Of a stretch of DNA of 64,000 bases, positions 1 to 64,000 are shown one piece after another. The translations under genes and the position numbers were made by a program. This stretch comes from a phage. Numbering within the stretch: the first letter of the stretch is position 1; every line of letters begins with the position of its first letter. The DNA lies in the sequence record OZ335959.1. One strand, given 5' to 3'. The notes beneath the pieces were generated by a model, which saw only the letters and a program-made list of their open reading frames with translations, did not search any database and was not told the DNA's origin.

Positions 1-185
1 GTTCTAACTTTATTTCCTTGCATCCAGTGCTTGACGTAAATGAAACCTTGCTCTACACATTTTTTAAAAATTCGTTCGTCTTTTTGAGCTCGGAATTCCG
101 GATTGCATCTAAAAAATTGATTTACGTGACCATAATCACGTGTAGTATTACCTTCATTTTCATAAATAGTGTGAACGACAAACAT
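1..185 (-). CDS. hypothetical protein, N-terminal 61 codons only (gene runs past window start)
   Basis: Open minus-strand frame from ATG at 183-185 (TAATG overlap with stop of upstream ORF) to window edge; absent from ORF track because truncated. Confidence 0.3.
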   Translation of the reverse strand, partial: MFVVHTIYENEGNTTRDYGHVNQFFRCNPEFRAQKDERIFKKCVEQGFIYVKHWMQGNKVR

Positions 186-1024
186 TAGAATGCTCCTTGG
201 AAAATATTATCACCGCTAGTAGGTCTATTATACAAATACTCTATGCCACCAGGTTTAATGTAGTTCCATGTCTGAAACGGATGTGTCTGATATGGATGAT
301 ATAGATGATTATAAGGATTAAATCCAGGCGTTCTCCAGGTAGTGTTCCAAGGAAAAGAATCGTTTTTAACCATCTTCTCAATTAAATCTTTTATAGCTTT
401 TTCACTATCAAAACTTTCTTTATTTTCCTTCGGCGAAAAAAGCTTATTTTCTACATCATTCCATGTATAAACTCGCTGAGCAGTTTTTGGAATATTGTCA
501 CGCTCTCCTCGAGCCATCCAATAAACCGGAACATTTAATATTTCACTCGCATGATCGCAATGGTGAGCGAGATCGTCAATATAACAAATTACGTTATATT
601 TCTCTTTTGCCTTTTTAAACAACTCTTCTTTTGAAGAATCATGACCACACATCATTACTTCTGAGAAGGCACCAGGAAAAAGAGCATTCAAATTAAATTG
701 ACGATTCAGCAGAGCGTCAATAGAATCACCCAATGCTGTAACAGCTACAAAATTATAATCTTCTTTTAATTTGTTAATTACACACAGGGCATCTTTATAC
801 GGAGACAAGTAACGAATAAAATCTGAACGATTGTATTTTTCAATTAGCTTGACACCGAGTTCTTCATCACAATTAAAGAGTTTACCCGGAGAAATAAATT
901 TCTCATCTTGGATCATTTTTAAAATATGTTCTAACGGAAGATTATATTTCTGAGCAAAATAAGGAAGACCTGATTGCCAGCTTAAACATACTCCATCAAT
1001 ATCAGTTAAAATAGTAGGCTTCAT
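185..1024 (-). CDS. hypothetical protein with HAD-like N-terminal DxDG motif (possible nucleotidase/phosphatase)
   Basis: 279-aa ORF; N-terminus ILTDIDGVCLSW resembles the HAD phosphatase motif I; lies in the T4 gene 30.x block. Confidence 0.5.
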   Translation of the reverse strand: MKPTILTDIDGVCLSWQSGLPYFAQKYNLPLEHILKMIQDEKFISPGKLFNCDEELGVKLIEKYNRSDFIRYLSPYKDALCVINKLKEDYNFVAVTALGDSIDALLNRQFNLNALFPGAFSEVMMCGHDSSKEELFKKAKEKYNVICYIDDLAHHCDHASEILNVPVYWMARGERDNIPKTAQRVYTWNDVENKLFSPKENKESFDSEKAIKDLIEKMVKNDSFPWNTTWRTPGFNPYNHLYHPYQTHPFQTWNYIKPGGIEYLYNRPTSGDNIFQGAF

Positions 1025-1479
1025 AGAGAGTCTCTTAATAGGTTTAACACATCAATAAATTCAGCTTCGGTTAGTATTGTATCATCTTTTGTTAGACCAC
1101 TAGCCATGCTGTGCTTCAAAACTTTTCCTTTCGAGGCTTGTAATGCATCACGAAAGCCCTTATTTTGGAACGCTGCTTCAAAATATGCATTTGTGTATAA
1201 TTCTTTCCACGCTGGAGAGTATCTTGAAAACGGAACTCCAAGCCAGAACAACGTGCCACGGTCCTGAGCTCTAGCATAAGCTCGTCCAGCTTGTTGGGCG
1301 GCAAGCCCGGATAACCCAAATATACGACGTTGCTGTTCAACATTTTTCACCTTACACCCTTGGAGGAATCCTTCGAGACCTCCAAATTGGATACTATCCA
1401 TAACAAAAGGCCATTGGGCGAAATTACTTAATGCGCATGATGGCCATCTAAAATTGCTTCTAATCTCTAACTCAGACAT
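1021..1479 (-). CDS. NADAR/YbiA-like (DUF1768) protein
   Basis: 152-aa ORF; SNFAQWP...E..Q..K and W.E....A.F.....R pattern matches E. coli YbiA as I recall it; 4-nt overlap with downstream ORF. Confidence 0.6.
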   Translation of the reverse strand: MSELEIRSNFRWPSCALSNFAQWPFVMDSIQFGGLEGFLQGCKVKNVEQQRRIFGLSGLAAQQAGRAYARAQDRGTLFWLGVPFSRYSPAWKELYTNAYFEAAFQNKGFRDALQASKGKVLKHSMASGLTKDDTILTEAEFIDVLNLLRDSL

Positions 1480-1687
1480 CTTTAATACTTATAATTTCAA
1501 CATCAGCCCAATGACCGTAACTTGGTAAACGGTCTTCAATAGATAATCCGCCATCATATTTAAGCATTTTAATTGTCATAATATATGGCTCTAAATGGTC
1601 TTCAGTGAGTGGAGAGACATCAGTCACGCGATAAGTAACTTCGACCATTTCCGTGCCAAGTAATTTCTGGATTAATTTCTTAAACAT
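1472..1687 (-). CDS. hypothetical protein (71 aa)
   Basis: ORF in tight minus-strand array, overlaps neighbour start. Confidence 0.45.
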   Translation of the reverse strand: MFKKLIQKLLGTEMVEVTYRVTDVSPLTEDHLEPYIMTIKMLKYDGGLSIEDRLPSYGHWADVEIISIKDV

Positions 1688-1691
1688 TTTA

Positions 1692-2030
1692 TTAAAATCT
1701 CATCTGAAAACCGTGTGATTTAACATTACCGCCGCCAATATCAGAAATGTTAATTTCACGCGCAATTGAAGGGTCAATGTCAATTTCACGATTGAGTTTA
1801 ATGATAGCTAAAGTATCGCGGCCATTTACAGTACGGAACTCTAAAGGACATACTACATTAACGTAGTTTTTAATCGATTCGCTGGTAGGTTGCAAATGAG
1901 CAGGAAGGTCTTTAGGCGCTTTAGAGAAAACTACTTCACAGAAATTTTTGCGGGTGTCAAAATAAGTAGTCATAAACATAGTATTTTCCTCAGTAAGGGG
2001 CCGAAGCCCCTGTTTTATTTTAAATATCAA
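1692..2030 (-). CDS. hypothetical protein (112 aa)
   Basis: ORF in T4 30.x-like early gene array; UUCG-type hairpin just upstream at 1990-2012. Confidence 0.5.
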   Translation of the reverse strand: MIFKIKQGLRPLTEENTMFMTTYFDTRKNFCEVVFSKAPKDLPAHLQPTSESIKNYVNVVCPLEFRTVNGRDTLAIIKLNREIDIDPSIAREINISDIGGGNVKSHGFQMRF

Positions 2031-2385
2031 ATTCGTTAAGAACTACATCAAAGATTGCTTCAAGATGCTCAGGTTTAGCTCTGTTACTTAGAATATGACG
2101 AATCCAAGTTTTAACCAGAAGCTTGCGATTAACGCCATTCCAGCAAGGATGAGTCCCTAAATCGCGTTGACGAAAATCATCATCCAAAGCGATTTTGAAG
2201 TTGGAACCTTCCATTGTGATTGAAACCGTGATGCCATTTTCAAATCGCATATAAACGTAGTTAGGAGTCATATACTGTTCAATTTCGCATACTGATCCAT
2301 TTTGATGTTTCCAAAGGCAAATAGTATCAATAGAACCTGCAATACCATTAGAAACATATTTACGTTCAAAGTTGATGTAGTTCAT
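2020..2385 (-). CDS. hypothetical protein (121 aa)
   Basis: ORF in early gene array, overlaps downstream gene. Confidence 0.5.
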   Translation of the reverse strand: MNYINFERKYVSNGIAGSIDTICLWKHQNGSVCEIEQYMTPNYVYMRFENGITVSITMEGSNFKIALDDDFRQRDLGTHPCWNGVNRKLLVKTWIRHILSNRAKPEHLEAIFDVVLNEFDI

Positions 2386-2453
2386 TTTTATTCTCCAAGA
2401 TGTTTAATTGCGGTACAGGTATATAATATCATATCCTGTACCAAAGTAAACAA

Positions 2454-2786
2454 TTATTTTACTACTTTCCAGTGCTGCATGTCAAGTTTACCAACTTTTT
2501 TCATCTTCTCAATTAAGCGTTCGGCACGTTGGCGAGCTGTAACATAATACCATTCACCCAATTCATTTTGTTCAATTTTTCCAACGATTATTGTATTCAA
2601 TTCATAAATCCAACCAGTAAAGAAATTATGAACTTGAATTGTAAAGGTGAAATCTGTTCCCATACCTTCTGTTGTTTCTACTTCAATAATATCACCTTCA
2701 ACTGCCATTAAGAACCACATAGTTTCATCATATTTACCATTGAAGCATTTAGTTTTAACTGCAGCGTTCAGATTAATCGTTTTCAT
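2454..2786 (-). CDS. hypothetical protein (110 aa)
   Basis: ORF immediately downstream of early-promoter module at 2808-2850. Confidence 0.5.
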   Translation of the reverse strand: MKTINLNAAVKTKCFNGKYDETMWFLMAVEGDIIEVETTEGMGTDFTFTIQVHNFFTGWIYELNTIIVGKIEQNELGEWYYVTARQRAERLIEKMKKVGKLDMQHWKVVK

Positions 2787-2807
2787 TTTATTCTCCTTTG
2801 TTTGTGT

Positions 2808-2850
2808 AAGATAATACTATCACAAAGGAACTATACTGTAAACAACTTTG
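2808..2850 (-). promoter_or_regulatory. early promoter module (-35 GTTTAC at 2838-2843, -10 region 2811-2820)
   Basis: Minus-strand GTTTAC plus TGTG-ATAGTAT -10 region; same architecture recurs upstream of many minus-strand genes. Confidence 0.45.
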
Positions 2851-2864
2851 TGCAATCTTTGGAA

Positions 2865-2891
2865 AATAAAAAAGGACTCCCGAAGGAGTCC
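2865..2891 (-). terminator. rho-independent terminator hairpin (GGACUCC-CGAA-GGAGUCC) with U-run
   Basis: Perfect 7-bp stem with tetraloop followed on minus strand by T-run; identical hairpin recurs at 55983-56009. Confidence 0.55.
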
Positions 2892-2896
2892 TCAAC

Positions 2897-3073
2897 TTAT
2901 GCTTTCTGCTTACCAAAACGAGAAGCATCATCTCGAAGAACCGCACGTGCTCGGCGCATGATCTTCTCAACAGTTTGATTGATACGAGAGTTCGACCCAC
3001 GCTTGTAGCCAGCGCGTTTAGAATCACCAACTTTCTTTTCAACTGCTTTCTTTGCTTTAGCTTGTTTTGCCAT
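2897..3073 (-). CDS. small basic protein (58 aa from internal ATG; track ORF extends to 3115)
   Basis: Lys/Arg-rich ORF MAKQAKAKK...; ATG at 3071-3073 preceded by AAGAG. Confidence 0.4.
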   Translation of the reverse strand: MAKQAKAKKAVEKKVGDSKRAGYKRGSNSRINQTVEKIMRRARAVLRDDASRFGKQKA

Positions 3074-3192
3074 TATAAATTCTCTTTTAAATGAAAATGC
3101 AGGACTTATTGGCATTGCCTGCGCAAGCCCTCAAGGGGAACATAGGTTTTGAATATTTACCGACAGGATAACCATAAACCTCGTCAACATAC

Positions 3193-3441
3193 TTACTTCA
3201 GTGTTACCACAAAGTGACGAACTGCTTTTCGTGCAGCAGAAGCCAGTGGCTTAGCATATTTAAGTTCATCTTTTTCCTGAAGCTCAGCAGCTAATGCAGT
3301 TTGAGCAGGATTCAGATGTTTGAAATAACGCAGGATTTCAAGAGCTTCGGCTTCAACATCAATAGATGCGCCATAGTTTTCGTGACCGTTATTCCATGCG
3401 TTTCGTTGCAGTTCAAGAGCGTGTTGTAATTGTTTAATCAT
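3193..3441 (-). CDS. rIII: rIII lysis inhibition accessory protein
   Basis: 82-aa ORF, size and position (just below gene 31) match T4 rIII. Confidence 0.7.
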   Translation of the reverse strand: MIKQLQHALELQRNAWNNGHENYGASIDVEAEALEILRYFKHLNPAQTALAAELQEKDELKYAKPLASAARKAVRHFVVTLK

Positions 3442-3588
3442 TTGAAAATTCTCGTTAGAGATTAAAACTCGGTAGTCACGTTCTTCTGAATTTCATCTTC
3501 TTTCGACAGATCTCTCAGTTGTAGACTACCACATAGAATTGTTCGGTTAACTTATTATTCCGACACCCAATTCATATTATTATTTATA

Positions 3589-3924
3589 TCACTTATAAAG
3601 ACACGGAATAGCTTTATAGTGACAGGTAACGAATTTTTGTTTAATTTCTTTTGGCTGCTTAAGGCCCAGAGCTACAAAAGGATGCGGAACGTTTCGAATT
3701 TGACCAACTGGAAGAGAAGTCAAATCACCAACTTCACAGAAACCTTCAGGAACATCAGGACCAACAGAGTGAACTACACACAGTTCAGGAACTTCACCTT
3801 GAACACGTTTACCGATAATAAGTCCTGATTCTGTAACTTCTTCATCACCAGCCTGTGCAGGTTCAGAAACTAAAATAACATATTCACCGACAGCACGAAT
3901 TGGTAGCTGTTGTACTTCAGACAT
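3589..3924 (-). CDS. 31: gp31 co-chaperonin (GroES analogue)
   Basis: 111-aa ORF, size and position between rIII and cd match T4 gp31 as I recall it. Confidence 0.85.
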
Positions 3925-3980
3925 CGTTTTTCCTTTTTGTTAGCAGATGAATTAATAATAACAAATAATTCTTAAAGCAT

Positions 3981-4280
3981 TTATTTACCAATAAATTGAA
4001 GCAAATGCTCAACTTTCATACCATTAACGGAAATCAATTTGTCAATAGAAAAACCTCGCCATGCACCAAGCTCAACATCAAATACTGGAATCATATCAGT
4101 AGATTCTTTCCGAGCAGATTCAGTCAATTTACCAGTTTGCATAAAGTCCGCATCACGAGTGCCTTTCATAGTACGAATAGTACCATCAGACTTTTCAAAA
4201 ACTACGTTTGAAACCCCCATGGACAATTTAGTTTTCAAAATTTCACGAATTGCTACTTTTTGTTCAGTCGTCAGTTTCAT
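3981..4280 (-). CDS. hypothetical protein (99 aa; 31.1 position)
   Basis: ORF between 31 and cd. Confidence 0.5.
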   Translation of the reverse strand: MKLTTEQKVAIREILKTKLSMGVSNVVFEKSDGTIRTMKGTRDADFMQTGKLTESARKESTDMIPVFDVELGAWRGFSIDKLISVNGMKVEHLLQFIGK

Positions 4281-4517
4281 TTATTTACCTATTACAGTTT
4301 TAATATGAGTTGTTCCACGTTCTTTAAGAGTGGAAAGCAATTTTTGGCATTTTTCTAAATCAGATTTCCAACTATACGGCCTATCAATACTAGTCCAATC
4401 AGTTTTATAATACTGTTTCCATTTAGAGAAAAAATATTTCTTATACTCTACAGCAAATGAAATGTTCTCGTTAGAATAAGAACTAATTGCTGTGAGCTGT
4501 ACCAAACGAAATTTCAT
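4281..4517 (-). CDS. hypothetical protein (78 aa; 31.2 position)
   Basis: ORF abutting cd stop. Confidence 0.5.
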   Translation of the reverse strand: MKFRLVQLTAISSYSNENISFAVEYKKYFFSKWKQYYKTDWTSIDRPYSWKSDLEKCQKLLSTLKERGTTHIKTVIGK

Positions 4518-5098
4518 TATTCACCACAGAATTCGTTGATATTTTCCCAATTTAACTTATTCAAGTTTTTCTTAGGAACATTAAACACTTCAATACCTGC
4601 ATTTCGCAGAATATCATCCCAGCCAGGTTTATTTTTATCGTATGTTTCGCAATAAACCAGCTTTTTAATACCAGATTGAGCTATCGCTTTTGCACAATCT
4701 GGGCAAGGAGAAAGTGTTACATACATAGTAGCACCTTCAATTGAAGAACCGTTTCGTGCAGCAAACAAAATCGCATTTAGTTCAGCATGAATTTCATTTT
4801 TAGATGACCATTCAGAGTGAGCGCTACGGTGTTCTTTCGCCAAGACAAAACGATCAGTTGAACCAAACGATACACATTCAGGCTTATGACCTTGAATGAT
4901 AGTATGTTTAGGCTTATTCAGCAACCAACCTTGCTCAGCAGCATAATCACAACAGTTCACACCCCCGGCAGGTGAACCATTATATCCGGTAGAAATAATA
5001 CGTCCATTCTTTTCAATTACTGCTCCTACCTTCCAGGAGCAACATTTTGATTCTTGCGATACTAAATATGCAATTTGAAGTACTGTACTCGCTTTCAT
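4517..5098 (-). CDS. cd: dCMP deaminase
   Basis: 193-aa ORF with HAELNA and SPCPDC zinc-binding cytidine/dCMP deaminase motifs; same length as T4 Cd. Confidence 0.9.
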   Translation of the reverse strand: MKASTVLQIAYLVSQESKCCSWKVGAVIEKNGRIISTGYNGSPAGGVNCCDYAAEQGWLLNKPKHTIIQGHKPECVSFGSTDRFVLAKEHRSAHSEWSSKNEIHAELNAILFAARNGSSIEGATMYVTLSPCPDCAKAIAQSGIKKLVYCETYDKNKPGWDDILRNAGIEVFNVPKKNLNKLNWENINEFCGE

Positions 5099-5433
5099 TT
5101 CATAATCACCAGATAAGCAGATTTAGCAGTTTCAACACGATAAATTTCGTGACGAAGTTTAGTTATACTTTTAATAACAGAACTAATTATATTCTGCCCA
5201 TCTTTAAAGCGGTTTTTCTTATCAATAAAAATTGCGCCAACCATCTTTTTGTGAAGCTCAACTGGGTACTTCGTCACAATAATAGCATCATACACAGAAG
5301 GATGAATACTATTCACTAGAGTGTCATTCATTAAAGTTATTCTAATGAACTGTGCTGTTTCAGAGTCAAGCGCTCTATGATCGCCAGTATCATTTTCAAG
5401 ACAAGTATCAATTATATCAGTTAAATTCATCAT
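5095..5433 (-). CDS. hypothetical protein (112 aa)
   Basis: ORF, 4-nt overlap with cd. Confidence 0.5.
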   Translation of the reverse strand: MMNLTDIIDTCLENDTGDHRALDSETAQFIRITLMNDTLVNSIHPSVYDAIIVTKYPVELHKKMVGAIFIDKKNRFKDGQNIISSVIKSITKLRHEIYRVETAKSAYLVIMK

Positions 5434-5666
5434 AGTACGCCATACACCCTTTGTGCTTCAACTAATCCATCAAAATCCAATTTGAGATGTGTTATTTGAT
5501 CACCATCACCTGGATTCACAATTACTAATACTGAACGAGGAGTTTCGGTAATAACACGAACCGATGTTTCTGGAAATCGTTCAGAAACCTTATTTACCAA
5601 TTCCTGGGCAAATAGTTTAACTTTTTCTTGGAATTCTTTAACAGTAATTGGTTTTTCACTTAGCAT
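5430..5666 (-). CDS. hypothetical protein (78 aa)
   Basis: ORF in overlapping early gene array. Confidence 0.5.
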   Translation of the reverse strand: MLSEKPITVKEFQEKVKLFAQELVNKVSERFPETSVRVITETPRSVLVIVNPGDGDQITHLKLDFDGLVEAQRVYGVL

Positions 5667-6187
5667 GTTGATCCCAGCTCCTTACTTTCAACGTTTTTAA
5701 CTAATTTGACAGAAACTAATTCGGCATCTTGGGTAATCATTACCGGGCCTTCTTCATACTCTTCAAGATATTCTAGAGCTTTCTTTTTAGCTTCTTCCTT
5801 CGTATCAGTTTGAGCATAGATATAAAACATACAACCAGTAATACCTACTACTTTCCACTTAATTTCTTTATCAGTTTTAATTTCAAATTTACTGACAGAA
5901 TCATCTTTTTGAACTTCTTCGAAAAAAGAATATTCTAACATATAAGCAATTGAAAATAACGGGCTAACTTTATAGGATTCTCCCATTACATCAACAGCTT
6001 TATACCAACGGTCATCAATTTCGCGTTTAATGCTAATAACATTTTTCGCAGGATCTATTTTTACTTTAAATGAATTTTCCCCAATAAATTGAGCAATTCG
6101 TTTATTAGCCCCACAGGTTTCATTAAAAATATCTTTATATCCAGCTTTAAAACGATAAACCTTATCTTCTTCAAACCATTCGCTCAT
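5660..6187 (-). CDS. hypothetical protein (175 aa)
   Basis: ORF downstream of early-promoter module at 6212-6250. Confidence 0.5.
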   Translation of the reverse strand: MSEWFEEDKVYRFKAGYKDIFNETCGANKRIAQFIGENSFKVKIDPAKNVISIKREIDDRWYKAVDVMGESYKVSPLFSIAYMLEYSFFEEVQKDDSVSKFEIKTDKEIKWKVVGITGCMFYIYAQTDTKEEAKKKALEYLEEYEEGPVMITQDAELVSVKLVKNVESKELGSTC

Positions 6188-6211
6188 TTCAATTTCCTCA
6201 TTTATTTTGGT

Positions 6212-6250
6212 AGAGCTATAATATCACAACTCTACCGTAAAGTAAACTGT
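6212..6250 (-). promoter_or_regulatory. early promoter module (-35 GTTTAC 6242-6247; -10 TATAATAT region 6217-6224)
   Basis: Conserved GTTTAC/TGTG-ATATTATA architecture on minus strand. Confidence 0.45.
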
Positions 6251-6531
6251 TAAATTGCTTTGAATTCTGATGTCTGCGATTCAAAACGAATATCGCCTTT
6301 GATGACTAGCTCAGCATCAAGACCAAATACGACAATGATATGCGCGGAACCTGGATACAGCGTAATGGCAATAGAATCCACCTGGTCTGGAAGCAAAGTG
6401 TTCAATACATGAGTCACTTGAGCATGAATTCGAAGCTCGGCTGCGTTATCAAGCTTTTCAAACATATTATTAGCGATAATTTGACTAAACACTACTTCTA
6501 CGATTTTAGAATAAGTCGGAAACATATTCAC
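6250..6531 (-). CDS. hypothetical protein (93 aa)
   Basis: ORF. Confidence 0.45.
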   Translation of the reverse strand: MNMFPTYSKIVEVVFSQIIANNMFEKLDNAAELRIHAQVTHVLNTLLPDQVDSIAITLYPGSAHIIVVFGLDAELVIKGDIRFESQTSEFKAI

Positions 6532-6728
6532 CCCACATAATTTTCTTCAAGCCAATTAATAACATCCAACGCATTATCAAAAGTTGAACCATCTACTATG
6601 TCTTCTGTTTCATAATCAAGAATATCTAAGTCTATTCTTCCATCAACAATAGGCCATAAACAAAATAGATATTTCTTTTCTTTTTCAATTTTATCGCAAA
6701 GTTGATAAATCTTTTCTATGTTATTCAT
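6528..6728 (-). CDS. hypothetical protein (66 aa)
   Basis: ORF overlapping neighbours by 4 nt. Confidence 0.45.
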   Translation of the reverse strand: MNNIEKIYQLCDKIEKEKKYLFCLWPIVDGRIDLDILDYETEDIVDGSTFDNALDVINWLEENYVG

Positions 6729-6917
6729 AAGTTTTCCATGGTAAAGGCAGTTTAGTTTTCTTTACTGTTAGTTCAACATCAGGATTCTTTTCTCTTAATT
6801 TAAGGCATTCCTCCCAAGCTCTGATTTCACTAGTGAATACACAAAATTGCCCATTACTAGTACCAACTAAACCACTATTTACAATAACAATAGACCAAGT
6901 TTCATGATGCCACGCCA

Positions 6918-6918
<1 letters not shown>
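6721..6918 (-). CDS. hypothetical protein (65 aa from ATG overlapping pseT stop; track ORF extends to 6948)
   Basis: Internal ATG at 6916-6918 gives a 1-nt overlap with the pseT stop. Confidence 0.4.
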
Positions 6919-8139
<1,221 letters not shown>

Positions 8140-8143
<4 letters not shown>

Positions 8144-8370
8144 CTATTTTTCTCAACCAATGATTGAATATAATCATGTAGGTCTTTAGATGCTTTACCC
8201 CACTTATTTTGGTATTCATTTTTAAGATTAGCACGTGATTGAGCTAATAAAACATCATTAGTTGGAGGTAAAGATTCTAATCGTTGAATCTGGCGTCCAT
8301 AAATCATTGCAGCCATCTCGGATTCATAAATCAATCCTTTGAGATGTTCAAATTGATGCCATGAAATCAT
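8140..8370 (-). CDS. hypothetical protein (76 aa)
   Basis: ORF. Confidence 0.5.
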
Positions 8371-8666
8371 TTACATTTATCCTCTTTTAACTCTTGACGA
8401 TAATAACATATCATAGTTTTCTGATCATGTACATATCGTTTTACATCATTAAGCCAAATACGAAATTCCTGGGAATCTTCGAATGGCATACCGACCCAAG
8501 CTTTACCATCAATAACTTTAACTTGCCAGGATAGTTTAGCTTCATCATATGACTTTATCTGCACAGGCCAATTAGGATGAACTGTTTCTTTCTTTACTTC
8601 TAGAGGCTTTGTCGAACAACCAACTAGAAGACCAATAGATAATATTACTGCTGATAGTTTAATCAT
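8367..8666 (-). CDS. outer-membrane lipoprotein, probable o-spanin
   Basis: 99-aa ORF with signal peptide and lipobox LLVGC|S; directly downstream of and overlapping a TM + coiled-coil ORF (spanin pair architecture). Confidence 0.6.
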   Translation of the reverse strand: MIKLSAVILSIGLLVGCSTKPLEVKKETVHPNWPVQIKSYDEAKLSWQVKVIDGKAWVGMPFEDSQEFRIWLNDVKRYVHDQKTMICYYRQELKEDKCK

Positions 8667-9016
8667 TTAGAAAGGTCCTGGATGTCTTCTGCGAACTTGT
8701 TGAAGGAGTTGTTGATTTGTTTTTCAACCAATCCTGGCTTATGAGCCACCACATCCGCCTTCTTTGCGTCTTTGCGCAGTTTTTCATTTTCACGCTCAAT
8801 AGCAGCAATTGCCTCACGATTTTTATTATTCATCGCATCAATATAATTATACTGAATTCGCAAATTATTTAATGCTAAAGCGTTTTCATTGGCCGTTTTT
8901 GTAATTTCTACAACAGACGTTTCTAATCTTTCAATTTTATTTTTTAAAATTAAAGAAGTTCCGCCCAATGCAATTACAATTAATAACAAGCCCGTTGTCG
9001 TATTACTTAATTGCAT
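8663..9016 (-). CDS. probable i-spanin (N-terminal TM, coiled-coil periplasmic domain)
   Basis: 117-aa ORF; hydrophobic N-terminus then heptad-rich charged region; paired with lipoprotein ORF. Confidence 0.55.
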   Translation of the reverse strand: MQLSNTTTGLLLIVIALGGTSLILKNKIERLETSVVEITKTANENALALNNLRIQYNYIDAMNNKNREAIAAIERENEKLRKDAKKADVVAHKPGLVEKQINNSFNKFAEDIQDLSK

Positions 9017-9513
9017 AAAGTTTTAATAACCTCTACAATATCGTCTTGAGAAAGACCGTTAATTAAAATATGATGTTCAGCCGGAGATTTAGAAATTTTA
9101 AAGCATGCCTCAACATCTTCTGCCATATCCGACGCGCTACGATTTGGATTACTAATTCCAAGACGATGTTTTCCCGTCAAAGGATTAACGATTATATAGC
9201 ATTTACAGTTGTTGATATGAACATTAGGTTGAGTCTGATTAATGAACACATCACAATCATATTTCGCAAGCTGATTTTCTAAAAAGACTTTCATCTCCTC
9301 AACCGCATCAGGAAGCATATCACGGGCTTGCTCAAGACGACGATTTCGATATTCTTTAATGGTCGTTTTCCGCTTGACTTGTTTAGCTAAATCTTTCTTA
9401 AGATCGGTGATATATCCAACTCGACGATTTCCTTTAAATACAGAAATCCCATCTGTAGTATCACCGTATGCTTCAACGACCATCTCAGTAGTAATAAGCT
9501 GCAAATCCATCAT
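9007..9513 (-). CDS. alc: Alc, inhibitor of host transcription on cytosine-containing DNA
   Basis: 168-aa ORF, size and position between spanins and rnlA match T4 alc. Confidence 0.65.
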   Translation of the reverse strand: MMDLQLITTEMVVEAYGDTTDGISVFKGNRRVGYITDLKKDLAKQVKRKTTIKEYRNRRLEQARDMLPDAVEEMKVFLENQLAKYDCDVFINQTQPNVHINNCKCYIIVNPLTGKHRLGISNPNRSASDMAEDVEACFKISKSPAEHHILINGLSQDDIVEVIKTLCN

Positions 9514-9537
9514 AAAGTCCTCATGTTATGTCAGTAA

Positions 9538-9574
9538 GACTACTATAACACAACACGAGGGACTTGTAAACAGC

Positions 9575-9575
<1 letters not shown>
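9538..9575 (-). promoter_or_regulatory. early promoter module (-35 GTTTAC 9566-9571)
   Basis: GTTTAC and TGTG-TTATAGTA on minus strand upstream of alc. Confidence 0.45.
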
Positions 9576-10720
<1,145 letters not shown>

Positions 10721-10751
10721 TTAATATAGTACCACACTCCATGTGGAAGCA

Positions 10752-11162
10752 TCATTTTTTCTTGTGTTGAATATTCCAAGGCGGGTTAAACAGTTTAATG
10801 AATAGTGGCTCCTCTAGGTCAATCGTTGCGATTGTCATTGTACCTAACTCATTTGTCATAGAAAGATTAAAACATTGGCGGGCGTAAAATTCAACTTTGC
10901 TTCCTTCCTTTAGCGCAGCATGAATTAATGCAGATTTAGTAGAATCAGACGTTTTGTCTTTACGGTTAATAGCAGTTCTATAATAGTTTATTCTTTTACG
11001 TAAATTTTTAGTTTTTCCAATATAAACAAGCTCATCATTTATAGCAATAGCATAAATTACATTATACTTGTTTGGAATAGATAATTGTTTTATACTTCCA
11101 TTGTCGTCTAATTCTAGCTCAGTATATTTAATAAATGAATATTCTGTTGCAATTTCTTTCAT
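10752..11162 (-). CDS. denA: endonuclease II (GIY-YIG type)
   Basis: 136 aa from MKEIATEYSF; GIY-YIG-like motif VIYAIA...YIGKT; adjacent to nrdB as in T4. Confidence 0.8.
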   Translation of the reverse strand: MKEIATEYSFIKYTELELDDNGSIKQLSIPNKYNVIYAIAINDELVYIGKTKNLRKRINYYRTAINRKDKTSDSTKSALIHAALKEGSKVEFYARQCFNLSMTNELGTMTIATIDLEEPLFIKLFNPPWNIQHKKK

Positions 11163-11189
11163 AATAAAATGGGCCTTGCGGCCCACTCC

Positions 11190-12359
11190 TTAAAAATATT
11201 TTTTAAAACTCATCATAACTTTATCATCAACATCATTATCAATCTGTGCTACAAGGTAAGATGACAGTTCTACTTCCTGTGGCGCGGATTGAACATTATC
11301 AGAATTAAGGTATTCACGAATCCAAGGATACGGATGTTTAACCGGAGCATCGGTAATTGGGCATGGAAGACCACACTGTTTCATACGAGATACAGTTAAG
11401 TAATCAATAAAGCTCCACATGCTATTTGTATTTAATCCAGGAACATCACCATCTTTAAATAAATGAACTGCCCAGTCTTTTTCTTGACGGTTAACTTCCA
11501 TGAAAATATCAACTGCTTCTTGTTCACACTCTTTGGCGATTTTAACCCATTCATCACCATCAGTGCCAAGTTGAAGTTGACGAATAATATATTGGGTGCC
11601 TTTAAGGTGAAGCTGCTCATCACGTGCAATGAACTTCATAATCTTGGCATTACCTTCCATGATTTCCATGTTCTTATGGAAGTTAAAGGTACATGCGAAA
11701 GATACATAAAAACGAATAGCTTCCAATGCGTTAATTACATGCAAGCAAAGATAAAGAGATTTCATTAGTGCTTGTTTAGTACATTCAACAACTTTGCCTA
11801 ACTCTTCTTTGCGAAATCCTTCTGATAAAATTCCTTCATAATCTTCAACCGCATTCTGATATTCACGAGTCTTAACTAGAACATCATCGTAATAGCGACC
11901 AATGGACTCGGCACGTTTCATAATAGCTTTATCTAATACAATCTCATCAAACACTTTTGACGGATCAGTATAAAGATTTCGCATAATATGAGTGTATGAA
12001 CGGCTGTGAATAGTTTCACTAAAAGTCCATGTAGCAACCCATGTATCAAGGCTTGGGTCTGAAATTAATGACATAAGTACAGCAGACGGTGCACGACCCT
12101 GAATGCTATCTAGAAGTGATTGATACTTCAGGTTATTAGTAAAAATATCTTGCTGATACTGAGGAAGCTTGTTAAATTGCGCAGCATCCATCATCAAGTT
12201 TACTTCTTCAGGACGCCAGAAAAATGATAATTGCTTTTCGGTTAAATCTTCAAAAACTTTATGGCGTTGAATATCATAACGCGCAATACCAAGACCTGAC
12301 CCGAAGAACATAGGTTCTTTTAAAACATCAACTGGATTTGTATTAAAAACTGTGCTCAT
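11190..12359 (-). CDS. nrdB: ribonucleotide reductase small subunit (uninterrupted)
   Basis: 389-aa continuous ORF, class Ia R2-like; no intron interruption. Confidence 0.92.
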   Translation of the reverse strand: MSTVFNTNPVDVLKEPMFFGSGLGIARYDIQRHKVFEDLTEKQLSFFWRPEEVNLMMDAAQFNKLPQYQQDIFTNNLKYQSLLDSIQGRAPSAVLMSLISDPSLDTWVATWTFSETIHSRSYTHIMRNLYTDPSKVFDEIVLDKAIMKRAESIGRYYDDVLVKTREYQNAVEDYEGILSEGFRKEELGKVVECTKQALMKSLYLCLHVINALEAIRFYVSFACTFNFHKNMEIMEGNAKIMKFIARDEQLHLKGTQYIIRQLQLGTDGDEWVKIAKECEQEAVDIFMEVNRQEKDWAVHLFKDGDVPGLNTNSMWSFIDYLTVSRMKQCGLPCPITDAPVKHPYPWIREYLNSDNVQSAPQEVELSSYLVAQIDNDVDDKVMMSFKKYF

Positions 12360-12410
12360 AAATTTTCCGCTTAGTTAATAGATAGTGACTCGTCCGTGAG
12401 TCAAATTATA

Positions 12411-14675
12411 TCATAATTTACAGGATGAACAATCTTCAGCTTTTGGAGTTTCTATTTCATAATCATCAGTACCAGAACCGTCACGGGTATTATGATAATA
12501 GAAATTTTTTCCGCCAAAATACCAAAAATACAAAAGGTCATCAATCATTATTGACATTGGAACCTTTCCTTTTGGAAAAATCTGTGGGTCATAATATGTA
12601 TTCGCTGAAGCTGATTGACACACCCATTTAAGCATAATAGCTACCTGCGTAAGATAAGGTTTATTACCTTTCTTAGCTAATTTCCACGTATAATCATATA
12701 GGTCTATGTTATGCTCAATATTGGGCACGACTTGATTAAAGGAACCCTCTTTTGATTCTTTAACAGAGACTGGTCCACGTGGAGGCTCGATACCGTTTGT
12801 ACTGTTAGAAACTTGGGAAGATGACTCACATGGCATAAGCGCTGATAATGTGCTATTACGGATGCCAAAGAGCTTAAGGTCTTCCCGCAGCGACGACCAG
12901 TCACAAACGTATTTTGGAGCTGCGATTTGGTCAATCTTTTTATTGTACCAGTCAATAGGTAATTCGCCTCGAGACCAACGAGTGTCTGAATAATATTCGC
13001 AAGGTCCTTTTTCTTTGGCGAGCTTAATGGATGCTTTAATGAGTCCATACTGTAATCTCTCGAATAGTTCATGTGTTAAATCGTTAGCATCTTCATAAGA
13101 AGCAAAATTACTTGCCAGCCAAGCTGCATAGTTAGTAACACCTACGCCAAGGTTTCGACGCTTTTTAGCTTTTTCTGCTTCAGGAACCGGATATCCTTGG
13201 TAGTCCAAAAGATTATCAAGAGCACGAACTTGGACTTCTGCCAATTCATTAATTTTATCTTGGTCTTGCCAATCAAAGTTATCTAACACAAATGCAGATA
13301 ACGTGCACAATCCAATTTCAGCATCAGGGCTATTCACATCATTTGTTGGAATAGCAATTTCACAACACAAGTTACTCTGACGAATAGGTGTCTTTTCACG
13401 AATAAATGGCGTATAGTTATTCGTATTATCAATGAACTGTACATAAATCCTTGCTGTTCCTGAGCGTTCAGTCATGAGCAATTCAAACAGTTCACGGGCT
13501 TTAATACGCTTTTTACGAATATTAGGGTCTTTTTCTGCAGCTTCGTATAATTCACGGAAACGGTCTTGGTCTTTAAAATAAGAATAGTAAAGTTCGCCGC
13601 CCATTTCATGCGGACTGAACAAAGTAATGTAATCATTCTTTCCAAATCGTTCCATCATCAAATCATTCAGCTGGACGCCATAATCCATATGACGGATACG
13701 GTTTTCTTCTACACCTTTGTTATTTTTCAAAACGAGAAGATTTTCAACTTCCAAATGCCAAATAGGATAATAAGCAGTAGCAGCGCCGCCACGAATTCCA
13801 CCCTGTGAGCATGATTTAACAGCAGTCTGAAAATGTTTCCAAAAAGGAATAACACCAGTATGGCGTACTTCGCCTGTGCCAATCTTAGAACCTTCGGCAC
13901 GAATCATACCAACGTTAATACCAATTCCAGCACGTTTGGAGATATATTCAACAATTGAAGCGGAAGCCTTATTGATAGACTTTAATGAATCACCTGCTTC
14001 AATAACAACGCATGAACTAAACTGTCGAGTCGGAGTACGGCAACCAGCCATAATAGGAGTTGGTAATGAAATCTGTCGAGTAGATACTGCTTCATAAAAA
14101 CGAATAACATGTTTTAATCTATCAACAGGTTCATCTTGATGTAATGCCATTCCAATAGTCATAAATGCAAACTGTGGAGTTTCATAAATTTGACCAGTGG
14201 TTTTATCTTTAACTAGATATTTTTCTTTTAATTGCATCGCCCCGGAATAAGTAAATTCCATATCCCGTTCGTGCTTAATTTTTGATTCTAAAAATGTAAT
14301 TTCTTCTGCTGAATATTTTGACAACAATTCAGGGTCGTATTTACCTTCATTTACACAGTAAGAAATATGGTCAATAAATGAACGTGGTTCATACTGCCCG
14401 TAAACATGCTTACGAAGAGCGAACATTAAGCAGCGTGCAGCTACATATTGATAATCAGGCTCTTCAACTGAAATAGAATTCGCAGCAGCCTTAATTACAA
14501 TGGTTTGAATGTCATCAGTTGTCATTCCATCACGGAGATATGATTTAATATTTTCATATAATTCATAAGGATCTACAGATGTTCCTTCAGCTGCCCAAGA
14601 TAAAACTTTAATAATTTTTTGCGGATCAAAGCTCTGAGAAACACCACTACTTTTGATAACATTAATTAATTGCAT
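12411..14675 (-). CDS. nrdA: ribonucleotide reductase large subunit
   Basis: 754-aa ORF with ATP-cone N-terminus and C-terminal CxxC tail; class Ia R1. Confidence 0.95.
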   Translation of the reverse strand: MQLINVIKSSGVSQSFDPQKIIKVLSWAAEGTSVDPYELYENIKSYLRDGMTTDDIQTIVIKAAANSISVEEPDYQYVAARCLMFALRKHVYGQYEPRSFIDHISYCVNEGKYDPELLSKYSAEEITFLESKIKHERDMEFTYSGAMQLKEKYLVKDKTTGQIYETPQFAFMTIGMALHQDEPVDRLKHVIRFYEAVSTRQISLPTPIMAGCRTPTRQFSSCVVIEAGDSLKSINKASASIVEYISKRAGIGINVGMIRAEGSKIGTGEVRHTGVIPFWKHFQTAVKSCSQGGIRGGAATAYYPIWHLEVENLLVLKNNKGVEENRIRHMDYGVQLNDLMMERFGKNDYITLFSPHEMGGELYYSYFKDQDRFRELYEAAEKDPNIRKKRIKARELFELLMTERSGTARIYVQFIDNTNNYTPFIREKTPIRQSNLCCEIAIPTNDVNSPDAEIGLCTLSAFVLDNFDWQDQDKINELAEVQVRALDNLLDYQGYPVPEAEKAKKRRNLGVGVTNYAAWLASNFASYEDANDLTHELFERLQYGLIKASIKLAKEKGPCEYYSDTRWSRGELPIDWYNKKIDQIAAPKYVCDWSSLREDLKLFGIRNSTLSALMPCESSSQVSNSTNGIEPPRGPVSVKESKEGSFNQVVPNIEHNIDLYDYTWKLAKKGNKPYLTQVAIMLKWVCQSASANTYYDPQIFPKGKVPMSIMIDDLLYFWYFGGKNFYYHNTRDGSGTDDYEIETPKAEDCSSCKL

Positions 14676-14992
14676 AAGTCCTCAACTTGAAAATCGTCTT
14701 TAAACAATCGGTTAACTATATGAGCTATTATATCACCATGACACGGCTTTGGTTTACATGTGCATCCTAGCCTCATTCCACGTAAAGGCTCTAAATGTGC
14801 TTTAGTTATTTCTCCGGATTTAATTCGACGTATAAAATCTTTTTTGAATAATTCAATGGCAGCCTCCCGGCTGCCAGCATCTTTACCGACGTAATTTCCC
14901 CAAAATGTACCACGGTGAATATTAACATCAAAGTCGGATTTATATTTATTCACTACCTGGCATAGACGGCCCGCGCGGTGATAATTCGTCAT
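14666..14992 (-). CDS. hypothetical protein (108 aa)
   Basis: ORF overlapping nrdA start by 10 nt. Confidence 0.5.
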
Positions 14993-15221
14993 ATTGTTTT
15001 TCCGTTAAAACAGTAATATCATAATAACAGTCAGAAGAAGTTTTAACTGTGGAAATTTTATTATCAAAATACTCACGGGTCATTTTATGAGTATAATATT
15101 TTTTGCCATAAATGATAATAGGCTGATTTGGTCCTGGAACTTCTAACTCACTCGGATTAGGAAGTGTAAAAAGAACTACGCCAGAAGTATCTTTAAATCG
15201 TAAAATCATATATCCTCGCAA
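14946..15221 (-). CDS. hypothetical protein (91 aa)
   Basis: ORF between nrdA and td. Confidence 0.45.
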
Positions 15222-15232
15222 TTAAATTAAAA

Positions 15233-16092
15233 TTATACCGCCATCTTTCCTTTAATTGGCGGGTGAGATTCGTAACCTTTAAGAACGAAATCTTTAGGTC
15301 TAAGTTTAAGAACATATTTTAATTGTTCTTTAGTAGAAAGATATCGAAATTTATAAGGTAGACCACTTATTACCAGCTCACAAAGCTCTTTAGGTTCACG
15401 ACGCAAAATTTCTTTACATTGTTCTACGTGATTCATATAGATATGAGTATTACCACCAGAAAATATCAAATCTCCCGGAATAAGATTACACATCTTAGCT
15501 ACAATATGAACTAATGCAGCATATGATGCAATATTAAATGGAAGACCGAGGAAAACATCTACCGAACGTTGATACCACTGCAAATCCAAATAGCCATTAC
15601 GCACATTAAACTGATAGAACATATGACAAGGTGGTAATGCCATATATTTAAGTTCAGCTGGATTCCATGCAGAAACAATTTGACGCCTATCATTTGGTAG
15701 TTTTTTAATACGATCAACAACTTCTATAATTTGGTCTACACCACCAAAATCGCGCCATTGTTTTCCATAAATTGGACCAAGTTCACCACTATGGTATCCT
15801 AAATCTTTTGCTTGATTTTCGTAATTTTCATCCCAGACTGTTTTGCCTTGAATTAATGAATCATGTTGAATTAATCGCAAATCATTGACATTTGTGCTTC
15901 CCGATAAAAACCATATTAGTTCAGCAATGCAAGCTTTCCAGGCGAGCTTCTTAGTCGTTACTGCAGGAAAACCTTTAGTTAAATCCCAGCGTAATTTAGT
16001 ACCGAACAAAGCAATTGTTCCTGTGCCTGTTCGGTCATCGGTTTCGTAGCCATTTTCTAGGATATCTTTAATTAAAAATTGGTATTGTTTCA

Positions 16093-16093
<1 letters not shown>
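15233..16093 (-). CDS. td: thymidylate synthase (uninterrupted, no intron)
   Basis: 286 aa from MKQYQ; continuous ORF across the site where T4 td carries its intron; conserved TS motifs incl. PPCH. Confidence 0.93.
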
Positions 16094-17125
<1,032 letters not shown>

Positions 17126-17133
17126 TTTATCTC

Positions 17134-17469
17134 CTAATATAAAGGATCGAGAACATATCCACTAGCTTTAATCATTTTAATTAATGTTAACATTCCTTTA
17201 TTAACTGCTAGTGAAATTTCATCAAAAACTTCATCACTAAAAAGTTCTAACACGCCCTTCTGAACTTTTAGTTTACAGCCAACAATTTCGTCATCGCCTA
17301 TAGTAAATTCGTTTCCGCCAATTCCACCGAAAAACTTAATTACGCCAGTTAACTGTCTTCCACGAGAATATGGGTCGTGCGATAAAGTAATATGAGTCAC
17401 CCCAGGTACAGTTTTAAATTGACAGCGAATGTTTACTTGAGAAATTCCAGTTACATGAATGTCAGACAT
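17134..17469 (-). CDS. hypothetical protein (111 aa)
   Basis: ORF. Confidence 0.5.
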   Translation of the reverse strand: MSDIHVTGISQVNIRCQFKTVPGVTHITLSHDPYSRGRQLTGVIKFFGGIGGNEFTIGDDEIVGCKLKVQKGVLELFSDEVFDEISLAVNKGMLTLIKMIKASGYVLDPLY

Positions 17470-17479
17470 AATATTTTCC

Positions 17480-17722
17480 TCAAACAGACTTTTTCACAGT
17501 TTTCCAATCAGCTTTAAACTGATCAACATCAGAATGGTAAATCCAGAATCCTGCGCTTTCTCCATCTTCATAAAGAGGACATCCATCACATTCATCTTCC
17601 CATCCCATATCACGCAAAAGATGTTCAGCTTTTTCAACAAGTTCAGAATCTTTACCGATGATATTAAAATACCATTTACCTCTAACTTCTGAATCTTTAA
17701 TACTCTGACGTTGTAATCTCAT
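17480..17722 (-). CDS. hypothetical protein (80 aa)
   Basis: ORF downstream of early promoter module. Confidence 0.5.
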   Translation of the reverse strand: MRLQRQSIKDSEVRGKWYFNIIGKDSELVEKAEHLLRDMGWEDECDGCPLYEDGESAGFWIYHSDVDQFKADWKTVKKSV

Positions 17723-17744
17723 TTTATTCTCCTTAGTTGATAGG

Positions 17745-17780
17745 GTAATAGTATCACACTACTACCCTACTGTAAACTAC
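17745..17780 (-). promoter_or_regulatory. early promoter module (-35 GTTTAC 17772-17777)
   Basis: GTTTAC plus GTGATACTATTA -10 region on minus strand. Confidence 0.45.
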
Positions 17781-18142
17781 TTTTTGAAAGTTTTTCGCAA
17801 AAGTTCAATGATTTCGTCGACGTTATTTTCGTCTACAATGCAGTGAATTTTTGTTACGCCAGAAACCTTGTCTTCGATTTCATCTTCTTCAGAAGTCGGT
17901 TCTTTATATTCACGGAAACAATGAAATTCATCTTCGCAAACGTTAAAGTAAAAATGCTTTCCATTTGCGCATTCAATGTATTTTATTACTCTAAATCCAT
18001 CGGCAAAGAAAGCTTCTTTAACTTCAAACCATCCGCCATTTTCTTGAATAATTTTAACTATTGATGAATTAGAACGTGGGCGATAATTAATAAATGTATT
18101 AATAAGTCTTGGAACAAGCTCATACTTTTTGCCGATATACAT
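17777..18142 (-). CDS. hypothetical protein (121 aa)
   Basis: ORF. Confidence 0.5.
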   Translation of the reverse strand: MYIGKKYELVPRLINTFINYRPRSNSSIVKIIQENGGWFEVKEAFFADGFRVIKYIECANGKHFYFNVCEDEFHCFREYKEPTSEEDEIEDKVSGVTKIHCIVDENNVDEIIELLRKTFKK

Positions 18143-18185
18143 TGTGTTTCCTCATTTTAATAGGGGCTATAAAGCCCCTTGATAA

Positions 18186-18437
18186 TTATTGTTCAATCAG
18201 TCCCATGTAAAATTCTGCGTCTTCAGAATCCATACCATCACAATATTCATTAGCCATAAAGCGGGTGAGGTCTTCAAGAGGACCTTCAATGACAATAGAA
18301 AAATTGCAATAATTGGGATCATCGTGAATACTTGTGATACTAAGCTCAGGATAACGATTACGAATAATTTCTTCAATATATTCAAAATCAACGATGTCAA
18401 TATCAACTTTAGCCATATTATTTTCCTCTTTAATCAT
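18186..18437 (-). CDS. hypothetical acidic protein (83 aa)
   Basis: ORF directly downstream of promoter module at 18455-18492. Confidence 0.5.
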
Positions 18438-18454
18438 CAGCAGTATTGCCGATA

Positions 18455-18492
18455 GTTGTATAGTACCACAGTCCTTGTTGTATGTAAACCGT
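18455..18492 (-). promoter_or_regulatory. early promoter module (-35 GTTTAC 18484-18489; -10 TACTAT 18460-18465) with A/T-rich UP element
   Basis: Near-identical ~70-bp module also at 35125-35198 and 38925-38990. Confidence 0.5.
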
Positions 18493-18510
18493 TTTGTGAA
18501 AAAATTTTTG

Positions 18511-18540
18511 AAATAAAAAAGGGGACCTCTAGGGTCCCCA
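18511..18540 (-). terminator. rho-independent terminator after gene 32 (hairpin GGGGACC-UCUA-GGGUCCCC plus U-run)
   Basis: GC stem-loop followed on minus strand by TTTTTTATTT. Confidence 0.6.
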
Positions 18541-18561
18541 ATTAATTAGTAATATAATCTA

Positions 18562-19470
18562 TTAAAGGTCATTCAAAAGGTCATCCAGGTCCGTGTCATC
18601 AGCACTAGATGAACTGCCAGAGCTTGAGCTCATAAAATCATCTTCAGTTTTTGTATTGAAGTCATCAACATTGAATGCATCCAAATCATCAGCAACTTTA
18701 TCAGCTTTCTTAGCGGCAGTCGCTGCGGCACCACCCATAGCAGCAGTTCCCATAACTTGACTAAACTTAGCGCTCAGTTCTTCAAACGATTTGAATTTAT
18801 CTTTAGAAGTCATTTCAGAAAGGTCAACCATTTGTTCGAACAGTTCTTTCTGGAAAGATTCATCATCAATGTTTGGAATCGCAGATTGATTCAGGAATTT
18901 AGATTCGTCGTAGTTACTAAAACCAGAAACTTGTTTAACTTTCAGTACAAAGTTAGCACCTTCCCACGGACAAGTTACATCAACCGGAGTTTCACCCATT
19001 TCAACATCAACTGCAATCATTGCATTGATTTTATCCCAGATTTTCTTGCCGAAACGGTATTTAAATACTTTACCTTCATTTTCTGGAGCAGCTGGGTCTT
19101 TTACTACAAGAATGTTAGCCCAGTAAGAAGTTTTACGTTTAACAAGACCGTACTCTTTATTGTCAGTATTGTACAAATCATTTTTACTGATGTACTGACA
19201 TACTGGACAAGAATCGTAATCACCGTGGGTAGATGAACAGTTTTCAATATACCATTTACCATTTTTCTTGAAACCGTGATTTACAAGAATTGCGAATGGT
19301 GCTTGTTCATCATTTTTAGACGGAAGAAAACGAATTACTGCTTGACCGTTACCCGCATTGTCGAGTTTCAGTTTCCACTCGCCTTTATCTTCAGAAGAAA
19401 AACCACCTTTATTTCCAGCCAGTTTAGCCATTTGTGCAGCGAGTTCAGCAGTAGATTTACGTTTAAACAT
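18562..19470 (-). CDS. 32: single-stranded DNA-binding protein gp32
   Basis: 302-aa ORF; zinc-binding Cys/His cluster and acidic Ser/Asp-rich C-terminal tail characteristic of gp32. Confidence 0.95.
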
Positions 19471-19545
19471 TTTTATTTCCTTTTTAATTTAATTAACAGT
19501 TGGTGCTATGACGATGTATGACCTCATAGCTGGTCAGTGAGATAA
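19471..19545 (-). promoter_or_regulatory. gene 32 translational operator (5' leader with H-type pseudoknot UGACC/GGUCA and GCUAUG/CAUAGC, then A/U-rich tract)
   Basis: Minus-strand leader reads ...UGACCAGCUAUGAGGUCAUACAUCGUCAUAGCACC...AAUUAAAUUAAAAAGGAAAUAAAAAUG, matching the gp32 autoregulatory site as I recall it. Confidence 0.7.
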
Positions 19546-19553
19546 TTATAATC

Positions 19554-19561
19554 TATTTATA
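19554..19561 (-). promoter_or_regulatory. late promoter TATAAATA upstream of gene 32
   Basis: Exact TATAAATA on minus strand. Confidence 0.55.
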
Positions 19562-19569
19562 ATAAGCAA

Positions 19570-20223
19570 TTAATACTTGCAAGATTTCACAGTTTCAATG
19601 AAAACACTTTTAGCTTTCTGCGAATCAATATTTAAAATTTTTCTATAAGCCTTTAACTTTATAGAATAATTATTCCAGACTAAATTATCAGTCTGTTCAT
19701 CATGTTTATCGATTATATTTAAAAACGAATCAAGCAAGATAAACGTCTCAAACGAAATTATATTCGATTGAAGTAGTTTAAAAATATAACTTGATTGAAC
19801 TTTTGGATTATACTCAAAGATTTCTTTAAAAGCAGAAACTTCAACTTTTTTACTAAAATAATAAATGTTGCGAATATCTTCTTCAAACTTAAATTTAATT
19901 TGCTTTAAGCGTCCGATATATTCACGATAAAACACAAGTGCATCAGCGTCAGAGATGTCACCAATCCAAGCATCTTGGTTAGCAACCAAATTACTTATAA
20001 AAATTAAAGCAAGTTCCTTTAATTTATATTTTTCTGATAACTTCTGGAAAAAATACTTATCCCTTCGCTTTTGATAAGCGGCATCAGACACCCGCATGCA
20101 CCAATTATACTTAATTACATCATACTTTCCATTCATATGTTGTTTTATCATTAAGTATAATTTATAAACTGATTTACCATCGATGTATCTTTCACCACCA
20201 GCAGGCATGCGGAGTTTAATCAT
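19570..20223 (-). CDS. 59: gp59 helicase-loading protein
   Basis: 217-aa ORF, size and position next to gene 32 as in T4. Confidence 0.85.
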   Translation of the reverse strand: MIKLRMPAGGERYIDGKSVYKLYLMIKQHMNGKYDVIKYNWCMRVSDAAYQKRRDKYFFQKLSEKYKLKELALIFISNLVANQDAWIGDISDADALVFYREYIGRLKQIKFKFEEDIRNIYYFSKKVEVSAFKEIFEYNPKVQSSYIFKLLQSNIISFETFILLDSFLNIIDKHDEQTDNLVWNNYSIKLKAYRKILNIDSQKAKSVFIETVKSCKY

Positions 20224-20558
20224 AGTAGAAAATCTAATGTATTAGTTTTTTCACAACGAACAACAGAAGGACGTAAAAGATTTTCGTCAATAGCTTCTGA
20301 CTGAATTTTTTCAATTATACCCGAAGGAATAAATTTAGCAAATTGAGTTTCAGGAATAGAATTTTCTTCTAAGAATGCTGTTGTAGCTTCAAGATAACTC
20401 ATTCCAAACTCTTCTACCATTTTTTCAATAATAAATCCATTTTCTTGGCGGTCAAGAAGCTTTGCTATTTCATCCTTTTCTTTCTTAATTGAAAGTTCTT
20501 TTTCTGAAAGACCGGTCTCATCGACCGGACGAATATCATTTAGAGAAAACTGTGTCAT
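20220..20558 (-). CDS. 33: gp33 late transcription co-activator
   Basis: 112 aa from MTQFS (track ORF starts 9 nt upstream); position between 59 and dsbA. Confidence 0.75.
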   Translation of the reverse strand: MTQFSLNDIRPVDETGLSEKELSIKKEKDEIAKLLDRQENGFIIEKMVEEFGMSYLEATTAFLEENSIPETQFAKFIPSGIIEKIQSEAIDENLLRPSVVRCEKTNTLDFLL

Positions 20559-20805
20559 AAAGTTCAACTACCTCTTCAGTTTCAGCTTCAAACACATCAC
20601 GGTTATCTTTATGATACAAAGCTAACAGACGATTAAACATCTTGCCATCAACACCAAGTTCATCTTTGGCACGAATTCGAATATCTTTAATCAATTCATT
20701 ATAACCAGAAATTTTCAGTTTATGATCAGATGCTTCTTTAATAAATTTAGCCAAGTCTTCGCCATGGATAGCTTCATCAAATTCAACCATTTCTTTTTTA
20801 GCCAT
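20536..20805 (-). CDS. dsbA: DsbA double-stranded DNA-binding protein
   Basis: 89-aa ORF, size and position match T4 dsbA. Confidence 0.7.
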   Translation of the reverse strand: MAKKEMVEFDEAIHGEDLAKFIKEASDHKLKISGYNELIKDIRIRAKDELGVDGKMFNRLLALYHKDNRDVFEAETEEVVELYDTVFSK

Positions 20806-20813
20806 TATTCACC

Positions 20814-21731
20814 TCAAAATTCATTAATGCTATTAGTTAATTTAGAAAGACCCGCTTTTACAAAATATGAATAAATTTTGCCACGCGGTGGTAATTTATA
20901 TGAATTATAATAATTCACAATGTTTGAAGCAATATTATCAGGAATATAATCAAAATCAATTAGAACTAAATTTTCTTTATAACGATTATATTCAGATTCT
21001 GTGAGAAGCACCTTAGCTTGATCACGGTCATTAGCAATAGCTTCGACAATAGATGTTTTCATTGAAGGAGTTCGTTCACCTTCAACTCTGGTAAACCAAA
21101 AGTCAGATCGTACTTTAACTGAAGCAACGTTATCCTTTTTGTCACCTTTAAGGATTTTAGTCATACAGTCAATTTCAGCAGAACCGCTTTTAATTTTAAC
21201 CCATTTCTTGTGCATCGGTGACCATTGCTTAACATTTGGGTATTTATGAAGTTGAGTAAAGTCACCATCCGATGAAATGATTAAAATCTTATGTCCTTCT
21301 AAAGAGAACTTTTTAACAAGAACAGCAATATGGTCATCTGCTTCATACTTATCAATATCCATAACGATGTATGGCATATAAGCTTTCAGTTCATCTATAA
21401 CTTTATGACTGGATTCAAAATAACCTTCCCAGTCCCAAGTAGATTCTTCTCGTGCTTTTCCACGGTTTTTCTTATAATAATAAGCAAAATCACGACGCCA
21501 GTATCCAGATTTCGCGTTATCAATACACAATACAATTTTAGTGTATCCAAGAGTTTTTGCTTTTTTAACATTGAACTTAATTGAGTTCAATATCAAATGA
21601 CGAACCATTGATAAATTAATTTTTTCTTTATCTGGGAAGTTTACCAGAGCAGTTGAAAGCGCAATCTGACTAAAGTCAATTAAGCAAATTCCTTCTTTGT
21701 AATCTTCATCCAGCATCATTTCTAAATCCAT
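20814..21731 (-). CDS. rnh: RNase H (5'-3' flap exonuclease)
   Basis: 305 aa from MDLEMM (track ORF starts 15 nt upstream); FEN-like acidic motifs; same length as T4 RNase H. Confidence 0.9.
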   Translation of the reverse strand: MDLEMMLDEDYKEGICLIDFSQIALSTALVNFPDKEKINLSMVRHLILNSIKFNVKKAKTLGYTKIVLCIDNAKSGYWRRDFAYYYKKNRGKAREESTWDWEGYFESSHKVIDELKAYMPYIVMDIDKYEADDHIAVLVKKFSLEGHKILIISSDGDFTQLHKYPNVKQWSPMHKKWVKIKSGSAEIDCMTKILKGDKKDNVASVKVRSDFWFTRVEGERTPSMKTSIVEAIANDRDQAKVLLTESEYNRYKENLVLIDFDYIPDNIASNIVNYYNSYKLPPRGKIYSYFVKAGLSKLTNSINEF

Positions 21732-21793
21732 ATGAACCTCGTTCAATTAGTGAGATTTCTATTATATACTATCCAAATCTTAAAGTAAACAAG

Positions 21794-21801
21794 TATAAAT
21801 A
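21794..21801 (+). promoter_or_regulatory. late promoter TATAAATA upstream of gene 34
   Basis: Exact TATAAATA 35 nt upstream of gene 34 ATG. Confidence 0.65.
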
Positions 21802-21835
21802 CTTATTATTGAAAACACAATAGGAGCCCGGGAGA

Positions 21836-24800
21836 ATGGCCGAGATTAAAAGAAAGTTCAGAGCAGAAGATGGTCTGGACGCAGGTGGCGATAAAATAAT
21901 CAACGTAGCTTTAGCTGATCGTGCCGTAGGAACTGACGGTGTTAACGTTGATTACCTAATTCAAGAAAACACAGTTCAACAATATGATCCAACTCGTGGA
22001 TATTTAAAAGATTTTGTAATCATTTATGATAACCGCTTTTGGGCTGCTATAATTGATATTCCAAAACCGGCAGGAGCTTTTAATAGCGTGCGCTGGAGAG
22101 CATTACGTACTGATGCAAACTGGACAACTGTTTCGTCAGGACCTTATCAATTAAAGTCAGGTGAATCAATTTCAGTTAATACTGCAGCAGGAAATGATAT
22201 CACATTTACTTTGCCAACTTCTCCAATTGATGGAGATACTATCGTTCTTCAAGATATTGGTGGAAAACCCGGAGTTAACCAAGTTTTAATTACAGCTCCA
22301 GTGCAAAGCATTGTAAATTTTAGAGGTCAGCAAGTACGATCAGTATTAATGACCCATCCAAAATCACAGATAGTTTTAATTTTTAGTAATCGTCTGTGGC
22401 AAATGTATGTTGCTGATTATAGCAGAGAAGCGGTAGTTGTGACGCCAGCAAGTCTCTATCAGGCACAGTCAAATGATTTTATCGTGCGCAGATTTACTTC
22501 TGCTGCTACAATTAATATTAAACTTCCGAGATTTGCTAATCATGGAGATATTATTAATTTTGTTGATTTAGATAAATTAAATCCGCTTTATCATACAATT
22601 GTCACGACATATGATGAAACAACTTCAGTACAAGAAGTTGGAACTCATTCTATTGAAGGTCGTACATCGATTGATGGTTTCTTGATGTATGATGATAATG
22701 AGAAATTATGGAGATTATTTGACGGGGATAGTAAAGCACGTTTACGCGTTATAACAACTAATTCTAATATTCGTCCAAACGAAGAAGTTATGGTATTTGG
22801 TGCGAATAATGGAACAACTCAAACAATTGAACTTCAGCTTCCGACCGATATTTCCATTGGTGATACTGTTAAAATTTCCATGAATTACATGAGAAAAGGA
22901 CAAACAGTTAAAATCAAAGCTGCCGGGGAAGATAAAATTGCTTCTTCAGTTCAATTGTTGCAATTCCCAAAGCGTTCAGAATATCCGCCTGAAGCTGAAT
23001 GGGTGACTGTCCAAGAATTAGTTTTTAACGGTGAAACTAATTATGTTCCAGTTTTACAACTTGCTTATATAGAAGATTCTGACGGAAAATACTGGGTTGT
23101 ACAGCAAAACGTTCCAACAGTTGAAAGAGTCGATTCTTTAAATAATTCTACTAGAGCAAGATTAGGCGTAATTGCTTTAGCTACACAAGCTCAAGCTAAC
23201 GTCGATTTAGAAAATTCTCCACAAAAAGAATTAGCAATTACTCCAGAAACATTAGCTAACCGTACTGCTACAGAAACTCGTAGAGGTATCGCAAGAATAG
23301 CAACTACCGCTCAAGTGAATCAGGACACTACATTCTCTTTTGCTGACGATATTATCATCACTCCTAAAAAGCTGAATGAAAGAACTGCTACAGAAACTCG
23401 TAGAGGTGTTGCTGAAATTGCTACGCAACAAGAAACTAATACAGGTACTGATGATACTACAATCATCACTCCTAAAAAGCTTCAAGCTCGACAAGGTTCT
23501 GAATCATTATCGGGTATTGTAACCTTTGTATCTACCGCAGGAGCTACTCCAGCCTCTAGTCGTGAATTAAATGGTACAAACGTTTACAATAAAAACACTA
23601 ATAATTTAGTTGTTTCGCCTAAAGCTCTAGATCAGTATAAAGCTACTCCAACACAGCAAGGCGCAGTAATTTTAGCAGTTGAAAGTGAAGTAATTGCTGG
23701 ACAGAGTCAAGAAGGATGGGCAAATGCGGTTGTAACGCCAGAAACGTTACATAAAAAGACATCAACTGATGGAAGAATCGGTTTAATTGAAATTGCTACG
23801 CAAAGCGAAGTTAATACAGGAACTGATTATACTCGTGCAGTCACTCCTAAAACTTTAAATGACCGTAAAGCAACTGAAAGTTTAAGTGGTATAGCTGAAA
23901 TTGCTACACAAGTTGAATTCGACGCAGGCGTCGACGATACTCGTATCTCTACACCATTAAAAATTAAAACTAGATTTAATAGTACTGATCGTACTTCTGT
24001 TGTTGCTCTATCTGGATTAGTTGAATCAGGAACTCTCTGGGACCATTATACCCTTAATATTCTTGAAGCAAATGAGACACAGCGTGGTACACTTCGTGTG
24101 GCTACACAAGTTGAAGCTGCTGCAGGGACATTAGATAATGTTCTAATAACTCCTAAAAAGCTTTTAGGTACTAAATCTACTGAAGCGCAAGAAGGCGTTA
24201 TTAAAGTTTCAACTCAAGTTGAAACTGTAGCTGGAACGTCAGCAAATACTGCTGTATCTCCAAAAAATTTAAAATGGATTGTACAGAGTGAACCTACTTG
24301 GGCAGCAACTACTTTGGTAAGAGGTTTTGTTAAAACTTCATCTGGTTCAATTACATTCGTCGGTAATGATACTGTTGGTTCAACACAGTCATTAGAATTA
24401 TACGAGAAAAATAGCTATGCAGTATCTCCATATGAATTAAACCGTGTATTAGCAAATTATTTGCCATTAAAGGCAAAAGCTGCTGACACGAATTTATTGG
24501 ATGGTCTAGATTCATCCCAGTTCATTCGTAGGGATATTGCGCAGACGGTTAATGGTTCACTAACCTTAACTCAACAAACGAATCTGAGTGCCCCTCTTGT
24601 ATCATCTAGTACTGCTACGTTTGGTGGATCAGTTTCGGCAAATAGTACACTAACTATTTCTAATACTGGAACAGCAACTCAATTGATTTTTGAGAAAGGA
24701 CCTCAATCTGGAACGAACCCAGCGCAGACGATGACTGTCAAAGTGTGGGGAAATCAATTTAGTGGGGAATCAGATACAACACGTTCTACTGTATTTGAAG

Positions 24801-25705
24801 TTAGTGATGAAACGTCTAGTCATTTTTATTCTCAGCGCAATAAAGCTGGAAATATAACATTTAATATCAACGGTACAGTAACTCCGATAAATGTTAATGC
24901 TTCAGGAACATTGAATGCAAATGGTGTAGCAACATTTGGTAATTCAGTCACGGCAAGTGGTGAAATTATTTCTCGAAGCGCAAATGCTTTCCGTGCTATT
25001 AACGGAAATTACGGTTTTATTGTTCGCAATGACGGGTCAGTAACGAATTTTATGCTTACTGCATCGGGCGATCAGACTGGTGGATTTAATGGATTACGTC
25101 CATTAACTATTAATAATGCATCTGGTCAAGTAACGATTGGTGAAAGCTTAATCATCGCCAAAGGTGCTACTATAAATTCAGGTGGTTTGACTGTTAACTC
25201 GAGAATTCGTTCTCAGGGTACTAAAACATCTGATTTATATACCCGTGCTCCAACATCTGATACTGTAGGATTCTGGTCAATCGATATTAATGATTCAGCC
25301 ACTTATAACCAGTTCCCGGGTTATTTTGAAATGGTTGAAAAAACTAATGAAGTGACTGGACTTCCATACTTAGAACGTGGCGAAGAGGTTAAATCTCCTG
25401 GTACGTTAACTCAGTTTGGTAACACACTCGATTCGCTTTATCAAGATTGGATTACTTATCCAACGACCCCAGAAGCGCGCACCACTCGCTGGACACGCAC
25501 ATGGCAGAAAACAAAAAACTCTTGGTCGAGTTTTGTTCAGGTATTTGATGGAGGTAACCCTCCTCAGCCGTCTGATATCGGTGCTTTACCATCTGATAAT
25601 GCTATAATGGGGAATCTTACTATTCGTGATTTCTTACGAATTGGTAATGTTCGCATTATTCCTGACCCAGTGAATAAAACGGTTAAATTTGAATGGGTTG
25701 AATAA
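21836..25705 (+). CDS. 34: long tail fibre proximal subunit gp34
   Basis: 1289-aa ORF (same length as T4 gp34); repeated ~38-aa ATQ.E...GTD....TPK.L motifs; late promoter upstream. Confidence 0.93.
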   Translation: MAEIKRKFRAEDGLDAGGDKIINVALADRAVGTDGVNVDYLIQENTVQQYDPTRGYLKDFVIIYDNRFWAAIIDIPKPAGAFNSVRWRALRTDANWTTVSSGPYQLKSGESISVNTAAGNDITFTLPTSPIDGDTIVLQDIGGKPGVNQVLITAPVQSIVNFRGQQVRSVLMTHPKSQIVLIFSNRLWQMYVADYSREAVVVTPASLYQAQSNDFIVRRFTSAATINIKLPRFANHGDIINFVDLDKLNPLYHTIVTTYDETTSVQEVGTHSIEGRTSIDGFLMYDDNEKLWRLFDGDSKARLRVITTNSNIRPNEEVMVFGANNGTTQTIELQLPTDISIGDTVKISMNYMRKGQTVKIKAAGEDKIASSVQLLQFPKRSEYPPEAEWVTVQELVFNGETNYVPVLQLAYIEDSDGKYWVVQQNVPTVERVDSLNNSTRARLGVIALATQAQANVDLENSPQKELAITPETLANRTATETRRGIARIATTAQVNQDTTFSFADDIIITPKKLNERTATETRRGVAEIATQQETNTGTDDTTIITPKKLQARQGSESLSGIVTFVSTAGATPASSRELNGTNVYNKNTNNLVVSPKALDQYKATPTQQGAVILAVESEVIAGQSQEGWANAVVTPETLHKKTSTDGRIGLIEIATQSEVNTGTDYTRAVTPKTLNDRKATESLSGIAEIATQVEFDAGVDDTRISTPLKIKTRFNSTDRTSVVALSGLVESGTLWDHYTLNILEANETQRGTLRVATQVEAAAGTLDNVLITPKKLLGTKSTEAQEGVIKVSTQVETVAGTSANTAVSPKNLKWIVQSEPTWAATTLVRGFVKTSSGSITFVGNDTVGSTQSLELYEKNSYAVSPYELNRVLANYLPLKAKAADTNLLDGLDSSQFIRRDIAQTVNGSLTLTQQTNLSAPLVSSSTATFGGSVSANSTLTISNTGTATQLIFEKGPQSGTNPAQTMTVKVWGNQFSGESDTTRSTVFEVSDETSSHFYSQRNKAGNITFNINGTVTPINVNASGTLNANGVATFGNSVTASGEIISRSANAFRAINGNYGFIVRNDGSVTNFMLTASGDQTGGFNGLRPLTINNASGQVTIGESLIIAKGATINSGGLTVNSRIRSQGTKTSDLYTRAPTSDTVGFWSIDINDSATYNQFPGYFEMVEKTNEVTGLPYLERGEEVKSPGTLTQFGNTLDSLYQDWITYPTTPEARTTRWTRTWQKTKNSWSSFVQVFDGGNPPQPSDIGALPSDNAIMGNLTIRDFLRIGNVRIIPDPVNKTVKFEWVE

Positions 25706-25713
25706 GAGGTATT

Positions 25714-26829
25714 ATGGAAAAATTTATGGCAGAGTTTGGACAAGGATATGTCCAAACGCCATTTTTATCGGAAAGTAATTCAGTAAGATATAAAATAAGT
25801 ATAGCGGGTTCTTGCCCGCTTTCTACTGCAGGACCATACGTCAAATTTCAGGATAATCTTGTTGGAAGCCAAACATTTAGTGCAGGTCTTCATTTAAGAG
25901 TTTTTGACCCTTCTACCGGAGCATTAGTTGATAGTAAGTCATATGCTTTTTCGACTTCAAATGATACTACATCAGCTGCTTTTGTTAGTTTCATGAATTC
26001 TTTTTCAAACAACAGACTTGTTGCTATATTAACTAGCGGAAAGGTTAATTTTCCTCCTGAAGTAGTATCTTGGTTAAGAGCAGCAGGAACGTCTGCTTTT
26101 CCATCTGATTCTTTATTGTCAAGATTTGACGTATCATATGCTGCTTTTTATACTTCTTCTAAAAGAGCTATTGCATTAGAACACGTTAAACTAAGTAATA
26201 GAAAAAGCACAGATGACTATCAAACTATTTTAGATGTTGTATTTGACAGTTTAGAAGACGTTGGAGCTACAGGATTTCCTAAAAGAACATACGAAAGCGT
26301 TGAGCAATTTATGTCAGCTGTTGGTGGAACTAATAACGAAATTGCACGTTTACCAACTTCATCCGCGATAAGTAAACTCTCTGATTATAATTTAATTCCT
26401 GGCGATGTTCTTTATCTTAAAGCACAGTTATATGCTGACGCAGATTTACTTGCGCTTGGAACTACAAATGTATCAATCCGTTTTTATGATGAATCGAATG
26501 GATATATTTCTTCAACACATGCCGAGTTTACTGGACAAGCTGGGTCATGGGAATTAAAGGAAGATTATGTAGTTATTCCAGAAAATGCAGTAGGATTTAC
26601 GATATATGCACAAAGAACTGCACAAGCAGGTCAAGGTGGCATGAGAAATTTGAGCTTTTCCGAAGTATCAAGAAATGGTGGAATTTCAAAACCCGCTGAA
26701 TTTGGCGTCAATGGTATTCGAGTTAATTATGTCTGTGAATCTGCTTCACCTCCGGATATAATGGTACTTCCTACACAAGCATCGTCTAAAACTGGTAAAG
26801 TGTTTGGACAAGAATTTAGAGAAGTTTAA
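25714..26829 (+). CDS. 35: long tail fibre hinge protein gp35
   Basis: 371-aa ORF between 34 and 36. Confidence 0.85.
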   Translation: MEKFMAEFGQGYVQTPFLSESNSVRYKISIAGSCPLSTAGPYVKFQDNLVGSQTFSAGLHLRVFDPSTGALVDSKSYAFSTSNDTTSAAFVSFMNSFSNNRLVAILTSGKVNFPPEVVSWLRAAGTSAFPSDSLLSRFDVSYAAFYTSSKRAIALEHVKLSNRKSTDDYQTILDVVFDSLEDVGATGFPKRTYESVEQFMSAVGGTNNEIARLPTSSAISKLSDYNLIPGDVLYLKAQLYADADLLALGTTNVSIRFYDESNGYISSTHAEFTGQAGSWELKEDYVVIPENAVGFTIYAQRTAQAGQGGMRNLSFSEVSRNGGISKPAEFGVNGIRVNYVCESASPPDIMVLPTQASSKTGKVFGQEFREV

Positions 26830-26834
26830 ATTGA

Positions 26835-26857
26835 GGGAGCCTTCGGGTTCCCTTTTT
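26835..26857 (+). terminator. rho-independent terminator after gene 35 (GGGAGCC-UUCG-GGUUCCC plus U5)
   Basis: Stem-loop with UUCG tetraloop followed by TTTTT. Confidence 0.6.
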
Positions 26858-26860
26858 CTT

Positions 26861-26868
26861 TATAAATA
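26861..26868 (+). promoter_or_regulatory. late promoter TATAAATA upstream of gene 36
   Basis: Exact TATAAATA 24 nt upstream of gene 36 ATG. Confidence 0.65.
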
Positions 26869-26891
26869 CTATTAAAATAAAGGGGCATACA

Positions 26892-27548
26892 ATGGCTGAT
26901 TTAAAAGTAGGTTCAACAACTGGAGGCTCTGTCATTTGGCATCAAGGAAATTTTCCATTGAATCCAGCCGGTGACGATGTACTCTATAAATCATTTAAAA
27001 TATATTCAGAATACAATAAACCACAAGCTGCTGATAACGATTTCGTTTCTAAAGCTAATGGTGGTACGTATTTAAATAAAGTAATTTTTAATAAAGGAAT
27101 GACTGTTCCTGGTGCAGGGTCAGGTGACAACGGTATTTTTGCTGGTCCTGGTGATAATGCCACGTATGATACTACAAATATGGATATTGTTTCGTGGTAT
27201 GGTATTGGTTTTAAATCATCACAAGGAACAGCAGGTAGAACTGTAGTAATTAACACACGAAATGGAGATATTAGCTCAAAGGGTGTAATTGAAGCATCAC
27301 AAATGCGCGCAACTTCATTATCTCCAGTAAATAATTATGACCTTACGCGGAAAGATTATGTCGATGGTGCAATAAATATTGTTACAGCAAACGCAAACTC
27401 TAGGGTATTACGCTCTGGAGACACTATGACAGGTAACTTAACCGCGCCAAACCTTTTTTCACAGAATCCTGCATCTCAACCTTCGCATGTTCCACGATTT
27501 GATCAAATTGTTATTAAGGATTCTGTTCAAGATTTCGGCTATTATTAA
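26892..27548 (+). CDS. 36: long tail fibre distal connector gp36
   Basis: 218-aa ORF. Confidence 0.85.
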   Translation: MADLKVGSTTGGSVIWHQGNFPLNPAGDDVLYKSFKIYSEYNKPQAADNDFVSKANGGTYLNKVIFNKGMTVPGAGSGDNGIFAGPGDNATYDTTNMDIVSWYGIGFKSSQGTAGRTVVINTRNGDISSKGVIEASQMRATSLSPVNNYDLTRKDYVDGAINIVTANANSRVLRSGDTMTGNLTAPNLFSQNPASQPSHVPRFDQIVIKDSVQDFGYY

Positions 27549-27556
27549 GAGGACTT

Positions 27557-31679
<4,123 letters not shown>

Positions 31680-31709
31680 TTTGAATAAATATCCTTAAAA
31701 GGAGGGTCT

Positions 31710-32366
31710 ATGGCAGCACCTAGAATATCATTTTCGCCCTCTGATATTCTGTTGGGTGTTCTAGATCGCTTGTTCAAAGATAACGCTACCGGGAAGGTTC
31801 TTGCTTCCAGAGTAGCTGTCGTAATTCTTTTATTTATGATGGCGATTGTTTGGTATAGGGGAGATAGTTTCTTTGAGTACTATAAGCAATCAAAGTATGA
31901 AACATACAGTGAAATTATTGAAAAGGAAAGAAATGCACGCTTTGAATCTGTCGCCCTGGAACAACTCCAGATAGTTCATATATCATCTGAGGCAGACTTT
32001 AGTGCGGTGTATTCTTTCCGCCCTAAAAACTTAAACTATTTTGTTGATATTATAGCATATGAAGGAAAATTACCTTCAACAATAAGTGAAAAATCACTTG
32101 GAGGATATCCTGTTGATAAAACTATGGATGAATATGCAGTTCATTTAAATGGACGTCATTATTATTCCAACTCAAAATTTGCTTTTTTACCGACTAAAAA
32201 GCCTACTCCCGAAATAAATTACATGTACAGTTGTCCATATTTCAATTTGGATAATATCTATGCTGGAACAATAACCATGTACTGGTATAGAAATGATCAT
32301 ATAAGTAATGACCGCCTTGAATCAATATGTGCTCAGGCGGCCAGAATATTAGGAAGGGCTAAATAA
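31710..32366 (+). CDS. t: holin T
   Basis: 218-aa ORF (same length as T4 T) with one N-terminal TM and a large periplasmic domain. Confidence 0.9.
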   Translation: MAAPRISFSPSDILLGVLDRLFKDNATGKVLASRVAVVILLFMMAIVWYRGDSFFEYYKQSKYETYSEIIEKERNARFESVALEQLQIVHISSEADFSAVYSFRPKNLNYFVDIIAYEGKLPSTISEKSLGGYPVDKTMDEYAVHLNGRHYYSNSKFAFLPTKKPTPEINYMYSCPYFNLDNIYAGTITMYWYRNDHISNDRLESICAQAARILGRAK

Positions 32367-32639
32367 TTATTTGTTTGTATACATCTCTAGATATCGATAT
32401 ACACCCTCAAAACCCTCGTTGAATTCGTCGATGAGGGTTTTCTTATCTTCTTGAGTTAATTCAGAAACAATTTTACGGAATGAATTCTGATTTAACTTTC
32501 TACCTTCATGCGTTACTCCAATCTCATTCAGAAATGCAATAAAATTAGCGCGATTCTCAACAATATCTTCTCTGGAAAATTTAATCAAAATAGACGCAAC
32601 AGTAATAATTTCACGAACTGTATCAATATTTTTATTCAT
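32367..32639 (-). CDS. asiA: AsiA anti-sigma70 factor
   Basis: 90-aa ORF, size and position convergent with t as in T4. Confidence 0.85.
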   Translation of the reverse strand: MNKNIDTVREIITVASILIKFSREDIVENRANFIAFLNEIGVTHEGRKLNQNSFRKIVSELTQEDKKTLIDEFNEGFEGVYRYLEMYTNK

Positions 32640-32800
32640 TAACTATACCACTCAATTAGTTGACTTTGCTATAATATCATCAGACGCTTGATTTGTAAAC
32701 TGGTCTGTGTTATTTTCTTCAAAAATTTTTTCTACGAATTCCTTGAACGACTTACGTTCCTGAGCTACATTATGCTCGATTACTTTTTCAAGATTATGAC

Positions 32801-33079
32801 TCATTCGAAATAATCTTCAATTTCATAATCAAGAACATAAATCATTATAGTTTTTAATACATCATCAATACTTTTTCCTGGAGCTGGAATTACGTAAAAA
32901 TATCCTGCTTTTGAGAGGTCTTTATAAGTTCCAACCAAGAAATCATTATTCTCGAGATGCAGTTCTTCAACTAATTCATTAACAATTGAGTGGTATAAAT
33001 TTGGTAGTAACTTGTATAGCTTTTCTAGAATATCAATTTTGATTGTGTATTGAACCACAGACTGAGAATCAATAATCAT
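32801..33079 (-). CDS. arn: Arn anti-restriction (McrBC inhibitor), acidic DNA-mimic-like
   Basis: 92-aa acidic ORF, size and position match T4 arn. Confidence 0.6.
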   Translation of the reverse strand: MIIDSQSVVQYTIKIDILEKLYKLLPNLYHSIVNELVEELHLENNDFLVGTYKDLSKAGYFYVIPAPGKSIDDVLKTIMIYVLDYEIEDYFE

Positions 33080-33162
33080 AGACCTTCCCCTTATGTTTCT
33101 GTTTGCGATTAGATTCTTTAAACGCTTTCTTCTTATCTTTATGGACAGAAGCTTTATTAAAA

Positions 33163-33381
33163 TTATGTTTTGCGACTAAATTGTTCATAGTGCTGAATTA
33201 CCTCTCTCAAACATTTGCATGTGAATGAAAACTTTTTAGCTACACCACATTCAAATATATGTTCTCTTAAATCACGTGTGTCAGTATATCCCATCTCAAC
33301 AATAAAATGCCGTATTAGATTTTTATCTTTATCATTGAGAGAATTAAAATAATCGGATTTTGAATTAATTTCCCTGGCCAA
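33163..33381 (-). CDS. hypothetical protein (72 aa)
   Basis: ORF. Confidence 0.45.
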   Translation of the reverse strand: MAREINSKSDYFNSLNDKDKNLIRHFIVEMGYTDTRDLREHIFECGVAKKFSFTCKCLREVIQHYEQFSRKT

Positions 33382-33661
33382 ATTGAATCACCTTCAGTTG
33401 ACGTTTTAGTTCTTTTATCATTTCTTCGTTCATCGCAATATAAAGATCTCGTAAAGCAGGTTTTAACATTCCATTTACTGGAGAACTAAATGGACATACA
33501 TAATCTTTTCCTACGAGCTTTTTGGTGAATTCCATATTACAGAACTGAAATGCCGGTTCATTGGCATAAATTCCCCAATTAGTTGACATCATTTTATTGG
33601 CATATTCCAGTGCCTGGATTTGATTCATAATTCCATCAATTTGAAACTTTTTAATATTCAT
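33365..33661 (-). CDS. hypothetical protein (98 aa)
   Basis: ORF. Confidence 0.5.
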   Translation of the reverse strand: MNIKKFQIDGIMNQIQALEYANKMMSTNWGIYANEPAFQFCNMEFTKKLVGKDYVCPFSSPVNGMLKPALRDLYIAMNEEMIKELKRQLKVIQFGQGN

Positions 33662-34122
33662 TAGTAAAGGTCCTCAGAGTAAAGTTCTTTTTCACTACCA
33701 CCACGTTCAATACGTACTTGTCCGGCGTAAGTTGCAATAATCATTGCTTCTTCACGTGTCCAATAATTACTATATTGGTCAATAAATCCTTGGTCATCAT
33801 CACAAACTTGTTGAGTAACTAATTGGGGTTTAACTACATCTAAAACTTCTGCCATATCTTTAGAATAATGACGAGCACCTGGAATAACAAGAGTTCGTCC
33901 ATCTTTTAATTTAAAACGATTGGCGGCACAAACAATTCGTCGTTGATACTTTTGGTTTTCGTCCCAATATGCGGTTTGCCAACAGATTTCAGGAACTTCA
34001 TCTAAAACATTTTGTTCGGTGTATTCACCACTGTAAGAAGCTAATTTAGCAGCCAAACTTTCTGGAGTCTCACGTGACAAAGCTTTATCTAACAGAGTTA
34101 AACGTTCTTTAAAAGTTTTCAT
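33661..34122 (-). CDS. hypothetical protein (153 aa)
   Basis: ORF. Confidence 0.5.
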
Positions 34123-34448
34123 TTAAACCATCCTTTAATACGCTGCCACAAAGTTTTCTGTTGTGCTTTGTTAACACCAATTGAGCGAATAACTGGTTGA
34201 GATTCCTGGAATTCTTTATAATCAGCAAGGTAAATTTCATAAGCTGAATCTGTAAAGGAACTTATCGCTGCCATAAAATTATTGCGAATACCTACTGGAG
34301 CATCTTTACTTTCACGAATAATCATGTATTTACCAGTCTTAATCTTTACAATAGTTCCAAGATAAGCTCCGTGGTACCAGATGTCCCACCCCTCTTGAGT
34401 GGGTTCTGCACAACGACGAAGTTCATTAACAATTTCTAACTTGTTCAT
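34119..34448 (-). CDS. hypothetical protein (109 aa)
   Basis: ORF. Confidence 0.5.
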
Positions 34449-34458
34449 TATTTATTCC

Positions 34459-35094
34459 TCACAGTTCAGATGCTACGGTGATTACTGCTTCAATGTTTTC
34501 TGCCGAGCGTTTAATGTCAAGATACACATTACCATTTTTAGCGATTTTACATGACATTCCGATATCAGTAAATTTCTGAATATGATGTTCCATCATTTTG
34601 TATCCAAAAATTCGCATATTTCCATTGTTGTTAATTTCAAAATTACGAATTCCGTGAGTGCGTTTTTCTAAAATAGCAAGATAGTTACTGCGGTAAGTTT
34701 CAACCTTTTTAAGAACAAATCCATTTTCATCTAAAAGTTTTAACATGAAGTCTTTATCTTCTTCCATATCGGAAGTAATCTCACGAGCTTTACGAGTTGC
34801 TCGTTTTTTCAGCAGTTCAGGAGCATTTTCCTGTGCGTATAAAGTTGCTGCATTTGAAATAATATCCTGAGCTTCGCCTGTGATGATTAATCCATCACCA
34901 GATTTCTCCACCAGGCCTTTTTTAATCAATACCCCAATATTACTATTAACTACTGCGTTACCTAAATCTGGATGCACCTCACGAACTTCTGCAGCTGTAA
35001 TGAAATCTTTCTTAGCAATGGTAATTAAAATCGCAGCAGTTTTTTCATTCAGAACATCGTTAGAAGCTTTGATGATGTAAGTTACTTTAGACAT
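34459..35094 (-). CDS. motA: MotA middle-transcription activator
   Basis: 211-aa ORF, same length and position as T4 MotA. Confidence 0.88.
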   Translation of the reverse strand: MSKVTYIIKASNDVLNEKTAAILITIAKKDFITAAEVREVHPDLGNAVVNSNIGVLIKKGLVEKSGDGLIITGEAQDIISNAATLYAQENAPELLKKRATRKAREITSDMEEDKDFMLKLLDENGFVLKKVETYRSNYLAILEKRTHGIRNFEINNNGNMRIFGYKMMEHHIQKFTDIGMSCKIAKNGNVYLDIKRSAENIEAVITVASEL

Positions 35095-35129
35095 TTTCTA
35101 ATCTCCGTAATTCTGTATCAGTAGTTGAT

Positions 35130-35168
35130 AGTTGTATAGTACCACAGTATGCTTTGGTTGTAAACCGT
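35130..35168 (-). promoter_or_regulatory. early promoter module upstream of motA (-35 GTTTAC 35160-35165)
   Basis: Same conserved module as at 18455-18492. Confidence 0.5.
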
Positions 35169-35190
35169 TTTGTGAAAAAATTTTTGAAAT

Positions 35191-35217
35191 AAAAAAGGGA
35201 GAGCCTCGGCTCTCCCT
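35191..35217 (-). terminator. rho-independent terminator (GGGAGAGCC-UCGG-CUCUCCC plus U-run)
   Basis: GC-rich hairpin followed by T-run on minus strand. Confidence 0.6.
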
Positions 35218-35221
35218 AAAA

Positions 35222-35371
35222 TTACTGCATGACTGTGATAACTGTCATGATAACACGTTGAATTCCGAATGCAAGAAGACCTCCTGCTACGGCTGGAACA
35301 ACACCTAAACCCGCTAGTAAAATGCTACCAGATACTAATGCCGCGCTTGTAATACCAATGAATGGACTCAT
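35222..35371 (-). CDS. small hydrophobic membrane protein (49 aa)
   Basis: ORF below track cut-off; ATG overlaps gene 52 stop; Gly/Ala-rich TM sequence. Confidence 0.4.
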   Translation of the reverse strand: MSPFIGITSAALVSGSILLAGLGVVPAVAGGLLAFGIQRVIMTVITVMQ

Positions 35372-36696
35372 TTGATTTCCTCTAAATCTTTAGTGTATTC
35401 GGTAACTACATCAGTAGTTTTCCAATATTCGTTTTCTTCTTTCTTAGCTTTAGCTTCTTCAGCAAGTTTCTTTGCTTCGTCGGAAGTCATATGAAAAATA
35501 TTCATTCCAACTAGTTTATCAACATAAGAAGAATACATATCAATTTTAGAAAGTTCTTCGGTCAGTTCTTTGCGAGTTTTACCTTGTACAACAATTTCAC
35601 CTGAAATCACTTTCTTAATGAAATGCGCCTTGGCAAAGGCTAAACGAAATGCTGATTCAGTTTCTTTGATTTTGTTATCAATTCGTTTTTGGACATAAGT
35701 TTTACGAACTTCAACGAAGTCTTTGATTAAATCAACTACGTTATCGTAAACTTGTAGCTTTCCTTTCTCATTAATAACGGTAATATTCTGGGAACGACGC
35801 TCAATCAACCCGAAGTCTTTCATAATTTTTGCATGGCGTTCTTCTTCGTTATCACTCAAAGAGTATTCTTTGCGGAATTTAACTTTGAAGCCAAAGCCAT
35901 GCTCACCACAAGCATCATCCCACGTAATGAAGCCTTTATCTTCAAGCGGGTCTAAGATTTTACTCACATAAGTTTCACGATCATACTTATACGGAATCTC
36001 AGTGATATGCATTTGAGTTCGTGAAGTAAACTTGTACGTTCCACGAATTTCATATTGACCGTCAATTTCAACGACTTCACCACGAAATTCTGGGAATTCT
36101 ACCTTAGGTTTAGTTACTTTCTTTCCTTGAAGAGCTTGCAATACAGCTTTCTTGACAGAAGAAACACTATGAGGAAGAATGTAAGTTGCATAACCAGTTG
36201 CAATACCGGAAACACCATTAAGAAGAACAGTAGGAATAATAGGCAAATAGAAAGCAGGCGGAATGTGTTCTTTATCTTGATGTACCGGAGCATATTCAGT
36301 ATCTTTATATACATTATAGAAATTTTTACTTACACGAGCAAAAATATAACGACTTGCCGCTGCTTTTTGAACGGTACGAGAACCAAAGTTTCCTTGACCA
36401 TCTAACAAAGGAAAGTTATTATTCCAAGTGTTAGCCATCAAAGCACCTGCGTCTTGCGCAGAGTTTTCACCATGATGATATCCAAGGTCTGCTACACCGC
36501 CTGCAATAGAAGCGAGTTTGTGAAACTTATCTTTATTTCCTCGTGCCAAATCAAGAGCTCGAGCAATAACAAATCGTTGAACTGGCTTAAATCCATCAAT
36601 CATATTTGGGATAGCACGATTTTCAACCGTGTACATAGCATAAGCCAATGCTTCATTATCAATGATACTTTTTAAATCGCGATTATTCAGTTGCAT
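35368..36696 (-). CDS. 52: DNA topoisomerase II medium subunit gp52
   Basis: 442-aa ORF, GyrA-like breakage-reunion domain (same length as T4 gp52). Confidence 0.92.
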   Translation of the reverse strand: MQLNNRDLKSIIDNEALAYAMYTVENRAIPNMIDGFKPVQRFVIARALDLARGNKDKFHKLASIAGGVADLGYHHGENSAQDAGALMANTWNNNFPLLDGQGNFGSRTVQKAAASRYIFARVSKNFYNVYKDTEYAPVHQDKEHIPPAFYLPIIPTVLLNGVSGIATGYATYILPHSVSSVKKAVLQALQGKKVTKPKVEFPEFRGEVVEIDGQYEIRGTYKFTSRTQMHITEIPYKYDRETYVSKILDPLEDKGFITWDDACGEHGFGFKVKFRKEYSLSDNEEERHAKIMKDFGLIERRSQNITVINEKGKLQVYDNVVDLIKDFVEVRKTYVQKRIDNKIKETESAFRLAFAKAHFIKKVISGEIVVQGKTRKELTEELSKIDMYSSYVDKLVGMNIFHMTSDEAKKLAEEAKAKKEENEYWKTTDVVTEYTKDLEEIK

Positions 36697-36700
36697 AAAT

Positions 36701-36841
36701 TTACCATACTAGTGAATGTAGTGCCATAATAACATCAGAAATGAAAAGCACGACTTGAATTAATCCGAACATTACTCCATAATATAGTGCTACCAATAAA
36801 GTAGCAAGGGCTAATGAATAGCCCAAGATTTTCTTAATCAT
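36701..36841 (-). CDS. small membrane protein (46 aa)
   Basis: Hand-translated: MIKKILGYSLALATLLVALYYGVMFGLIQVVLFISDVIMALHSLVW; below track cut-off. Confidence 0.4.
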   Translation of the reverse strand: MIKKILGYSLALATLLVALYYGVMFGLIQVVLFISDVIMALHSLVW

Positions 36842-36992
36842 TAGTAGATAACAACACAAATGTTAAATATGCACACATACCCTGGGCTAAAGCTTGTGAA
36901 AACACACTGCTAGCATCGATACAGATAGTTAAAACACATGCTACTATCCAACAAATAAATGAAATAACTCCTAATAATTTTGCGATATTCAT
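36834..36992 (-). CDS. small membrane protein (52 aa)
   Basis: Hand-translated: MNIAKLLGVISFICWIVACVLTICIDASSVFSQALAQGMCAYLTFVLLSTND. Confidence 0.4.
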   Translation of the reverse strand: MNIAKLLGVISFICWIVACVLTICIDASSVFSQALAQGMCAYLTFVLLSTND

Positions 36993-36999
36993 ATTTTCC

Positions 37000-37080
37000 T
37001 CACTGGCGTCCGAAGACGCCTTTGGTTTTAAGATTGTTACGATAGAACTGCATCACATGTTCGTTATGGAAATTACTCAT
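37000..37080 (-). CDS. stp: Stp peptide (26 aa), activator of host PrrC anticodon nuclease
   Basis: Hand-translated [26 protein letters not shown], matching T4 Stp as I recall it. Confidence 0.8.
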
Positions 37081-37246
37081 ACACACCACACATTTTGCAT
37101 AAACGTTCAAAACAGATAAATCCGCCACCTACACACATCACGACAGCCACATTATCATTAAGAGGTAGACCTAAAGCCATAAAGATTCCGGTCACTGTGA
37201 ATAAGGCTAAAACTAATAGGTAACCCATTACAAATAGAGCTTTCAT
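37073..37246 (-). CDS. small membrane protein (57 aa)
   Basis: Hand-translated [57 protein letters not shown]; start overlaps ndd stop, stop overlaps stp start. Confidence 0.4.
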
Positions 37247-37701
37247 TAGTATGCCTGTAAAACAAATTTAAAGTTATCAGCCAACATACGATTCATTTCT
37301 TCAAGTGTTTGATACTCAGAATGATGATTACGAGTAAACGCTAAAGCTAACTGACCTTTTCCAAATCCTGTCGTCAAAGGTTTCATCTTAGAAGCAGGAA
37401 GATAAAATACTGTATATGGAACATTATTATTTGCAATAGTACGCGCAAGCTGAGACCGACGCTGACGAATATGACTTAGAACTGCACTGAATCCTTGCTT
37501 AGAACGCTGATTACCTACATAAAATCGTGCAGATACACACGGACTATCAAATGGACCACCAAATTTACTCACTAAAAAGTAAAATCCAGGTGTAGATAAA
37601 ATGTCTTTATGTGGAGTTCCAAAAACCCATTCACCGCCCTTGATTGTACCAATAACAGTAGCACCTGCATTATTCAAATCAGTAACAGTCATGTATTTCA
37701 T
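37246..37701 (-). CDS. ndd: Ndd nucleoid disruption protein
   Basis: 151-aa ORF, same length and position as T4 ndd. Confidence 0.75.
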
Positions 37702-37760
37702 ATTAATTTCCTCTAATTATTTTCTACTCCAAGGCCGCATGAATACACACGGCCGATAAA

Positions 37761-37976
37761 TTAATCGTCGCAGTCGACGCTCAATTCCCAGAACTCTTCT
37801 ACAGTATAAGTTTCAGTATCGTTTTCAATACAGAAACGTTCATTACTGTTATTTGCTAAAGTAGCATTAACTGTCATTTTCTCGCTAGTGCTCTTAAGAG
37901 GTGAAATACGAATTAACTGATCACCACTATCCAAGCAAAAAATTTCGCCAACTTTTACATCTTTAAAAATTTTCAT
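37761..37976 (-). CDS. hypothetical protein (71 aa)
   Basis: ORF. Confidence 0.45.
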   Translation of the reverse strand: MKIFKDVKVGEIFCLDSGDQLIRISPLKSTSEKMTVNATLANNSNERFCIENDTETYTVEEFWELSVDCDD

Positions 37977-38091
37977 AATTCACCTCAGGGAGTATAAAAT
38001 CCAAATGCAGTTGTTGACCATCCCATCCAATACGGAAAATTTGCACCAACGTAAAACATGAGAATATAAAACCAACCACTCAGCAAATTCA

Positions 38092-38310
38092 TCATTTTAC
38101 ACCATTCCAAATTGTTTCAACCACAGATTTTAAGCCATTTTGATGAATGTCCATTCCGACAACTGCCATCAAATAAATTCCAACTACAACTGAACCTAAG
38201 GCAAAAATCAGCATGAAAATGAATAAAGCTGGAAAAATATTATCGAAAAACCATTCAATAAATGTAAAAGCACTGCGTTTACGCTTCATATTTTCCTCAC
38301 ATAAATCCAA
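38092..38310 (-). CDS. small membrane protein (72 aa)
   Basis: ORF with two hydrophobic segments. Confidence 0.45.
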   Translation of the reverse strand: MDLCEENMKRKRSAFTFIEWFFDNIFPALFIFMLIFALGSVVVGIYLMAVVGMDIHQNGLKSVVETIWNGVK

Positions 38311-38410
38311 AGTAAGCGTTTAATACATCAATCATTAAAACGATTGGGAATATACTCAAAACTACTAGTATTATAACTACATTCCATATAGCTTTAACAA
38401 TCTTTTTCAT
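38297..38410 (-). CDS. small membrane protein (37 aa from MKKIVKAIW; track ORF runs further upstream through the promoter)
   Basis: Internal ATG at 38408-38410 lies just downstream of promoter module 38435-38470. Confidence 0.35.
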   Translation of the reverse strand: MKKIVKAIWNVVIILVVLSIFPIVLMIDVLNAYFGFM

Positions 38411-38434
38411 TTTCTGTTCCTCCGTAGTTGATAG

Positions 38435-38470
38435 GGTAATAATACCACAGAGGAACAGTCTTGTAAACAA
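38435..38470 (-). promoter_or_regulatory. early promoter module (-35 GTTTAC 38463-38468)
   Basis: Conserved module. Confidence 0.45.
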
Positions 38471-38653
38471 CTTTTTTAAAAATATTCGTAATAAATGTGA
38501 ATACCAATCACCACTGCCGAAACTTGCGCAACCCACCACGCACAAGCAATAAGCACAGAATTCAAAATTTTCATAATAACCTCATTACAAAAGTAAATGT
38601 TAAACAAATTAATGGAATACTAATTAACCAAACAAAACACCACCACAATGAAC

Positions 38654-38917
38654 TCATAGTTCAATCTCAGCGATTTTCATTTCATTACTATTAATAGCCG
38701 CTTTAAGACTATCTGAAAGAATTACATTCCAGTGGTCATTCATATGACCATTAACTAAGCGTGTAATTTCTTCGGGAGTTGAAAAATAAGGCGTATCAGA
38801 CTCCCAATGCGATAATCCCAAGCGAGTATAAATCATACCTTCATCATCGCTAGAATATTCAACTGACACAAACTCATCAGTTATTTTATGTTTAGCGTAA
38901 TAAAATTTAAATTTCAT
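38654..38917 (-). CDS. hypothetical protein (87 aa)
   Basis: ORF downstream of promoter module 38940-38976. Confidence 0.5.
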   Translation of the reverse strand: MKFKFYYAKHKITDEFVSVEYSSDDEGMIYTRLGLSHWESDTPYFSTPEEITRLVNGHMNDHWNVILSDSLKAAINSNEMKIAEIEL

Positions 38918-38939
38918 TTTTACTCCTCCGTAGCTGATA

Positions 38940-38976
38940 GTTGTATAGTACCACAGTCCTTGTGGTATGTAAACCG
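38940..38976 (-). promoter_or_regulatory. early promoter module (-35 GTTTAC 38969-38974)
   Basis: Near-identical to modules at 18455 and 35130. Confidence 0.5.
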
Positions 38977-38990
38977 TTTTGTGAAAATTT

Positions 38991-39548
38991 TTAAATGGAA
39001 AGATACCATCCGTTGTAGTTGCTTTTTCTTACAACCTTACGAAGGTCTTCTCTATCACCAATGAACTTCGGAGTGTACTGGATGACACCTGGATGAATTT
39101 CTTTAGTGTTGAATATAATTATACAGTCAGCGACCTGATGATTCAGAATGGGCCCTAGATTTATTCCAGAACCATATGGATACTCTCCGCTGCATCCTGT
39201 TGTTACAGAAATCCAACGTGAGTCAGTTTGATGTGTCTTAACTTCTACACGAAGCCCGCAGTATCTTGGATGCGCCAATACATCCCATGCATATGTATAC
39301 GGGTCATTAACATCTTCTTGGCCTTTGTTAACATACCCGCTTAGCCAATCTGCTACAAAAAACTCTGCGTACACCGCGATACGGCATCTTTCGATAACTT
39401 CTGCTTTATCCTGATTTGGATTTTGTTTTAAAGAGTATCTTGCTGTATCAGCAATTTTGACCTTCATTTCACTAGTCAAGTCACTGTTCGATAGGGTAAA
39501 TGTCGGAATCTGAAATAGTCTCTGTAAACCCGGATTCGTTTTCTGCAT
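38991..39548 (-). CDS. denB: endonuclease IV
   Basis: 185-aa ORF, same length and position (below rIIB) as T4 denB. Confidence 0.7.
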   Translation of the reverse strand: MQKTNPGLQRLFQIPTFTLSNSDLTSEMKVKIADTARYSLKQNPNQDKAEVIERCRIAVYAEFFVADWLSGYVNKGQEDVNDPYTYAWDVLAHPRYCGLRVEVKTHQTDSRWISVTTGCSGEYPYGSGINLGPILNHQVADCIIIFNTKEIHPGVIQYTPKFIGDREDLRKVVRKSNYNGWYLSI

Positions 39549-39810
39549 TTAGACTTTCCTTTTTACCGCTGAGATAAGCGTTATATACTTTAAGAGTGCC
39601 GTAATAAATTCGGTCATTTTCATCTAAAGACTCATGGTCAAGTTCATCGAGTTCCTTTTTATCCATGACTATAATATCATTGCAGTAAAGAAACCCAAGT
39701 TTTTCGTGACCAAACTCAAATTTATTGCAGTACACAATATTAGCATGATGATTTCCGTGCAGTTTAATCTCTTTTATGTCGGAATCACCGATATTCATAC
39801 AATAAATCAT
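39481..39810 (-). CDS. hypothetical acidic protein (109 aa)
   Basis: ORF. Confidence 0.5.
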   Translation of the reverse strand: MIYCMNIGDSDIKEIKLHGNHHANIVYCNKFEFGHEKLGFLYCNDIIVMDKKELDELDHESLDENDRIYYGTLKVYNAYLSGKKESLNAENESGFTETISDSDIYPIEQ

Positions 39811-39825
39811 AATTTTTCCTTAAAA

Positions 39826-39850
39826 CAAAAGGGCCGAAGCCCCTTATTTT
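39826..39850 (-). terminator. GC hairpin (GGGCCGAAGCCCC) flanked by U-runs; terminator or RNA-stability element
   Basis: Stem-loop with GNRA-type loop; a similar hairpin at 40060-40075 follows the rIIB stop. Confidence 0.4.
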
Positions 39851-40043
39851 ATTTGAATTGTGCAATTCTTTTTTCTAAACAATCTGCGTAAGATTTCATT
39901 GAGATGAACTGTGAAAGCAGTAATTCTTGCTCAACTTCATTAATCGTTAGAAACTTTGTGCTTTCTAAAAATTTGCTCAGTGCATTAATTTTGAGCATTA
40001 ATTGATCGTATTCTTCTTTTACTCGTGCTTGATAACCTAACAT
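39849..40043 (-). CDS. hypothetical protein (64 aa)
   Basis: ORF bracketed by two GC hairpins. Confidence 0.45.
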   Translation of the reverse strand: MLGYQARVKEEYDQLMLKINALSKFLESTKFLTINEVEQELLLSQFISMKSYADCLEKRIAQFK

Positions 40044-40071
40044 AATTTTCCTTAGTTAAGGGCCGAAGCCC

Positions 40072-41010
40072 TTATTTAAATTGTTCAGTAACGTCTTCAA
40101 CTACTTCGTATTGGCAGGTACGCATTTTAGCATCATTGTAATCAATCGGAATTGATACTACATCGCGAGGATGTACTTTAACTTTTACAACTCGACTGGT
40201 TGAACTGCCAAAGTGACGAATATAAGATTTAGAACACACATGCAGACCACGAGAACAAGTTTGTGTATCATCGTCATTCACACGAGTGCGTGGCATTTTA
40301 ACTACTTTACCAGGACTGTTATCAAAAGTATTTGAATGGCAGTCAAAGTAATTACTGCGAACTACTTTCCAAGCATAGAAGTAACCATCTTCTGTGATTT
40401 CAATATCGTTTGCTACCAAGAAATCAAAGAGTCGAGATACCGCTTTTTGGCTCGGGTTTTCCAACAGATTTTCCAAGAACGGAAAATAAAATTCAAAGTT
40501 TTCGCCTTTTTCCATCGAATCGAGAATACGATCAACTAAACCAGATCGCAATTCAATATTTTGATAGAACAAGCTTCCACCTTCAATTCGAACATCACCG
40601 GAAATATATTTTTCAACAGCGCGACGAACATTAATTTTTTGTGCCGCTTCTTCCAATTTATCTGCAACAAGCAGATTAAGAATTTCCTGGAAGTTTGAAT
40701 GAGTATTAGGAGTTGCGTTATAAGTTACACCGTCAACAGTAATTGAAATGAATTTTTTAGATGCATTCCAAATAATGTCAGATTTAGCAACTGGAGCGAT
40801 AGCTGTATCGCTATTAACTTTAACTGTAATATCACCACTAATAGTAACTTTAGAGCGCTCAGCTTCTTCAGCATTTTTCAAAACACGACGGATTGTGTCC
40901 ACCGATACACCTTGCCAATCAGCCAATTCCTGTTGGGTGTAATTACCACTTGAATACAGTTTGACAATTTCAGATTGTTCGTTTTTGGTCAGGCATTTAA
41001 TATTGTACAT
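40072..41010 (-). CDS. rIIB: rIIB lysis-inhibition/membrane integrity protein
   Basis: 312-aa ORF (same length as T4 rIIB), directly downstream of rIIA. Confidence 0.9.
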   Translation of the reverse strand: MYNIKCLTKNEQSEIVKLYSSGNYTQQELADWQGVSVDTIRRVLKNAEEAERSKVTISGDITVKVNSDTAIAPVAKSDIIWNASKKFISITVDGVTYNATPNTHSNFQEILNLLVADKLEEAAQKINVRRAVEKYISGDVRIEGGSLFYQNIELRSGLVDRILDSMEKGENFEFYFPFLENLLENPSQKAVSRLFDFLVANDIEITEDGYFYAWKVVRSNYFDCHSNTFDNSPGKVVKMPRTRVNDDDTQTCSRGLHVCSKSYIRHFGSSTSRVVKVKVHPRDVVSIPIDYNDAKMRTCQYEVVEDVTEQFK

Positions 41011-41021
41011 AATTTTCCTTA

Positions 41022-43199
41022 TTAGGCCGCAAGGGCCTTCATAGTTTTAGCGATTTGGGAAACTTCATCATCACTTAAAGAGTTACGATAACCGATGAAG
41101 TCGGAAACGATACGGAATTTCTTGGTAAACTCAGCAACCATTTTATCACTATTTTTTGAAGCATTATTTGATAGTACATCAAAAAGATTAGTTACTGTCC
41201 AGATGTCATGACCGATGGTACCTTTTCCACCGTTGAAATATATACCCTGCAATGAACTAACCATATTACCAAGGCGAGTATATTCTTCAGAAACTTCATC
41301 TACACTGAAGTACTTCATCATAAAATCGAGTTCAGGATACTTAATAATTTTATCAATATATCGTTTAGCTGAACTTGAATAACCTACATACTTATCATAA
41401 TCTACAGCATCAAAAGCATCTACATATAAATCACGCAGAGTTTCAAAAATACATTGGCACTGACCAAGTTCTTTTACCTTTTTCTGCAAAAGCGGACGAA
41501 TAACATAAAATTCATTAATGCCAATAAGATTAGCCATACGAGTCAAAATACTCGTAGATGGATTACAAAGCGATGTAGTGCCATCCATAGAGAAAATATC
41601 AGAACGATGCATGTATGCTACGTAACCAGTAATTTCATCTGCTTCTGATGTGAGCGTAAACAGTTCCTCTTTTTCCCAGCGCCCGTCTTTAATTTCAAAC
41701 TTAAATGCAGTAGCAGCTTTAGGACGAGGAGCTTTACTTTTAACTGCCTTCGGAATATAACTTTTAACTAAAGCTTCAATTTCTGACAAATAATGAATGT
41801 TAACTTCATCACTTTCAAACATTGCCATAATATCAGGAAGTAAATCAATCTGCGATTCTACTTCCGGATTAATAAACAGAAGACGCTCATTATGATGAAT
41901 ATTTAAGGCGTTATTAAATTCACTATCATCTAATGCATGTGCTAATCCACGGACAATATTAACACGATTTTTAATATTATCAATAACGATATTGATTTTT
42001 GTTGTATTAATACCAAACAGACGATAACTTGATGCAACGGCTGAAGTTTCATGACTTTGCTTAATGCGTTTCAGTCGAGGGTCAAGATTTACTTCATACA
42101 CAACTCCTGCATTGCATAGTTTACTATCAGGTTCAAACATGCTTTGCATCTTCTTATATGACAGATTTTTAGTCGTAAATTTGACTGAATTACTAATCAT
42201 ATAATCTCGAGCAGAATATCCCATCTTCATCAATTCACGGTATGTATGACGAGGAGATGTAGATTCTTTAAATCGTTTTACATCTTCATTGAATGCCTTC
42301 TCACTAAGCTCTTTAACACGCTCAATAATATTTTTACGAGTACGATCATCTAATGAAAGAGCTTCGCGTGATGGAGCAATATCAAGTGAACCCATTGGAA
42401 ACTTAATGTAATTCACTTCATTGCGGATGCTTAACCAGTTACGGTCTCTAATAACACCATCGATAGGATAAACAATACCACCATAGATAGCATATAATCC
42501 ACCACGATCTGGCCAGTATCTTTCTGGATTTACGCCGTAATAATCATCAAAATCCGGAAAATAATCAATTTCGCGGTCAAGACCATTAATGATAGCTAAA
42601 TCTTTGAATGGTCGCATGATATAAGAAACTTCATAAGCAAAGTTTCTAAAGTCTTTTTCTTCAACTGGAACTACAATTTCAATACCAGTTTTATCATCTG
42701 GATCCATTTCTTTTACGAATGTAGGTTTAATTTGCGGACCATCGCCATCCATGTAAGCTACATAACCACGAATTTCACCTTTATGATACGAAGTAATACT
42801 AAATGTATCAGTATAACTAAACGGAGATTTAGAACCTAAACCAAATCCACCAATGAAATCGTTAGATTCAGCCTTAGATGAACTAAAGTATGAATTATAC
42901 AACCCAGGAGAATTATCATCACCCTGAATATCAAAATCGCTCATACCCGGACCAAAATCTCGACAAACAAATCGCGGATCTAATCGTCCTGGAACTTGAA
43001 TGATAAATTTTTCAGGATTTCCATTGAGAGCATGGGCATCAATCATGTTGGTAATCAATTCACGGACTACTGCGCGAATCTTGTTTGTATACAAATCAGA
43101 TGACAGAATTTTAAATACTTTAGGAGATGCTGTGATGCTAAATGCTTTTGACTTAGAACCATTACCAAGAATTGTTTCTTTTTCAGTGGTGATAATCAT
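41022..43199 (-). CDS. rIIA: rIIA
   Basis: 725-aa ORF (same length as T4 rIIA) with GHKL-type ATPase-like N-terminal region. Confidence 0.92.
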
Positions 43200-43209
43200 A
43201 ATTTCCTCA

Positions 43210-43413
43210 TTAATTCATATTGCGTTTAATAACTTCAGCAACTTCTAGTAGTTCATCTTTAGTTGCGGTGTCGGATTGAATTTTATCTCTAATATCCTTA
43301 AAGCGGTTTTTAAACTCTTCGGCTTCTCCCATATCGAAAAAGCGTTGAATGATTCTATATTCTCGATGAACTGCTTTATCAAAAAGTTCTAAATTTACTT
43401 TATATGATTTCAT
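43210..43413 (-). CDS. hypothetical protein (67 aa; rIIA.1 position)
   Basis: ORF between gene 39 and rIIA. Confidence 0.55.
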
Positions 43414-43434
43414 TTCAATATCCTCATTTGCCCA

Positions 43435-43470
43435 ATTAATTATACCACATCCTTGTGGTAAAGTAAACTA
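43435..43470 (-). promoter_or_regulatory. early promoter module (-35 GTTTAC 43463-43468)
   Basis: Conserved module overlapping 3' end of gene 39. Confidence 0.45.
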
Positions 43471-45288
43471 TTGGCTCATCCATTCTTTACGAAGGTCAGC
43501 ATTATCTCCCATGAGCATTTCAAAAAGCTCTTTCCAGTTCTCAGGAAGTTTAACAACATCATATACTGGGTTTTGAATCATCTCACGATATTCAGATTTT
43601 TCCAAAGAGCCAAGTCCCTTAATATAACGGATGCTATGTTTAGGTAGAGCATCTTTGGCACTCTCATATTCAGCGACTGTATAAAACCATTCTTGTTTTT
43701 TACCGACCTGAGCGATGATTACAGGAGTTTTGACGAAGCGAATTCTTCCTTGTTCAAACAGTTCTGGCCAATTGCTAAAAAATCCGAGCAGAGAAGGATA
43801 AATGCTTCCTAGACCATCATGGTCAGCATCGGTCATAATAGCAATATTATGATAATTCAAGTTTTCAGCTTTTTCACCAAGAACTAATCCAGTGATTGCG
43901 CAAATATCAAACAGTTCTTTGTTTTTAAGCATATCGGCATAAGACATACCCCAGCTATTAAGAACTTTACCACGCAATGGATAACCACCATGAAGTTCTT
44001 TATCACGAACATCAATAAGATATCCGATAGCAGAATCACCCTCAGTCAAGAAAAGAGTAGTGTCAGCGTCTTTACCGCAAAGATTCGCTTTAATATGTTT
44101 ATGAACCTTAGCTTTAGAAGCCTTTTTAGCTGCTTTAGTTTCAGCTGCTTTTTCTGCAGCCAATTTACGAGCCAAAGCAGCTTCAATAATTGGCATTAAA
44201 ATTGCTTCATTATTTAAAATAGCACGTGAAATCTTTTTAGCATCAAGCTGAATATGACTACGAATTTCACCAAATGGAGAAGTCAAACGCTCTTTAGTCT
44301 GAGAATCAAATCGCATGTTTTTCATATCACGAACAAACATAACGATAGTCAAACATTCTTTAACACGTGCTTTAGTTACATCAATTTTGAACTTGCGTTT
44401 GATTTGTGGAATAAGGTCTTCACAAATATCATCCATAACGCAGTCAATGTGATGGCCACCATTCTTAGTATGAATGTTATTAACGTATGTTAATTGACGA
44501 AAACCATCAGGTGAACGACCAACCGCAATAGAACAATTTTCTTGTTCTTGAACAATAGCATGCTCATCATATTGGCGTGCATATTTCTTAAAATTACCCT
44601 GAACCTTTTTACCATTAAAGGTAAATTGAATATCAGGATAAACTACTGCAAGTGTCTGGAGACGATCCAGTGTAATGTCAAGATAAACTTGAGACAGCTC
44701 ATTAGTTTCAAATGACATAAAATCAGGAATGAAAGTAACACGAGTTCCTTTCCATTTTCCGGGAATATCTTCCCATGATTTATTTTCCATGCCATTTGAA
44801 CAACGAACTACAATATTATTTTGACCGTCGCCAGTTTCACCGACAAACATCACAGAAAAAATGTTAGTTAAACTAGAACCAACACCGTTCATACCGCCAG
44901 TGACGCGTTCTTTATCATCGCCGAAGTTACCACCTGCTTTTGGAATAGTCCAAGCAGCAACAGGACCAGGAATTTCTTCACCAGTAGGTGTTTTAACCAT
45001 CGCTTGTGGAATACCGCGACCGTTATCTTCAACTGTTACCTGATTATTTTTAATGGTAACATTAATTTTATTTGCGAATTTAAACTTAGTACGAATACCT
45101 TCATCTACTGAGTTATCGATAATTTCATCAATAAGCTTAACAAGACCAGGTACATACTGAACACTTTCCCATTTACCAAACAGAAAGCGCTCATGCATTT
45201 CATTAGCGGAAGAGCCAATGTACATGCCGCTACGCTTTTTGATATGTTCAATATCGCTCAGAATTTTAATTTCATTCTTAATCATCAC
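43468..45288 (-). CDS. 39: DNA topoisomerase II large (ATPase) subunit, single unsplit polypeptide (T4 gp39 + gp60 equivalent)
   Basis: 606-aa continuous ORF with GyrB-like ATPase and TOPRIM regions; no internal stop or bypass gap. Confidence 0.92.
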   Translation of the reverse strand: MMIKNEIKILSDIEHIKKRSGMYIGSSANEMHERFLFGKWESVQYVPGLVKLIDEIIDNSVDEGIRTKFKFANKINVTIKNNQVTVEDNGRGIPQAMVKTPTGEEIPGPVAAWTIPKAGGNFGDDKERVTGGMNGVGSSLTNIFSVMFVGETGDGQNNIVVRCSNGMENKSWEDIPGKWKGTRVTFIPDFMSFETNELSQVYLDITLDRLQTLAVVYPDIQFTFNGKKVQGNFKKYARQYDEHAIVQEQENCSIAVGRSPDGFRQLTYVNNIHTKNGGHHIDCVMDDICEDLIPQIKRKFKIDVTKARVKECLTIVMFVRDMKNMRFDSQTKERLTSPFGEIRSHIQLDAKKISRAILNNEAILMPIIEAALARKLAAEKAAETKAAKKASKAKVHKHIKANLCGKDADTTLFLTEGDSAIGYLIDVRDKELHGGYPLRGKVLNSWGMSYADMLKNKELFDICAITGLVLGEKAENLNYHNIAIMTDADHDGLGSIYPSLLGFFSNWPELFEQGRIRFVKTPVIIAQVGKKQEWFYTVAEYESAKDALPKHSIRYIKGLGSLEKSEYREMIQNPVYDVVKLPENWKELFEMLMGDNADLRKEWMSQ

Positions 45289-45354
45289 TTATCCTCGTTT
45301 GGTTTCGGGAATATTATACTCCGGTAATCATAAAGCTAAAGGCCCGAAGGCCTT

Positions 45355-45627
45355 TTATTTAAAACGGATAGTCGAATCCTTGAAGAATAGACCAGAACAT
45401 ACGGTTCCTTCTACTTTCTGCCCGGTAGGTCCAATAGCACGAAATCCAGTATGTTGGAAATCATTTTCAGAGCAACCGAACCAGTTATATCCAGTGATTT
45501 CAATATTAGTAAAACCACTTGAAGACAAAACTTTGGTTGCATTATCAGCATCAGTACATCCTGCTAAAGACACTGCTAATACTAATGCTGCGATAGAACG
45601 ATTAATATATTTCATAATTTCACTCAA
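45355..45627 (-). CDS. lipoprotein (90 aa)
   Basis: Signal peptide with lipobox LAGC. Confidence 0.55.
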   Translation of the reverse strand: MSEIMKYINRSIAALVLAVSLAGCTDADNATKVLSSSGFTNIEITGYNWFGCSENDFQHTGFRAIGPTGQKVEGTVCSGLFFKDSTIRFK

Positions 45628-45991
45628 ATTTAATGGCTTGAAGAAGACTAATAATTCTCAAGCGACTTCTTTCATCTTTAACCGTAAATGAAAGAGGGTC
45701 ACCAGATTTCATAGTGATAGTGCATTCAAAATCAAAATCTTCGGGAACTTCTTCGAAGAAGTCAAATTCTTCATCATATATTAGAACATTACTCTGAAAA
45801 CTGTGAAGAATTTTTCCATCATTTCCAGATGCTGTACTAATCATTGTAACGTTATTACCTTTCATATCTTCAACGATAAATTCGCTTGTAGATATTACGG
45901 CATTAATAGAACCATTCCTATAAATAGCAGAAAATAGATATTTCTTTTCTTCACCTTCACGAACACGATATTTCTTACCGATTTTAAACAT
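45620..45991 (-). CDS. hypothetical protein (123 aa from ATG; track used GTG at 45997)
   Basis: ORF. Confidence 0.5.
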   Translation of the reverse strand: MFKIGKKYRVREGEEKKYLFSAIYRNGSINAVISTSEFIVEDMKGNNVTMISTASGNDGKILHSFQSNVLIYDEEFDFFEEVPEDFDFECTITMKSGDPLSFTVKDERSRLRIISLLQAIKFE

Positions 45992-45993
45992 AA

Positions 45994-46170
45994 TCACCCT
46001 TTAAGTAAGTCGTAAAATCCACCATTCACATGCTTAGGAGCAGAAGGCCGACGAGTAGACAGACGATGACATTTAGGACAAACATCATTTTCTCGTTCAG
46101 AAATCTTTTTAATTTTTTCATATTCATGCCCGCAATCTTCGGATTGGCATTTATAATCATACATTGGCAT
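45994..46170 (-). CDS. FmdB-like zinc-ribbon protein (58 aa)
   Basis: Hand-translated MPMYDYKCQSEDCGHEYEKIKKISERENDVCPKCHRLSTRRPSAPKHVNGGFYDLLKG; two CxxC pairs; below track cut-off. Confidence 0.45.
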   Translation of the reverse strand: MPMYDYKCQSEDCGHEYEKIKKISERENDVCPKCHRLSTRRPSAPKHVNGGFYDLLKG

Positions 46171-46172
46171 AA

Positions 46173-46592
46173 TTATTCCTTAAAGTGTGCTTTCAACATC
46201 TGATACAAGGACCATGCCTGTTCATTATTTTCAATAGTAACTTTCATGATAGGAAATTCTGTGAAATCTTCTATTTGTTCTTGCTCTTCCTGCTCTTGCT
46301 CTTCAGATGCCTGATATGGATTTTCAACTTCATCAAAGAACCCAGCTTCGTTAGTAGAGAGCCAGATAAAGTTTTCGTCAAGGATATCACCATGTGTTGC
46401 ATATCCAACTGTGCCAGTAGATGTCACAATTTTAGTAGGACGACCAAGATGGTCAACATCTAAAATTTTAAAAGGATGCATACCTAAACGACGTGCATAG
46501 ATTCCGTTATCAGTATGGTCTTTAATAAAATTTTCTTGAGCTTGTTTATTTTTAAATTGATACCATTTATTAACTTCAAATTTAATAGCCAT
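46173..46592 (-). CDS. hypothetical protein (139 aa; position of T4 goF)
   Basis: ORF with acidic EQEQEEQEQ tract. Confidence 0.5.
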
Positions 46593-46807
46593 TAATAAAT
46601 TTCCTTCCAGTAAGTTGTACCGTCTTCAGTGATTTCACGGAATACACCGTAAATTGGCTGTTTATCACCAACATTTTCATACACATAAACCGAAGTCAAG
46701 TGAGTAAACTTAACGGTATGTTCCTTTTGAACTACTACCAAATCTGGATCGAATAATACATCTTCAAATTCGTCATTAGTGCATTTCTGAACAGTTTTAC
46801 GTTTCAT
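46592..46807 (-). CDS. hypothetical protein (71 aa; position of T4 cef)
   Basis: ORF, 1-nt overlap with downstream gene. Confidence 0.5.
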
Positions 46808-46983
46808 TACAATTTCCTCATTAATTGAACATTGGAGCGATGCGTTTCAGAAGAGTGGCAGCACCTTTGGCAAATTTTCCATTTCATTCTCCAAGTTATT
46901 TTCTGTATCAGTAGTTGATATTGATATAGTACCATAATCAACTACTGATGTATATAGTTTTATGAAAAAAAAAAATTTAAACT

Positions 46984-47481
46984 TTATGCACAGCGGGCTT
47001 TGCTATAGTGTTTAATCCAACTTTCGGGAATGACTTTGTATGTTCCTAAAAATACAGCATTGTACAACTTAACACCATCTTCTACCCACTGATCAGTAAT
47101 GTATGCACACATAGCGCGAGTACGGTGTTTTTGAACAACCCCTTCCTCATCTTCAGTAAATTCGAATTCATAAGGAGCAACGAACTTAATAGCTTGACCG
47201 AGTTTCCACTTAAAGTCTACACCTACGTGCGAAGTATCAATCGTTTCAATTCCTTTAGCAGGAACAGCTTTCAAAAACGCAGACTCAAGAAATTTCGCAC
47301 GAACATAGCCAAACTGAGGTTTAGACTTTCCATCTTTAGGAATGATACGCACTTTTACTTCAGAATCTTCATCTTTAACGCCGTGTTTAAGCTGAATGCT
47401 TACAATTTCAACCAATTTTCCTGCTGCTTTAGAACGGGATTTATCAGATACACGAGCAATTTCACCAATATTAATAATCAT
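46984..47481 (-). CDS. hypothetical protein (165 aa; MotB-like by position), paralog of the next ORF
   Basis: C-terminal motif ITDQWVEDGVKLYNAV shared with ORF 47558-48100. Confidence 0.5.
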   Translation of the reverse strand: MIINIGEIARVSDKSRSKAAGKLVEIVSIQLKHGVKDEDSEVKVRIIPKDGKSKPQFGYVRAKFLESAFLKAVPAKGIETIDTSHVGVDFKWKLGQAIKFVAPYEFEFTEDEEGVVQKHRTRAMCAYITDQWVEDGVKLYNAVFLGTYKVIPESWIKHYSKARCA

Positions 47482-47523
47482 AGTTATCTCTCACTTGTTA
47501 AAAAGATTTTATACTCCACGGGA

Positions 47524-47558
47524 CCATTATACTCTGGTCCCAAGAGTTTGTAAACTAT
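47524..47558 (-). promoter_or_regulatory. early promoter module (-35 GTTTAC 47550-47555)
   Basis: Conserved module. Confidence 0.45.
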
Positions 47559-48100
47559 TAATTCAAAATAGCTACCACCGCACTACGGGGTACTACACTA
47601 AAATCACCTGCATGAACAACGTTCAGAAGTTCAACACCATCTTCAATCCATTGGTCTGTTACCCAACCACAGACCGAAATAAATGGGGTCTTAATAGCTA
47701 CAGCACGAGTTAGAAGGTCAGTAGGATCGCATTCTTGGAAGAGGATAAGCTCTGCTTCAAAGACTATAGTTTTAATTACTTCATCATTATCTAAGCGTTG
47801 TGCTCGAATCACATAAGCTTTATTCTTATCATACCAATTACTTTTTGAAAAACTTTTAACCACAAACTCGCCTTCACCAAAAACACTAGTCAATGCTTTA
47901 TAACCCAAACTTAGTTCAGTAGTTTTAATTTCAGTTTCAACCAGTTTGTAGATTTTGCCAATTTCAATGGTCCGAGCAGTCATAAAGGTTTCCTTAATTT
48001 CCAGTGGTTTAACAGGGCATACATAAGTGCTTACAACATCAAAATCAATCAGTTTAGCTACCGGATTTGGAGTGTATTCAGGATTATAATTAAATTTCAT
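47558..48100 (-). CDS. hypothetical protein (180 aa), paralog of the previous ORF
   Basis: C-terminal motif VTDQWIEDGVELLNVV. Confidence 0.5.
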   Translation of the reverse strand: MKFNYNPEYTPNPVAKLIDFDVVSTYVCPVKPLEIKETFMTARTIEIGKIYKLVETEIKTTELSLGYKALTSVFGEGEFVVKSFSKSNWYDKNKAYVIRAQRLDNDEVIKTIVFEAELILFQECDPTDLLTRAVAIKTPFISVCGWVTDQWIEDGVELLNVVHAGDFSVVPRSAVVAILN

Positions 48101-48654
48101 AATTGTCTCATTTCAATAAAATCTACAAGTTCAGCATGGGATTTACGGAACATTACTTGGTGTCCGCCAATGATAACTTCATCTTCAGGAACTTCATAAA
48201 TCGCAATGTACATTCCACGATCTTTTAAGTCTTCACGCTCTTCTCGGGTGAACCATCTCATCATATCATATTCACTAGCGAAAGCAAAATGGTATAATGC
48301 AATAAACCGCGATGGAATATACTTTTCAGACGGTGAATAATTTTTATCCCATTTAGTTTTAATAGCATTATTAGCATTTTCAACTAATAACTTATCATCG
48401 TGTGGAATAGGAATACTTTCATGGCTTTCATAATTATCGCTATGATGATGAAATGACGATGAATTAATACCACAAAATTTTAGCCAAGTTCGAGTTTTCA
48501 TAGAATCAAATCCACGATAAGGAGTTGATTGCACGCATAACTCTTGCCTAATTTTCACTATACCACTATCATCATTTAATGCGCTAAACGATGATTCAAC
48601 ACGATAAATTTTCATTTTATTATCCTCAGTAGCTATGGTGTTATAATACCACAA
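48097..48654 (-). CDS. hypothetical protein (185 aa; possibly shorter from MKIYRVE)
   Basis: ORF. Confidence 0.5.
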   Translation of the reverse strand: MWYYNTIATEDNKMKIYRVESSFSALNDDSGIVKIRQELCVQSTPYRGFDSMKTRTWLKFCGINSSSFHHHSDNYESHESIPIPHDDKLLVENANNAIKTKWDKNYSPSEKYIPSRFIALYHFAFASEYDMMRWFTREEREDLKDRGMYIAIYEVPEDEVIIGGHQVMFRKSHAELVDFIEMRQL

Positions 48655-48675
48655 CTAACCGAGGAAGTAAACAAC
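48638..48675 (-). promoter_or_regulatory. early promoter module (-35 GTTTAC 48667-48672)
   Basis: Conserved module. Confidence 0.45.
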
Positions 48676-48678
48676 TTT

Positions 48679-49362
48679 TTATCGTTTTGTTGGAAGAGAT
48701 AGAGGATCGCACTCTTCCTCTGACGGAGCATCTTCAAGACCCATAGCATACCGCAAAGCATACTTCATCATCAGGATGTCTTTCGCACAGTCATGAATAG
48801 AATCATGCGCAACGAACCCGTCTAAAGTTCCCTTTGGAAGAGGACATGTGGTCATATCACGAACAAGCAGAAGTGCTTCAATTCTGGTGCGAATATCGCG
48901 TTGATTCCAGAATTTACAAGGTTCTAACTTAAACGTATCAAGCTCATTCTCGGAAACGCCATTAAGACGTTGAATATCACGAATGAGATCAACTAAAATA
49001 GGAAAATCAAACGACATTCCACGGCACCAGCCTTGAGATTTCCAAGGATCGATATTATGCGCATTGATGTAATCATTAAATTTTGCAATACCATCGATAG
49101 TGCTTACATCTTCATCTGATGGCGCAATATTTTTTCGAGCTTCAGGAGATTGATTTTTCCACCATTCGATAGTGCTTTTAGTAAAAAGACGATGTCCTTT
49201 TTGGCTTTTTAAATCAAACTTGATTTTAATGCCGCGTGAAACTAATTCATCAAACGTTTCAACTACTTCTGGATTAGGGTCAAAGGCAATAACAGCCAAA
49301 TCAATAACAGCTGCCTTTTCACCGCTTCCCATTGTTTCAAAATCTATAATAAAATCAAACAT
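48679..49362 (-). CDS. dexA: exonuclease A (DEDD-type 3'-5' exonuclease)
   Basis: 227-aa ORF (same length as T4 DexA); N-terminal DFETMG exonuclease motif. Confidence 0.85.
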   Translation of the reverse strand: MFDFIIDFETMGSGEKAAVIDLAVIAFDPNPEVVETFDELVSRGIKIKFDLKSQKGHRLFTKSTIEWWKNQSPEARKNIAPSDEDVSTIDGIAKFNDYINAHNIDPWKSQGWCRGMSFDFPILVDLIRDIQRLNGVSENELDTFKLEPCKFWNQRDIRTRIEALLLVRDMTTCPLPKGTLDGFVAHDSIHDCAKDILMMKYALRYAMGLEDAPSEEECDPLSLPTKR

Positions 49363-49637
49363 TAAATTTTCCTCGCTAAATCGCGAATTTGACCTACAGT
49401 ATAATCTTGGATATAAACTTTATTGATGGGCTCATCAATAAATTTTGTCATAGATTCAATATCTTTTTGTATCTCTTCAAGACTGTATACTATCTTTAAA
49501 GCTTTTTCGCGAATAGTAACATTATCAGGTCCTGGATTTTCTTGAATGACAGCTTTAACATTTGCCATAAGAGATTTAAACTGATGCAAACTTAATTCAA
49601 TCATTAATAACCGCCTTATAAAGATGGCTAATTTCAC
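49362..49637 (-). CDS. hypothetical protein (91 aa)
   Basis: ORF. Confidence 0.45.
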   Translation of the reverse strand: MKLAIFIRRLLMIELSLHQFKSLMANVKAVIQENPGPDNVTIREKALKIVYSLEEIQKDIESMTKFIDEPINKVYIQDYTVGQIRDLARKI

Positions 49638-49857
49638 CTAAAATATAATCACTGATTGTAACAGTTTTCACTTCACCACAAAAGAATTCTAACGCGATCA
49701 AATCTCGTTCAATTTCTTCCAATTGAAGCATTAACTTGCCTGATTTAATTTTTACATTTGTACGATTTTTACTATAAGCTATTTCATAAATTTCGCTCAC
49801 TTTATCTTGAAGCAGATAAAACTGATCTTTAGTTATTTCCACGAATAGCTTCCTCAA
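49597..49857 (-). CDS. hypothetical protein (86 aa)
   Basis: ORF. Confidence 0.45.
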   Translation of the reverse strand: MRKLFVEITKDQFYLLQDKVSEIYEIAYSKNRTNVKIKSGKLMLQLEEIERDLIALEFFCGEVKTVTISDYILGEISHLYKAVIND

Positions 49858-50089
49858 ATTTAATCAGCAGCTTACAGACACTTTCATCTAGCGTAATTAC
49901 AGTGTCTATATTACTGTGATATGATTGTTTTTCAATTCGTTTAATTGCTAGTATAGTATCACTTATAAGATTAAGCTTATAAAGGAGCTCAGCTCCTGTT
50001 ACCATAACACTGAGGTTATCTTGCTTATCAGTATGCTTCTTTATACCATCTATTAGACGATTTAAATATTTTGAATTGATGTTAATCAT
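49829..50089 (-). CDS. hypothetical protein (86 aa)
   Basis: ORF. Confidence 0.45.
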   Translation of the reverse strand: MININSKYLNRLIDGIKKHTDKQDNLSVMVTGAELLYKLNLISDTILAIKRIEKQSYHSNIDTVITLDESVCKLLIKFEEAIRGNN

Positions 50090-50095
50090 ATATCC

Positions 50096-51415
50096 TCACA
50101 CATAAAACACATCATAACGACCACGAGTGACACCAACATAAAGAAGCTGCTGAGCCAATTCAGCATCTGCATAATGAATACAAGGCGTATAGATGAAAGC
50201 ACGGTCTACAGACATGCCCTGAGCTTTATGGAATGTTGATGCAGGAAGTGCTTTCACTTTACTAAACTGTGATTTAGCATCCCAAAAATCACTCCACGGA
50301 GCTTTTCCACCTTTATTCCAATTTTTATACGTTTCTGCCGTTTTACCTAAAAATAAGTTAAACTTATACAGCTCTTCATCAGATGAAATTATTTTAATCT
50401 TTTCACGATAATATTCATCATCGCCGTAAGTTTCTACTGTTAAATCCCAATGACGAATTAGATATTCTCCAGAAACACCACGAGCTTTAACAAATGTTGA
50501 TGTATACTCTGCTTCTATAATACGAACTAATTGTCCGTTATTAAAAATAATTTCTGACACAGGCTTTCCATCAATTTTATATGTTTTAATTAATGGTTCC
50601 TGCATTACAATAATTTCACCAACGATAAAATCTTTATCAGTTTCAAAAATCTTTTTGCGAATAATGCTATTTAACTTGTCGACAGATTTATTCGTAAATG
50701 CCATTACGCGATTTTCAAACAAATCATCTAATGATTTTACGATTGAAAAATAATTTACCATAAAATCGCGTAAAGCGGTATCACCAGTAAATCCACGTAC
50801 TCCATGCCCGTCAACAACTTTATCATAAATCCACTTACCGTTGCGAACATCAGTAGCTACATCAATAATAGGAGCATTACTGCGTTTAACTTCAGTGAGT
50901 TCACACTGATAAAAATCTTTATGCGTAAAGAATGGACTGATATAAGCAGTGTTTTCTCCTGGGTCAACAGGTCTAATTTGCTTATTATCGCCTATTCCAA
51001 TTATAGTACACCACGGCGGGATAGTTGAAAGCAGAATTTTAAATAGCTTTCTATCATACATTGACACTTCGTCGCAGATTAATACTCTGCATTTAGCTAA
51101 ATCCGGTACTTCTTTTTGTTCAAAAAGAACGTTTTCTTCATATGTTACCGGGTTAATTTTGAGAATACTGTGAATAGTACTCGCTTCTTTCCCTGACAGT
51201 TTAGAAAGAATCTTTTTAGCTGCATGAGTAGGAGCTGCTAAAATAATGCCAGTTTCGCCCGTAGATATTAAGGCTTCAATGATGAACTTAGTAAGAGTAG
51301 TCTTACCAGTACCAGCAGGTCCATTAATAGTTACATGATGTTTCTTTTCTTTAATAGCCCTCATAACGATGTTAAAGGCATTTTTCTGGCCTTCGGTCAA
51401 ATCATCAAATGTCAT
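50096..51415 (-). CDS. dda: Dda DNA helicase (SF1B)
   Basis: 439-aa ORF with Walker A GPAGTGKT and SF1 helicase motifs; same length as T4 Dda. Confidence 0.93.
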   Translation of the reverse strand: MTFDDLTEGQKNAFNIVMRAIKEKKHHVTINGPAGTGKTTLTKFIIEALISTGETGIILAAPTHAAKKILSKLSGKEASTIHSILKINPVTYEENVLFEQKEVPDLAKCRVLICDEVSMYDRKLFKILLSTIPPWCTIIGIGDNKQIRPVDPGENTAYISPFFTHKDFYQCELTEVKRSNAPIIDVATDVRNGKWIYDKVVDGHGVRGFTGDTALRDFMVNYFSIVKSLDDLFENRVMAFTNKSVDKLNSIIRKKIFETDKDFIVGEIIVMQEPLIKTYKIDGKPVSEIIFNNGQLVRIIEAEYTSTFVKARGVSGEYLIRHWDLTVETYGDDEYYREKIKIISSDEELYKFNLFLGKTAETYKNWNKGGKAPWSDFWDAKSQFSKVKALPASTFHKAQGMSVDRAFIYTPCIHYADAELAQQLLYVGVTRGRYDVFYV

Positions 51416-51723
51416 CGTAAATTCCCTGCAATTGGTATACTAACAATACGCCCAGTATCTAAAATTCGCCGATATAATCTTTGTGTGTCTACATCAGGCT
51501 TAACATGTTTAACTTCTATTTTATTAAACCAAAACTTGCGTGGAGTTTCAACTAATCTCGGAATTCCCATACCTAAAGCTAGTCGATACTGATCTTTAAG
51601 AGTTGTAAATACTTTATCAGCAATCTCCCTTTCAAAAAATACAGCAGGGCGATGTTCATCGAGCGGAACTGGCACTGCAAATCCATCTTTATCTCTATAC
51701 ACTATCGCATATACATAAAACAT
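51412..51723 (-). CDS. hypothetical protein (103 aa)
   Basis: ORF. Confidence 0.5.
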   Translation of the reverse strand: MFYVYAIVYRDKDGFAVPVPLDEHRPAVFFEREIADKVFTTLKDQYRLALGMGIPRLVETPRKFWFNKIEVKHVKPDVDTQRLYRRILDTGRIVSIPIAGNLR

Positions 51724-51724
51724 A

Positions 51725-52471
51725 TTATCCTCGGATAAGTTTAAAAATTGAACAATTTAGCGGGTATCCTCTTTTTAGTTTAAGTTTATCAATAAAAGAC
51801 AAGTTTTGATACCGCTCTACACCTTGAATAATTTTATCACACATATCATATTGCATTTCTGCTTCTGACAGCTTTTTCACAGTTTTCCAATCAGAGCCTT
51901 TAAGAAGAACGTTCAATTTAACAACTTCAGTGCCTTCTGCTATACGAGAACCATCAATACGAGCTTTGAGTGCTACAATCGTTAGCTTAATGTCAGAGGT
52001 TTGTTTTGATTTAGAAAGCTGAGAAATGTGTTCAATTCGGTTTTCACGTTTTTTCTGTATAGCTTTAATTTGATTATAAGTCTTTTTGATTTTAGCCCAT
52101 TTCTTTTCATCTAAATTTAGTTTATGAACTTTTTTCGCAGATGAACGACCAATTCGCAAAGCAAATAAATCACGCTTTTCAATCAACTCTTCTAAAGTAT
52201 AATCAGAACGAAATGTATTGTACTTTTTCTTTACTGCAATAACATTCCCTTTAATGTATCCAACGTTATTATCAAAACGTTCTAATGATAATTTCTCTCC
52301 TTCAATACGATTATCAAAAGGTTCTCCCGAGTAAGCGCAAACTTTCTGATCTAAAATGTTCTTAATGTAATTGAAGTCTAAGTTAAAATCTTTAGAACGT
52401 CTTTTAGCAGATGCCTGAGTATGCTCTAGACGACGTGTAATTTTACGAATTTGATTTTTAGACAGTTTCAT
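51725..52471 (-). CDS. srd: Srd-like protein (248 aa)
   Basis: Position between dda and modA; Lys-rich ORF. Confidence 0.5.
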   Translation of the reverse strand: MKLSKNQIRKITRRLEHTQASAKRRSKDFNLDFNYIKNILDQKVCAYSGEPFDNRIEGEKLSLERFDNNVGYIKGNVIAVKKKYNTFRSDYTLEELIEKRDLFALRIGRSSAKKVHKLNLDEKKWAKIKKTYNQIKAIQKKRENRIEHISQLSKSKQTSDIKLTIVALKARIDGSRIAEGTEVVKLNVLLKGSDWKTVKKLSEAEMQYDMCDKIIQGVERYQNLSFIDKLKLKRGYPLNCSIFKLIRG

Positions 52472-52494
52472 ATTTTTCTCACGGACGGGTTAAC

Positions 52495-52534
52495 TACTTA
52501 TACTATAACATTTTTACTTCAGCTTGTAAACAAC
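52495..52534 (-). promoter_or_regulatory. early promoter module (-35 GTTTAC 52526-52531)
   Basis: Conserved module. Confidence 0.45.
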
Positions 52535-52587
52535 TTTATGAAAAATGCTTTAAAACTTTCATGGTATAATGAATCTAAGTCCTTCCA

Positions 52588-53190
52588 TTATAGATTAAAT
52601 CCTTCAAAATCAAGAGTATAAATAGTGTATGTTGAATACTTTTTATACTCGTATCTATCCGCAATTCTAAATACACTTCCAGCTGGTATCATTACTTCTT
52701 GTTCATCTGAAACTAATTCCATATTACGATAACGATGGCTATCCGGAAATTTAAAACTTGGACTATATTCTTTACAGCGTAGAGCTTTTATAGCATACTC
52801 CTGGAAATTAAACACCATAGGAGCTTTGAATTCAAAAATAACTTGTGTGTTGTATTCTAATCCAGAAGCAAAATGTAGAGCTATATTTTTATCATATGAA
52901 GCTGATGCTACTTTATCAAATGTAATAATATCAATTCCTTGATTTAACACCTGCTTAGTCTCAACTGGAACACCTCTCCAAAGAGGTTTATCGTTTGGAA
53001 CCAAACGAGATTTGATTATTTCATTTAACCAAGAATGATCGTCTGGCTTATTAGTAATACAATGAATTAAAAGTTCAATTTCGGATAAATTAAATCCTTC
53101 AGAAAGTAATTCTTCACGAATAGAAGCACGCACCGATGCATCCATTGATTTGATTTTAAAATCTTTTAATTGCATTGCTGAATATTTCAT
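52588..53190 (-). CDS. modA: ModA mono-ADP-ribosyltransferase
   Basis: 200-aa ORF with R (LWRG), S-x-S and EQEVMIP (E-x-E) ART motifs. Confidence 0.8.
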   Translation of the reverse strand: MKYSAMQLKDFKIKSMDASVRASIREELLSEGFNLSEIELLIHCITNKPDDHSWLNEIIKSRLVPNDKPLWRGVPVETKQVLNQGIDIITFDKVASASYDKNIALHFASGLEYNTQVIFEFKAPMVFNFQEYAIKALRCKEYSPSFKFPDSHRYRNMELVSDEQEVMIPAGSVFRIADRYEYKKYSTYTIYTLDFEGFNL

Positions 53191-53810
53191 TCAACTACCT
53201 CAATATCATACACTTTAAATGTTCCAAATGAATCATGTAATTTTTCTTTTGAAATAGAAGTTATTTTATACTTTCCAATTGGAATCATCCATTCTTGTTC
53301 ACGTACAATCATCATTAAGTTATCAGTACGTTCTGAATCTAATCCATCAGTATCTTCATATGTATACTTAAACTCAGTATTAGGAGAAGAAAGTATAATA
53401 TCACTGATATGGTCAGAATAATTAAAAGCTTTATCAGTTTTTAAGCGAAATATTATTTCAGTGGAATATTCAACATAAGAAAAACCACATGCTGTGTGCA
53501 AACTAGTAGTAAATGAATCTACTCTGTTCGTTGAAAACACTTCTCCAACTTGTAAATCTTTAATGAGTTCTTTTGTCGATTTTGATATACCACGATATAG
53601 CTGATAAGGCGATTTAGTTAAATGCTTTTTAATGATTTTATTCAACTGCCGATGAAGAGCTTCATTCTTTTTGGCTTCCATACATTGCCAAAGAACTGAC
53701 TGTTCAAAGTCAGTAAATTTTTCACAGACCTTTTTATACATATCATATTGAAAATCGACACTTTCAGCTTTTATAGATAACTGTTCAACATCTGCAAGAT
53801 TAATAATCAT
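53187..53810 (-). CDS. modB: ModB mono-ADP-ribosyltransferase
   Basis: 207-aa ORF with LYRG, STS-like and REQEWMIP motifs; paralog of modA. Confidence 0.8.
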   Translation of the reverse strand: MIINLADVEQLSIKAESVDFQYDMYKKVCEKFTDFEQSVLWQCMEAKKNEALHRQLNKIIKKHLTKSPYQLYRGISKSTKELIKDLQVGEVFSTNRVDSFTTSLHTACGFSYVEYSTEIIFRLKTDKAFNYSDHISDIILSSPNTEFKYTYEDTDGLDSERTDNLMMIVREQEWMIPIGKYKITSISKEKLHDSFGTFKVYDIEVVE

Positions 53811-53831
53811 GATAGCCTCCGTATACTTCAG

Positions 53832-53870
53832 AAGCTATCATATCATTGTTAGGAAGGAAAGTAAACAACT
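53832..53870 (-). promoter_or_regulatory. early promoter module (-35 GTTTAC 53861-53866)
   Basis: Conserved module. Confidence 0.45.
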
Positions 53871-53878
53871 TTTTTGAA

Positions 53879-54061
53879 TTATTTTGCCCAGGGAGCCCAG
53901 GGCGGAGGGTCAAGATGGTATGAAGCTAGTTCTTCTAGAAGAGCATCTGAGGCTTCAATTCCATAATTCTGTAATACTATACGGTACTCTTTCTTATAAT
54001 CACTAGAATCATTCTGGATATTCGTAGAATGATTATCTTCTAACATCTCAAATAAATCCAT
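53879..54061 (-). CDS. hypothetical protein (60 aa)
   Basis: ORF; GC-rich 3' end encoding PPPWAPWAK. Confidence 0.4.
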   Translation of the reverse strand: MDLFEMLEDNHSTNIQNDSSDYKKEYRIVLQNYGIEASDALLEELASYHLDPPPWAPWAK

Positions 54062-54069
54062 ATTAATTC

Positions 54070-54540
54070 CTAGCGATAAAAACCAAAATGACGATTAGCT
54101 TCAATAATCTTTCTTTCTTCTTCGGACATTCTCCAGCGTAGTCCAACATCAAAATGAGCCCAGACCATCTTAACAAATGCATTTATATCTTTAATATCTT
54201 CAATAATGAATGTTTTACTTTTATAAGGTTGACTAGCTAATTTAACTTTATCGTCTTCAAACAGGTCAAAAAGACCATATTCATGAGCTCTTTTATAGCC
54301 TTTAATAGTTAAAGCTTCAGAAGAAGAAAACGGTGAATCGGTATTCTGTAAAATATCTTCAGTATGCTTTATAATTAGAATAACATTTTCTGGATATTTT
54401 CTTTCTTTTATATCTTTAATTAAAAAATCCGGATTTTCTGCTAAAGGAATAATTAATGAGCAATTTTTATTAAGTGTATTTACTGATTTACCTTCTTTAG
54501 ACATAAATTCTATTGAATATCGTTTTGCTACTTCAATCAT
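54070..54540 (-). CDS. hypothetical protein (156 aa)
   Basis: ORF. Confidence 0.5.
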
Positions 54541-54693
54541 GTGATTTCCTTTTGCCTACTAATGGACCGTCAGGAATTTTGTTTTCCTGGATATATTTCT
54601 CATTTTCTTCCATCATTTTACTGCCAATTTTAAGAAGCAAATCCATTGCTTCATTTGCTTTAGCTTTAGCCTCTTCTAACGTCATATCTCTGT

Positions 54694-54897
54694 TCACGAT
54701 TTATCCCCATAGATGTCTCTCATCAATTTAAGCGCTGAGCGTTCTAATTTCTTTTCTTTCTCGGCACTAATCATTGATTTCATCCATTCTTCTGATTCAT
54801 TCTGCATTTCTTTATTTGCTTGTTCAACCCAACCATCATCAATATACATTGAGTTTGGTCTATTGAACCATTCAAGCATTTTCTTCAGAACTTTCAT
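54694..54897 (-). CDS. hypothetical protein (67 aa)
   Basis: ORF. Confidence 0.45.
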
Positions 54898-55369
54898 TTG
54901 TTTTACCTAAAATAACAGTAGGAGCATCATCAAATTCATGAATTTTTAGCAAATTTGGATGTAAACTATTCCATACAGAAGAAATAAAGTATGATAAAGC
55001 ATCTTCACTTGCAATTATAAATTTATTTCCTTTATCTATTTTCCAACTATATACTGAATCATACGAATAAAAAGATAAAGGTTTATCATTATATTGTTCT
55101 GCGCTAACATTAATGTATTCTGATTTAGTAAATGCTTCAATTGCTCTAAATGGAATATTTGGTACAGTTTCAATAATACCAATCTTTTTAAGTTTTATTT
55201 CAGCATCTTCTGGAACTGGCATTGAAACGAAATTTTCTACGAGATACATTGGGTCACAATAACCCTTATCAATCATTACTGCTACGGTAATTGGAACGTC
55301 TTTAGCAAACGACAAACTATTACTGCTAATATACATTTCAAACAAAATCGCTTCCATAATTTTCCTCAA
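54872..55369 (-). CDS. hypothetical protein (165 aa, or 161 aa from second ATG; position of T4 mrh)
   Basis: ORF. Confidence 0.5.
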
Positions 55370-55704
55370 TCACAAGATGTAGATGAACAACTAGAATCAC
55401 AAGAACTTCCACATGAATCGCCCGTCCATACATGAACAGGAACATTAGTGTCATATGAATCAGAACTAGACTGTGTATTCTGCGTATTAGATGATGTAGG
55501 TATTGACCAGCGCCAAGGATTTTTATAATATTCCTGGGCTTCTTCATAAGTCATAGTAACTGCTTCTACTGTTCCATCTCCCATATAAACATATTCAACT
55601 ACAGTTAAAGGAAGGTAGTCATTTGAAATAGGAACTACACCTTCTCCGGGAGTTGTAGAGAAAAAATCCGTAAAGAAACTTTTAAACCAATTAAAGATAA
55701 ACAT
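55366..55704 (-). CDS. hypothetical protein with Ser/Cys-rich C-terminal tail (112 aa)
   Basis: C-terminus [18 protein letters not shown]. Confidence 0.5.
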
Positions 55705-55916
55705 TACAAAAAGCCTCTTTGAAATTCGACTCTTTGAAATCCACCCCAGTCAGTGTATCGCATTTCAGCATTGAACTCGACTGAACCATCTGCATGCATC
55801 ATGAATGAATGCGTGACGATATCACAATCCCAGCTTTTCATACCCCATTTATCAGAGATAGCTTTATCAAGAACCTTCTGGAGGTCTTCATTTGGTTTAA
55901 TCCAACGATTTAACAT
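55704..55916 (-). CDS. hypothetical protein (70 aa)
   Basis: ORF downstream of promoter module. Confidence 0.5.
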   Translation of the reverse strand: MLNRWIKPNEDLQKVLDKAISDKWGMKSWDCDIVTHSFMMHADGSVEFNAEMRYTDWGGFQRVEFQRGFL

Positions 55917-55938
55917 AGTGCTCTCCTCTATAAGATAA

Positions 55939-55975
55939 TTCTATTATACCATACTTGTTTTGGAAAGTAAACCGG
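55939..55975 (-). promoter_or_regulatory. early promoter module (-35 GTTTAC 55967-55972)
   Basis: Conserved module. Confidence 0.45.
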
Positions 55976-55982
55976 TAAAATG

Positions 55983-56009
55983 AAAAAAGGACTCCCGAAG
56001 GAGTCCTTG
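55983..56009 (-). terminator. rho-independent terminator after soc (GGACUCC-CGAA-GGAGUCC plus U-run)
   Basis: Identical hairpin to 2874-2891. Confidence 0.55.
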
Positions 56010-56014
56010 AATTA

Positions 56015-56260
56015 TTAACCACCAGTTACTTTCCACAAATCTTCGTTTGCAGTAATCCATGCATCACGTTGATTTTCTTCGTATACAGTAGTATATGCTG
56101 CTTTTTCTGAAGGGAATGTCTGGTAATGAGCGCCAGAAATTTTGTGAACGTCAGAATAAAGAGGGAAAGCTACAGAAATTTCCTTTCCTTCAATTTTCTT
56201 ATTTCCATCTAATTTCTGCTCAAATGTTTTAATATTAACATAACCGCGAGTACTAGCCAT
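56015..56260 (-). CDS. soc: Soc small outer capsid protein
   Basis: 81-aa ORF MASTRGYVNIKTF..., matching T4 Soc; late promoter upstream. Confidence 0.9.
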   Translation of the reverse strand: MASTRGYVNIKTFEQKLDGNKKIEGKEISVAFPLYSDVHKISGAHYQTFPSEKAAYTTVYEENQRDAWITANEDLWKVTGG

Positions 56261-56290
56261 GTAATTCTCCTTTTATTTAAATTACATGAC

Positions 56291-56298
56291 TATTTATA
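56291..56298 (-). promoter_or_regulatory. late promoter TATAAATA upstream of soc
   Basis: Exact TATAAATA on minus strand 30 nt upstream of soc ATG. Confidence 0.6.
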
Positions 56299-56332
56299 AT
56301 AAATTCTCACAGCTTTTAAGCCGTCGTTTATA

Positions 56333-56851
56333 TTAATAACCTCGGTCTTGACGAGCGAAGTTTTCAGCATTTTTCAGATAATAAAGTTTAAAGATTTCTT
56401 CAGCCGTAAGACCGAGACCTTGGAACATGTTCAGAACGAAATGAAGAATATCAATCATTTCGAATTTAATTTCCAACTGGTCTTGTGGAGATAAGTCAGT
56501 AATCAGAGTTTCACGACGTTCACCGTGTTGCGACTTCCAAGGCTTCCATACAGCAGATGCATCTTTTTCGCCATTGCTCATACCACCAAGAGAAGTCAGA
56601 AGTTCGCGGAATTCATCATCAATATAATCTTTCTGATTACGCAGCCAATCAACAACTTCACCTGCAGTAGCCAAATCATCAGGATGACGGTTATATTCAG
56701 GTTTATCTTTAGCTAAACGAACTTGCAGAGATTTCTGCATATCAAGCATAACCTGCAGCGGGTCTTTTTCATCACCGAGAATATCCCAGTATTCATTTTG
56801 AGCTTTATCAGCGCCTTCAATTAGTTGACTACATTCGTTAAAGTATGCCAT
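56333..56851 (-). CDS. 56: dCTP pyrophosphatase (dCTPase/dUTPase) gp56
   Basis: 172 aa from MAYFNE (track ORF runs 93 nt further upstream); AAGGA RBS; MazG-like. Confidence 0.85.
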   Translation of the reverse strand: MAYFNECSQLIEGADKAQNEYWDILGDEKDPLQVMLDMQKSLQVRLAKDKPEYNRHPDDLATAGEVVDWLRNQKDYIDDEFRELLTSLGGMSNGEKDASAVWKPWKSQHGERRETLITDLSPQDQLEIKFEMIDILHFVLNMFQGLGLTAEEIFKLYYLKNAENFARQDRGY

Positions 56852-56922
56852 TATTTTTCCTTTCAATTCATGGGTTAGTAGATTAATTATACAATAAATA
56901 TATAAAGCAATAAGGAGGACAT

Positions 56923-57123
56923 ATGGTACAAAAATTAATGGCACTTGTTAATGCCATAAAAGGTAATAAAAAACGTATAGCTTTTACTATTTCTGCTATG
57001 GTAGGAATTTTACTCTGGAATTTTGTTTTATCACCAATTGCTATTGCTCATGGTGTTAATATTCCGGTAATTACTCTTGATACATTCGTAGATTTAGCAT
57101 TTGCTTTGGTTGGGTTAATTTAA
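56923..57123 (+). CDS. small double-TM membrane protein (66 aa), convergent with flanking genes
   Basis: Plus-strand ORF with AAGGAGGA SD 4 nt upstream of ATG; two hydrophobic helices; stop overlaps gene 61 stop. Confidence 0.5.
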   Translation: MVQKLMALVNAIKGNKKRIAFTISAMVGILLWNFVLSPIAIAHGVNIPVITLDTFVDLAFALVGLI

Positions 57124-58148
57124 ATCTTAGCATATTTAGATAGCCGCATTTTAGCCATCAACCCTTGAGCAATATTATTTTTCATATATTCCATAATTTG
57201 TTCAGGGGTTGCACCTTCCTTTCTAATCATATCATTAACATCTTTTGATTTCCAGGGAGATTTGTCCCAAAACATAACCCTTTCTCCTGCATCAACTAAT
57301 TTAGTCATTCGTTTAATAGTGTCAGGGTGACGAGGTTCATTATCTAAAACCCATACACGTCTATCTTTAAATGGAACAATTTCTAGGTCTAATTGACCAC
57401 CCGTAATAGCTATACCATTTTCAATAAAAAGTGAATCTATAGGTCCTTCTAGAACATATACATCACCATCTTTGACTCGTTCAACTCCATAGATTTTTGT
57501 TGCCTCAGGATAAGCTTTGATGGTGATATATTTTTGGGGAGCATCTTTCTTTAATGCACGTCCTTGAAAAGACTCAGCTTTTCCGTTAGCATTATAAATT
57601 GGAATAACAAGACGAGGCTCGGGCATTTCCTTTTTATATGTTCCTGGCGCTATACTATTAACTAATTTAGGCCATTCGGTTGTAAACCAAAGATATTTCC
57701 ATTTATTCTTTGGAATACAACGAGCTTTTACATATTTTATAATTGGATGGTCTTCCGCCAGTTTATCTAATCTAATGCATGACGGAAGAGATTTAATTAT
57801 TTTCTTCTCAGGTTGTTTAGGAAGTTCTTTAGGTTTTTCTACTGGACGACTTTTACCTTTTTCTTTTCTTATTTCAAAGATATACTCACGATATAAATCA
57901 GGTTCAAACTCCTTTAAATATATTCCAATTGGTGCATGATAGTTACAGTTATAACAATGAATATTTCCTTCATTATTATCGCCATAATACCATCCACGGG
58001 CTTTATTTTGATCGGTTTTTGAATCTCCACAAACAGGACATCTAAACCGTAATTTAAAAGTTGAACTATTATTTACTTGTGCGAATTTAGGTAAATGAGC
58101 TAATGCACGGTATGCAAACTCATTATCAATCCAAGGTATTGATGACAT
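57120..58148 (-). CDS. 61: DNA primase gp61
   Basis: 342-aa ORF with N-terminal zinc ribbon CPVC...CYNC and TOPRIM region; same length as T4 gp61. Confidence 0.92.
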   Translation of the reverse strand: MSSIPWIDNEFAYRALAHLPKFAQVNNSSTFKLRFRCPVCGDSKTDQNKARGWYYGDNNEGNIHCYNCNYHAPIGIYLKEFEPDLYREYIFEIRKEKGKSRPVEKPKELPKQPEKKIIKSLPSCIRLDKLAEDHPIIKYVKARCIPKNKWKYLWFTTEWPKLVNSIAPGTYKKEMPEPRLVIPIYNANGKAESFQGRALKKDAPQKYITIKAYPEATKIYGVERVKDGDVYVLEGPIDSLFIENGIAITGGQLDLEIVPFKDRRVWVLDNEPRHPDTIKRMTKLVDAGERVMFWDKSPWKSKDVNDMIRKEGATPEQIMEYMKNNIAQGLMAKMRLSKYAKI

Positions 58149-58150
58149 TT

Positions 58151-58315
58151 TTACTCTTCTTTTTCTTTAGATTCCTCTTTTTTCTTTTTAGGAATCTGTT
58201 CAGGACCTTTATTTACTACAGCGCCTGACGTTGTTCCAGTGGAGATATTTTCAGGATTACCACCTGAATCTCCAGCTACCATATCTTCTTTGATAAATTC
58301 TTTATATGTTTTCAT
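58151..58315 (-). CDS. small charged protein (54 aa)
   Basis: Hand-translated MKTYKEFIKEDMVAGDSGG...KKKKEESKEKEE; below track cut-off. Confidence 0.4.
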   Translation of the reverse strand: MKTYKEFIKEDMVAGDSGGNPENISTGTTSGAVVNKGPEQIPKKKKEESKEKEE

Positions 58316-58316
58316 A

Positions 58317-58943
58317 TTAACCTCTATTCATAAAAGCATTAAAAATTTGGTCATCAATAGAAACATTTACTTTAGACTGTTTTTCTGATGGTAATTCATA
58401 TCCACATATTACAATTTTGTGATCAATATCAAAATACACAGAAGCAATATGATTAATGATGTTTTCAGTAAAGTCTAAATCAACATCAATATCTTTTTGA
58501 CCACAGCCCAAAGGATAAATAATGCGAGTAATTCGATTATCTTTAACAAAGATTCCACCGATATACTCTGTGCTGCGTTTAAAGTCTACACGCCGACGAA
58601 ATGAAAAATATTCAGGCTCTTTATGAGCTCGGCTCATAGGACACAACGAGTAACTAGAATAAGAGATGTCAAATCCTACGCCTTCAATATGAGCCAAAGT
58701 ATTACGATTAAACCAATTATAATCGTACGCCAAATCCATTAGATTATAATATGTAAAAGGCACCGGATTAACATCATTAGTCACAAGCACGTAATTAGCA
58801 ATTGCTATAATTTCATTGTTTTTAACGAATACAAACCGTGATTGATGGGAATGACCTGGACCCGCGTTTTCACGATTAATGATATAACACTGGGCACCTT
58901 TATATTTGTATGTATCTTTGCACTTGTGCATTTGATAGAGCAT
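58317..58943 (-). CDS. hypothetical protein (208 aa)
   Basis: ORF between primase and sp. Confidence 0.55.
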   Translation of the reverse strand: MLYQMHKCKDTYKYKGAQCYIINRENAGPGHSHQSRFVFVKNNEIIAIANYVLVTNDVNPVPFTYYNLMDLAYDYNWFNRNTLAHIEGVGFDISYSSYSLCPMSRAHKEPEYFSFRRRVDFKRSTEYIGGIFVKDNRITRIIYPLGCGQKDIDVDLDFTENIINHIASVYFDIDHKIVICGYELPSEKQSKVNVSIDDQIFNAFMNRG

Positions 58944-59236
58944 TATTCACCTACCACTTCAGCGATGATATTTTTATTATTAAAGTTTTTATCGCAATAC
59001 AGAACATAATTATACTGCATTACACCACCAGACTTAAGCTGTTTTTGTACTTCAGCTTTCATTTCAGGACGGTCACGCTCAACAATATTCATAATATCTG
59101 CTTCAATTTGAGTTTCAACTTCAGTCTGATCTGCAGTCATAGACCATTCACACAAATCTTTGTCATAACCCGCCATAGCAGGCTGAGCAGCACAAGAAGA
59201 TAAAGCAAAAATTGTAGCAAAGATAAATTTTTTCAT
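58943..59236 (-). CDS. sp: Spackle periplasmic protein (lysozyme inhibitor / superinfection exclusion)
   Basis: 97-aa ORF with signal peptide MKKFIFATIFALSSCAAQPAMA; same length and position as T4 Sp. Confidence 0.8.
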   Translation of the reverse strand: MKKFIFATIFALSSCAAQPAMAGYDKDLCEWSMTADQTEVETQIEADIMNIVERDRPEMKAEVQKQLKSGGVMQYNYVLYCDKNFNNKNIIAEVVGE

Positions 59237-59294
59237 GATAATCTCCTCAGTAGTTTATGTTTATAGTATCTCAATTTCTAATAAAAGTAAACAG

Positions 59295-59594
59295 CTATTT
59301 TAAAACTTCTGCATAATCACATGTTACAAACTGTTTCTCTAACTTGACGATTTTACGAAAGTATCTTTTGCATTGACGAATCTGTCGCTTCGTAGGGCGC
59401 ACAGCAAACTTAATAAATTCCACTCGACCAAATGGAGGGCTTTCTTCTGCCGGAATATCTAATACTAATTCCCACGTATCTGCAATAAGTGCTTTGAATT
59501 GAGTATTTTTCCTGACATTATACGAAGTAGGTTTAAATAAAACAATATGCATATTATCCTCGGCAATCCACTTCACATACTTTCTTGTCATCAA
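59295..59594 (-). CDS. hypothetical basic protein (99 aa)
   Basis: ORF. Confidence 0.5.
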   Translation of the reverse strand: MMTRKYVKWIAEDNMHIVLFKPTSYNVRKNTQFKALIADTWELVLDIPAEESPPFGRVEFIKFAVRPTKRQIRQCKRYFRKIVKLEKQFVTCDYAEVLK

Positions 59595-59736
59595 TGAAAG
59601 CTTTAACTAGCGCTTTATTAACTTCAGCATATTGAGTAGTAGCCCATTGAACGTCATCTTTCATCATTGTGATTTCTTTAGCAAACATGCTTTCGTTCTT
59701 AAACCACCCCATAAAAACTACCTTTACCAATTCCAT
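59554..59736 (-). CDS. dmd: Dmd antitoxin (inhibitor of RnlA/LsoA RNase toxins)
   Basis: 60-aa ORF MELVKVVFMGWFKNE..., matching T4 Dmd as I recall it; GAGGAG RBS. Confidence 0.8.
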   Translation of the reverse strand: MELVKVVFMGWFKNESMFAKEITMMKDDVQWATTQYAEVNKALVKAFIDDKKVCEVDCRG

Positions 59737-59769
59737 AACAATCTCCTCATTTAACCAACAAGACTACTA

Positions 59770-59808
59770 TACCATAGTCTTGTCAGCTTGTAAACTAAAA
59801 TTTTAATT
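59770..59808 (-). promoter_or_regulatory. early promoter module (-35 GTTTAC 59800-59805) inside the 3' end of gene 41
   Basis: Conserved module driving dmd. Confidence 0.45.
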
Positions 59809-61222
59809 CATTTGCCAAAGCATCTAACTGAGCCCGAGCGGATTCGTTTCTTTGATAGCGATTCTGTTCAGCCTGAATCTGCTGTGAACCTGCTACTTCG
59901 TTCACTTCGGTTGGAGTAGAATCTTGTTCAATTTCTACCCATTTCTGATTTCCTTTTTGAACACCCATCAAAAACTTATTCCATTTATTCTTATCACCAT
60001 ATCGTGATTTGATTTGCTTAATGAGTTGTTGTTCAGCAGCTGCTAACTCCTCGGTTTCAATGACCGCAAGCATAAAATCAGCTGTTGCTGGAAGACCGGC
60101 AGATTCTGCAATATCGCTCATGTTAACATCAGAAGAATCCCAAGCTTGCTTACCAACCTGTGCTGCGGTCCAAAGAACAGTTTCAGTTTCAACAGCCAGA
60201 GCACGCAATTCTTCTGCGATGGCTTTAACAGTTGTGTAACTATTTTCTGAATAAACTCTGATGCGGCAAGATTTACAAATACCTAGATAGTCAACAATAA
60301 TGATTGTTGGAACAAAATTCTTCTTGAGCTTCAATTCATTCAAGAGAGACCTGAATGTATTAGCGTCTGCTCCACCAGTAGGATACTGTTTAACGATTAA
60401 ACGACCGAGAGTAGATTTCTCACGCCATTTTTCCATTTTTCCTTTATATTCAGCGTAAGAAATATGCCCATCATCAATGTCATCAAGAGAAACATCAAGC
60501 ATATTAGCATCAATACGCTTAGCACAGACTTCTTCTGCCATTTCCATGGAAATGTAAAGAACATTATGTCCGAGCTGCAAATAATCTGCTGCCAATGAAC
60601 ACAATCCTAATGACTTACCGACGTTAACACCAGCCATTAAAACGTTCAGTGTTCCAGTTTCAGCTCCGCCTTTAGTAATTTTATTTAGAATTTTGAGTTT
60701 AAATGGAACCTTACGAGCTTTATTCATATAAGATAGCCAACGTGCTTCGTAGTCATCCATCCAATCATGACCAACGTAACTATCAAATGAAATTGATAAT
60801 GCTTGACGCATGATGTCAGGAATAGCACCTACATCTGGCATTTTCTTATTTCGTTTTTCCGGAGGAAGCTCAGCATTAGTTTGAATTTCAATTATTTTAG
60901 ACGTAGCATTAAACATCGCCCTTTGCTGAACATATTTTTCTGTTTCTTTTACTAACCAGCTGTGGTCTTCTGGAGAATCGGCTAGTTTCGAAATAAGTGT
61001 TTTTACACCAGAATATTCTGTTTCAGTAAATGAACTATTTTCTAATGCAACATTTAACGCATTAATAGATGGAACGCTATGGTACTCATTAACATGAGAT
61101 TTAATTAATTTGAATGTATTTTTAGCTGGACCACTTTCAAAATATTCTGAATCCATATATGGCCAAACTTTTGAAAAATAAGCTTGATCAAATATGAGAT
61201 GAGAAAGAATAATTTCTACCAC
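59795..61222 (-). CDS. 41: replicative DNA helicase gp41 (DnaB-like)
   Basis: 475-aa ORF with Walker A GVNVGKS and DnaB-family motifs; same length as T4 gp41. Confidence 0.95.
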   Translation of the reverse strand: MVEIILSHLIFDQAYFSKVWPYMDSEYFESGPAKNTFKLIKSHVNEYHSVPSINALNVALENSSFTETEYSGVKTLISKLADSPEDHSWLVKETEKYVQQRAMFNATSKIIEIQTNAELPPEKRNKKMPDVGAIPDIMRQALSISFDSYVGHDWMDDYEARWLSYMNKARKVPFKLKILNKITKGGAETGTLNVLMAGVNVGKSLGLCSLAADYLQLGHNVLYISMEMAEEVCAKRIDANMLDVSLDDIDDGHISYAEYKGKMEKWREKSTLGRLIVKQYPTGGADANTFRSLLNELKLKKNFVPTIIIVDYLGICKSCRIRVYSENSYTTVKAIAEELRALAVETETVLWTAAQVGKQAWDSSDVNMSDIAESAGLPATADFMLAVIETEELAAAEQQLIKQIKSRYGDKNKWNKFLMGVQKGNQKWVEIEQDSTPTEVNEVAGSQQIQAEQNRYQRNESARAQLDALANELKF

Positions 61223-61231
61223 ACTTACTCC

Positions 61232-61594
61232 TTAAAAGAATTTAAATTTTTTCTTTGACCTTTTATTAAATGCATCTTGTAGTTGCATTGTAATACATTT
61301 TTCTACATGAGGAGCTAACTCAGCTTTTCTTTCTTGGTCAAGAACAGCAAAGTCCATTACGACTTTTCCATCAACCCAATCTAATTTTGTCACATACACA
61401 ATGTGTGTAGAACCGTCTTCTAGTTTAATGACAATCTCCTGGATAACATTTTCCATGGCAGATTTAATTATCTTAAGAGATTCATTAAAAAGACGTTCTT
61501 TTCTTTCTTCTTCCCCCTCCGAAGAGGGGGATTCATCGATAATTTCTAGATCTAAATCTAAATCATCTTTATTCATTAAATTCTTCCATATCAC
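61232..61594 (-). CDS. 40: gp40 head assembly protein
   Basis: 120-aa ORF between 41 and uvsX. Confidence 0.65.
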   Translation of the reverse strand: MIWKNLMNKDDLDLDLEIIDESPSSEGEEERKERLFNESLKIIKSAMENVIQEIVIKLEDGSTHIVYVTKLDWVDGKVVMDFAVLDQERKAELAPHVEKCITMQLQDAFNKRSKKKFKFF

Positions 61595-62750
61595 TTAACT
61601 GATCTAGGTCAGTTTCTAAATCAGCTGCTGATTTACTTTTACTTTCTGGAGATTTAAATTTTTCAACCTTTGAGTTAATCAATTCATCAACTTCAGCTTC
61701 AACAATTTCATTACTATCAATAGCACCTAACTGATAAGCGCGTTTAATAGCATCTCGGAATGGCTGATGCTTAAATAAAGGACCCCAGAATGTAGTGCAA
61801 TTGGTATCTTTTGCACGCCAAGATTTTTCTTCGCGAATCATCTCGCCGGTTTCTTCGTCAAGAAATTCACGAGCATACCAGCCATTTTTAGGTTTTACCA
61901 CAAATCCTAATTCAAGAGCCATATCTAACAATCCAGAATAAGGATCGATGCCACCGTCAAATTTAACATCAATAAAGAATTTACTTTTTTCTTTAACGGT
62001 ACGAGATTTTTCTACATTTAGAACAAATTGATACCCCTGAAGATCAGAACCATCTTTAATCTGGCGCTTACCGATAATGAATACAGTATCAGCCGAATAC
62101 ATTACGCCTGTACCACCTGTCATCACGGTTTTACTAAACATTTCAATTGTTTCAATTGTATGGTTAACCGCAACACACGGAATGTTTTTAATACTAAAAT
62201 AAGGAGTAACAATACGAAATAATGACTTCAGCGATTTAGCACGAGTCATATCTGCCACAGATTTTTCATTCAAGGCATCTTCCGTTTCTTTCTTAGAAGC
62301 CATATTACCGATTGAGTCGATGAATACAATAACTTTTTCACCACGCTCAATAGCTTCAAGCTGATTCACCATATCAATTTTCAGTTGTTCAACTGACTGG
62401 ATTGGGGTATGAATTACTCGTTCCGGGTCAACTCCCATGGATCGCAAATAAGCGGGAGTAATACCAAATTCGCTATCATAGAATAGACATACCGCGTCAG
62501 GATATTTGTTCAAATACGCCGCAACCATAGTCAAAGACATATTTGATTTAAAGTGTTTAGAAGGACCTGCAAAAATGGTTAAACCAGACTGCATACCACC
62601 GTCAATCGCACCTGAAATAGCGATATTAAGCATTGGGATTTTTGTACGGATTACATCCTTTTCATTAAAGAATTTAGATGTAGTCAGTTCAGCAGTCATT
62701 TTAGAAGTGGAAGCTTTAATCAAACGGGATTTTAAATCTGCAATAGACAT
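61569..62750 (-). CDS. uvsX: UvsX recombinase (RecA-like)
   Basis: 393-aa ORF with Walker A GPSKHFKS and RecA-fold motifs. Confidence 0.92.
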   Translation of the reverse strand: MSIADLKSRLIKASTSKMTAELTTSKFFNEKDVIRTKIPMLNIAISGAIDGGMQSGLTIFAGPSKHFKSNMSLTMVAAYLNKYPDAVCLFYDSEFGITPAYLRSMGVDPERVIHTPIQSVEQLKIDMVNQLEAIERGEKVIVFIDSIGNMASKKETEDALNEKSVADMTRAKSLKSLFRIVTPYFSIKNIPCVAVNHTIETIEMFSKTVMTGGTGVMYSADTVFIIGKRQIKDGSDLQGYQFVLNVEKSRTVKEKSKFFIDVKFDGGIDPYSGLLDMALELGFVVKPKNGWYAREFLDEETGEMIREEKSWRAKDTNCTTFWGPLFKHQPFRDAIKRAYQLGAIDSNEIVEAEVDELINSKVEKFKSPESKSKSAADLETDLDQLSDMEEFNE

Positions 62751-62827
62751 TCATTTTTTCCATAGGCATCATTATATTTTCCTCACTGGTTAAAGATAGA
62801 GTAATTATAACACAATAAATTTAGGCA

Positions 62828-63676
62828 TTAATCAACTGCTATTGGATGAATAGCATTAAACTTATGAAACGCTTCTGATTTTTCTTTGCGCGAAACACAC
62901 ATGCGAAGAACCTTTAATGGCTCGTCTTCTTCACCCAACGATTTTCTCTTTTCAATATTTGATGTTTTCCAACGAGCTTGCTCTGGAAACTCTCTATTGA
63001 TTTGCTCAAGAGCTCTATTATGTTTTGAATTACTACGAATTGAACTACATCCGCCAGGAGCTTGCGCTTTTCCAGATACAACCAGATATTTGAACAAGGC
63101 CAAATGCGGATAACCTTGATTAATTAAATTGAGAAATGCATACATATCTTCGCATAAATCAATTTTTCCATACCCAATTTGTTCTGTTGTAAGTTTTCCA
63201 AGGTCATACCAAGTATTCGTGAATCCATATGAATTTTCACGATAATTACCCCAAGATGAAGTAATTTTAAAAATTGGTAAACGAGCATGACCATGATAAT
63301 ACCCGCAATCCATGGCATCTTCAACGTATTGAATCAATTCATAGAACTGTTCACGGGTTAATTGATTAATTTTATCTACGCAGCGACGATCATCTTTCTT
63401 TCGCATTGAACTCATACGAATAGTAGTATCATCATCAATCATCCAAATTCGTTGACCTGCATACATTTCAGTAATTGCTTTGCGAGTGCCAGCAATTCCA
63501 TTAACATCATCGGGAATAGTTATAATTTTGGCTCTAGACCCGTAAGCGTCATAATAAGCTTTTTCTTCGTGTTCACGTACTACAATATGAGGTTCATAAT
63601 CAGTCGGAAACATATCAAGGGCAGAAACTGCCCCTACGCGTTGATAGCTTGGAATTACGAATTGAATCATTTCCAC
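62828..63676 (-). CDS. DxD-motif glycosyltransferase (GT-A-like); probable DNA hydroxymethylcytosine glucosyltransferase at the beta-gt locus
   Basis: 282-aa ORF with IWMIDDD motif; sits between uvsX and 42 where T4 encodes the 351-aa beta-gt. Confidence 0.55.
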   Translation of the reverse strand: MEMIQFVIPSYQRVGAVSALDMFPTDYEPHIVVREHEEKAYYDAYGSRAKIITIPDDVNGIAGTRKAITEMYAGQRIWMIDDDTTIRMSSMRKKDDRRCVDKINQLTREQFYELIQYVEDAMDCGYYHGHARLPIFKITSSWGNYRENSYGFTNTWYDLGKLTTEQIGYGKIDLCEDMYAFLNLINQGYPHLALFKYLVVSGKAQAPGGCSSIRSNSKHNRALEQINREFPEQARWKTSNIEKRKSLGEEDEPLKVLRMCVSRKEKSEAFHKFNAIHPIAVD

Positions 63677-64000
63677 TCACCATTATAATCTTTTTTCGCA
63701 ATATGAGTTTCGCCAGTTTTCCACCAATGGTCAACCAAATAAAAATGACGGGAATACACATGAAGGCTTCCGACATTCCATATAATGGAACCTGCTTTAT
63801 ACTGACGAGTTGAATCACCTGCATTCAAATCAGATACTAATTTATCTAGTACGTATTTTTGCCATGCATAATCATTACGGAATCCGAAGACTACGTCATT
63901 TGAACGCATGCTTACTACTGCATTGACTTTCTTATCACGAATCAGGTACTGTACTGTATTCGTACACATGAAATCTGACATACCGTCTTTATTGTAGTCA
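63667..64000 (-). CDS. 42: dCMP hydroxymethylase gp42, C-terminal part (gene continues beyond window end)
   Basis: Translation ...DFMCTNTVQYLIRDKK...HVYSRHFYLVDHWWKTGETH matches the C-terminal half of T4 gp42; no true start in window. Confidence 0.85.
   Translation of the reverse strand, partial: DYNKDGMSDFMCTNTVQYLIRDKKVNAVVSMRSNDVVFGFRNDYAWQKYVLDKLVSDLNAGDSTRQYKAGSIIWNVGSLHVYSRHFYLVDHWWKTGETHIAKKDYNGEWK

Follow-up and report, generated by a model that had tools for sequence, protein, structure and literature searches.

The resistance of T2 and T4 to the DarTG1 defense was mapped to gene 30.3, which was renamed adfN for anti-DarT factor NADAR (Johannesman et al., Nat Commun 2025, PMC11825919). 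According to that study, T4 and T2 fail to form plaques on DarTG1 hosts when adfN is deleted, and expression of adfN rescues RB69. The purified T4 protein, AdfN(T4), strips ADP-ribose from DarT1-modified DNA and the E36A mutant does not; AdfN(T4) does not bind DarT1 and leaves the thymine-specific DarTG2 unaffected (PMC11825919). An independent study reported that T4 gp30.3 hydrolyzes G-ADPr and not T-ADPr (Toxins 2024, PMC11125620), and the hydrolysis of G-ADPr by the T4 enzyme was found again in a 2026 follow-up. In a transposon screen (bioRxiv 10.1101/2025.11.20.689424), 30.3 was dispensable on K-12 and ceased to be so when DarTG1 was present, and a separate macrodomain factor, tk.4/AdfM, acted against DarTG2. 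The T4 protein is named "Anti-DarT factor NADAR" in UniProt (entry NADAR_BPT4).

In cells that are not infected, AdfN(T4) does not neutralize DarT1, and the phages T5 and Bas25 gain hardly any benefit from it (PMC11125620, PMC11825919). Because of these two results, the picture of AdfN as a free-standing antitoxin is incomplete. The full function of AdfN(T4) appears only during infection by a T-even phage, which suggests a helper encoded by the phage (PMC11825919).

We analyzed a stretch of phage DNA of 64,000 nucleotides (sequence record OZ335959.1), which is called the window below. The window carries an ORF of 152 codons followed by TGA at 1021..1479 of the minus strand. The ORF is intact, with its ATG at 1479..1477 and its TGA at 1023..1021. 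A first interpretation of this DNA, made from the letters alone and called the sequence-only reading here, had given exactly these bounds and had omitted the strand. The comparisons described below show that T4 gene 30.3/adfN is its orthologue, and we consider it highly probable that the ORF encodes a phage-type NADAR ADP-ribosylglycohydrolase, namely a guanine-ADP-ribose hydrolase countering DarT1 on phage DNA.

The protein was compared with T4 gp30.3 (NP_049816), and 148 of the 152 residues were identical (97%) over the full length. The four substitutions, with the T4 residue given first, are G29S, S67A, I104F, and I125M. In nucleotide sequence, 21 differences from T4 were counted in 30.3, and the codon differences were 14 synonymous and 4 non-synonymous, a pattern expected under purifying selection. 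Homologues of 30.3 were found in 1511 phage records across Straboviridae, the hosts of which include Escherichia, Klebsiella, Aeromonas, Acinetobacter, and Vibrio. They are usually located between rIII/31 and the DNA ligase gene, and this synteny is also kept in Acinetobacter, Aeromonas, Klebsiella, and Krischvirus phages. Many tblastn matches covered only residues 1-144, as if the relatives carried a C-terminal truncation like that of RB69. This is an artefact of alignment trimming, because the translated homologue of Yersinia phage PST is full-length and its C-terminus is identical.

T4 records also annotate an ORF inside 30.3 in another frame, 30.3'. In the window it lies at 1116..1343 (minus strand) and is still open, with 75 aa. 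Ten of its 75 residues differ from those of T4, and the overlapping stretch of 30.3 contains two changes. Substitutions here are synonymous in the frame of 30.3 and change amino acids in that of 30.3', which therefore bears no sign of purifying selection. We therefore did not retain it as a genuine overlapping gene.

The position of the ORF follows the T4 gene order 30.2-30.3-30.4...rIII-31. It occupies the orthologous slot of Straboviridae between DNA ligase/30.2 and rIII/31. Upstream of 30.3 is a 71-aa ORF, 30.4, at 1472..1687 (minus strand), and downstream is 30.2, of 279 aa, at 185..1024 (minus strand). The genes 30.6 (1692..1979), 30.7 (2020..2385), rIII (3193..3441), and gp31 (3589..3924) lie beyond 30.4, and from these neighbors the region can be recognized as the part of a T4-like phage genome between the ligase gene and gene 31. 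The first 4 kb of the window is 97-99% identical to many Tequatrovirus genomes from Escherichia and Shigella, and a second stretch of 24 kb is 95-97% identical to Tequatrovirus genomes. The phage is accordingly a Tequatrovirus that resembles the deposited genomes closely and matches none of them exactly. As judged from the ORF coordinates and the sequence, the end of 30.4 and the start of 30.3 overlap by 8 nt (ATGTCTGA, 1472..1479, minus strand), and the ORF coordinates and the alignment with T4 place the stop codon of 30.3 and the start codon of 30.2 in a shared ATGA (1021..1024, minus strand). Both overlaps are present in T4 likewise. The 8-nt overlap suggests that the translation of 30.4 and 30.3 is coupled.

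The DNA immediately upstream of adfN contains a mosaic joint (1472..2030, minus strand). T4 gene 30.5 is missing there, and the start of 30.3 and the end of 30.7 are 541 nt apart, compared with 722 nt in T4. The 30.4 allele shares 34 of 67 residues (approximately 51%) with T4 30.4, its C-terminal end being conserved, and 30.6 shares 92 of 95. Scans of 1..4600 gave 16 promoter-like sites of the sigma-70 type, where 15.1 were expected, and 3 terminator-like sites, where 2.2 were expected. These numbers give no ground for a statement on transcription.

The sequence-only reading had assigned the protein to the NADAR/DUF1768 family. In a Pfam scan, the protein matched PF08010 (Phage_30_3) with an E-value of 2.1e-68 and a score of 228.9 bits, where the gathering cutoff of that model is 36 bits, and the match covered profile positions 1-138 of 138. 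The PF08719 (DUF1768/NADAR) model did not match the protein even at E<=10. Neither NCBIfam nor PADLOC gave a match to the protein, phmmer against the PDB gave only noise, and in PHROGs the protein falls in a family of unknown function. In contrast, when a profile built from 55 sequences of the family was aligned with E. coli YbiA by hhalign, the probability was 93.9% and the E-value 1.6e-7. This alignment pairs S18-N19-F20, W23-P24, E36, Q40, and K43 of the protein with S30-N31-F32, W35-P36, E48, Q52, and K55 of YbiA. In addition, YbiA (2b3w) was the top match when the PDB sequences were searched with the family profile by hmmsearch (E 0.0097), a distant homologue, P0080, has precomputed matches to both PF08010 and PF08719, and several JGI records call homologues "YbiA (DUF1768 family)".

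Since PF08719, NCBIfam, and PADLOC give nothing, the link to the NADAR superfamily rests on the comparison of profiles and of folds. In Pfam, the phage branch has a model of its own, PF08010, and the miss of PF08719 reflects how the Pfam model is built and not how the superfamily is defined. Thus, the NADAR part of the assignment held, and the plain Pfam family is PF08010 rather than PF08719. The sequence-only reading had also proposed that a profile search finding no NADAR homology would speak against it; the plain Pfam search was negative in that sense, wrongly, and the NADAR link was seen with the more sensitive profile comparison. The motif on which that reading relied is present, as S18-N19-F20-A21-Q22-W23-P24 followed by E36-G-F-L-Q40-G-C-K43, but its spacing had been written one residue too short. 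The true spacing is E-x3-Q-x2-K, which is identical in YbiA (E48..Q52..K55). Judged from the PF08010 E-value, the 97% identity to T4, and the 14 versus 4 codon differences, the motif and family match is far beyond chance.

Structure prediction by AlphaFold from the single sequence gave a pLDDT of 39.7, too low for use; with an alignment of 83 sequences it gave a confident model, with a pLDDT of 93.3 and a pTM of 0.88. In this model, the protein is predicted to adopt the NADAR alpha+beta fold, with a helical core and two small flanking beta-hairpins. The codons of S18-N19-F20, part of the invariant N-terminal A-L-S-N-F motif of the NADAR core, lie at 1420..1428 (minus strand), and these residues, equivalent to YbiA S30-N31-F32, are invariant in 83 of 83 sequences. 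The catalytic glutamate E36 (GAA, 1372..1374, minus strand), equivalent to YbiA E48, is likewise invariant (83/83). K43 (AAG, 1351..1353, minus strand), the catalytic or ADP-ribose-contacting lysine equivalent to YbiA K55, is conserved in 81 of 83. Q40 also belongs to the residues that are invariant, or nearly so, among the 83 sequences. For the T4 protein, it was reported that E36A abolishes the activity in vitro and that E36A and K43A each allow only partial rescue (PMC11825919).

The residue at one position of the last strand distinguishes the subfamilies: it is Glu in YbiA-type proteins, Asp in the DarT1-linked DarG1/BC4488 proteins, and His in phage NADARs (PMC11125620, PMC11543638). The protein has H123 there (CAC, 1111..1113, minus strand), within "LKHSM" and invariant in 83 of 83 sequences. 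The hhalign alignment ends at K122/V124, and H123 stands opposite YbiA E125 after extension of this alignment by one residue with the YbiA sequence. The C-terminal alpha-helix, residues 138-152 (1024..1068, minus strand), is intact and identical to that of T4, and the AlphaFold model places a helix at 138-151. This helix is lost from the RB69 allele, which has a frameshift and ends 15 residues early; RB69 is sensitive to DarTG1, and the truncated T4 protein has reduced activity (PMC11825919).

Codon 29 (1393..1395, minus strand) is Ser (AGT) here and Gly (GGT) in T4. This position is Gly in 79 of 83 family members as well as in T4 and YbiA, and only one public (Logan) contig was found to encode exactly this protein. 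From the near-invariance of Gly29 and the rarity of the allele, it might be argued that G29S weakens or inactivates the enzyme, in a manner akin to the defective RB69 allele. On the other hand, the residues shown or proposed to be catalytic and the C-terminal helix are all intact, and the gene is under purifying selection. Position 29 lies between two short hairpin strands in the model, and D or E occurs there in three members, so that the position is not absolutely constrained. Loss of function by G29S is unlikely for these structural and comparative reasons, and we regard a weakened or inactive allele as very improbable. A change of substrate range through this rare allele is a remote possibility.

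The likely mode of action of the enzyme can be considered as follows. AdfN would be a minimal, single-domain N-glycohydrolase of the NADAR fold, produced from the 30.x gene cluster. When a DarTG1 host is infected, DarT1 would ADP-ribosylate guanines in the phage DNA and replication would be blocked. AdfN would then hydrolyze the guanine-ADP-ribose bond, ADP-ribose would be released, unmodified DNA would be restored, and replication could proceed. In effect, AdfN would be an orphan, phage-borne counterpart of the DarG1 antitoxin activity. The orthology, the synteny, the NADAR fold, E36/K43/H123, the C-terminal helix, and the purifying selection were computed for this allele. The enzymatic activity, the guanine specificity, and the necessity and sufficiency against DarTG1 are published findings on the T4 protein, which is 97% identical, and we infer that the present allele, with its four substitutions including G29S, behaves like T4 AdfN.

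The sequence-only reading had suggested an enzyme that takes ADP-ribose off guanine after DarT-type toxins have modified the DNA and that serves against host defense. Such a function has been demonstrated experimentally for the 97%-identical T4 gp30.3 (PMC11825919, PMC11125620, and bioRxiv 10.1101/2025.11.20.689424). With regard to the toxin, the suggestion applies to DarT1, which modifies guanine, and not to DarT2, which modifies thymine.

The same reading had noted that the genome encodes modA and modB, and both genes are indeed in the window: modA at 52588..53190 (minus strand; 97% identical to the T4 protein) and modB at 53187..53810 (minus strand; 96%). Two further ORFs, of 312 aa and 725 aa at 40072..43199 (minus strand), resemble rIIB/rIIA, as judged by length and position alone. 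If this assignment is correct, the window spans the conventional origin of the T4 map, and the 30.x genes and modA/modB accordingly appear in one 64-kb window.

From the presence of modA and modB, self-repair had been offered as an alternative role. In such a role, the enzyme would clear collateral ADP-ribosylation of the phage nucleic acid by Alt, ModA, and ModB. It would suit this role that T4-like NADARs were reported to be early genes co-expressed with ARTs (PMC9503650). However, the transposon-screen report describes T4 30.3 as non-essential on E. coli K-12 without DarTG1, despite modA/modB (bioRxiv 10.1101/2025.11.20.689424), and the T4 record gives proteins as the targets of ModA and ModB, namely the RNA polymerase alpha subunits, S1, EF-Tu, and trigger factor. 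Moreover, modA and modB are approximately 51 kb from 30.3 in the window, so the genes are not linked genomically. Self-repair thus found no support, since T4 30.3 is dispensable without DarTG1 and ModA/ModB are annotated as protein ADP-ribosylases, and we think it extremely unlikely.

The gene downstream of adfN and coupled to it encodes gp30.2. The protein begins MKPTILTDIDGV, in which a DxDG motif resembling HAD motif I can be read. No sequence match in Pfam or the PDB was obtained for gp30.2, which shares 49% identity with a protein of Klebsiella phage Miro that carries a HAD-like annotation. A homologue of gp30.2 in an Acinetobacter phage has a sub-threshold match to PF00702 and is named HAD-like hydrolase domain protein in UniRef. 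In Vibrio phage R10Z, a nucleotidase of the NT5C family directly follows the 30.3 homologue. A role of gp30.2 in the metabolism of nucleotides or of ADP-ribose products is possible.

HAD-like or nucleotidase genes often adjoin or neighbor 30.3 homologues, and this context would also suit an enzyme that mainly degrades soluble ADP-ribose derivatives of low molecular weight, such as NAD-derived immune signals or by-products of RNA repair, rather than DNA adducts. Such a function was proposed bioinformatically, by context, for phage NADAR domains (PMC9503650), and YbiA-type NADARs use small N-glycosides of the riboflavin pathway. Nevertheless, ADP-ribosylated DNA is a direct substrate of the T4 orthologue in vitro, the sole known phenotype of this orthologue is specific to DarTG1, and the cited literature on it reports no small-molecule substrate. 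We therefore judge this function highly unlikely and prefer hydrolysis of guanine-ADP-ribose on phage DNA.

As for the helper of AdfN mentioned above, gp30.2 is a candidate; it could act on the ADP-ribose that AdfN sets free or bring AdfN to DNA under replication. Gene 30.2 is often downstream of 30.3 in relatives. We considered whether gp30.2 is an obligatory partner of 30.3, but it is absent in Krischvirus G5211, and two ORFs lie between the two genes in Miro and AsFcp_4. Because gp30.2 is missing in Krischvirus and is separated from 30.3 elsewhere, it is no universal requirement. The accessible part of the transposon-screen preprint names 30.3 as the sole DarTG1 hit (bioRxiv 10.1101/2025.11.20.689424). 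We consider it very unlikely that the helper is encoded within 30.4-30.3-30.2, the block of translationally coupled genes.

This gene and the fold, chemistry, and role of its product are already known, having been published in 2022-2025 and curated in UniProt. The ORF is thus one more allele of a well-characterized counter-defense gene, and reading of the sequence alone had recovered a real anti-defense enzyme. The practical value lies in annotation, as most of the listed matching phage records label 30.3 "hypothetical protein". We predict that a phage with intact adfN and adfA should plate on DarTG1 hosts.

Comparing this locus with that of T4, both have the overlaps with 30.2 and 30.4, the genomic position, E36, K43, H123, and the C-terminal helix in common. 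The present phage differs in the four substitutions, in the absence of 30.5, and in a 30.4 that is approximately 51% identical. E. coli YbiA (PDB 2B3W; PF08719) is more distant, at approximately 19% identity to this protein, and has E125 at the distinguishing position where this protein has His123. In addition, YbiA is a host N-glycosidase of riboflavin intermediates encoded in a LexA-controlled operon.

The window also contains adfA (T4 gene 61.2) at 58317..58943 (minus strand), with 197 of 208 residues identical to T4 (95%). The phage therefore has both known anti-DarT1 factors. In T4, adfN is the primary anti-DarTG1 factor relative to adfA, and in a two-hybrid assay an association with DarT1 was seen for the RB69 escape variant AdfA(R164H) but not for AdfN (PMC11825919). 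AdfA (T4 gp61.2) counters the same DarTG1 defense, but it is a protein unrelated to AdfN and uses another mechanism. AdfN, unlike AdfA, works enzymatically on the DNA adduct.

Finally, the NADARs of the DarG1 type (the BC4488 family, with the Geobacter lovleyi NADAR, PDB 8BAT, and E. coli C7 DarG1) differ from this protein in several respects. This protein is an orphan: its gene is flanked by 30.2 and 30.4 with no adjacent DarT1 gene, and PADLOC gave no match. DarG1 has Asp at the distinguishing position of the last strand, where this protein has His123, and it carries an extra N-terminal helix and sheets, both of which this protein lacks. DarG1 is an antitoxin, whereas T4 AdfN is unable to act as an antitoxin in uninfected cells.

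Follow-up and report, generated by a model that had tools for sequence, protein, structure and literature searches.

Dispersed T4-type early promoter cassettes, some of them joined to a terminator, in a 64-kb segment of a T4-like phage genome

Promoter-early stem-loop (PeSL) cassettes have been described from T4-like phages, and the shuffling of small open reading frames (ORFs) that they are proposed to mediate has already been published (Arbiol et al. 2010, PMC2839356; Comeau et al. 2014, PMC4122927). The early promoters of T4 are composed of an UP element, a -35 element, a TGn motif and a -10 element, with GTTTAC at -36 to -31 and further consensus positions (Hinton 2010, PMC2988021; Nolan et al. 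2006, PMC1524935). According to the T4 literature, the early promoter Pe148.6 was verified by primer extension, and its transcription unit extends from 150,727 to 146,948 in T4. Translation-occluding hairpins are known from the T4 genes e, soc, 49 and I-TevI (Uzan and Miller 2010, PMC3014915).

The stretch of DNA analysed here, referred to as the window, comprises 64,000 nucleotides (64 kb) of the phage record OZ335959.1. As judged by comparison with database genomes, it is a segment of a T4-like (Tequatrovirus) genome. The region around the repeats showed 96–97% DNA identity to many Tequatrovirus genomes, and the whole window was collinear with T4 positions 127,290-168,903, followed by 1-25,812. 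Position 1 of T4 corresponds to position 41011 of the window, and the plus strands of both correspond. Relatives were taken from GenBank phage records; a pattern scan of IMG/VR gave few T4-like genomes.

The nrdB and td introns, mobE, segG, the mobA/60.1 region, segF and the dam region of T4 are absent from the window; different sequence is found in place of segA and b-gt, and unrelated sequence in place of distal gene 37 and gene 38. Sites of difference from T4 were located at 11692-11695, 12359-12415, 15544-15545, 19533-19569, 27743-31685, 43803-43868, 56298-56370, 56891-56912 and 62738-63685. The coding region of gene 34 (proximal tail fibre) contains, at 23237-24162, internal direct repeats of about 33–70 nt with 66–82% identity (repeat families D4 and D7, also seen in the self-BLAST of the window). 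A search of the window against Rfam found no family.

Repeats A, B and C and the parts of the cassettes

Three copies of a repeat, all read on the minus strand, were compared. Repeat A (18451-18539), between gene 32 and frd.3, carries the putative gene 32 terminator and then the frd.3 early promoter; repeat B (35127-35216), between motA.1 and motA, carries the putative motA.1 terminator and then the motA early promoter; and repeat C (38936-39000), preceded by denB (stop codon 38991-38993) and followed by a small variable ORF, has the promoter only and starts at the stop codon of denB. An earlier note on this DNA had reported near-exact recurrence at 18451-18520 and 35125-35198 and a looser copy at 38925-38990, with exact repeats of 22–40 nt at 18.4 kb and 35.1 kb, and had proposed a self-alignment of the window as a check. 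The sequences were present as quoted, and the exact runs in common between A and B were of 41 nt (18483-18523 = 35159-35199) and 22 nt (18451-18472 = 35127-35148). For A and C these runs were of 28 and 23 nt, and for B and C of 23 and 20 nt.

In the self-BLAST of the 64-kb window, A-B (73 nt, 90.4%, E 2e-21), A-C (65 nt, 92.3%, E 3e-19) and B-C (73 nt, 86.3%, E 9e-14) were the three top non-self matches and thus the strongest internal repeats. Promoter or terminator cassettes accounted for nine of the 14 self-BLAST matches with E < 1e-3, and a repeat search of the window placed copies A, B and C in its top families D1-D3. Over 85 ungapped positions, the mutual identities of A, B and C were 82%, 72% and 64%; the remaining pairs of promoters had 40 ± 8% (maximum 60%), so the three copies are outliers in their family. 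The self-BLAST E-values, the motif counts given below and these identities above the family level indicate that the repeats are real and far beyond chance.

The gene upstream of cassette A is gene 32 (ssDNA-binding protein; 18562-19470, minus strand), a 302-aa ORF with the acidic gp32 C-terminus that maps to T4 gene 32, and its transcript is predicted to end in cassette A. The terminator (18515-18539, minus strand) consists of the hairpin GGGGACC-CUAGA-GGUCCCC (18539-18521) followed by U6 (18520-18515), with an RNA fold of -14.3 kcal/mol. It was detected by both terminator scans, a strict one for a hairpin plus T-run and a looser one with the terminator tool's own criteria, and a terminator is annotated at the orthologue of cassette A in G50, Lutter and fPS-65. 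The A/T-rich UP-element block ATTTCAAAAATTTTTTCACAAAACG (18490-18514), located inside the 41-nt run identical to B, has A-tracts near -40 and -54. The core promoter (18460-18489) is formed by the -35 element GTTTACA (18489-18483), the spacer TACAACAAGGACTGTGG (18482-18466) with a TGG end, and the -10 element TACTAT (18465-18460); with 58.8 bits in the weight matrix it was the best-scoring promoter in the window, and it also matched the consensus pattern. After the -10 element follow the start region ACAACTATC, the leader ACAACTATCGGCAATACTGC, the Shine–Dalgarno (SD) sequence AAAGAGG and the frd.3 homologue (ATG at 18416, stop at 18186; leader and gene at 18186-18459, minus strand), which maps to T4 frd.3.

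The order of the elements in cassette B was the same as in cassette A. The terminator after motA.1 (35191-35216, minus strand) has the hairpin GGGAGAGC-CGAG-GCUCUCCC, followed by U6, with an RNA fold of -20.1 kcal/mol and z = -4.4; it was detected by both scans and is annotated in Lutter and fPS-65. The promoter (35136-35190, minus strand), with an UP block, the -35 element GTTTACA (35165-35159), the spacer ACCAAAGCATACTGTGG and the -10 element TACTAT (35141-35136), precedes motA (ATG at 35094) and is recorded as 'predicted early promoter' in fPS-65. By their sequences, the hairpins of A and B have the features of intrinsic (rho-independent) terminators, and termination would occur within their U-runs.

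Copy C (promoter at 38945-39000, minus strand) has an UP block running from the denB stop, the -35 element GTTTACA (38974-38968), the spacer TACCACAAGGACTGTGG and the -10 element TACTAT (38950-38945). Folding and the terminator scans found no terminator upstream of it, only a weak 5-bp A/U-rich stem, since its A/T block begins at the denB stop codon. Its leader and the variable 87-aa ORF (MKFKFYY...; ORF at 38654-38917) occupy 38654-38944 on the minus strand. The ORF overlaps the start of ndd.6. A further copy, D (38439-38468, minus strand), located 506 nt downstream of C, is the early promoter of the ndd.4 homologue.

Two other composite cassettes were found on the minus strand. The third (2814-2893) has the terminator GGACUCC-UUCG-GGAGUCC with U6 upstream of the early promoter (-35 at 2843) that belongs to the 30.8 homologue. 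The fourth (55943-56008), found also as repeat family D17, lies after soc and has the same hairpin sequence as the third, here in front of the mrh.2 homologue with its early promoter (-35 at 55972). The strict scan of the minus strand of the 64 kb gave exactly four hairpin-plus-T-run sites, those of A, B, 2843 and 55972, and in all four the distance from the end of the T-run to the early -35 element downstream of it was 11–26 nt, with the U-run passing into the A/T-rich upstream element. The looser scan of the 64-kb window found none further adjoining another early promoter. The earlier note had described each copy as an early promoter with an UP element next to a GC-hairpin terminator. The promoter and UP part of that description holds for A, B and C, but the terminator part holds for only four of the 18 early promoters (A, B, 2843 and 55972), and the name 'promoter-terminator module' fits these four only, since copy C and 13 others are without a terminator.

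A second family of repeated hairpins, GGGGCCGAAGCCCC (repeat family D5), was observed in intergenic positions at 1983-2020, 30873-30888, 39816-39853 and 40045-40082. On the minus strand these hairpins have a tetraloop of the C(UUCG)G type, and they resemble the GGGC/GCCC motifs that Mosig, as cited in later work, linked to T4 deletions.

The family of 18 early promoters

The published T4/PST consensus TTTACW-N16-18-TAYWAT was scanned against expectations from dinucleotide shuffles. It gave 14 matches on the minus strand, with 0.5 expected, and one on the plus strand, with about 1 expected. A scan of the window with a generic sigma-70 consensus gave 77 sites, with 72.5 expected and hence no enrichment; only the T4-specific motif discriminates. 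With the weight-matrix scan and one variant (ATATACA at 46955), the early-promoter sites amounted to 18, all of them on the minus strand and each with an SD and an ATG 40–75 nt downstream, which bears out looser copies upstream of at least 12 other minus-strand genes, as had been claimed. The genes downstream include orthologues of frd.3, motA, asiA, modB, dmd, motB and others.

The other early promoters without a terminator (2423-59795, minus strand), based on the consensus and weight-matrix scans, have the first base of the -35 element at 2451, 6247, 17777, 21790, 32700, 43468, 46955 (the ATATACA variant), 47555, 48672, 53866, 59292 and 59795. The 6247 promoter is the orthologue of the early promoter Pe133295 named in the T4 record, and the 21790 promoter is that of T4 Pe148.6, whose unit reaches the end of gene 32, the point at which cassette A begins. 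Tandem pairs are formed by C and D (506 nt apart), 17777 and A (712 nt), 2451 and 2843 (392 nt), and 59292 and 59795 (503 nt). The same promoter sites were present in 10 genomes. In the independently annotated records of Lutter and fPS-65, the orthologues of A and B are labelled 'promoter' or 'predicted early promoter' and also 'terminator', and that of C is labelled as a promoter.

Copies A, B and C are all of the form GTTTACA-N17-TACTAT, with TGG directly before TACTAT and with upstream A/T tracts, AAAAATTTTTT at about -56 to -46 and AAAA at about -42 to -39. In sequence they agree with a T4-type early promoter in every respect considered. The reading of the A/T block as a putative UP element follows the E. 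coli UP consensus and Hinton 2010. The start sites would be located near 18453 (A), 35129 (B) and 38938 (C). The GGAG-type SDs in the leaders of B, C and D may correspond to the RegB cleavage motif of early mRNAs.

Inverted repeats across the -10 box, in which the untranscribed spacer pairs with the leader, were observed at the minus-strand promoters 38468, 59795, 2451, 2843, 6247, 48672, 17777 and 47555. The mean best -10-spanning stem was of 7.9 bp, compared with 6.5 ± 0.3 bp (maximum 7.4) in 300 shuffles. The longest were at 38468 (copy D), where the spacer pairs with the copy's own SD, GGAGG, in a 14-bp stem, and at 59795, with a 13-bp stem. The stems are kept in T4, where four of six substitutions preserve pairing, six being too few for a covariation test to decide. 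Since the part of the stem upstream of the start site pairs with the leader or SD, the stem could form only on read-through transcripts, and on these only it could occlude the SD.

A site resembling a middle promoter was observed at 10725-10760 on the minus strand, with a MotA-box-like TGCTTC located 13–14 nt upstream of TACTAT. It has the block CCACA..TGTGGTACTAT in common with the early promoters A and C (repeat family D15).

Exchange between copies in related genomes

The region from gene 32 to rIIB was compared in 10 genomes (the window, T4, T2, RB51, EPIMRB01, Lutter, fPS-65, ESh26, RB27 and pSe_SNUABM_01). At locus A, the 17-nt spacer occurred as three unrelated alleles between near-identical flanks. 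T4, Lutter and ESh26 carry AGCATAAAGCTTTATGG; T2, RB51, fPS-65 and RB27 carry TCCTTGTCCTTCCATGG or TCCCTGTTCTTCCATGG, an allele with a 14-nt run in common with the T4 early promoter near T4 position 27,073; and EPIMRB01 carries TACCACAAGGACTGTGG, identical to the C spacer at 17 of 17 positions, the window A spacer agreeing with it at 16 of 17 and pSe_SNUABM_01 carrying a variant. For each allele, at least six records matched exactly (97/97); these matches are examples and not frequencies, and BLAST coverage joined pieces across a mismatched spacer. The B spacer was invariant in the 10 genomes.

Copies C and D were found to have swapped start regions: D of Lutter has ACAACTATC, and C of pSe_SNUABM_01 has TACCTTATC. 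Three leader variants occur at C, one of them identical to the D leader. Downstream of C three states were distinguished: T4 has no ORF there, the window and five other genomes have the MKFKFYY ORF, and T2, RB27 and ESh26 have an unrelated one. The T4 state is an in-frame deletion between AATGAAA 7-nt microrepeats that left the last eight codons of the lost ORF as the mini-ORF MKIAEIEL. A deletion between two cassettes was considered for this state and rejected, the junctions being the 7-nt microrepeats.

At locus B, ECML-123-2 (positions 600-1075 of the extracted segment) has an extra 75-aa ORF between motA.1 and motA, with two tandem early promoters around it and the leader ATCAAATAAATGAACTGAAAC repeated. 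The extra ORF is also present in ELT1, and in ECML-123-2 a different terminator hairpin, GGGGAGCTTCGGCTCCCC, precedes the same UP block. At the 6247 promoter, a 519-nt insertion with respect to T4 (5665-6185), with an extra ORF (MSEWFEEDK...), begins exactly at the start codon behind the promoter; a second cassette was searched for at its far edge and none was found. The insertion overlaps the start of cd.2. ORF variation beside cassettes was clear at C, at B (in ECML-123-2) and at 6247, and two cassette-adjacent indels have their junctions at a start codon or at 7-nt microrepeats, not between two cassettes. Over the whole window, three of the 22 indels with respect to T4 had an edge in a cassette, with 1.4 expected (P = 0.14), so the enrichment was not significant; many of the remaining indels are intron or homing-endonuclease differences.

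The hairpin loops also vary among relatives. The loop of cassette A (18521-18539) is CTAGA in eight genomes and TCTAG in T2, fPS-65 and RB27, all five loop bases being different; the centre of the loop of cassette B (35197-35216) is GA in five genomes and TC in five, uncorrelated with the polymorphism in A. Both loops are therefore found in both orientations, a pattern suggestive of repeated inversion of the loop through strand switching at the inverted repeat.

From the spacer, start-region, leader and ORF patterns the cassettes appear to be chimeric through recombination between copies. They fit a short-patch homologous exchange in which promoter and leader would serve as the homology arm, the direction and mechanism of spacer exchange being deduced from the 10 genomes only. 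In the general sense, the proposal that the copies are recombination substrates is supported, with patch exchange among relatives and differing ORF cassettes at B and C.

It could be speculated, with considerable doubt, that T-even early cassettes are assemblies of exchangeable sub-blocks (hairpin, UP, spacer, -10/start and leader) reshuffled by short-patch ectopic conversion and by strand switching at the hairpin, and that the -10 stems would limit translation to transcripts from the cassette's own promoter.

Explanations considered and comparison with described systems

We regard it as highly probable that A, B and C are T4-type early promoters, joined in A and B to the terminator of the upstream gene, that they represent the published PeSL cassette, and that they are alike by descent and by continuing short-patch exchange. 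As in T4, the host sigma-70 RNA polymerase would start at these promoters immediately after infection. A complete cassette would be read in the order GC hairpin with U6, UP, -35 GTTTACA, 17-nt spacer with a TGG end, -10 TACTAT, ACAACTATC, leader with a GGAG-type SD, and ATG. In the four composite cassettes the hairpin would end the upstream transcript and the promoter would restart transcription for the next gene; because the hairpin would stop incoming transcripts, each of them would insulate and restart transcription. As A, B and C are more alike than the promoter consensus requires, their similarity may be attributed to shared descent together with continuing short-patch homologous exchange (ectopic gene conversion), and the conserved promoter and leader would act as a homology arm for swaps of neighbouring small ORFs between phages.

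A chance origin of the repeats in A/T-rich intergenic DNA could be suggested by the base composition of the region and by the generic sigma-70 scan, with its 77 sites against 72.5 expected; this reading is refuted by the E-values (2e-21 to 9e-14), the 41-nt exact run, the excess of the T4-specific motif (14 against 0.5 expected) with its complete strand bias, and the conservation of the copies at orthologous sites in 10 genomes, and hardly any credence can be given to it. Selection for an optimal promoter only, either as convergence or as purifying selection after an old duplication and in both cases without recombination, would account for the UP, -35, TGn and -10 elements that all copies have in common and for the invariant B spacer in the 10 genomes, and T4 early promoters are known to have consensus positions beyond the hexamers (PMC2988021). 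However, the consensus gives 40 ± 8% identity and not the 64–82% of the three copies, locus A tolerates three unrelated spacers, one of them identical at 17 of 17 positions to that of C 20 kb away, and the reciprocal C/D swaps of the start region occur in two relatives, so that selection as the only cause is improbable. Only slightly less improbable is that the cassettes are dedicated mobile elements, excised and integrated as mini-circles, possibly by a stem-loop-specific recombinase, as in the strong PeSL model. In RB49 and phi1, experiments revealed mini-circles formed between tandem PeSLs (PeSL literature), the ORF of ECML-123-2 at B stands between two tandem promoters with a repeated leader, and the window has the tandem pairs C/D, 17777/A, 2451/2843 and 59292/59795; against this, the PeSL literature knows no such recombinase, most copies are without a stem-loop terminator, the junctions examined fall in leaders, start codons or microrepeats, and indels are not enriched at cassettes.

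The earlier note had also proposed that the A and B repeats could delete or duplicate the block between them, taken to be a block of late genes. The block (16.7 kb) contains 32, 59, 33, dsbA, rnh, 34-38, t, asiA, arn and motA, a mixture of early, middle and late genes. That recoverable variants would arise in this way is favoured by the direct orientation of A and B, with their 41 and 22 nt of exact identity, and by the sufficiency of short homology for T4 recombination attributed to Singer 1982 in second-hand citation. Several facts speak against it. Deletion of motA is lethal (T4 literature), and neither of the synthetic A x B deletion and duplication junctions was matched over at least 80% of the query in the sets of 503 and 676 related records. 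The presence of 32, 33, 34-38, t and asiA in the block also counts against a viable deletion. By established T4 genetics, other genes of the block are essential as well, and a deletion of the block would be lethal since several of its genes are essential. The headful slack of T4 is roughly 3%, and a duplication of 16.7 kb (about 10% of the genome) exceeds the headful capacity. Rearrangement between A and B as a source of viable phage is therefore disfavoured and very unlikely, and repeats of this kind should not be taken to predict large rearrangements that are viable.

The window provides one more T4-like genome in which cassettes would insulate transcription units and serve as short homology patches, a small consequence in itself. 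For annotation, the gain consists of 18 putative early promoters and four putative terminators with coordinates.

Lambdoid morons, as described by Hendrix et al. 2000 in second-hand citation, are likewise small ORFs with their own promoter and terminator; in contrast to the cassettes, and as far as that citation goes, their regulatory sequences are neither conserved repeats nor credited with mediating exchange. The occluding hairpins of T4 have a counterpart in the stems that, in about half of the promoters of the window, join the leader or SD by base pairing to sequence upstream of the start site, but those of T4 involve late promoters, whereas the promoters here are early and the occlusion is putative.

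With the T4 early promoters the likeness is close, since the copies of the window have GTTTAC at -36 to -31, the TGn-extended -10 and UP, and the genes that follow them are orthologous to early genes of T4. A and B have direct orthologues among the T4 sites, which are nearly identical to them in sequence. Nothing essential differs, the window A having a C-type spacer where T4 A has AGCATAAAGCTTTATGG. Directly behind gene 32, T4 and the window have an identical terminator, GGGGACCCTAGAGGTCCCC with T6, the loop of which is inverted in T2, fPS-65 and RB27. The T4 gene 32 terminator is the one used in the omega interposon.

This kind of early-promoter/terminator cassette is already known as PeSL, and the repeats noted earlier were confirmed here; what is added are concrete cases in which dispersed promoters exchanged patches, together with the side observations. 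The window differs from the described PeSLs in that the upstream terminator is present in four of 18 copies and in that indels with respect to T4 are not significantly enriched at cassettes. In sequence, A, B, 2843 and 55972 correspond to the composite cassette, and the other 14 are without an upstream terminator, many of them having a -10-spanning stem. The window shares with the PeSLs the A/T-rich region, the sigma-70-type early promoter, the stem-loop terminator just upstream, a 3' end with SD and ATG, the T4/PST promoter consensus (TTTACW-N17-TAYWAT), the dispersed copies, with clear cases of variable small ORFs beside them at C, B and 6247, and the chimeric copies.

Follow-up and report, generated by a model that had tools for sequence, protein, structure and literature searches.

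Gene content and layout of the locus

The window analysed here is a 64,000-nucleotide stretch of phage DNA (sequence record OZ335959.1). Four micro-genes are packed between gene 52 and ndd at positions 36701-37246, all on the minus strand. The downstream end of the string is gene 52 (35368-36696, minus strand), which encodes the medium subunit of topoisomerase II (442 aa, 441 of them identical to T4 gp52) and is annotated under that name in every matching phage record. Upstream of it on the same strand lie 52.1 (36701-36841), encoding 46 aa from its ATG and belonging to DUF7396 (PF24129, 3.5e-23; phrog_3595, 1.2e-25); ac (36834-36992), whose 52-aa product is a hydrophobic hairpin protein (phrog_2501, 3.7e-25); stp (37000-37080), encoding 26 aa (PF08133, 2e-21; phrog_6763, 4.4e-21); and a 57-aa ORF absent from T4 (37073-37246; phrog_5941, 8.2e-28, or pVOG VOG5642). 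The upstream gene of the string is ndd (37246-37701, minus strand), encoding the nucleoid disruption protein (151 aa; PF06591, 8.4e-89; 144 of 151 residues identical to T4 Ndd). On its far, upstream side lies an ndd.1 homologue of 71 aa (37761-37976, minus strand; phrog_2183, 1.7e-37), 68 residues of which are identical to T4 Ndd.1.

The region very probably represents the usual early gene string of a Tequatrovirus from the ime09/ECp13 lineage, and not of T4 itself. In the order ndd, 57-aa gene, stp, ac, 52.1, 52, the string is tightly packed and probably in large part translationally coupled. The last base of the ndd frame is shared with the 57-aa ORF in the pentamer TAATG, which holds the ndd stop and the ATG of the ORF (an overlap of 1 nt). 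The stop of the 57-aa ORF overlaps the start of stp by 8 nt (ATGAGTAA), and ac overlaps 52.1 by 8 nt (ATGATTAA). A spacing of 7 nt, containing the GAGG Shine-Dalgarno of ac, lies between ac and stp, and 4 nt separate 52.1 from gene 52. The RNAs of T4 52.1, ac and stp belong to the early class (PMC9697503, supplementary file 4).

The first-pass annotation had described Stp as embedded among three mutually overlapping hydrophobic ORFs of 46, 52 and 57 aa. All three ORFs are real, lying on the minus strand at the coordinates given above and matching families over their full length, and their products are very hydrophobic, with GRAVY scores of 1.68 (gp52.1), 1.42 (Ac) and 1.39 (57-aa protein); Stp is hydrophilic (-1.03). 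The claim of mutual overlap stood only in part: the ac/52.1, 57-aa ORF/stp and ndd/57-aa ORF overlaps exist, but ac and stp are 7 nt apart, so that not every pair of the genes overlaps. The four micro-ORFs are far beyond chance: every one is matched from end to end by a curated family (PF24129, phrog_2501, PF08133 and phrog_5941). The region is already known and annotated, with all ORFs 96-100% identical to deposited sequences and falling in catalogued families. The sole unusual point is the conserved gene that separates stp from ndd; it encodes a predicted membrane protein of 57 aa and is missing from T4.

Stp and the tRNA repair genes

The identification of the 26-aa ORF as Stp was confirmed. 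The peptide is identical to T4 Stp at 26 of 26 residues and matches PF08133, the anticodon nuclease activator family, from residue 1 to 26 of 26 with 75.3 bits (cut-off 25). Divergence at residues needed for activity was sought and none was found: the N-terminal 18 residues, inside which known loss-of-function mutations cluster at residues 4-14 (PMC3014915), are fully conserved. In the cytoplasm, the Stp peptide inhibits the type IC restriction enzymes EcoprrI and EcoR124I, and in prr+ hosts this inhibition unmasks PrrC, which then cuts tRNA-Lys (PMC3014915, PMC12707154). Inhibition of EcoprrI and EcoR124I and activation of PrrC by the peptide encoded here are predicted from its identity to the tested T4 peptide. 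In T4 the same 26 residues are encoded at the same place, downstream of ndd and upstream of ac, 52.1 and gene 52. However, the stp ATG overlaps the stop of ndd in T4 and the stop of the 57-aa gene in the window.

The cognate tRNA repair genes were also found where they had been proposed. The polynucleotide kinase/3'-phosphatase gene pseT (6918-7823, minus strand) encodes the expected kinase and HAD phosphatase domains (PF25109, 2.8e-60; PF13671, 1.8e-23), and rnlA, or gene 63 (9575-10699, minus strand), encodes RNA ligase 1 with its nucleotidyltransferase and C-terminal domains (PF09511, 2.2e-25; PF20819, 7.4e-40). By Pfam, both members of the T4 repair pair (PseT PNKP and Rnl1) are thus present in the window. 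PseT (healing) and Rnl1 (sealing) repair the tRNA-Lys cut by PrrC and form the counter-measure to it (PMC3014915, PMC12707154). This Stp/PrrC/PseT/Rnl1 story is textbook knowledge.

Stp is soluble, and a functional link between it and the membrane proteins encoded around it would be hypothetical. Other phage families carry stp without these neighbours, and among the syntenic loci compared here stp was present only in E. coli phages. A degenerate DNA pattern scan for Stp homologues recovered unannotated copies of 25-27 aa in T1-like and Kagunavirus siphophages; homologous peptides are encoded by TLS/phSE-2, SA30RD, YX3973 and RP180. One literature match to "stp" was the host protein StpA, which is unrelated.

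The last codons of stp (G-V-F-G-R) contain the hairpin GGCGUC-UUCG-GACGCC (37005-37020, minus strand). Read on the opposite strand, it is a terminator-like hairpin followed by a T-run, and it carries a terminator annotation in phage SA21RB. It is retained in JS98 with a G-C to G-U change and is not retained in the Kagunavirus copy of stp.

Ac and gp52.1

Two of the three micro-proteins put forward as candidates for new functions are products of named T4 genes: Ac, with its acridine-sensitivity phenotype, and gp52.1 (DUF7396). The gene order and the 8-nt overlap of ac and 52.1 are as in T4. Ac is identical to T4 Ac at 51 of 52 residues, the sole difference being an extra Thr three codons before the stop. 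This variant, found in PP01-type phages, has been described as common and harmless and reportedly leaves the phenotype unchanged, the PP01 form being reported as sensitive (bioRxiv 10.1101/2025.06.30.662393). Both G38 and the D26-A27 turn are present in the Ac of the window; the G38R substitution confers acridine resistance, and D26-A27 forms the turn between the two helices (bioRxiv 10.1101/2025.06.30.662393). Ac renders infected cells sensitive to acridines (bioRxiv 10.1101/2025.06.30.662393; PMC13250531), and the preprint proposes interference with drug efflux or permeability, in which Ac would enter the inner membrane and hamper efflux through AcrAB-TolC (bioRxiv 10.1101/2025.06.30.662393). 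A bacteriocin family match to Ac was discarded as sub-threshold (14.8 bits against a cut-off of 150), and nothing else matched Ac in NCBIfam or Pfam.

The product of 52.1 is identical to T4 gp52.1 at 45 of 46 residues, with one Ala-to-Thr difference, and matches PF24129 over residues 1-46 of 46 with 81.9 bits (cut-off 27). The gene has no Shine-Dalgarno of its own, and the ORF listing extends it to a TTG start, giving 52 aa. Of the 10 other loci compared, 7 have an orthologue next to gene 52 on its upstream side and 2 probably have a copy with an internal start; none was found in Gravdalen. Residues L15, G22, G26, L32, F33, D36, I38 and S43 are invariant in the orthologue alignment.

Alignment of the micro-proteins with T4 ac, 52.1 and ndd.1 had been suggested, and for the 57-aa ORF and ndd.1 it failed. 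In T4 no ORF separates ndd from stp, and the ndd.1 homologue of the window is the one at 37761-37976, which encodes many charged residues and lies outside the micro-protein cluster. T4 ndd.1 is located upstream of ndd and encodes 71 aa with many charged residues; it shares with the 57-aa ORF only small size and nearness to ndd. Overall, what the first-pass annotation had observed was confirmed and its interpretation was partly supported.

A conserved gene between ndd and stp

The 57-aa ORF matched phrog_5941 over its full length (residues 1-57 of 57, 8.2e-28) and no family in Pfam or NCBIfam. phrog_5941, or VOG5642, consists of proteins labelled "hypothetical protein" and encoded after ndd in ime09, Sf24, Shfl2, JS98-like phages, Klebsiella Jiaodavirus and other Tevenvirinae; the family has no T4 member, Pfam entry or literature. 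The ime09 and ECp13 copies are 96-98% identical to the protein of the window and share its synteny. A tblastn search of phage genomes recovered the gene in 242 records, and it adjoined ndd in every locus that was fetched. A word-indexed protein search returned three matches only. An exhaustive profile search of 1.84 billion representatives gave about 11 small clusters of 47-61 aa and revealed no bacterial or distant relatives beyond the T4-like phages; three long hydrophobic or repetitive proteins that also matched the profile look spurious.

Synteny was compared in ten loci from seven named Tevenvirinae genera and Marfavirus, including JS98, Klebsiella EI, KP179, Serratia X20, Kosakonia Kc304, Citrobacter CkP1, Erwinia Gravdalen, Enterobacter IME523 and Edwardsiella PEi26. 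The gene follows ndd directly in all ten. The TAATG junction is found in the window and in seven of the nine distant loci that were printed. The protein is 57 aa long in nine of the ten other loci and 58 aa in Gravdalen, with no internal indels and with identity falling to 33%. Residues G20, G26, E47, R48 and G54 are invariant.

It could be argued that the ORF is not a gene at all, and is instead a chance frame, a trace of a gene on the opposite strand or a stretch that merely couples translation of stp to that of ndd. The ORF is skipped in RefSeq JS98 and the CkP1 annotation places the gene on the opposite strand, where the homologous stretches are free of stops for 27-57 codons. It also has no Shine-Dalgarno of its own, and the neighbouring T4 proteins 52.1, Ac and Stp were undetected by mass spectrometry (PMC9697503, supplementary file 4). 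However, the open length on the opposite strand is inconstant, whereas the start, the stop and the 57-codon length of the sense frame persist at 33% identity together with the invariant residues. Variability is highest at the third position of the sense codons (0.62), lower at the first (0.44) and lowest at the second (0.32), and comparison with JS98 gives a dN of 0.156 and a dS of 0.390 (dN/dS 0.40). The orientation is that of ndd, with which the frame overlaps at TAATG, and a curated PHROG family matches it. The non-coding explanation is therefore extremely improbable, and the ORF appears to be a genuine gene of the phrog_5941 family evolving under purifying selection.

Annotation of these genes is uneven: the ECp13 record omits stp and 52.1. 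A gene that T4 lacks receives no name and is treated differently from record to record, as is the case for the 57-aa gene in JS98 and CkP1. Nothing specific on these genes from ribosome profiling, CRISPRi-ART or HIDEN-SEQ was found in the main texts of the literature.

The T4 junction

By both annotation and alignment, ndd and stp adjoin each other in T4, in the form ndd-TAATG-stp, and no gene intervenes. Aligned to the window, T4 shows a gap of 166 nt that runs exactly from the ATG of the 57-aa gene to the ATG of stp and is bounded by an ATGA repeat. The T4-type ndd-stp junction was found in 518 records; 22 Tequatrovirus-like and 15 Dhakavirus-like ones have the 57-aa gene. Within Tequatrovirus the gene is present in about 4% of records, and about 96% lack the same 166 nt.

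This rarity within Tequatrovirus would fit a recent gain, in which the ancestor of the genus was T4-like and the ime09, ECp13 and Shfl2 lineages acquired the gene by recombination with a T-even-like phage. The interval between ndd and 52 is a variable slot whose small genes differ among genera, and modular exchange has been documented in the neighbouring ndd.4/.5 region (PMC4122927). However, the gene occupies the same position in the ten loci described above, usually with the TAATG junction, and Dhakavirus, a genus of E. coli phages, carries both it and stp. Between the Tequatrovirus copies and that of JS98 identity is about 72%, which broadly matches the divergence of Stp (77%). Furthermore, the T4 arrangement equals that of the window minus the exact stretch between two ATGA repeats, and a deletion yields it directly. 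We consider a recent gain unlikely.

Predicted form and role of the 57-aa protein

The 57-aa protein is predicted to be a two-helix hairpin of the inner membrane. An AlphaFold2 model built on a four-sequence alignment places helices at residues 2-24 and 31-52 with moderate confidence (pLDDT 71.5), and its second hydrophobic segment has less than the usual length of a transmembrane helix. Searched against the PDB with Foldseek, the model retrieved only generic helical hairpins, none with E below 1. The four cysteines (C38, C45, C50 and C53) had raised the idea of a zinc-binding or disulfide-bonded micro-protein, which was rejected: no cysteine is invariant, since C53 is shared by 10 of 12 homologues and C38, C45 and C50 are poorly conserved. 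In size, hydrophobicity and predicted helical topology the protein resembles small inner-membrane hairpin or single-span regulators such as AcrZ and T4 Imm, but the likeness is one of kind only, with no match in sequence or structure.

We suggest that the protein would be made early and in step with Ndd, via the TAATG stop/start overlap, and would insert in the inner membrane as a helical hairpin with both termini inside, an orientation to which a weak positive-inside signal points. Its conserved tail (Glu-Arg ... Cys-Gly-Val-[Tyr/Ile]-[Lys/Glu]) would then lie at the cytoplasmic face. The protein may act as a dispensable accessory factor that binds some host inner-membrane component. Because 518 phages, T4 included, lack the gene, any function would be dispensable or host-specific.

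A closer tie to ndd was also considered, with the protein as a functional partner of Ndd, for example a membrane anchor that moves the host nucleoid to the cell periphery. The gene is always directly 3' of ndd, the stop/start overlap is kept in nearly every genus examined, and the Ndd note of the T4 record mentions host DNA bound to the membrane. Nevertheless, T4 and 518 other records carry ndd and lack the proposed partner, and the Ndd of the window, at 144 of 151 residues identical to that of T4, gives no sign of adaptation to one. In T4, stp takes over the same coupling position, and the overlap thus suggests economy of expression, not stoichiometry. A partnership with Ndd is very unlikely.

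The micro-proteins as a group

Comparison of the 57-aa family with 52.1 or Ac by hhalign gave probabilities below 1% and hence no paralogy. The micro-proteins would seem to be three unrelated families that have gathered in the variable interval from ndd to gene 52, and not a single module centred on Stp. For gp52.1 and the 57-aa protein, the role in host takeover or exclusion that had been proposed is a guess.

T4 employs small membrane proteins such as Imm, Sp, RI and RIII in tasks of the exclusion and lysis-timing type. The micro-proteins, as small, presumably early-expressed putative membrane proteins encoded in a variable accessory region, could likewise exclude superinfecting phages, time lysis or counter host defences, for instance by blocking a membrane-bound abortive-infection effector. 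Such a role is doubtful, as they resemble no protein of this kind in sequence or fold, no function emerges from Pfam, NCBIfam or PHROG, no PDB match by Foldseek has E below 1, and the one documented phenotype, that of Ac, is of a different kind.

Two linked readings are put forward jointly and tentatively, and we rate the pair at somewhat less than an even chance. phrog_5941 may be the ancestral, Ndd-coupled member of the string with a specific target in the host inner membrane, which was overlooked because the model phage T4 deleted the gene; and Stp may be a horizontally mobile micro-gene directed against type IC restriction. Under the second reading, Stp of 25-27 aa would be no peculiarity of T-even phages and would also be at home in siphophages with presumed unmodified DNA (T1/TLS-like Drexlerviridae and Kagunavirus), where stp, left unannotated, would be the gene that comes first after an early promoter-like site.

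The interval between ndd and 52 harbours no fewer than four or five families of hairpin micro-proteins, unrelated to one another, and a phenotype is known only for Ac. The mobility of Stp, if true, would account for the presence, in a phage with glucosyl-HMC DNA, of an anti-restriction peptide whose main effect is to lay the phage open to PrrC. Should the siphophage homologues prove active, Stp would change from an anecdote of one phage into a widespread family of anti-restriction peptides.

Gene layout and closest relatives

The minus strand carries every gene between 35368 and 37976. ndd (37701-37246, 151 aa) is followed by a 57-aa ORF (37246-37073), stp (37080-37000, 26 aa), ac (36992-36834, 52 aa), 52.1 (36841-36701, 46 aa counted from its own ATG) and gene 52 (36696-35368). 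The 57-aa ORF overlaps ndd by 1 nt (TAATG) and stp by 8 nt (ATGAGTAA), and ac and 52.1 overlap by 8 nt (ATGATTAA). A 7-nt spacer containing a GAGG Shine-Dalgarno motif lies between stp and ac, and a 4-nt spacer between 52.1 and gene 52. The ORF coordinates, lengths and Stp sequence of the first-pass annotation were correct. Its description of micro-genes overlapping each other held for ac and 52.1, but not for stp and ac, which are spaced. The three micro-proteins flanking Stp are hydrophobic (GRAVY 1.68, 1.42 and 1.39) and Stp itself is hydrophilic (-1.03). The tRNA-repair genes assigned to the window were confirmed by Pfam, pseT by PNKP kinase and HAD phosphatase domains and rnlA by Rnl1 and the C-terminal domain of Rnl1.

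Positions 36601-37350 were 99.9% identical to Escherichia phage ECp13 and 98-99% identical to ime09, Sf24 and relatives, all of the genus Tequatrovirus. Compared with the T4 reference record (NC_000866), identical residues numbered 441/442 in gp52, 45/46 in gp52.1, 51/52 in Ac, 26/26 in Stp, 144/151 in Ndd and 68/71 in Ndd.1. Family matches agreed with the T4 assignments (52.1, PF24129/DUF7396; Ac, phrog_2501; Stp, PF08133; Ndd, PF06591). The whole finding has been deposited and catalogued previously: stp, ac and 52.1 are named genes of T4, and the remaining micro-gene, the 57-aa ORF, belongs to a known "hypothetical protein" family.

Elsewhere in the window, a single 606-aa ORF was listed downstream of rIIA (43468-45288, minus strand; ORF list only), a position at which T4 carries gene 39 separated from gene 60. 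The large topoisomerase subunit may be unsplit here, lacking the T4 gene-60 arrangement, which is consistent with the window being other than T4 itself.

A gene probably lost by T4

The 57-aa ORF is the only non-T4 element among the genes from ndd to 52, and several independent grounds establish it as a real gene. It matched phrog_5941 (function unknown in PHROG) end to end (8e-28), the record of phage SA21RB labels it pVOG VOG5642, and tblastn found matches in 242 phage records. A homologue lay directly 3′ of ndd in all 10 loci examined, which represent seven named Tevenvirinae genera plus Marfavirus (genera named: Tequatrovirus, Dhakavirus, Marfavirus, Jiaodavirus, Winklervirus, Karamvirus and Kanagawavirus). 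The TAATG junction with ndd was present in the window and in seven of the nine distant loci printed. Homologues were 57 aa long in nine of 10 other loci (58 in Erwinia phage Gravdalen), without internal indels down to 33% identity. M1, G20, G26, E47, R48 and G54 were invariant, and M7, Y9, F22 and P28 nearly so. Against JS98, dN was 0.156 and dS 0.390, and among homologues the substitution rate was 0.62 at sense codon position 3, the highest value, and 0.32 at position 2, the lowest. A gene on the opposite strand was also considered and rejected, as that strand is open for 27-57 codons with no conservation of length, and the periodicity is compatible with the sense frame only.

The suggested alignment of this third micro-ORF with T4 ndd.1 fails. 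The ndd.1 homologue is a separate 71-aa ORF (37761-37976) on the opposite side of ndd, which rules out that identity. Both annotation and alignment with the window place no gene between ndd and stp in T4. The alignment gives T4 as the window minus 166 nt, the gap starting at the 57-aa ORF's ATG and reaching that of stp (window 37078-37246 versus T4 165585), with ATGA at either end (TAATGA ... TATGA). In T4, stp assumes the TAATG overlap with ndd. The difference has the look of a tidy microhomology deletion that preserved translational coupling. A junction probe found the T4-type ndd/stp junction in 518 phage records. Records carrying the 57-aa gene numbered 22 of Tequatrovirus type, at 95-99% amino-acid identity, and 15 of Dhakavirus type, at about 70%; its frequency in Tequatrovirus is roughly 4%. 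The gene is probably ancestral in Tevenvirinae and was lost from T4.

Predicted form and role of the 57-aa protein

AlphaFold2, run on a four-sequence alignment, predicted with moderate confidence (pLDDT 71.5) two helices (residues 2-24 and 31-52) with the conserved G26-x-P28 turn between them. Applied to the basic residue 2 and to the conserved E47-R48 ... C-G-V-[Y/I]-[K/E] tail, the positive-inside rule suggests a hairpin of N-in/C-in topology. The four cysteines are not conserved, and a role for them in metal binding or a disulfide was rejected on that ground. Neither Pfam nor NCBIfam returned a family, and a profile search run exhaustively against 1.84 billion representatives recovered no more than about 11 clusters, with members of 47-61 aa. 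Foldseek found no PDB match with E below 1, and comparison with 52.1 and Ac revealed no relationship. No function can be transferred from relatives.

The protein would be synthesised early, coupled to Ndd, and would insert in the inner membrane, where it may contact a component of the host membrane and so serve a purpose that is dispensable and varies with the host. As a whole this sketch is tentative, and we hold it with somewhat less than even confidence. That the protein is instead a partner of Ndd ranks below it and is improbable, as T4-type phages retain a near-identical Ndd without the 57-aa protein.

The interval between ndd and gene 52 across genera

Across genera the interval is a variable slot holding hairpin-sized hydrophobic proteins. 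The 57-aa family came first in 10 of 10 loci, and DUF7396 lay immediately 5′ of gene 52 in most of them. Between the two were changing sets of Ac-type proteins (motif GETSVISQA), a 46-53-aa family ("FIELI...FFxGxWxP") and a 43-aa family. Stp occupied the slot only in E. coli phages (Tequatrovirus and Dhakavirus) among the loci examined. With Stp so restricted and the families unrelated and variable, the micro-proteins are best read as an assortment of unrelated accessory genes rather than a module organised around Stp, which is a lineage-specific insert.

The 46-53-aa family (M[IV][IL]..F[IL]E[LF][IL]...FFTG.W.PS...) was seen in JS98, X20, Kc304, Gravdalen, IME523 and PEi26, with a possible divergent member in Klebsiella phage EI, and the 43-aa family (MKAFLCCVW...) in Kanagawavirus phages. 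Neither family, as found in the Tevenvirinae relatives (L003-L011), has a known function.

Stp and Ac

Inhibition of type IC restriction enzymes by T4 Stp unmasks PrrC in prr+ hosts; PrrC then cuts tRNA-Lys, and PseT and Rnl1 repair the cut (PMC3014915; PMC12707154). The functional part of Stp is its N-terminal 18 residues (PMC3014915). Divergence at residues needed for PrrC activation was checked and none was found, since all 26 residues are those of T4. Judged by this identity, the T4 mechanism should be transferable to the window's Stp.

Ac makes infected cells acridine-sensitive, and its expression in E. coli confers sensitivity to acriflavine and ampicillin; interference with AcrAB-TolC was proposed by the authors (bioRxiv 10.1101/2025.06.30.662393; PMC13250531). 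The sole difference from T4 is an additional Thr three codons ahead of the stop, a common variant, present in phage PP01, with no effect on acridine sensitivity, and G38, at which G38R gives resistance (2025 preprint, bioRxiv 10.1101/2025.06.30.662393), is retained. The T4 Ac phenotype is likewise expected to carry over. The 52.1, ac and stp transcripts of T4 are of the early class and none of the three proteins was detected by mass spectrometry; Ndd is early as RNA and as protein (PMC9697503, supplementary file 4).

The final stp codons form a GGCGUC-UUCG-GACGCC tetraloop hairpin (37005-37020) immediately 5′ of the ribosome-binding site of ac. Read on the plus strand, this hairpin precedes TTTGGTTTTA and was scored as an intrinsic terminator. 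JS98 retains it via a G-C to G-U change, and Kagunavirus stp encodes the same GVFG with other codons and without the hairpin. Possible roles for the hairpin are stabilisation of the mRNA and antisense termination.

Stp homologues outside the T-even phages

About 190 GenBank records of 40-50-kb siphophages matched Stp by tblastn over residues 1-18/19, and clear Stp homologues of 25-27 aa were seen in T1/TLS-like siphophages of about 41-53 kb. In all three loci fetched, the match was a 26-aa ORF that lacked annotation and had a Shine-Dalgarno of its own, at 1501-1581 in each: Tunavirus SA30RD (L012, GTG start), Tlsvirus phSE-2 (L013, 26 aa) and Klebsiella phage YX3973 (L014, MSNWHNEHIMQWYRRHIKAITNSYEV). 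In phSE-2 a polynucleotide kinase gene lies 0.9 kb 3′ of the homologue. A degenerate-pattern scan of IMG/VR found 53 loci (L015-L067) with many 25-27-aa variants, including a metagenomic contig (L039) with the peptide fused in frame to the downstream ORF. The N-terminal 18 residues were kept (MS[NS]WHNEH[VI]MQ[FW]YR..[IL]K) and the C-terminus was divergent.

Near-T4 Stp occurred in Kagunavirus, in Raoultella phage RP180 (L056 12484-12561; L068 about 1985-2062) and in KY295895 (24401-24461). This stp directly follows a promoter-like site and leads an apparent operon, its stop overlapping the start of the next ORF (ATGA). Over codons 1-24, the stp genes of RP180 and the window differ by nine synonymous and no non-synonymous changes, implying horizontal transfer together with strong selection on the peptide.

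A pattern scan of 185,579 bacterial genomes yielded no Stp copy. The siphophage homologues are not mentioned in the 2010 and 2025 reviews (PMC3014915; PMC12707154) or the 2024 TLS re-annotation, and our literature search found no paper describing them. The conserved N-terminal 18 residues and free C-terminus fit the known structure-function view of Stp, and the pattern suggests that Stp may be a mobile anti-type-IC peptide family.

Gaps in public annotation

The 57-aa gene is unannotated in RefSeq JS98 (NC_010105; L003 1201-1374) and begun at an internal Met in KP179. In Citrobacter phage CkP1 (L008 1182-1379) it is annotated on the opposite strand, probably because that strand is fairly open. 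stp is unannotated in SA21RB (L069), ECp13 (L070) and the RefSeq entry of RP180, as is 52.1 in ECp13. The useful corrections are that the third micro-ORF is other than ndd.1, that it is an ancestral gene probably lost by T4, and that its public annotation is uneven.

Follow-up and report, generated by a model that had tools for sequence, protein, structure and literature searches.

Organization of the ndd-denB interval

The window, a 64,000-nucleotide stretch of phage DNA (OZ335959.1), belongs to a Tequatrovirus and shares 93.7-99.1% nucleotide identity with Tequatrovirus genomes. On its minus strand, positions 37985-38657 carry five back-to-back ORFs of 36, 65, 37, 32, and 28 aa. Judged by their sequences, these are the T4 genes ndd.2, ndd.2a, ndd.4, ndd.5, and ndd.6: their products share 92-97% identity with those of T4 and match PHROG families with E-values of 3e-17 to 3e-30. 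Synteny agrees with this assignment: ndd/ndd.1 and denB flank the ORFs as in T4, strand and gene order are unchanged, and 19 Tequatrovirus loci are collinear with this interval. The interval contains the following features.

37246-37701, minus strand: ndd, encoding Ndd
37761-37976, minus strand: ndd.1, 71 aa, soluble product
37985-38095, minus strand: ndd.2 homologue, 36 aa, or 35 aa from a conserved second ATG at 38092
38092-38289, minus strand: ndd.2a, 65 aa
38297-38410, minus strand: ndd.4 homologue, 37 aa
38414-38458, minus strand: PeSL stem-loop with a 15-bp stem
38439-38468, minus strand: T4-type early promoter, GTTTAC-N14-GTGGTATTAT
38476-38574, minus strand: ndd.5 homologue, 32 aa
38571-38657, minus strand: ndd.6 homologue, 28 aa
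38654-38917, minus strand: extra soluble ORF (orf87), 87 aa
38945-38974, minus strand: second T4-type early promoter, GTTTAC-N14-GTGGTACTAT
38991-39548, minus strand: denB, encoding DenB

A first-pass annotation of this DNA had described a cluster of tiny hydrophobic ORFs between ndd and denB. That structural description is borne out by the five minus-strand ORFs mapped here and conserved in relatives, but the annotation did not recognize them as the named T4 genes ndd.2 to ndd.6. Because these genes have long been annotated in T4, the observation is accurate rather than new. The size range proposed at the time, 28 to 72 aa, is right at its lower end; the upper end stems from upstream TTG starts in longest-ORF calls, and the conserved ATG-started products span 28-65 aa. 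The cluster was also correctly said to be split by an early promoter module, a perfect T4-type promoter that sits between the third and fourth ORFs.

Coding status and conservation

Substitution patterns are those of protein-coding genes. Across 19 relatives, variable sites fall 19/10/52 at the three codon positions (6/3/24 in ndd.2a and 1/0/9 in ndd.5), and pN/pS is 0.08-0.12 for four ORFs versus 0.4-2.3 in shifted frames. Individual values are 0.08 for ndd.5, 0.09 for ndd.2a and for ndd.6, and 0.12 for ndd.2, the last against 1.0-1.35 in its own shifted frames; pN/pS of the ndd.4 homologue is uninformative because of its 7 variable sites within Tequatrovirus. Indels are nearly all multiples of three or lie outside the ORFs. 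These patterns indicate that the amino-acid sequence is under purifying selection, and the genes are near-universal in the matching Tequatrovirus records. Conservation of the reading frames in related phages had been named beforehand as a test of the first-pass claim; the frames are conserved, and the claim survives.

Despite their location in a hyperplastic region, each of the five genes is present in 494-662 phage records, and homologues retaining family-specific motifs occur in other Tevenvirinae genera for ndd.2, ndd.2a, ndd.4, and ndd.6. The relatives used for comparison are GenBank phages; a scan of IMG/VR gave 5 loci. Individual genes are disrupted in the T4 reference, in T2 PV648363, and in one metagenomic contig. 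On the plus strand, ORFs are broken or have pN/pS far above 1: one antisense ORF of 65 aa is interrupted in 16 of 20 genomes, another ORF has a pN/pS of ~20, and both were rejected as genes.

The third-position bias, low pN/pS, and frame-preserving indels, together with homologues in other genera, membership of a Pfam family, and coupled starts with Shine-Dalgarno sequences (see below), make it scarcely credible that these open frames arose by chance in AT-rich intergenic DNA; for ndd.2a, ndd.4, ndd.6, and ndd.2 that reading is effectively ruled out. Points in its favour are that the ORFs are very short and omitted by many annotators, that ndd.2 is weakly hydrophobic, and that mass spectrometry-based T4 proteomics detected none of the five products. 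Such misses are expected of tiny hydrophobic peptides with few tryptic sites. No T4 ribosome-profiling dataset was found in a literature search.

The individual micro-genes

The product of ndd.2a, intact in the window, has a basic N-terminus (KRKR) and one transmembrane (TM) helix, and its C-terminal motif, NGLKSVVETIWNG, is conserved. Residues 6-63 match Pfam DUF7248 (PF23906) at 71.9 bits against a cut-off of 27, in agreement with the precomputed annotation of close homologues, and the peptide matches phrog_2401 at 3e-30. In 497 of 500 phage records, tblastn aligns 80% or more of ndd.2a in a single frame, and a profile search recovers 27 representatives (E<1e-3). Other T4-like genera have homologues in the corresponding place, between denB and ndd, and DUF7248 members are also found on metagenomic phage-like contigs outside the denB-ndd context. 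The T4 reference, by contrast, carries a 1-nt deletion that splits the gene into 'ndd.3', a frameshifted N-terminus, and a 40-aa 'ndd.2a'. What is listed as 'ndd.3' in T4 is an artefact of this frameshift in the reference and belongs to the 65-aa DUF7248 protein. A full-text literature search returned no paper on 'ndd.2a'.

The ndd.2 homologue can be read from ATG1 at 38095, but the conserved start is ATG2. Its uncharged, aromatic-rich product contains the motif FYVGxNxPYWxG, is 97% identical to T4 Ndd.2, and matches phrog_4135 at 5e-24. By tblastn, ndd.2 occurs in 519 phage records; 25 of these are Klebsiella phages, with 44-47% identity, and a homologue is also present in Enterobacter phage MY742. 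Of the five genes, ndd.2 is the least robust, being frameshifted in ECO4 and N-terminally trimmed in a51 (2 of 20 genomes).

A basic N-terminus, MKKIVKAIWN, precedes one TM helix with the conserved motif SIFPIVxMID in the ndd.4 homologue, which matches phrog_3098 at 3e-21. T4 Ndd.4 is annotated as 42 aa from an upstream ATG, where the window has ACG instead. Among the 596 records found by tblastn, 102 fall below 80% identity (43 at 60-80% and 59 below 60%), and at 55-61% identity the gene is found in other genera (Gaprivervirus VR26, MX01, and Enterobacter phage MY742).

The ndd.5 homologue, 97% identical to T4 Ndd.5 (phrog_5011, 4e-26), encodes a single TM helix that presents small residues (A12, A16, A20, G24) on one face. 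The 494 phage records that contain ndd.5 are all Tequatrovirus-level, with no distant homologue outside Tequatrovirus among them. The ndd.6 homologue is 96% identical to T4 Ndd.6 (phrog_8851, 3e-17); its one TM helix contains the conserved motif LSIPxIC, and its sole charged residue is near the C-terminus. Its 662 records include 159 below 60% identity and 9 more at 60-80%, and its pairing with the 87-aa ORF upstream is kept in Mosigvirus HX01 and Gaprivervirus VR26.

The product of orf87 is soluble and acidic, has no hydrophobic segment, and matches phrog_2390 at 4e-46. The gene is present in T6, PST, HX01, and VR26 and absent from T4, where 8 codons (MKIAEIEL) remain of it and continue to overlap the start of ndd.6. 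It is part of a variable cassette adjoining denB: between ndd.6 and denB, T4 has nothing, the window and T6 have the 87-aa ORF, PST and SA21RB have 87-aa and 68-aa ORFs, and RB27, CAM-21, and T2 have the 68-aa ORF only.

Pfam has no match for four of the five peptides and NCBIfam no family for any. A PDB sequence-profile search with the DUF7248 alignment also returned no match, and neither PHROG, Pfam, and NCBIfam nor that PDB search relates any of the five peptides by sequence to a protein whose function is known.

Promoters, stem-loop, and operon layout

The window has 13 occurrences of the T4 early-promoter pattern, always on the minus strand, versus 0.12 expected by chance. The promoter at 38439-38468, which T4 shares at this position inside the cluster, has the exact T4 early consensus and scores 10/12 with an extended -10 in a sigma-70 scan, and both equivalent elements are annotated as early promoters in phage SA21RB. 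The two promoter modules, TTTACA-N17-TATTAT and TTTACA-N17-TACTAT, also conform to the PeSL consensus, TTTACW-N17-TAYWAT with an associated stem-loop, described from the hyperplastic regions of T4 and PST (Arbiol 2010; Comeau 2014, PMC4122927). The stem-loop at 38414-38458 folds at -23.2 kcal/mol (z = -4.26), and none of 200 shuffles folds as well; its 5' arm occupies the spacer of the -35 and -10 boxes, and its 3' arm covers the Shine-Dalgarno sequence of the ndd.4 homologue. The second module has a weak 7-bp hairpin (z = -0.35). An Rfam scan of 37200-39600 at E<=1 found nothing above threshold, and a potC match over the PeSL was rejected as sub-threshold at 20.5 versus 44 bits.

The genes probably form two units. 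The first would run from the promoter at 38945-38974 through orf87 and ndd.6 to ndd.5, and the second from the promoter at 38439-38468 through ndd.4, ndd.2a, and ndd.2 to ndd.1, both transcribed immediately after infection from sigma-70-type early promoters. Consistent with this timing, the T4 ndd.2-ndd.6 genes have RNA class 'early', as measured in T4 and not in the present phage (PMC9697503 Table S2). Within each unit, starts overlap or abut the preceding stops, so that translation is coupled. The Shine-Dalgarno sequence is strong for the ndd.4 homologue (GGAGGA, -9.5 kcal/mol), GAGGA for ndd.2a, and GAGG for the ndd.5 homologue, whose start overlaps the ndd.6 stop as ATGA. It is weak for the ndd.6 homologue (-2.7 kcal/mol), the start of which overlaps the stop of the upstream ORF; orf87 is translationally coupled to it. 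The position of the ndd.2 start, at the ndd.2a stop, likewise fits translational coupling. In read-through RNA from upstream, the stem may sequester the ndd.4 ribosome-binding site, while transcripts from the promoter at 38439-38468 would lack the 5' arm. At the DNA level, PeSL elements are points of recombination for cassette shuffling, and the micro-genes sit in a hyperplastic region that such elements appear to bound.

Start and stop codons that overlap throughout, a T4 orf87 remnant that still couples to ndd.6, and the individual dispensability of each gene could also mean that some of the ORFs are translated spacers, in which coupled ribosomes shield the early transcript from Rho termination and decay and pass on to downstream genes such as ndd.1 and ndd, while the peptide sequence is of little importance. 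This is quite unlikely, however, as pN/pS of ~0.1 and motifs kept at 45-60% identity across genera point to amino-acid selection, and DUF7248 homologues stand in unrelated gene contexts.

Membrane character

The best 19-residue Kyte-Doolittle windows of ndd.2a (2.71) and the ndd.4 (3.05), ndd.5 (2.18), and ndd.6 (2.31) homologues represent clear TM helices. The ndd.2 product is moderately hydrophobic, with a best 19-residue window of 1.16, no charged residues, and 33% aromatic content. The products thus probably insert into the host inner membrane, four of them by one predicted TM helix. Of the single or double TM segments that had been proposed, the single TM segment stands in these four and the double does not: for ndd.2a, both hydrophobicity and an AlphaFold2 model (pLDDT 80; helix 4-17, kink at Pro20, long helix 19-64) give one TM segment. 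The basic N-termini of ndd.2a and ndd.4 predict an N-in orientation, which would place the conserved C-terminal motif of ndd.2a on the periplasmic face.

Several assignments were considered and rejected. For an outer-membrane protein, lipoprotein, or periplasmic protein, neither a cleavable signal peptide, a plausibly placed lipobox, nor a beta-barrel is found in these products of 28-65 aa with a single alpha-helical hydrophobic segment. A lipobox-like LIAC is present only in the ndd.5 homologue, and its Cys is residue 11, too near the N-terminus for a normal signal peptide. A holin or antiholin is at odds with the early promoters, the early RNA class in T4, and a neighbourhood that contains ndd and denB and no endolysin or spanin. 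Conserved adjacency raised the idea that DUF7248 is a membrane anchor for Ndd; it was set aside because the motif is predicted to be periplasmic and because cloned ndd alone reportedly disrupts the nucleoid, in work by Bouet and Krisch.

Possible functions

The analysis establishes which genes these are, that they are protein-coding, their promoters, the geometry of their coupling, and their hydrophobic architecture. The preferred reading, given a probability of about 60%, is that the cluster comprises five genuine early micro-genes in two coupled units, encoding accessory inner-membrane microproteins that modulate host envelope components. The products would bind such components during early takeover, whether inner-membrane proteins or the lipid-synthesis machinery, and would act as accessory, niche-specific modulators rather than as enzymes or core replication functions.

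The T4 genes ndd.2-ndd.6 are dispensable in the laboratory: CRISPRi-ART knock-down scores them 'Not Fit' (PMC11879866), and almost every TA site accepts a transposon (10.1101/2025.11.20.689424). Given the lack of a phenotype in two genome-wide T4 screens and six conditions, any function should be conditional.

A more specific proposal is that the micro-genes, or a subset of them, determine the T4-induced synthesis of phosphatidylglycerol (PG) and other phospholipids by binding or de-regulating host phospholipid enzymes. The one lead to a function, an indirect one, is the T4 deletion sa-delta-9, which removes 52.1, ac, stp, ndd, ndd.1-ndd.6, and denB: it is viable with a 50% burst and abolishes the phage-induced stimulation of phospholipid synthesis (PMC6071114). 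PG stimulation is also lost in the partly overlapping deletion rII-delta-DD2 and needs protein made within 5 minutes, and a review places several predicted membrane-protein genes in the sa-delta-9 interval (PMC6071114); ndd.2-ndd.6 are themselves expected to be early and membrane-directed. The effect, however, maps to a 3.4-kb interval of about 12 genes, and strains without dCTPase, EndoIV (denB), and Alc also lack PG stimulation, implicating denB or linked lesions equally (PMC6071114). No peptide resembles any lipid-metabolism regulator in Pfam or NCBIfam, and the proposal is unlikely to hold.

The first-pass annotation proposed roles in exclusion, immunity, or membrane remodelling. That the products serve superinfection exclusion, immunity, or anti-defence at the inner membrane is improbable to a like degree. 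Early, membrane-directed products would suit such roles, as would a neighbourhood rich in host conflict (rIIA/B versus RexAB, stp versus PrrC, ac, ndd, and denB) in a hyperplastic region thought to house adaptive genes (PMC4122927). Yet the PHROG and Pfam matches are solely to the ORFs' own families of unknown function, with no similarity to T4 Imm, Sp, or anti-defence proteins, and T4 has no conditional requirement for the genes under RexAB, RnlAB, CBASS, DarTG1, DarTG2, or minimal medium.

One further resemblance bears on exclusion. The C-terminal motif of DUF7248 resembles a repeat unit of siphophage tape-measure proteins: GLKSVVETIWNGVK in ndd.2a compares with AIKTNVETIWNGIK, which is present in 5-10 copies in those proteins, and ndd.4 has a related KAIWN unit. 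Tape-measure proteins are targets of exclusion proteins in other systems, for example of Ltp of phage TP-J34. The likeness nevertheless amounts to a 14-residue motif, the significance of which depends on repeats. It is a long shot, and well short of the preferred reading, that ndd.2a and ndd.4 are decoys against channel formation in the inner membrane by superinfecting phages, with ndd.2a presenting a single membrane-anchored tape-measure-like repeat on the periplasmic face, or that the cluster is the PG-synthesis determinant. If true, either the decoy or the PG role would be the first function for a widespread family of phage microproteins.

Public annotation and significance

Public annotation of the cluster is inconsistent, with micro-genes missed, merged, or wrongly named. 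All five peptides have exact matches in NCBI and UniProt under 'uncharacterized ... protein in ndd-denB intergenic region', in public clusters that bear T4 names, and the UniProt names of the T4 products read 'uncharacterized 4.4 / 3.7 / 3.4 kDa protein in ndd-denB intergenic region'. One or more micro-genes are unannotated in RefSeq T6, RefSeq PST, L14, and CrRp10 despite intact ORFs. The ORF track that accompanied the window likewise merges or misses several, as had been remarked at first pass. Some RefSeq records use 'naphthalene 1,2-dioxygenase' or a tail-fibre chaperone name for peptides of 36-37 aa that have no Pfam or NCBIfam match; these names are annotation-propagation errors. Many records call the products outer-membrane, lipo-, or periplasmic proteins, and 'outer membrane protein' is unfounded.

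As a re-discovery of annotated T4 genes, the cluster itself adds little. The sa-delta-9 interval is, however, the only mapped locus for T4 stimulation of host phospholipid synthesis, and the cluster offers a small, well-defined target for deletion and lipid labelling.

Comparison with known systems

The ndd.2a product is built like the DUF7248 family, with no substantive difference: the N-terminus is short and basic, there is a single TM helix, and the C-terminus has the pattern NGLKS[VI][VI]Ex[IV]WxG. The element at 38414-38458 is like PeSL in combining an early promoter with a stem-loop between small variable ORFs, with variable cassettes alongside. Unlike the PeSL described, its stem extends over both the promoter and the Shine-Dalgarno sequence downstream instead of forming a terminator that precedes the promoter, and no U-run follows.

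AcrZ, MgtS, and KdpF are bacterial regulatory small membrane proteins. Neither these nor Ac, 52.1, Imm, Sp, and RI of T4 have a sequence relationship to the five ORFs in PHROG, Pfam, or NCBIfam. The likeness to both groups is one of working principle: a product of fewer than 70 aa, with a single TM helix, that is expected to bind larger membrane proteins. Homologues of Ac and 52.1 are encoded 1-2 kb away, within one run of micro-genes.

Gene map and identity

The window phage is T4-like and belongs to the genus Tequatrovirus; its segment 37700-39000 matches 499 phage records, best of all Shigella phage sb4 (99.1% identity). Reading and translating the sequence places every gene of the region on the minus strand:

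37246-37701, minus: ndd, encoding Ndd
37761-37976, minus: ndd.1, 71 aa
37985-38095, minus: ndd.2, 36 aa
38092-38289, minus: ndd.2a, 65 aa
38297-38410, minus: ndd.4h, homologue of T4 ndd.4, 37 aa
38439-38468, minus: early promoter
38476-38574, minus: ndd.5h, homologue of T4 ndd.5, 32 aa
38571-38657, minus: ndd.6h, homologue of T4 ndd.6, 28 aa
38654-38917, minus: orf87, an ORF not in T4, 87 aa
38945-38974, minus: second early promoter
38991-39548, minus: denB, encoding DenB

Gene set and order are identical in the T4 annotation, so the five tiny ORFs that a first-pass annotation had noticed between ndd and denB correspond to ndd.2, ndd.2a, ndd.4, ndd.5 and ndd.6. They are real, and already known as the annotated T4 genes ndd.2-ndd.6. 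The upper length of 72 aa proposed for them is an artefact of longest-ORF calls from upstream TTG codons, the longest product being 65 aa.

Small membrane ORFs extend past ndd (37073-37246, 36834-36992, 36701-36841 and 35222-35371, all minus). A 57-aa ORF with two hydrophobic segments, coupled to the ndd stop, stands where T4 has stp; Enterobacter phage MY742 carries a homologue. Homologues of ac and 52.1 follow, and downstream of gene 52 there is another hydrophobic ORF, of 49 aa. In five compared loci (L010, L015, L016, L018, L020) denB is annotated as 477 nt plus a separate ORF of about 110 codons, versus 558 nt in the window and T4; the shorter form may reflect another choice of start codon, or the endonuclease IV gene may truly differ there. 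Three T4-like genomes (L024-L026) carry a 66-aa ORF of Pfam PF21825 ('Sequestin') between rIIB and denB, at the T4 denB.1 position.

Coding evidence and conservation

Across an alignment of the region from 19 Tequatrovirus genomes (93.7-97.2% identity), variable sites inside the five ORFs number 19, 10 and 52 at the first, second and third codon positions. Pairwise pN/pS is 0.09 for ndd.6h, 0.08 for ndd.5h, 0.09 for ndd.2a and 0.12 for ndd.2, and reaches 0.4-2.3 in the two shifted frames. ndd.4h has just seven variable sites, too few for this test; full-length homologues at 55-61% identity occur in Gaprivervirus VR26, MX01 and Enterobacter phage MY742. Indels are multiples of three or lie outside the ORFs, save a few lineage-specific disruptions, and a search for conservation of plus-strand ORFs found none.

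Searches with tblastn recover ndd.2 in 519 phage records (25 of them from Klebsiella phages, with identity near 45%), ndd.2a in 500 (497 with a single-frame match over at least 80% of the protein), ndd.4h in 596 (102 below 80% identity) and ndd.6h in 662 (159 below 60% identity). The 494 records matching ndd.5h include no distant homologues. Motifs are kept across genera in ndd.2 (FYVGxNxPYWxG), ndd.2a (NGLKS[VI][VI]Ex[IV]WxG), ndd.4 (KAIWN...SIFPIVxMID) and ndd.6 (LSIPxIC). Loss of the reading frames in relatives, which the first-pass annotation had named as fatal to its claim, is not what the comparison found: the frames are conserved. By these sequence criteria the five ORFs are genes, and the notion that they are non-genes is very improbable.

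Annotation errors and lineage disruptions

In NC_000866, the T4 reference, 1 nt is deleted directly 3' of the ndd.2a start codon (window equivalent 38284-38289). In the T4 extract (L001), 'ndd.3' (2549-2629) is a frameshifted N-terminus and the 40-aa 'ndd.2a' (2433-2555) is the other half of the 65-aa DUF7248 ORF; PHROGs lists 'ndd.3' as a singleton because the split occurs in this reference. The ORF is intact in T4 'wild' KJ477684 and 17 of 18 other aligned genomes, the sole exception being T2 PV648363, with a premature stop at codon 45. The T4 annotation used for HIDEN-SEQ gives ndd.3 as 82 nt, not 81, implying that the T4 stock of that study has the extra base too. In ECO4 ndd.2 is interrupted by a 5-nt insertion, and one metagenomic contig has a 2-nt insertion at the ndd.6 end.

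Several public records leave intact ndd.6 and/or ndd.5 homologues unannotated: VR26 (L012, 2143-2226, minus), PST (L009, about 1497-1677) and T6 (L008, about 1497-1678). The VR26 ndd.6 homologue has a TTG start overlapping the upstream stop. Because ndd.5 and ndd.6 are both intact in PST, the published T4/PST 'exchange of ndd.4/.5 for ORF268/269' seems to be a gain of ORF268/269 by insertion, not a replacement.

The names 'outer membrane protein', 'periplasmic protein', 'naphthalene 1,2-dioxygenase' and 'chaperone for long tail fiber formation' are without support for these peptides. Residues 8-11 of ndd.5h form a lipobox-like LIAC, which may be the source of the first label.

Protein features

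A strong hydrophobic window is present in four products, whose 19-residue Kyte-Doolittle scores peak at 2.2-3.1; ndd.2 is uncharged, 33% aromatic and moderately hydrophobic (maximum 1.16). None of the five matched any known-function family in PHROGs, Pfam, NCBIfam or PDB. The 65-aa ndd.2a product belongs to Pfam DUF7248 (71.9 bits; cut-off 27), and its AlphaFold2 model (pLDDT 80) shows a short helix at residues 4-17 and, with a kink at Pro20, a single long helix at 19-64. Single transmembrane (TM) segments, one of two arrangements first proposed, hold for the four products with a strong window; the double arrangement fails for the 65-aa protein, which has one TM helix in the model. DUF7248 relatives have basic residues ahead of the TM helix and an acidic conserved C-terminal motif, from which the positive-inside rule predicts that ndd.2a lies N-in/C-out, with a periplasmic motif. 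The sequence of ndd.5h (38476-38574, minus) reads as a small-xxx-small zipper (A12, A16, A20, G24) on one helix face, a typical pattern for tight helix-helix packing.

A natural in-frame ndd.4/ndd.2a fusion, the 62-aa gp120 of Shigella phage Sf25 (P0007; Pfam PF26889 plus PF23906), joins the N-terminal 28 residues of ndd.4 to the C-terminal half of ndd.2a. The fusion arose by deletion and preserves a TM helix and the conserved C-terminal motif.

The DUF7248 profile has 27 matches at E<1e-3 among 1.84 billion representatives. Twenty-three are 25-76 aa long, a TM-plus-motif architecture being common to the 12 read in sequence. The other four span 820-976 aa, two with a PhageMin_Tail (tape-measure) domain, and all four have 5-10 tandem repeats aligning to the query's last 14-16 residues (e.g. 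AIKTNVETIWNGIK versus GLKSVVETIWNGVK). The tandem repeat ..IKTNVETIWNGIK.. of siphophage tape-measure proteins (P0074, P0078) resembles the DUF7248 C-terminal motif GLKSVVETIWNGVK (window 38101-38133), and a related unit, KIVKAIWN / VKAIWN, opens ndd.4h (38381-38398). A loose motif searched in six frames of the 64-kb window hits ndd.2a and adjoining ndd.4h only, an unfair test in that the pattern was designed post hoc. The resemblance is short and draws its statistical weight from repeats; it may serve as a lead, a hypothesis generator only.

Function

Time-resolved omics of T4 puts the RNAs of ndd.2 to ndd.6 in the 'early' class and detected none of the proteins (PMC9697503 Table S2). CRISPRi-ART knock-down of each is scored 'Not Fit' (PMC11879866 supplement), and HIDEN-SEQ transposon mapping finds all five genes non-essential, with nearly every TA site hit (10.1101/2025.11.20.689424). 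On the best-supported reading, natural selection retains the microproteins, which the phage can do without on laboratory hosts; that the ORFs are translated spacers is improbable. HIDEN-SEQ hits under RexAB, RnlAB, CBASS, DarTG1, DarTG2 and minimal medium are other genes (10.1101/2025.11.20.689424), and a role in exclusion, as originally proposed, or in anti-defence is unlikely.

The T4 deletion sa-delta-9 spans 52.1, ac, stp, ndd, ndd.1-ndd.6 and denB; the mutant is viable, with about half the burst size, and loses phage-induced stimulation of phospholipid synthesis (PMC6071114). Its authors call the ndd.1-ndd.6 products unknown, several being predicted membrane proteins (PMC6071114). That the microproteins are the determinant of this stimulation is a doubtful reading, on a par with exclusion. 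A generic, unspecific conditional envelope modulator ranks as the most likely function. Conservation of motifs family by family argues for specific binding partners, not generic membrane perturbation.

Promoters, coupling and the PeSL arrangement

The early promoter noticed inside the cluster is confirmed by consensus at 38439-38468; it and the second promoter agree at every position with the T4 early consensus GTTTAC-N14-gTGGTAnnAT. A scan of the window that allowed up to one mismatch, with the pattern also written GTTTAC-N15-TGGTAnnAT, gave 13 sites (2814 to 59795), every one minus-strand, where chance predicts 0.12. A conserved leader ending TACGGAGG lies downstream of three of these sites (38419-38468, 38925-38974, 53816-53866).

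Starts overlap or abut the preceding stop at orf87/ndd.6h, ndd.6h/ndd.5h and ndd.2a/ndd.2, and ndd.6h nearly lacks its own Shine-Dalgarno. T4 is without orf87 but keeps an 8-codon in-frame remnant, MKIAEIEL (L001 2994-3020, minus), the orf87 start fused to its last codons. The remnant's stop still overlaps the ndd.6 start, suggesting that translational coupling to ndd.6 matters or is under selection.

A 15-bp stem-loop (38414-38458; -23.2 kcal/mol, z = -4.26) encloses the promoter at 38439-38468, and the GGAGGA Shine-Dalgarno of ndd.4h falls within its 3' arm. This Shine-Dalgarno would be masked in upstream read-through RNA and unmasked in RNA from the promoter itself.

The best-supported reading takes the products as genuine early microproteins, probably inserted in the host inner membrane and encoded by two translationally coupled mini-operons within a hyperplastic region bounded by promoter-early stem-loops (PeSLs). 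This promoter and its stem-loop together form the PeSL arrangement known from the hyperplastic regions of T4-like genomes, where PeSLs are proposed to mediate cassette shuffling (PMC4122927). The ndd.6-denB interval varies in content among close relatives, consistent with that proposal.

Follow-up and report, generated by a model that had tools for sequence, protein, structure and literature searches.

An unsplit gene 39 for the large topoisomerase II subunit in a T4-like phage lacking the MobA element

In phage T4 and a minority of its relatives, a MobA homing-endonuclease element divides the gene for the large subunit of the type II topoisomerase into two, 39 and 60, and introduces a 50-nt bypass. 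When another phage carries one long reading frame at this locus, the question is whether this represents the original gene, a formerly split gene that became whole again, or a relic that only looks intact. We examined this question for gene 39 of the phage record OZ335959.1, using a stretch of 64,000 nucleotides that we refer to as the window. As a whole, the window comes from a Tequatrovirus that shares about 97-98% identity with, among others, ECp13, ESh26 and pSs-1.

The gene 39 reading frame and its start codon

On the minus strand of the window, positions 43468..45288 form one unbroken open reading frame, which comprises 606 codons if counted from a GTG. This codon (45286..45288) was taken as the start by a mechanical ORF call and by the initial annotation; it is probably untranslated. 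It is immediately preceded by a TAA stop, and the codon that follows it is an ATG (45285..45283). A GAGGA motif read from the sequence (45292..45296, minus strand), also present in T4, lies 6 nt upstream of this ATG and is the putative Shine-Dalgarno sequence of gene 39. In addition, the 46 nt upstream of the gene are identical between the window and T4, for which the annotated start is an ATG. Since the TAA, the spacing of the GAGGA and the T4 annotation all favor the ATG, we rejected GTG 45288 as the true start and assign gene 39, named ‘60plus39’ in some annotations, to 43468..45285 on the minus strand, an assignment based on the ORF, its Pfam domains and ungapped alignments. Its product is the large (GyrB-like) subunit of the phage type IIA topoisomerase, with 605 aa, a length shared by gp39 of T2, T6 and ime09. 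The initial annotation was thus correct in proposing a single frame that runs uninterrupted from the ATPase through the TOPRIM region, and its length of 606 aa needs to be shortened to 605; annotation as one 605-aa CDS from ATG 45285 is advised. A promoter and terminator scan of positions 43000..46200 returned 11 sites, compared to 12.7 ± 3.2 in shuffled sequence, and thus no excess.

The protein aligns without gaps to its counterparts in phages that carry the gene in one piece. It differs from T2 gp39 at 1 of 605 residues (F70L; 76 nt differences, 95.8% nucleotide identity), from T6 gp39 at 2 of 605 (70 nt differences, 96.2% nucleotide identity) and from the ime09 ‘gp60plus39’ product at a single residue (46 nt differences). 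Relative to T2 and T6, the alignments show no internal stop, frameshift or gap in gene 39, so the unsplit arrangement described in the initial annotation stands. The differences from the T2 and T6 genes are point changes only, synonymous ones and a few non-synonymous ones, and rIIA.1 and 39.1 flank the gene in the window as they do in both phages. Likewise, the ‘60plus39’ genes of RB32, ime09 and several hundred other Tequatrovirus genomes have an identical architecture and show no substantive difference from the window. A hidden interruption by a frameshift, an intein or an intron was considered and ruled out by the equal length and the ungapped alignments to T2, T6 and ime09.

One could suppose that the long frame merely looks intact and is in fact a relic without function or an artefact of assembly, although no observation speaks for this. 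The frame contains no stops or gaps, every catalytic motif described below is present, and the same junction occurs in 452 independent records. Moreover, the contrast between 76 nucleotide differences and one amino acid change relative to T2 points to strong purifying selection and not to a pseudogene. These observations effectively refute the relic or artefact explanation, to which we assign next to no probability.

Domains, motifs and the predicted enzyme

The Pfam domains of the window gp39 occur in the expected order and all score above their cut-offs (positions in the 606-aa numbering): HATPase_c, the GHKL ATPase, at aa 48-150 (38.3 bits, cut-off 26.4), DNA_gyraseB, the transducer, at aa 251-385 (51.1 bits, cut-off 27), and TOPRIM_C at aa 520-605 (30.6 bits, cut-off 29). 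The Pfam Toprim model itself reaches 17.5 bits, under its cut-off of 23.1. We accept the TOPRIM region despite this low score because the catalytic glutamate and DxDxD motifs, the TOPRIM_C match and full-length structural relatives support it.

The motifs that characterize each domain can be located individually. The ATP-binding motifs of the GHKL domain, including the N-box and the glycine-rich ATP lid, lie at 44872..45126 (minus strand), assigned from motif positions and the HATPase_c match, and read EIIDNSVDE (aa 54-62), DNGRGIP (aa 87-93) and GGMNGVGSS (aa 130-138). The QTK loop of the transducer, SQTKERL (aa 328-334; 44284..44304, minus strand), falls inside the DNA_gyraseB match. In the TOPRIM region, the catalytic glutamate motif LTEGDSA (aa 413-419 in the 605-aa numbering; 44029..44049, minus strand) has its T4 counterpart in gp39, and the counterpart of the metal-binding motif DADHDG (aa 486-491 in the 605-aa numbering; 43813..43830, minus strand) is found in T4 gp60, just ahead of the bypass take-off codon. 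In the window gp39, the catalytic glutamate and the DxD metal site sit on one polypeptide, encoded by a single ORF.

A discrepancy with the T4 reference adjoins the QTK loop. The gp39 of the T4 reference NC_000866 reads KNMRLIRQTKERL at about 4321..4365 (about 44279..44323 in the window), where the window and HY01 both have KNMRFDSQTKERL; T2, T6 and ime09 agree with the window here. In nucleotides, CGATTGATTCGTCAA of T4 stands against CGATTTGATTCTCA(A/G), equivalent to one base lost and one gained within 8 nt. The old T4 reference seems to contain two errors that compensate for each other at this place, and the difference does not look like real biology.

The GyrA-like partner subunit is encoded by gene 52 (35368..36696, minus strand; 442 aa; Pfam DNA_topoisoIV, E = 9e-77), and its product is 99.8% identical to T4 gp52. 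With a GHKL ATPase, a transducer QTK loop, a TOPRIM region and an A-type partner, gp39 has the attributes of a B-type (GyrB/ParE-like) subunit of a type IIA topoisomerase. Its domain order of GHKL, transducer and TOPRIM and its catalytic motifs are the same as in bacterial GyrB and ParE and in the N-terminal half of eukaryotic topoisomerase II, and its sequence matches those of human TOP2A/B, yeast Top2 and ParE over the full length (E = 1e-47 to 1e-59). In contrast, it falls far under the NCBIfam equivalog cut-offs for bacterial gyrB and parE (233 versus 740 bits, and similar), and we therefore regard it as part of a distinct phage branch.

Solved structures exist for close relatives. The window gp39 matches PDB 8ylu_C, the T6 gp39 chain, over its full length (PMC11461880), and matches 8yo3_C, the artificially fused T4 gp39-gp60 chain, in two stretches. 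Purified T6 gp39 with gp52 relaxes DNA, as does the purified artificial fusion of T4 gp39 and gp60, and both were resolved by cryo-EM; the phage enzyme is without a GyrA-box and without a C-terminal beta-pinwheel, and it relaxes DNA (PMC11461880). By analogy, two copies of gp39 and two copies of gp52 would assemble into an A2B2 type IIA enzyme, an ATP-dependent machine that would cut one duplex, pass another through the break and reseal it. Given its near-identity to the T6 protein (2 aa), the window gp39 is predicted to carry out ATP-dependent strand passage.

The site occupied by the MobA element in T4

The window protein is colinear with residues 1-473 of T4 gp39, continues with three residues (ENL) and is then colinear with residues 32-160 of gp60. 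The two T4 products thus align in order along the single frame, as the initial annotation implied. Nothing in the window protein corresponds to two portions of the T4 products, the 43-aa C-terminal tail of gp39 (residues 474-516) and the N-terminal head of gp60 (residues 1-31). The DNA alignment falls into three blocks. Upstream of the site, window positions 45397-43868 correspond to T4 5440-3911 with 96.1% identity; downstream of it, 43803-43400 correspond to T4 2793-2390 with 98.5% identity. Between them, a block of 46 nt (window 43859-43814, T4 2899-2854) shows merely 76.1%. The homology to T4 accordingly breaks at window positions 43868 and 43803, and roughly 1.1 kb of T4 sequence occupies the place of 64 nt in the window (43804..43867, minus strand; nt 1419-1482 of the gene). 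Whereas T4 has at this locus a C-terminal tail on gp39, mobA/60.1, an N-terminal tail on gp60, a diverged copy and the 50-nt gap, the window is without all of these.

The position of the bypass itself is similarly uninterrupted. The window reads GAT GGT CTA GGA AGC in frame where T4 has GAT GGA TAG…(50 nt)…TTA GGT. The window has neither the GGA-UAG take-off nor the 50-nt coding gap of the bypass with its matching GGA landing codon. We also considered whether a mobA/bypass cassette might reside elsewhere in the window, and rejected this possibility on two grounds. The intact MobA of HY01, an HNH endonuclease, found no homologue in a tblastn search of the 64-kb window (best E = 0.59), and the T4 insertion (2803..3910) retrieved by blastn against the window only the 46-nt homologous stretch at 76%. 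With no 50-nt gap, no tails and no MobA match, the statement in the initial annotation that gene 60, the bypass and mobA are all missing is borne out.

These features can be compared with a published description of the element. The unsplit arrangement has been named the ‘parental’ Topo2L, and the MobA element is characterized as mobile and roughly 1100 nt long (Manning & Atkins, bioRxiv 10.1101/2022.08.31.505936). In HY01, the element removes 64 nt of the ‘parental’ Topo2L and brings in mobA together with a C-terminal and an N-terminal tail, a homologous copy that has diverged to 67-81% DNA identity, and the 50-nt bypass; the insertion site is given as nt 1399-1419, together with a ‘64 nt deleted region’ (bioRxiv 10.1101/2022.08.31.505936). 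The break points, the figure of 64 nt and the 76% identity found in the window agree with this description. The 64-nt stretch of the window is of the parental type, with no element-derived tails, and has one mismatch to T2 (a synonymous change, ACC for ACT) and three to T6.

Taken with the domain and alignment data, these observations argue strongly that the window, from a Tequatrovirus and thus a T4-like phage of E. coli or Shigella, carries an intact, functional, ancestral and never-split gene 39 that was not invaded by the MobA element. We consider this reading almost certain, and none of our results contradicts it. Alternatively, MobA could once have split the gene, which would later have become whole again through recombination or gene conversion in a cell co-infected by an uninvaded relative. 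T-even phages recombine freely, and the unequal identity to T4 on the two sides of the site, lower upstream than downstream, is compatible with a mosaic ancestry. In addition, some lineages show progressive loss of the element, and a ‘hit and run’ clade is described (Manning & Atkins, bioRxiv 10.1101/2022.08.31.505936). However, lineages that lost the endonuclease retain the split and the tails (bioRxiv 10.1101/2022.08.31.505936), whereas the window holds no remnant of the tails, the diverged copy or the gap, and its 64-nt site is of the parental type, a single nucleotide away from T2. A restored gene is for these reasons highly improbable; since a regained form would be indistinguishable from the ancestral state, this scenario would alter the history of the gene and not its identity.

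The favored reading, a gene that was never invaded, has a consequence for the mobility of the element. The preprint describes MobA as nicking the T2 gene and homing into T2, and the bypass as shielding an invaded gene against further MobA nicking (bioRxiv 10.1101/2022.08.31.505936). A gene uninvaded by the element would therefore retain the site at which MobA nicks the T2 gene. From the one-base difference between the 64-nt stretch and the T2 target, for which cleavage was shown by experiment, we infer that gene 39 of the window may constitute an empty MobA homing site and a potential recipient in a mixed infection.

Genome context and occurrence among Tequatrovirus

Comparison of the window with T4 shows that further T4 elements are absent: the nrdB intron with I-TevIII, mobE (together with nrdB.1), the td intron with I-TevI, segG, segF and segA, for which the comparison sites in the window are 11190..12359, 12360..12414, 15233..16105, 19534..19568, 56299..56369 and 62739..63684. 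The T4 MobE, I-TevI, SegG, SegF and SegA proteins found no match in the window by tblastn, and single ORFs of 389 and 290 aa there represent nrdB and td, respectively. In the place of dam, which in T4 is located between genes 56 and 61, the window has 20 nt only (56892..56911), and T4 Dam likewise had no tblastn match in it. The unsplit gene 39 is thus one facet of a phage that broadly resembles T2 and is poor in homing-endonuclease genes.

One could propose that the absence from these 64 kb of all seven tested T4 homing-endonuclease elements, and of dam at its T4 position, reflects an obstacle to homing at the level of the lineage, or systematic purging of such elements, and not mere non-exposure, an idea that we rate as very unlikely. 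In a narrower variant, the synonymous ACC-for-ACT change in the MobA target could alter the susceptibility of the site to MobA.

Several other regions of the window also depart from T4. T4 segA and b-gt are replaced by a 282-aa ORF (62828..63676, minus strand) with a Pfam TAGT match (TET-associated glycosyltransferase, E = 7e-10), and the T4 b-gt (beta-glucosyltransferase) has no match within the window. This ORF may, we presume, be a T2/T6-type second glucosyltransferase. The distal tail-fiber region (27557..31679, plus strand) cannot be aligned with T4 and has a raised GC content of 0.41-0.43. It encodes a gp37 of 1103 aa with a C-terminal Peptidase_S74 chaperone domain, and the 263-aa ORF that follows (30888..31679) matches Pfam GP38 (E = 8e-72) and represents a gp38 adhesin as in T2, not a gp38 assembly factor of the T4 type.

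Two small minus-strand ORFs occur at positions where T4 has none, and neither has a Pfam match. One of 125 aa (45620..45997), located between 39.1 and 39.2, is labeled RB69ORF005c/RB32ORF005c-like in relatives; the other, of 175 aa (5660..6187), lies where 519 nt are inserted between cd.2 and cd.3. Two segments stand out by their divergence from T4: gene 56 (56370..56891) with 75.9% and the 5' part of nrdB (11695..12359) with 83.9% nucleotide identity, compared to the ~94-96% typical for the rest of the window. These segments adjoin the sites of the T4 homing endonucleases segF and mobE, respectively.

The unsplit form of gene 39 is widespread. We used a 161-nt probe across both T4 interruption sites and scored a record as uninterrupted when at least 80% of the probe was covered in one piece. 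Among 495 matching phage records, 452 carry the uninterrupted junction and the remaining 43 the T4 cassette. The split form of T4 is therefore the exception, and the unsplit form the rule in Tequatrovirus. The comparison of the arrangement with T2 and T6 in the initial annotation is supported by gapless alignments with 1 and 2 amino acid differences; it is no peculiarity of these two phages, given the large majority of records that share it.

An unsplit gene 39, as in T2/T6-type phages, is real, ordinary and already well known. The present case carries little weight as a discovery, as the literature covers the unsplit gene, the T6 structures and the relation to the MobA/bypass element of T4. 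For the phage itself, our analysis supports classification as a MobA-free Tequatrovirus with T2-type traits, and suggests it as a natural recipient for tests of MobA homing.
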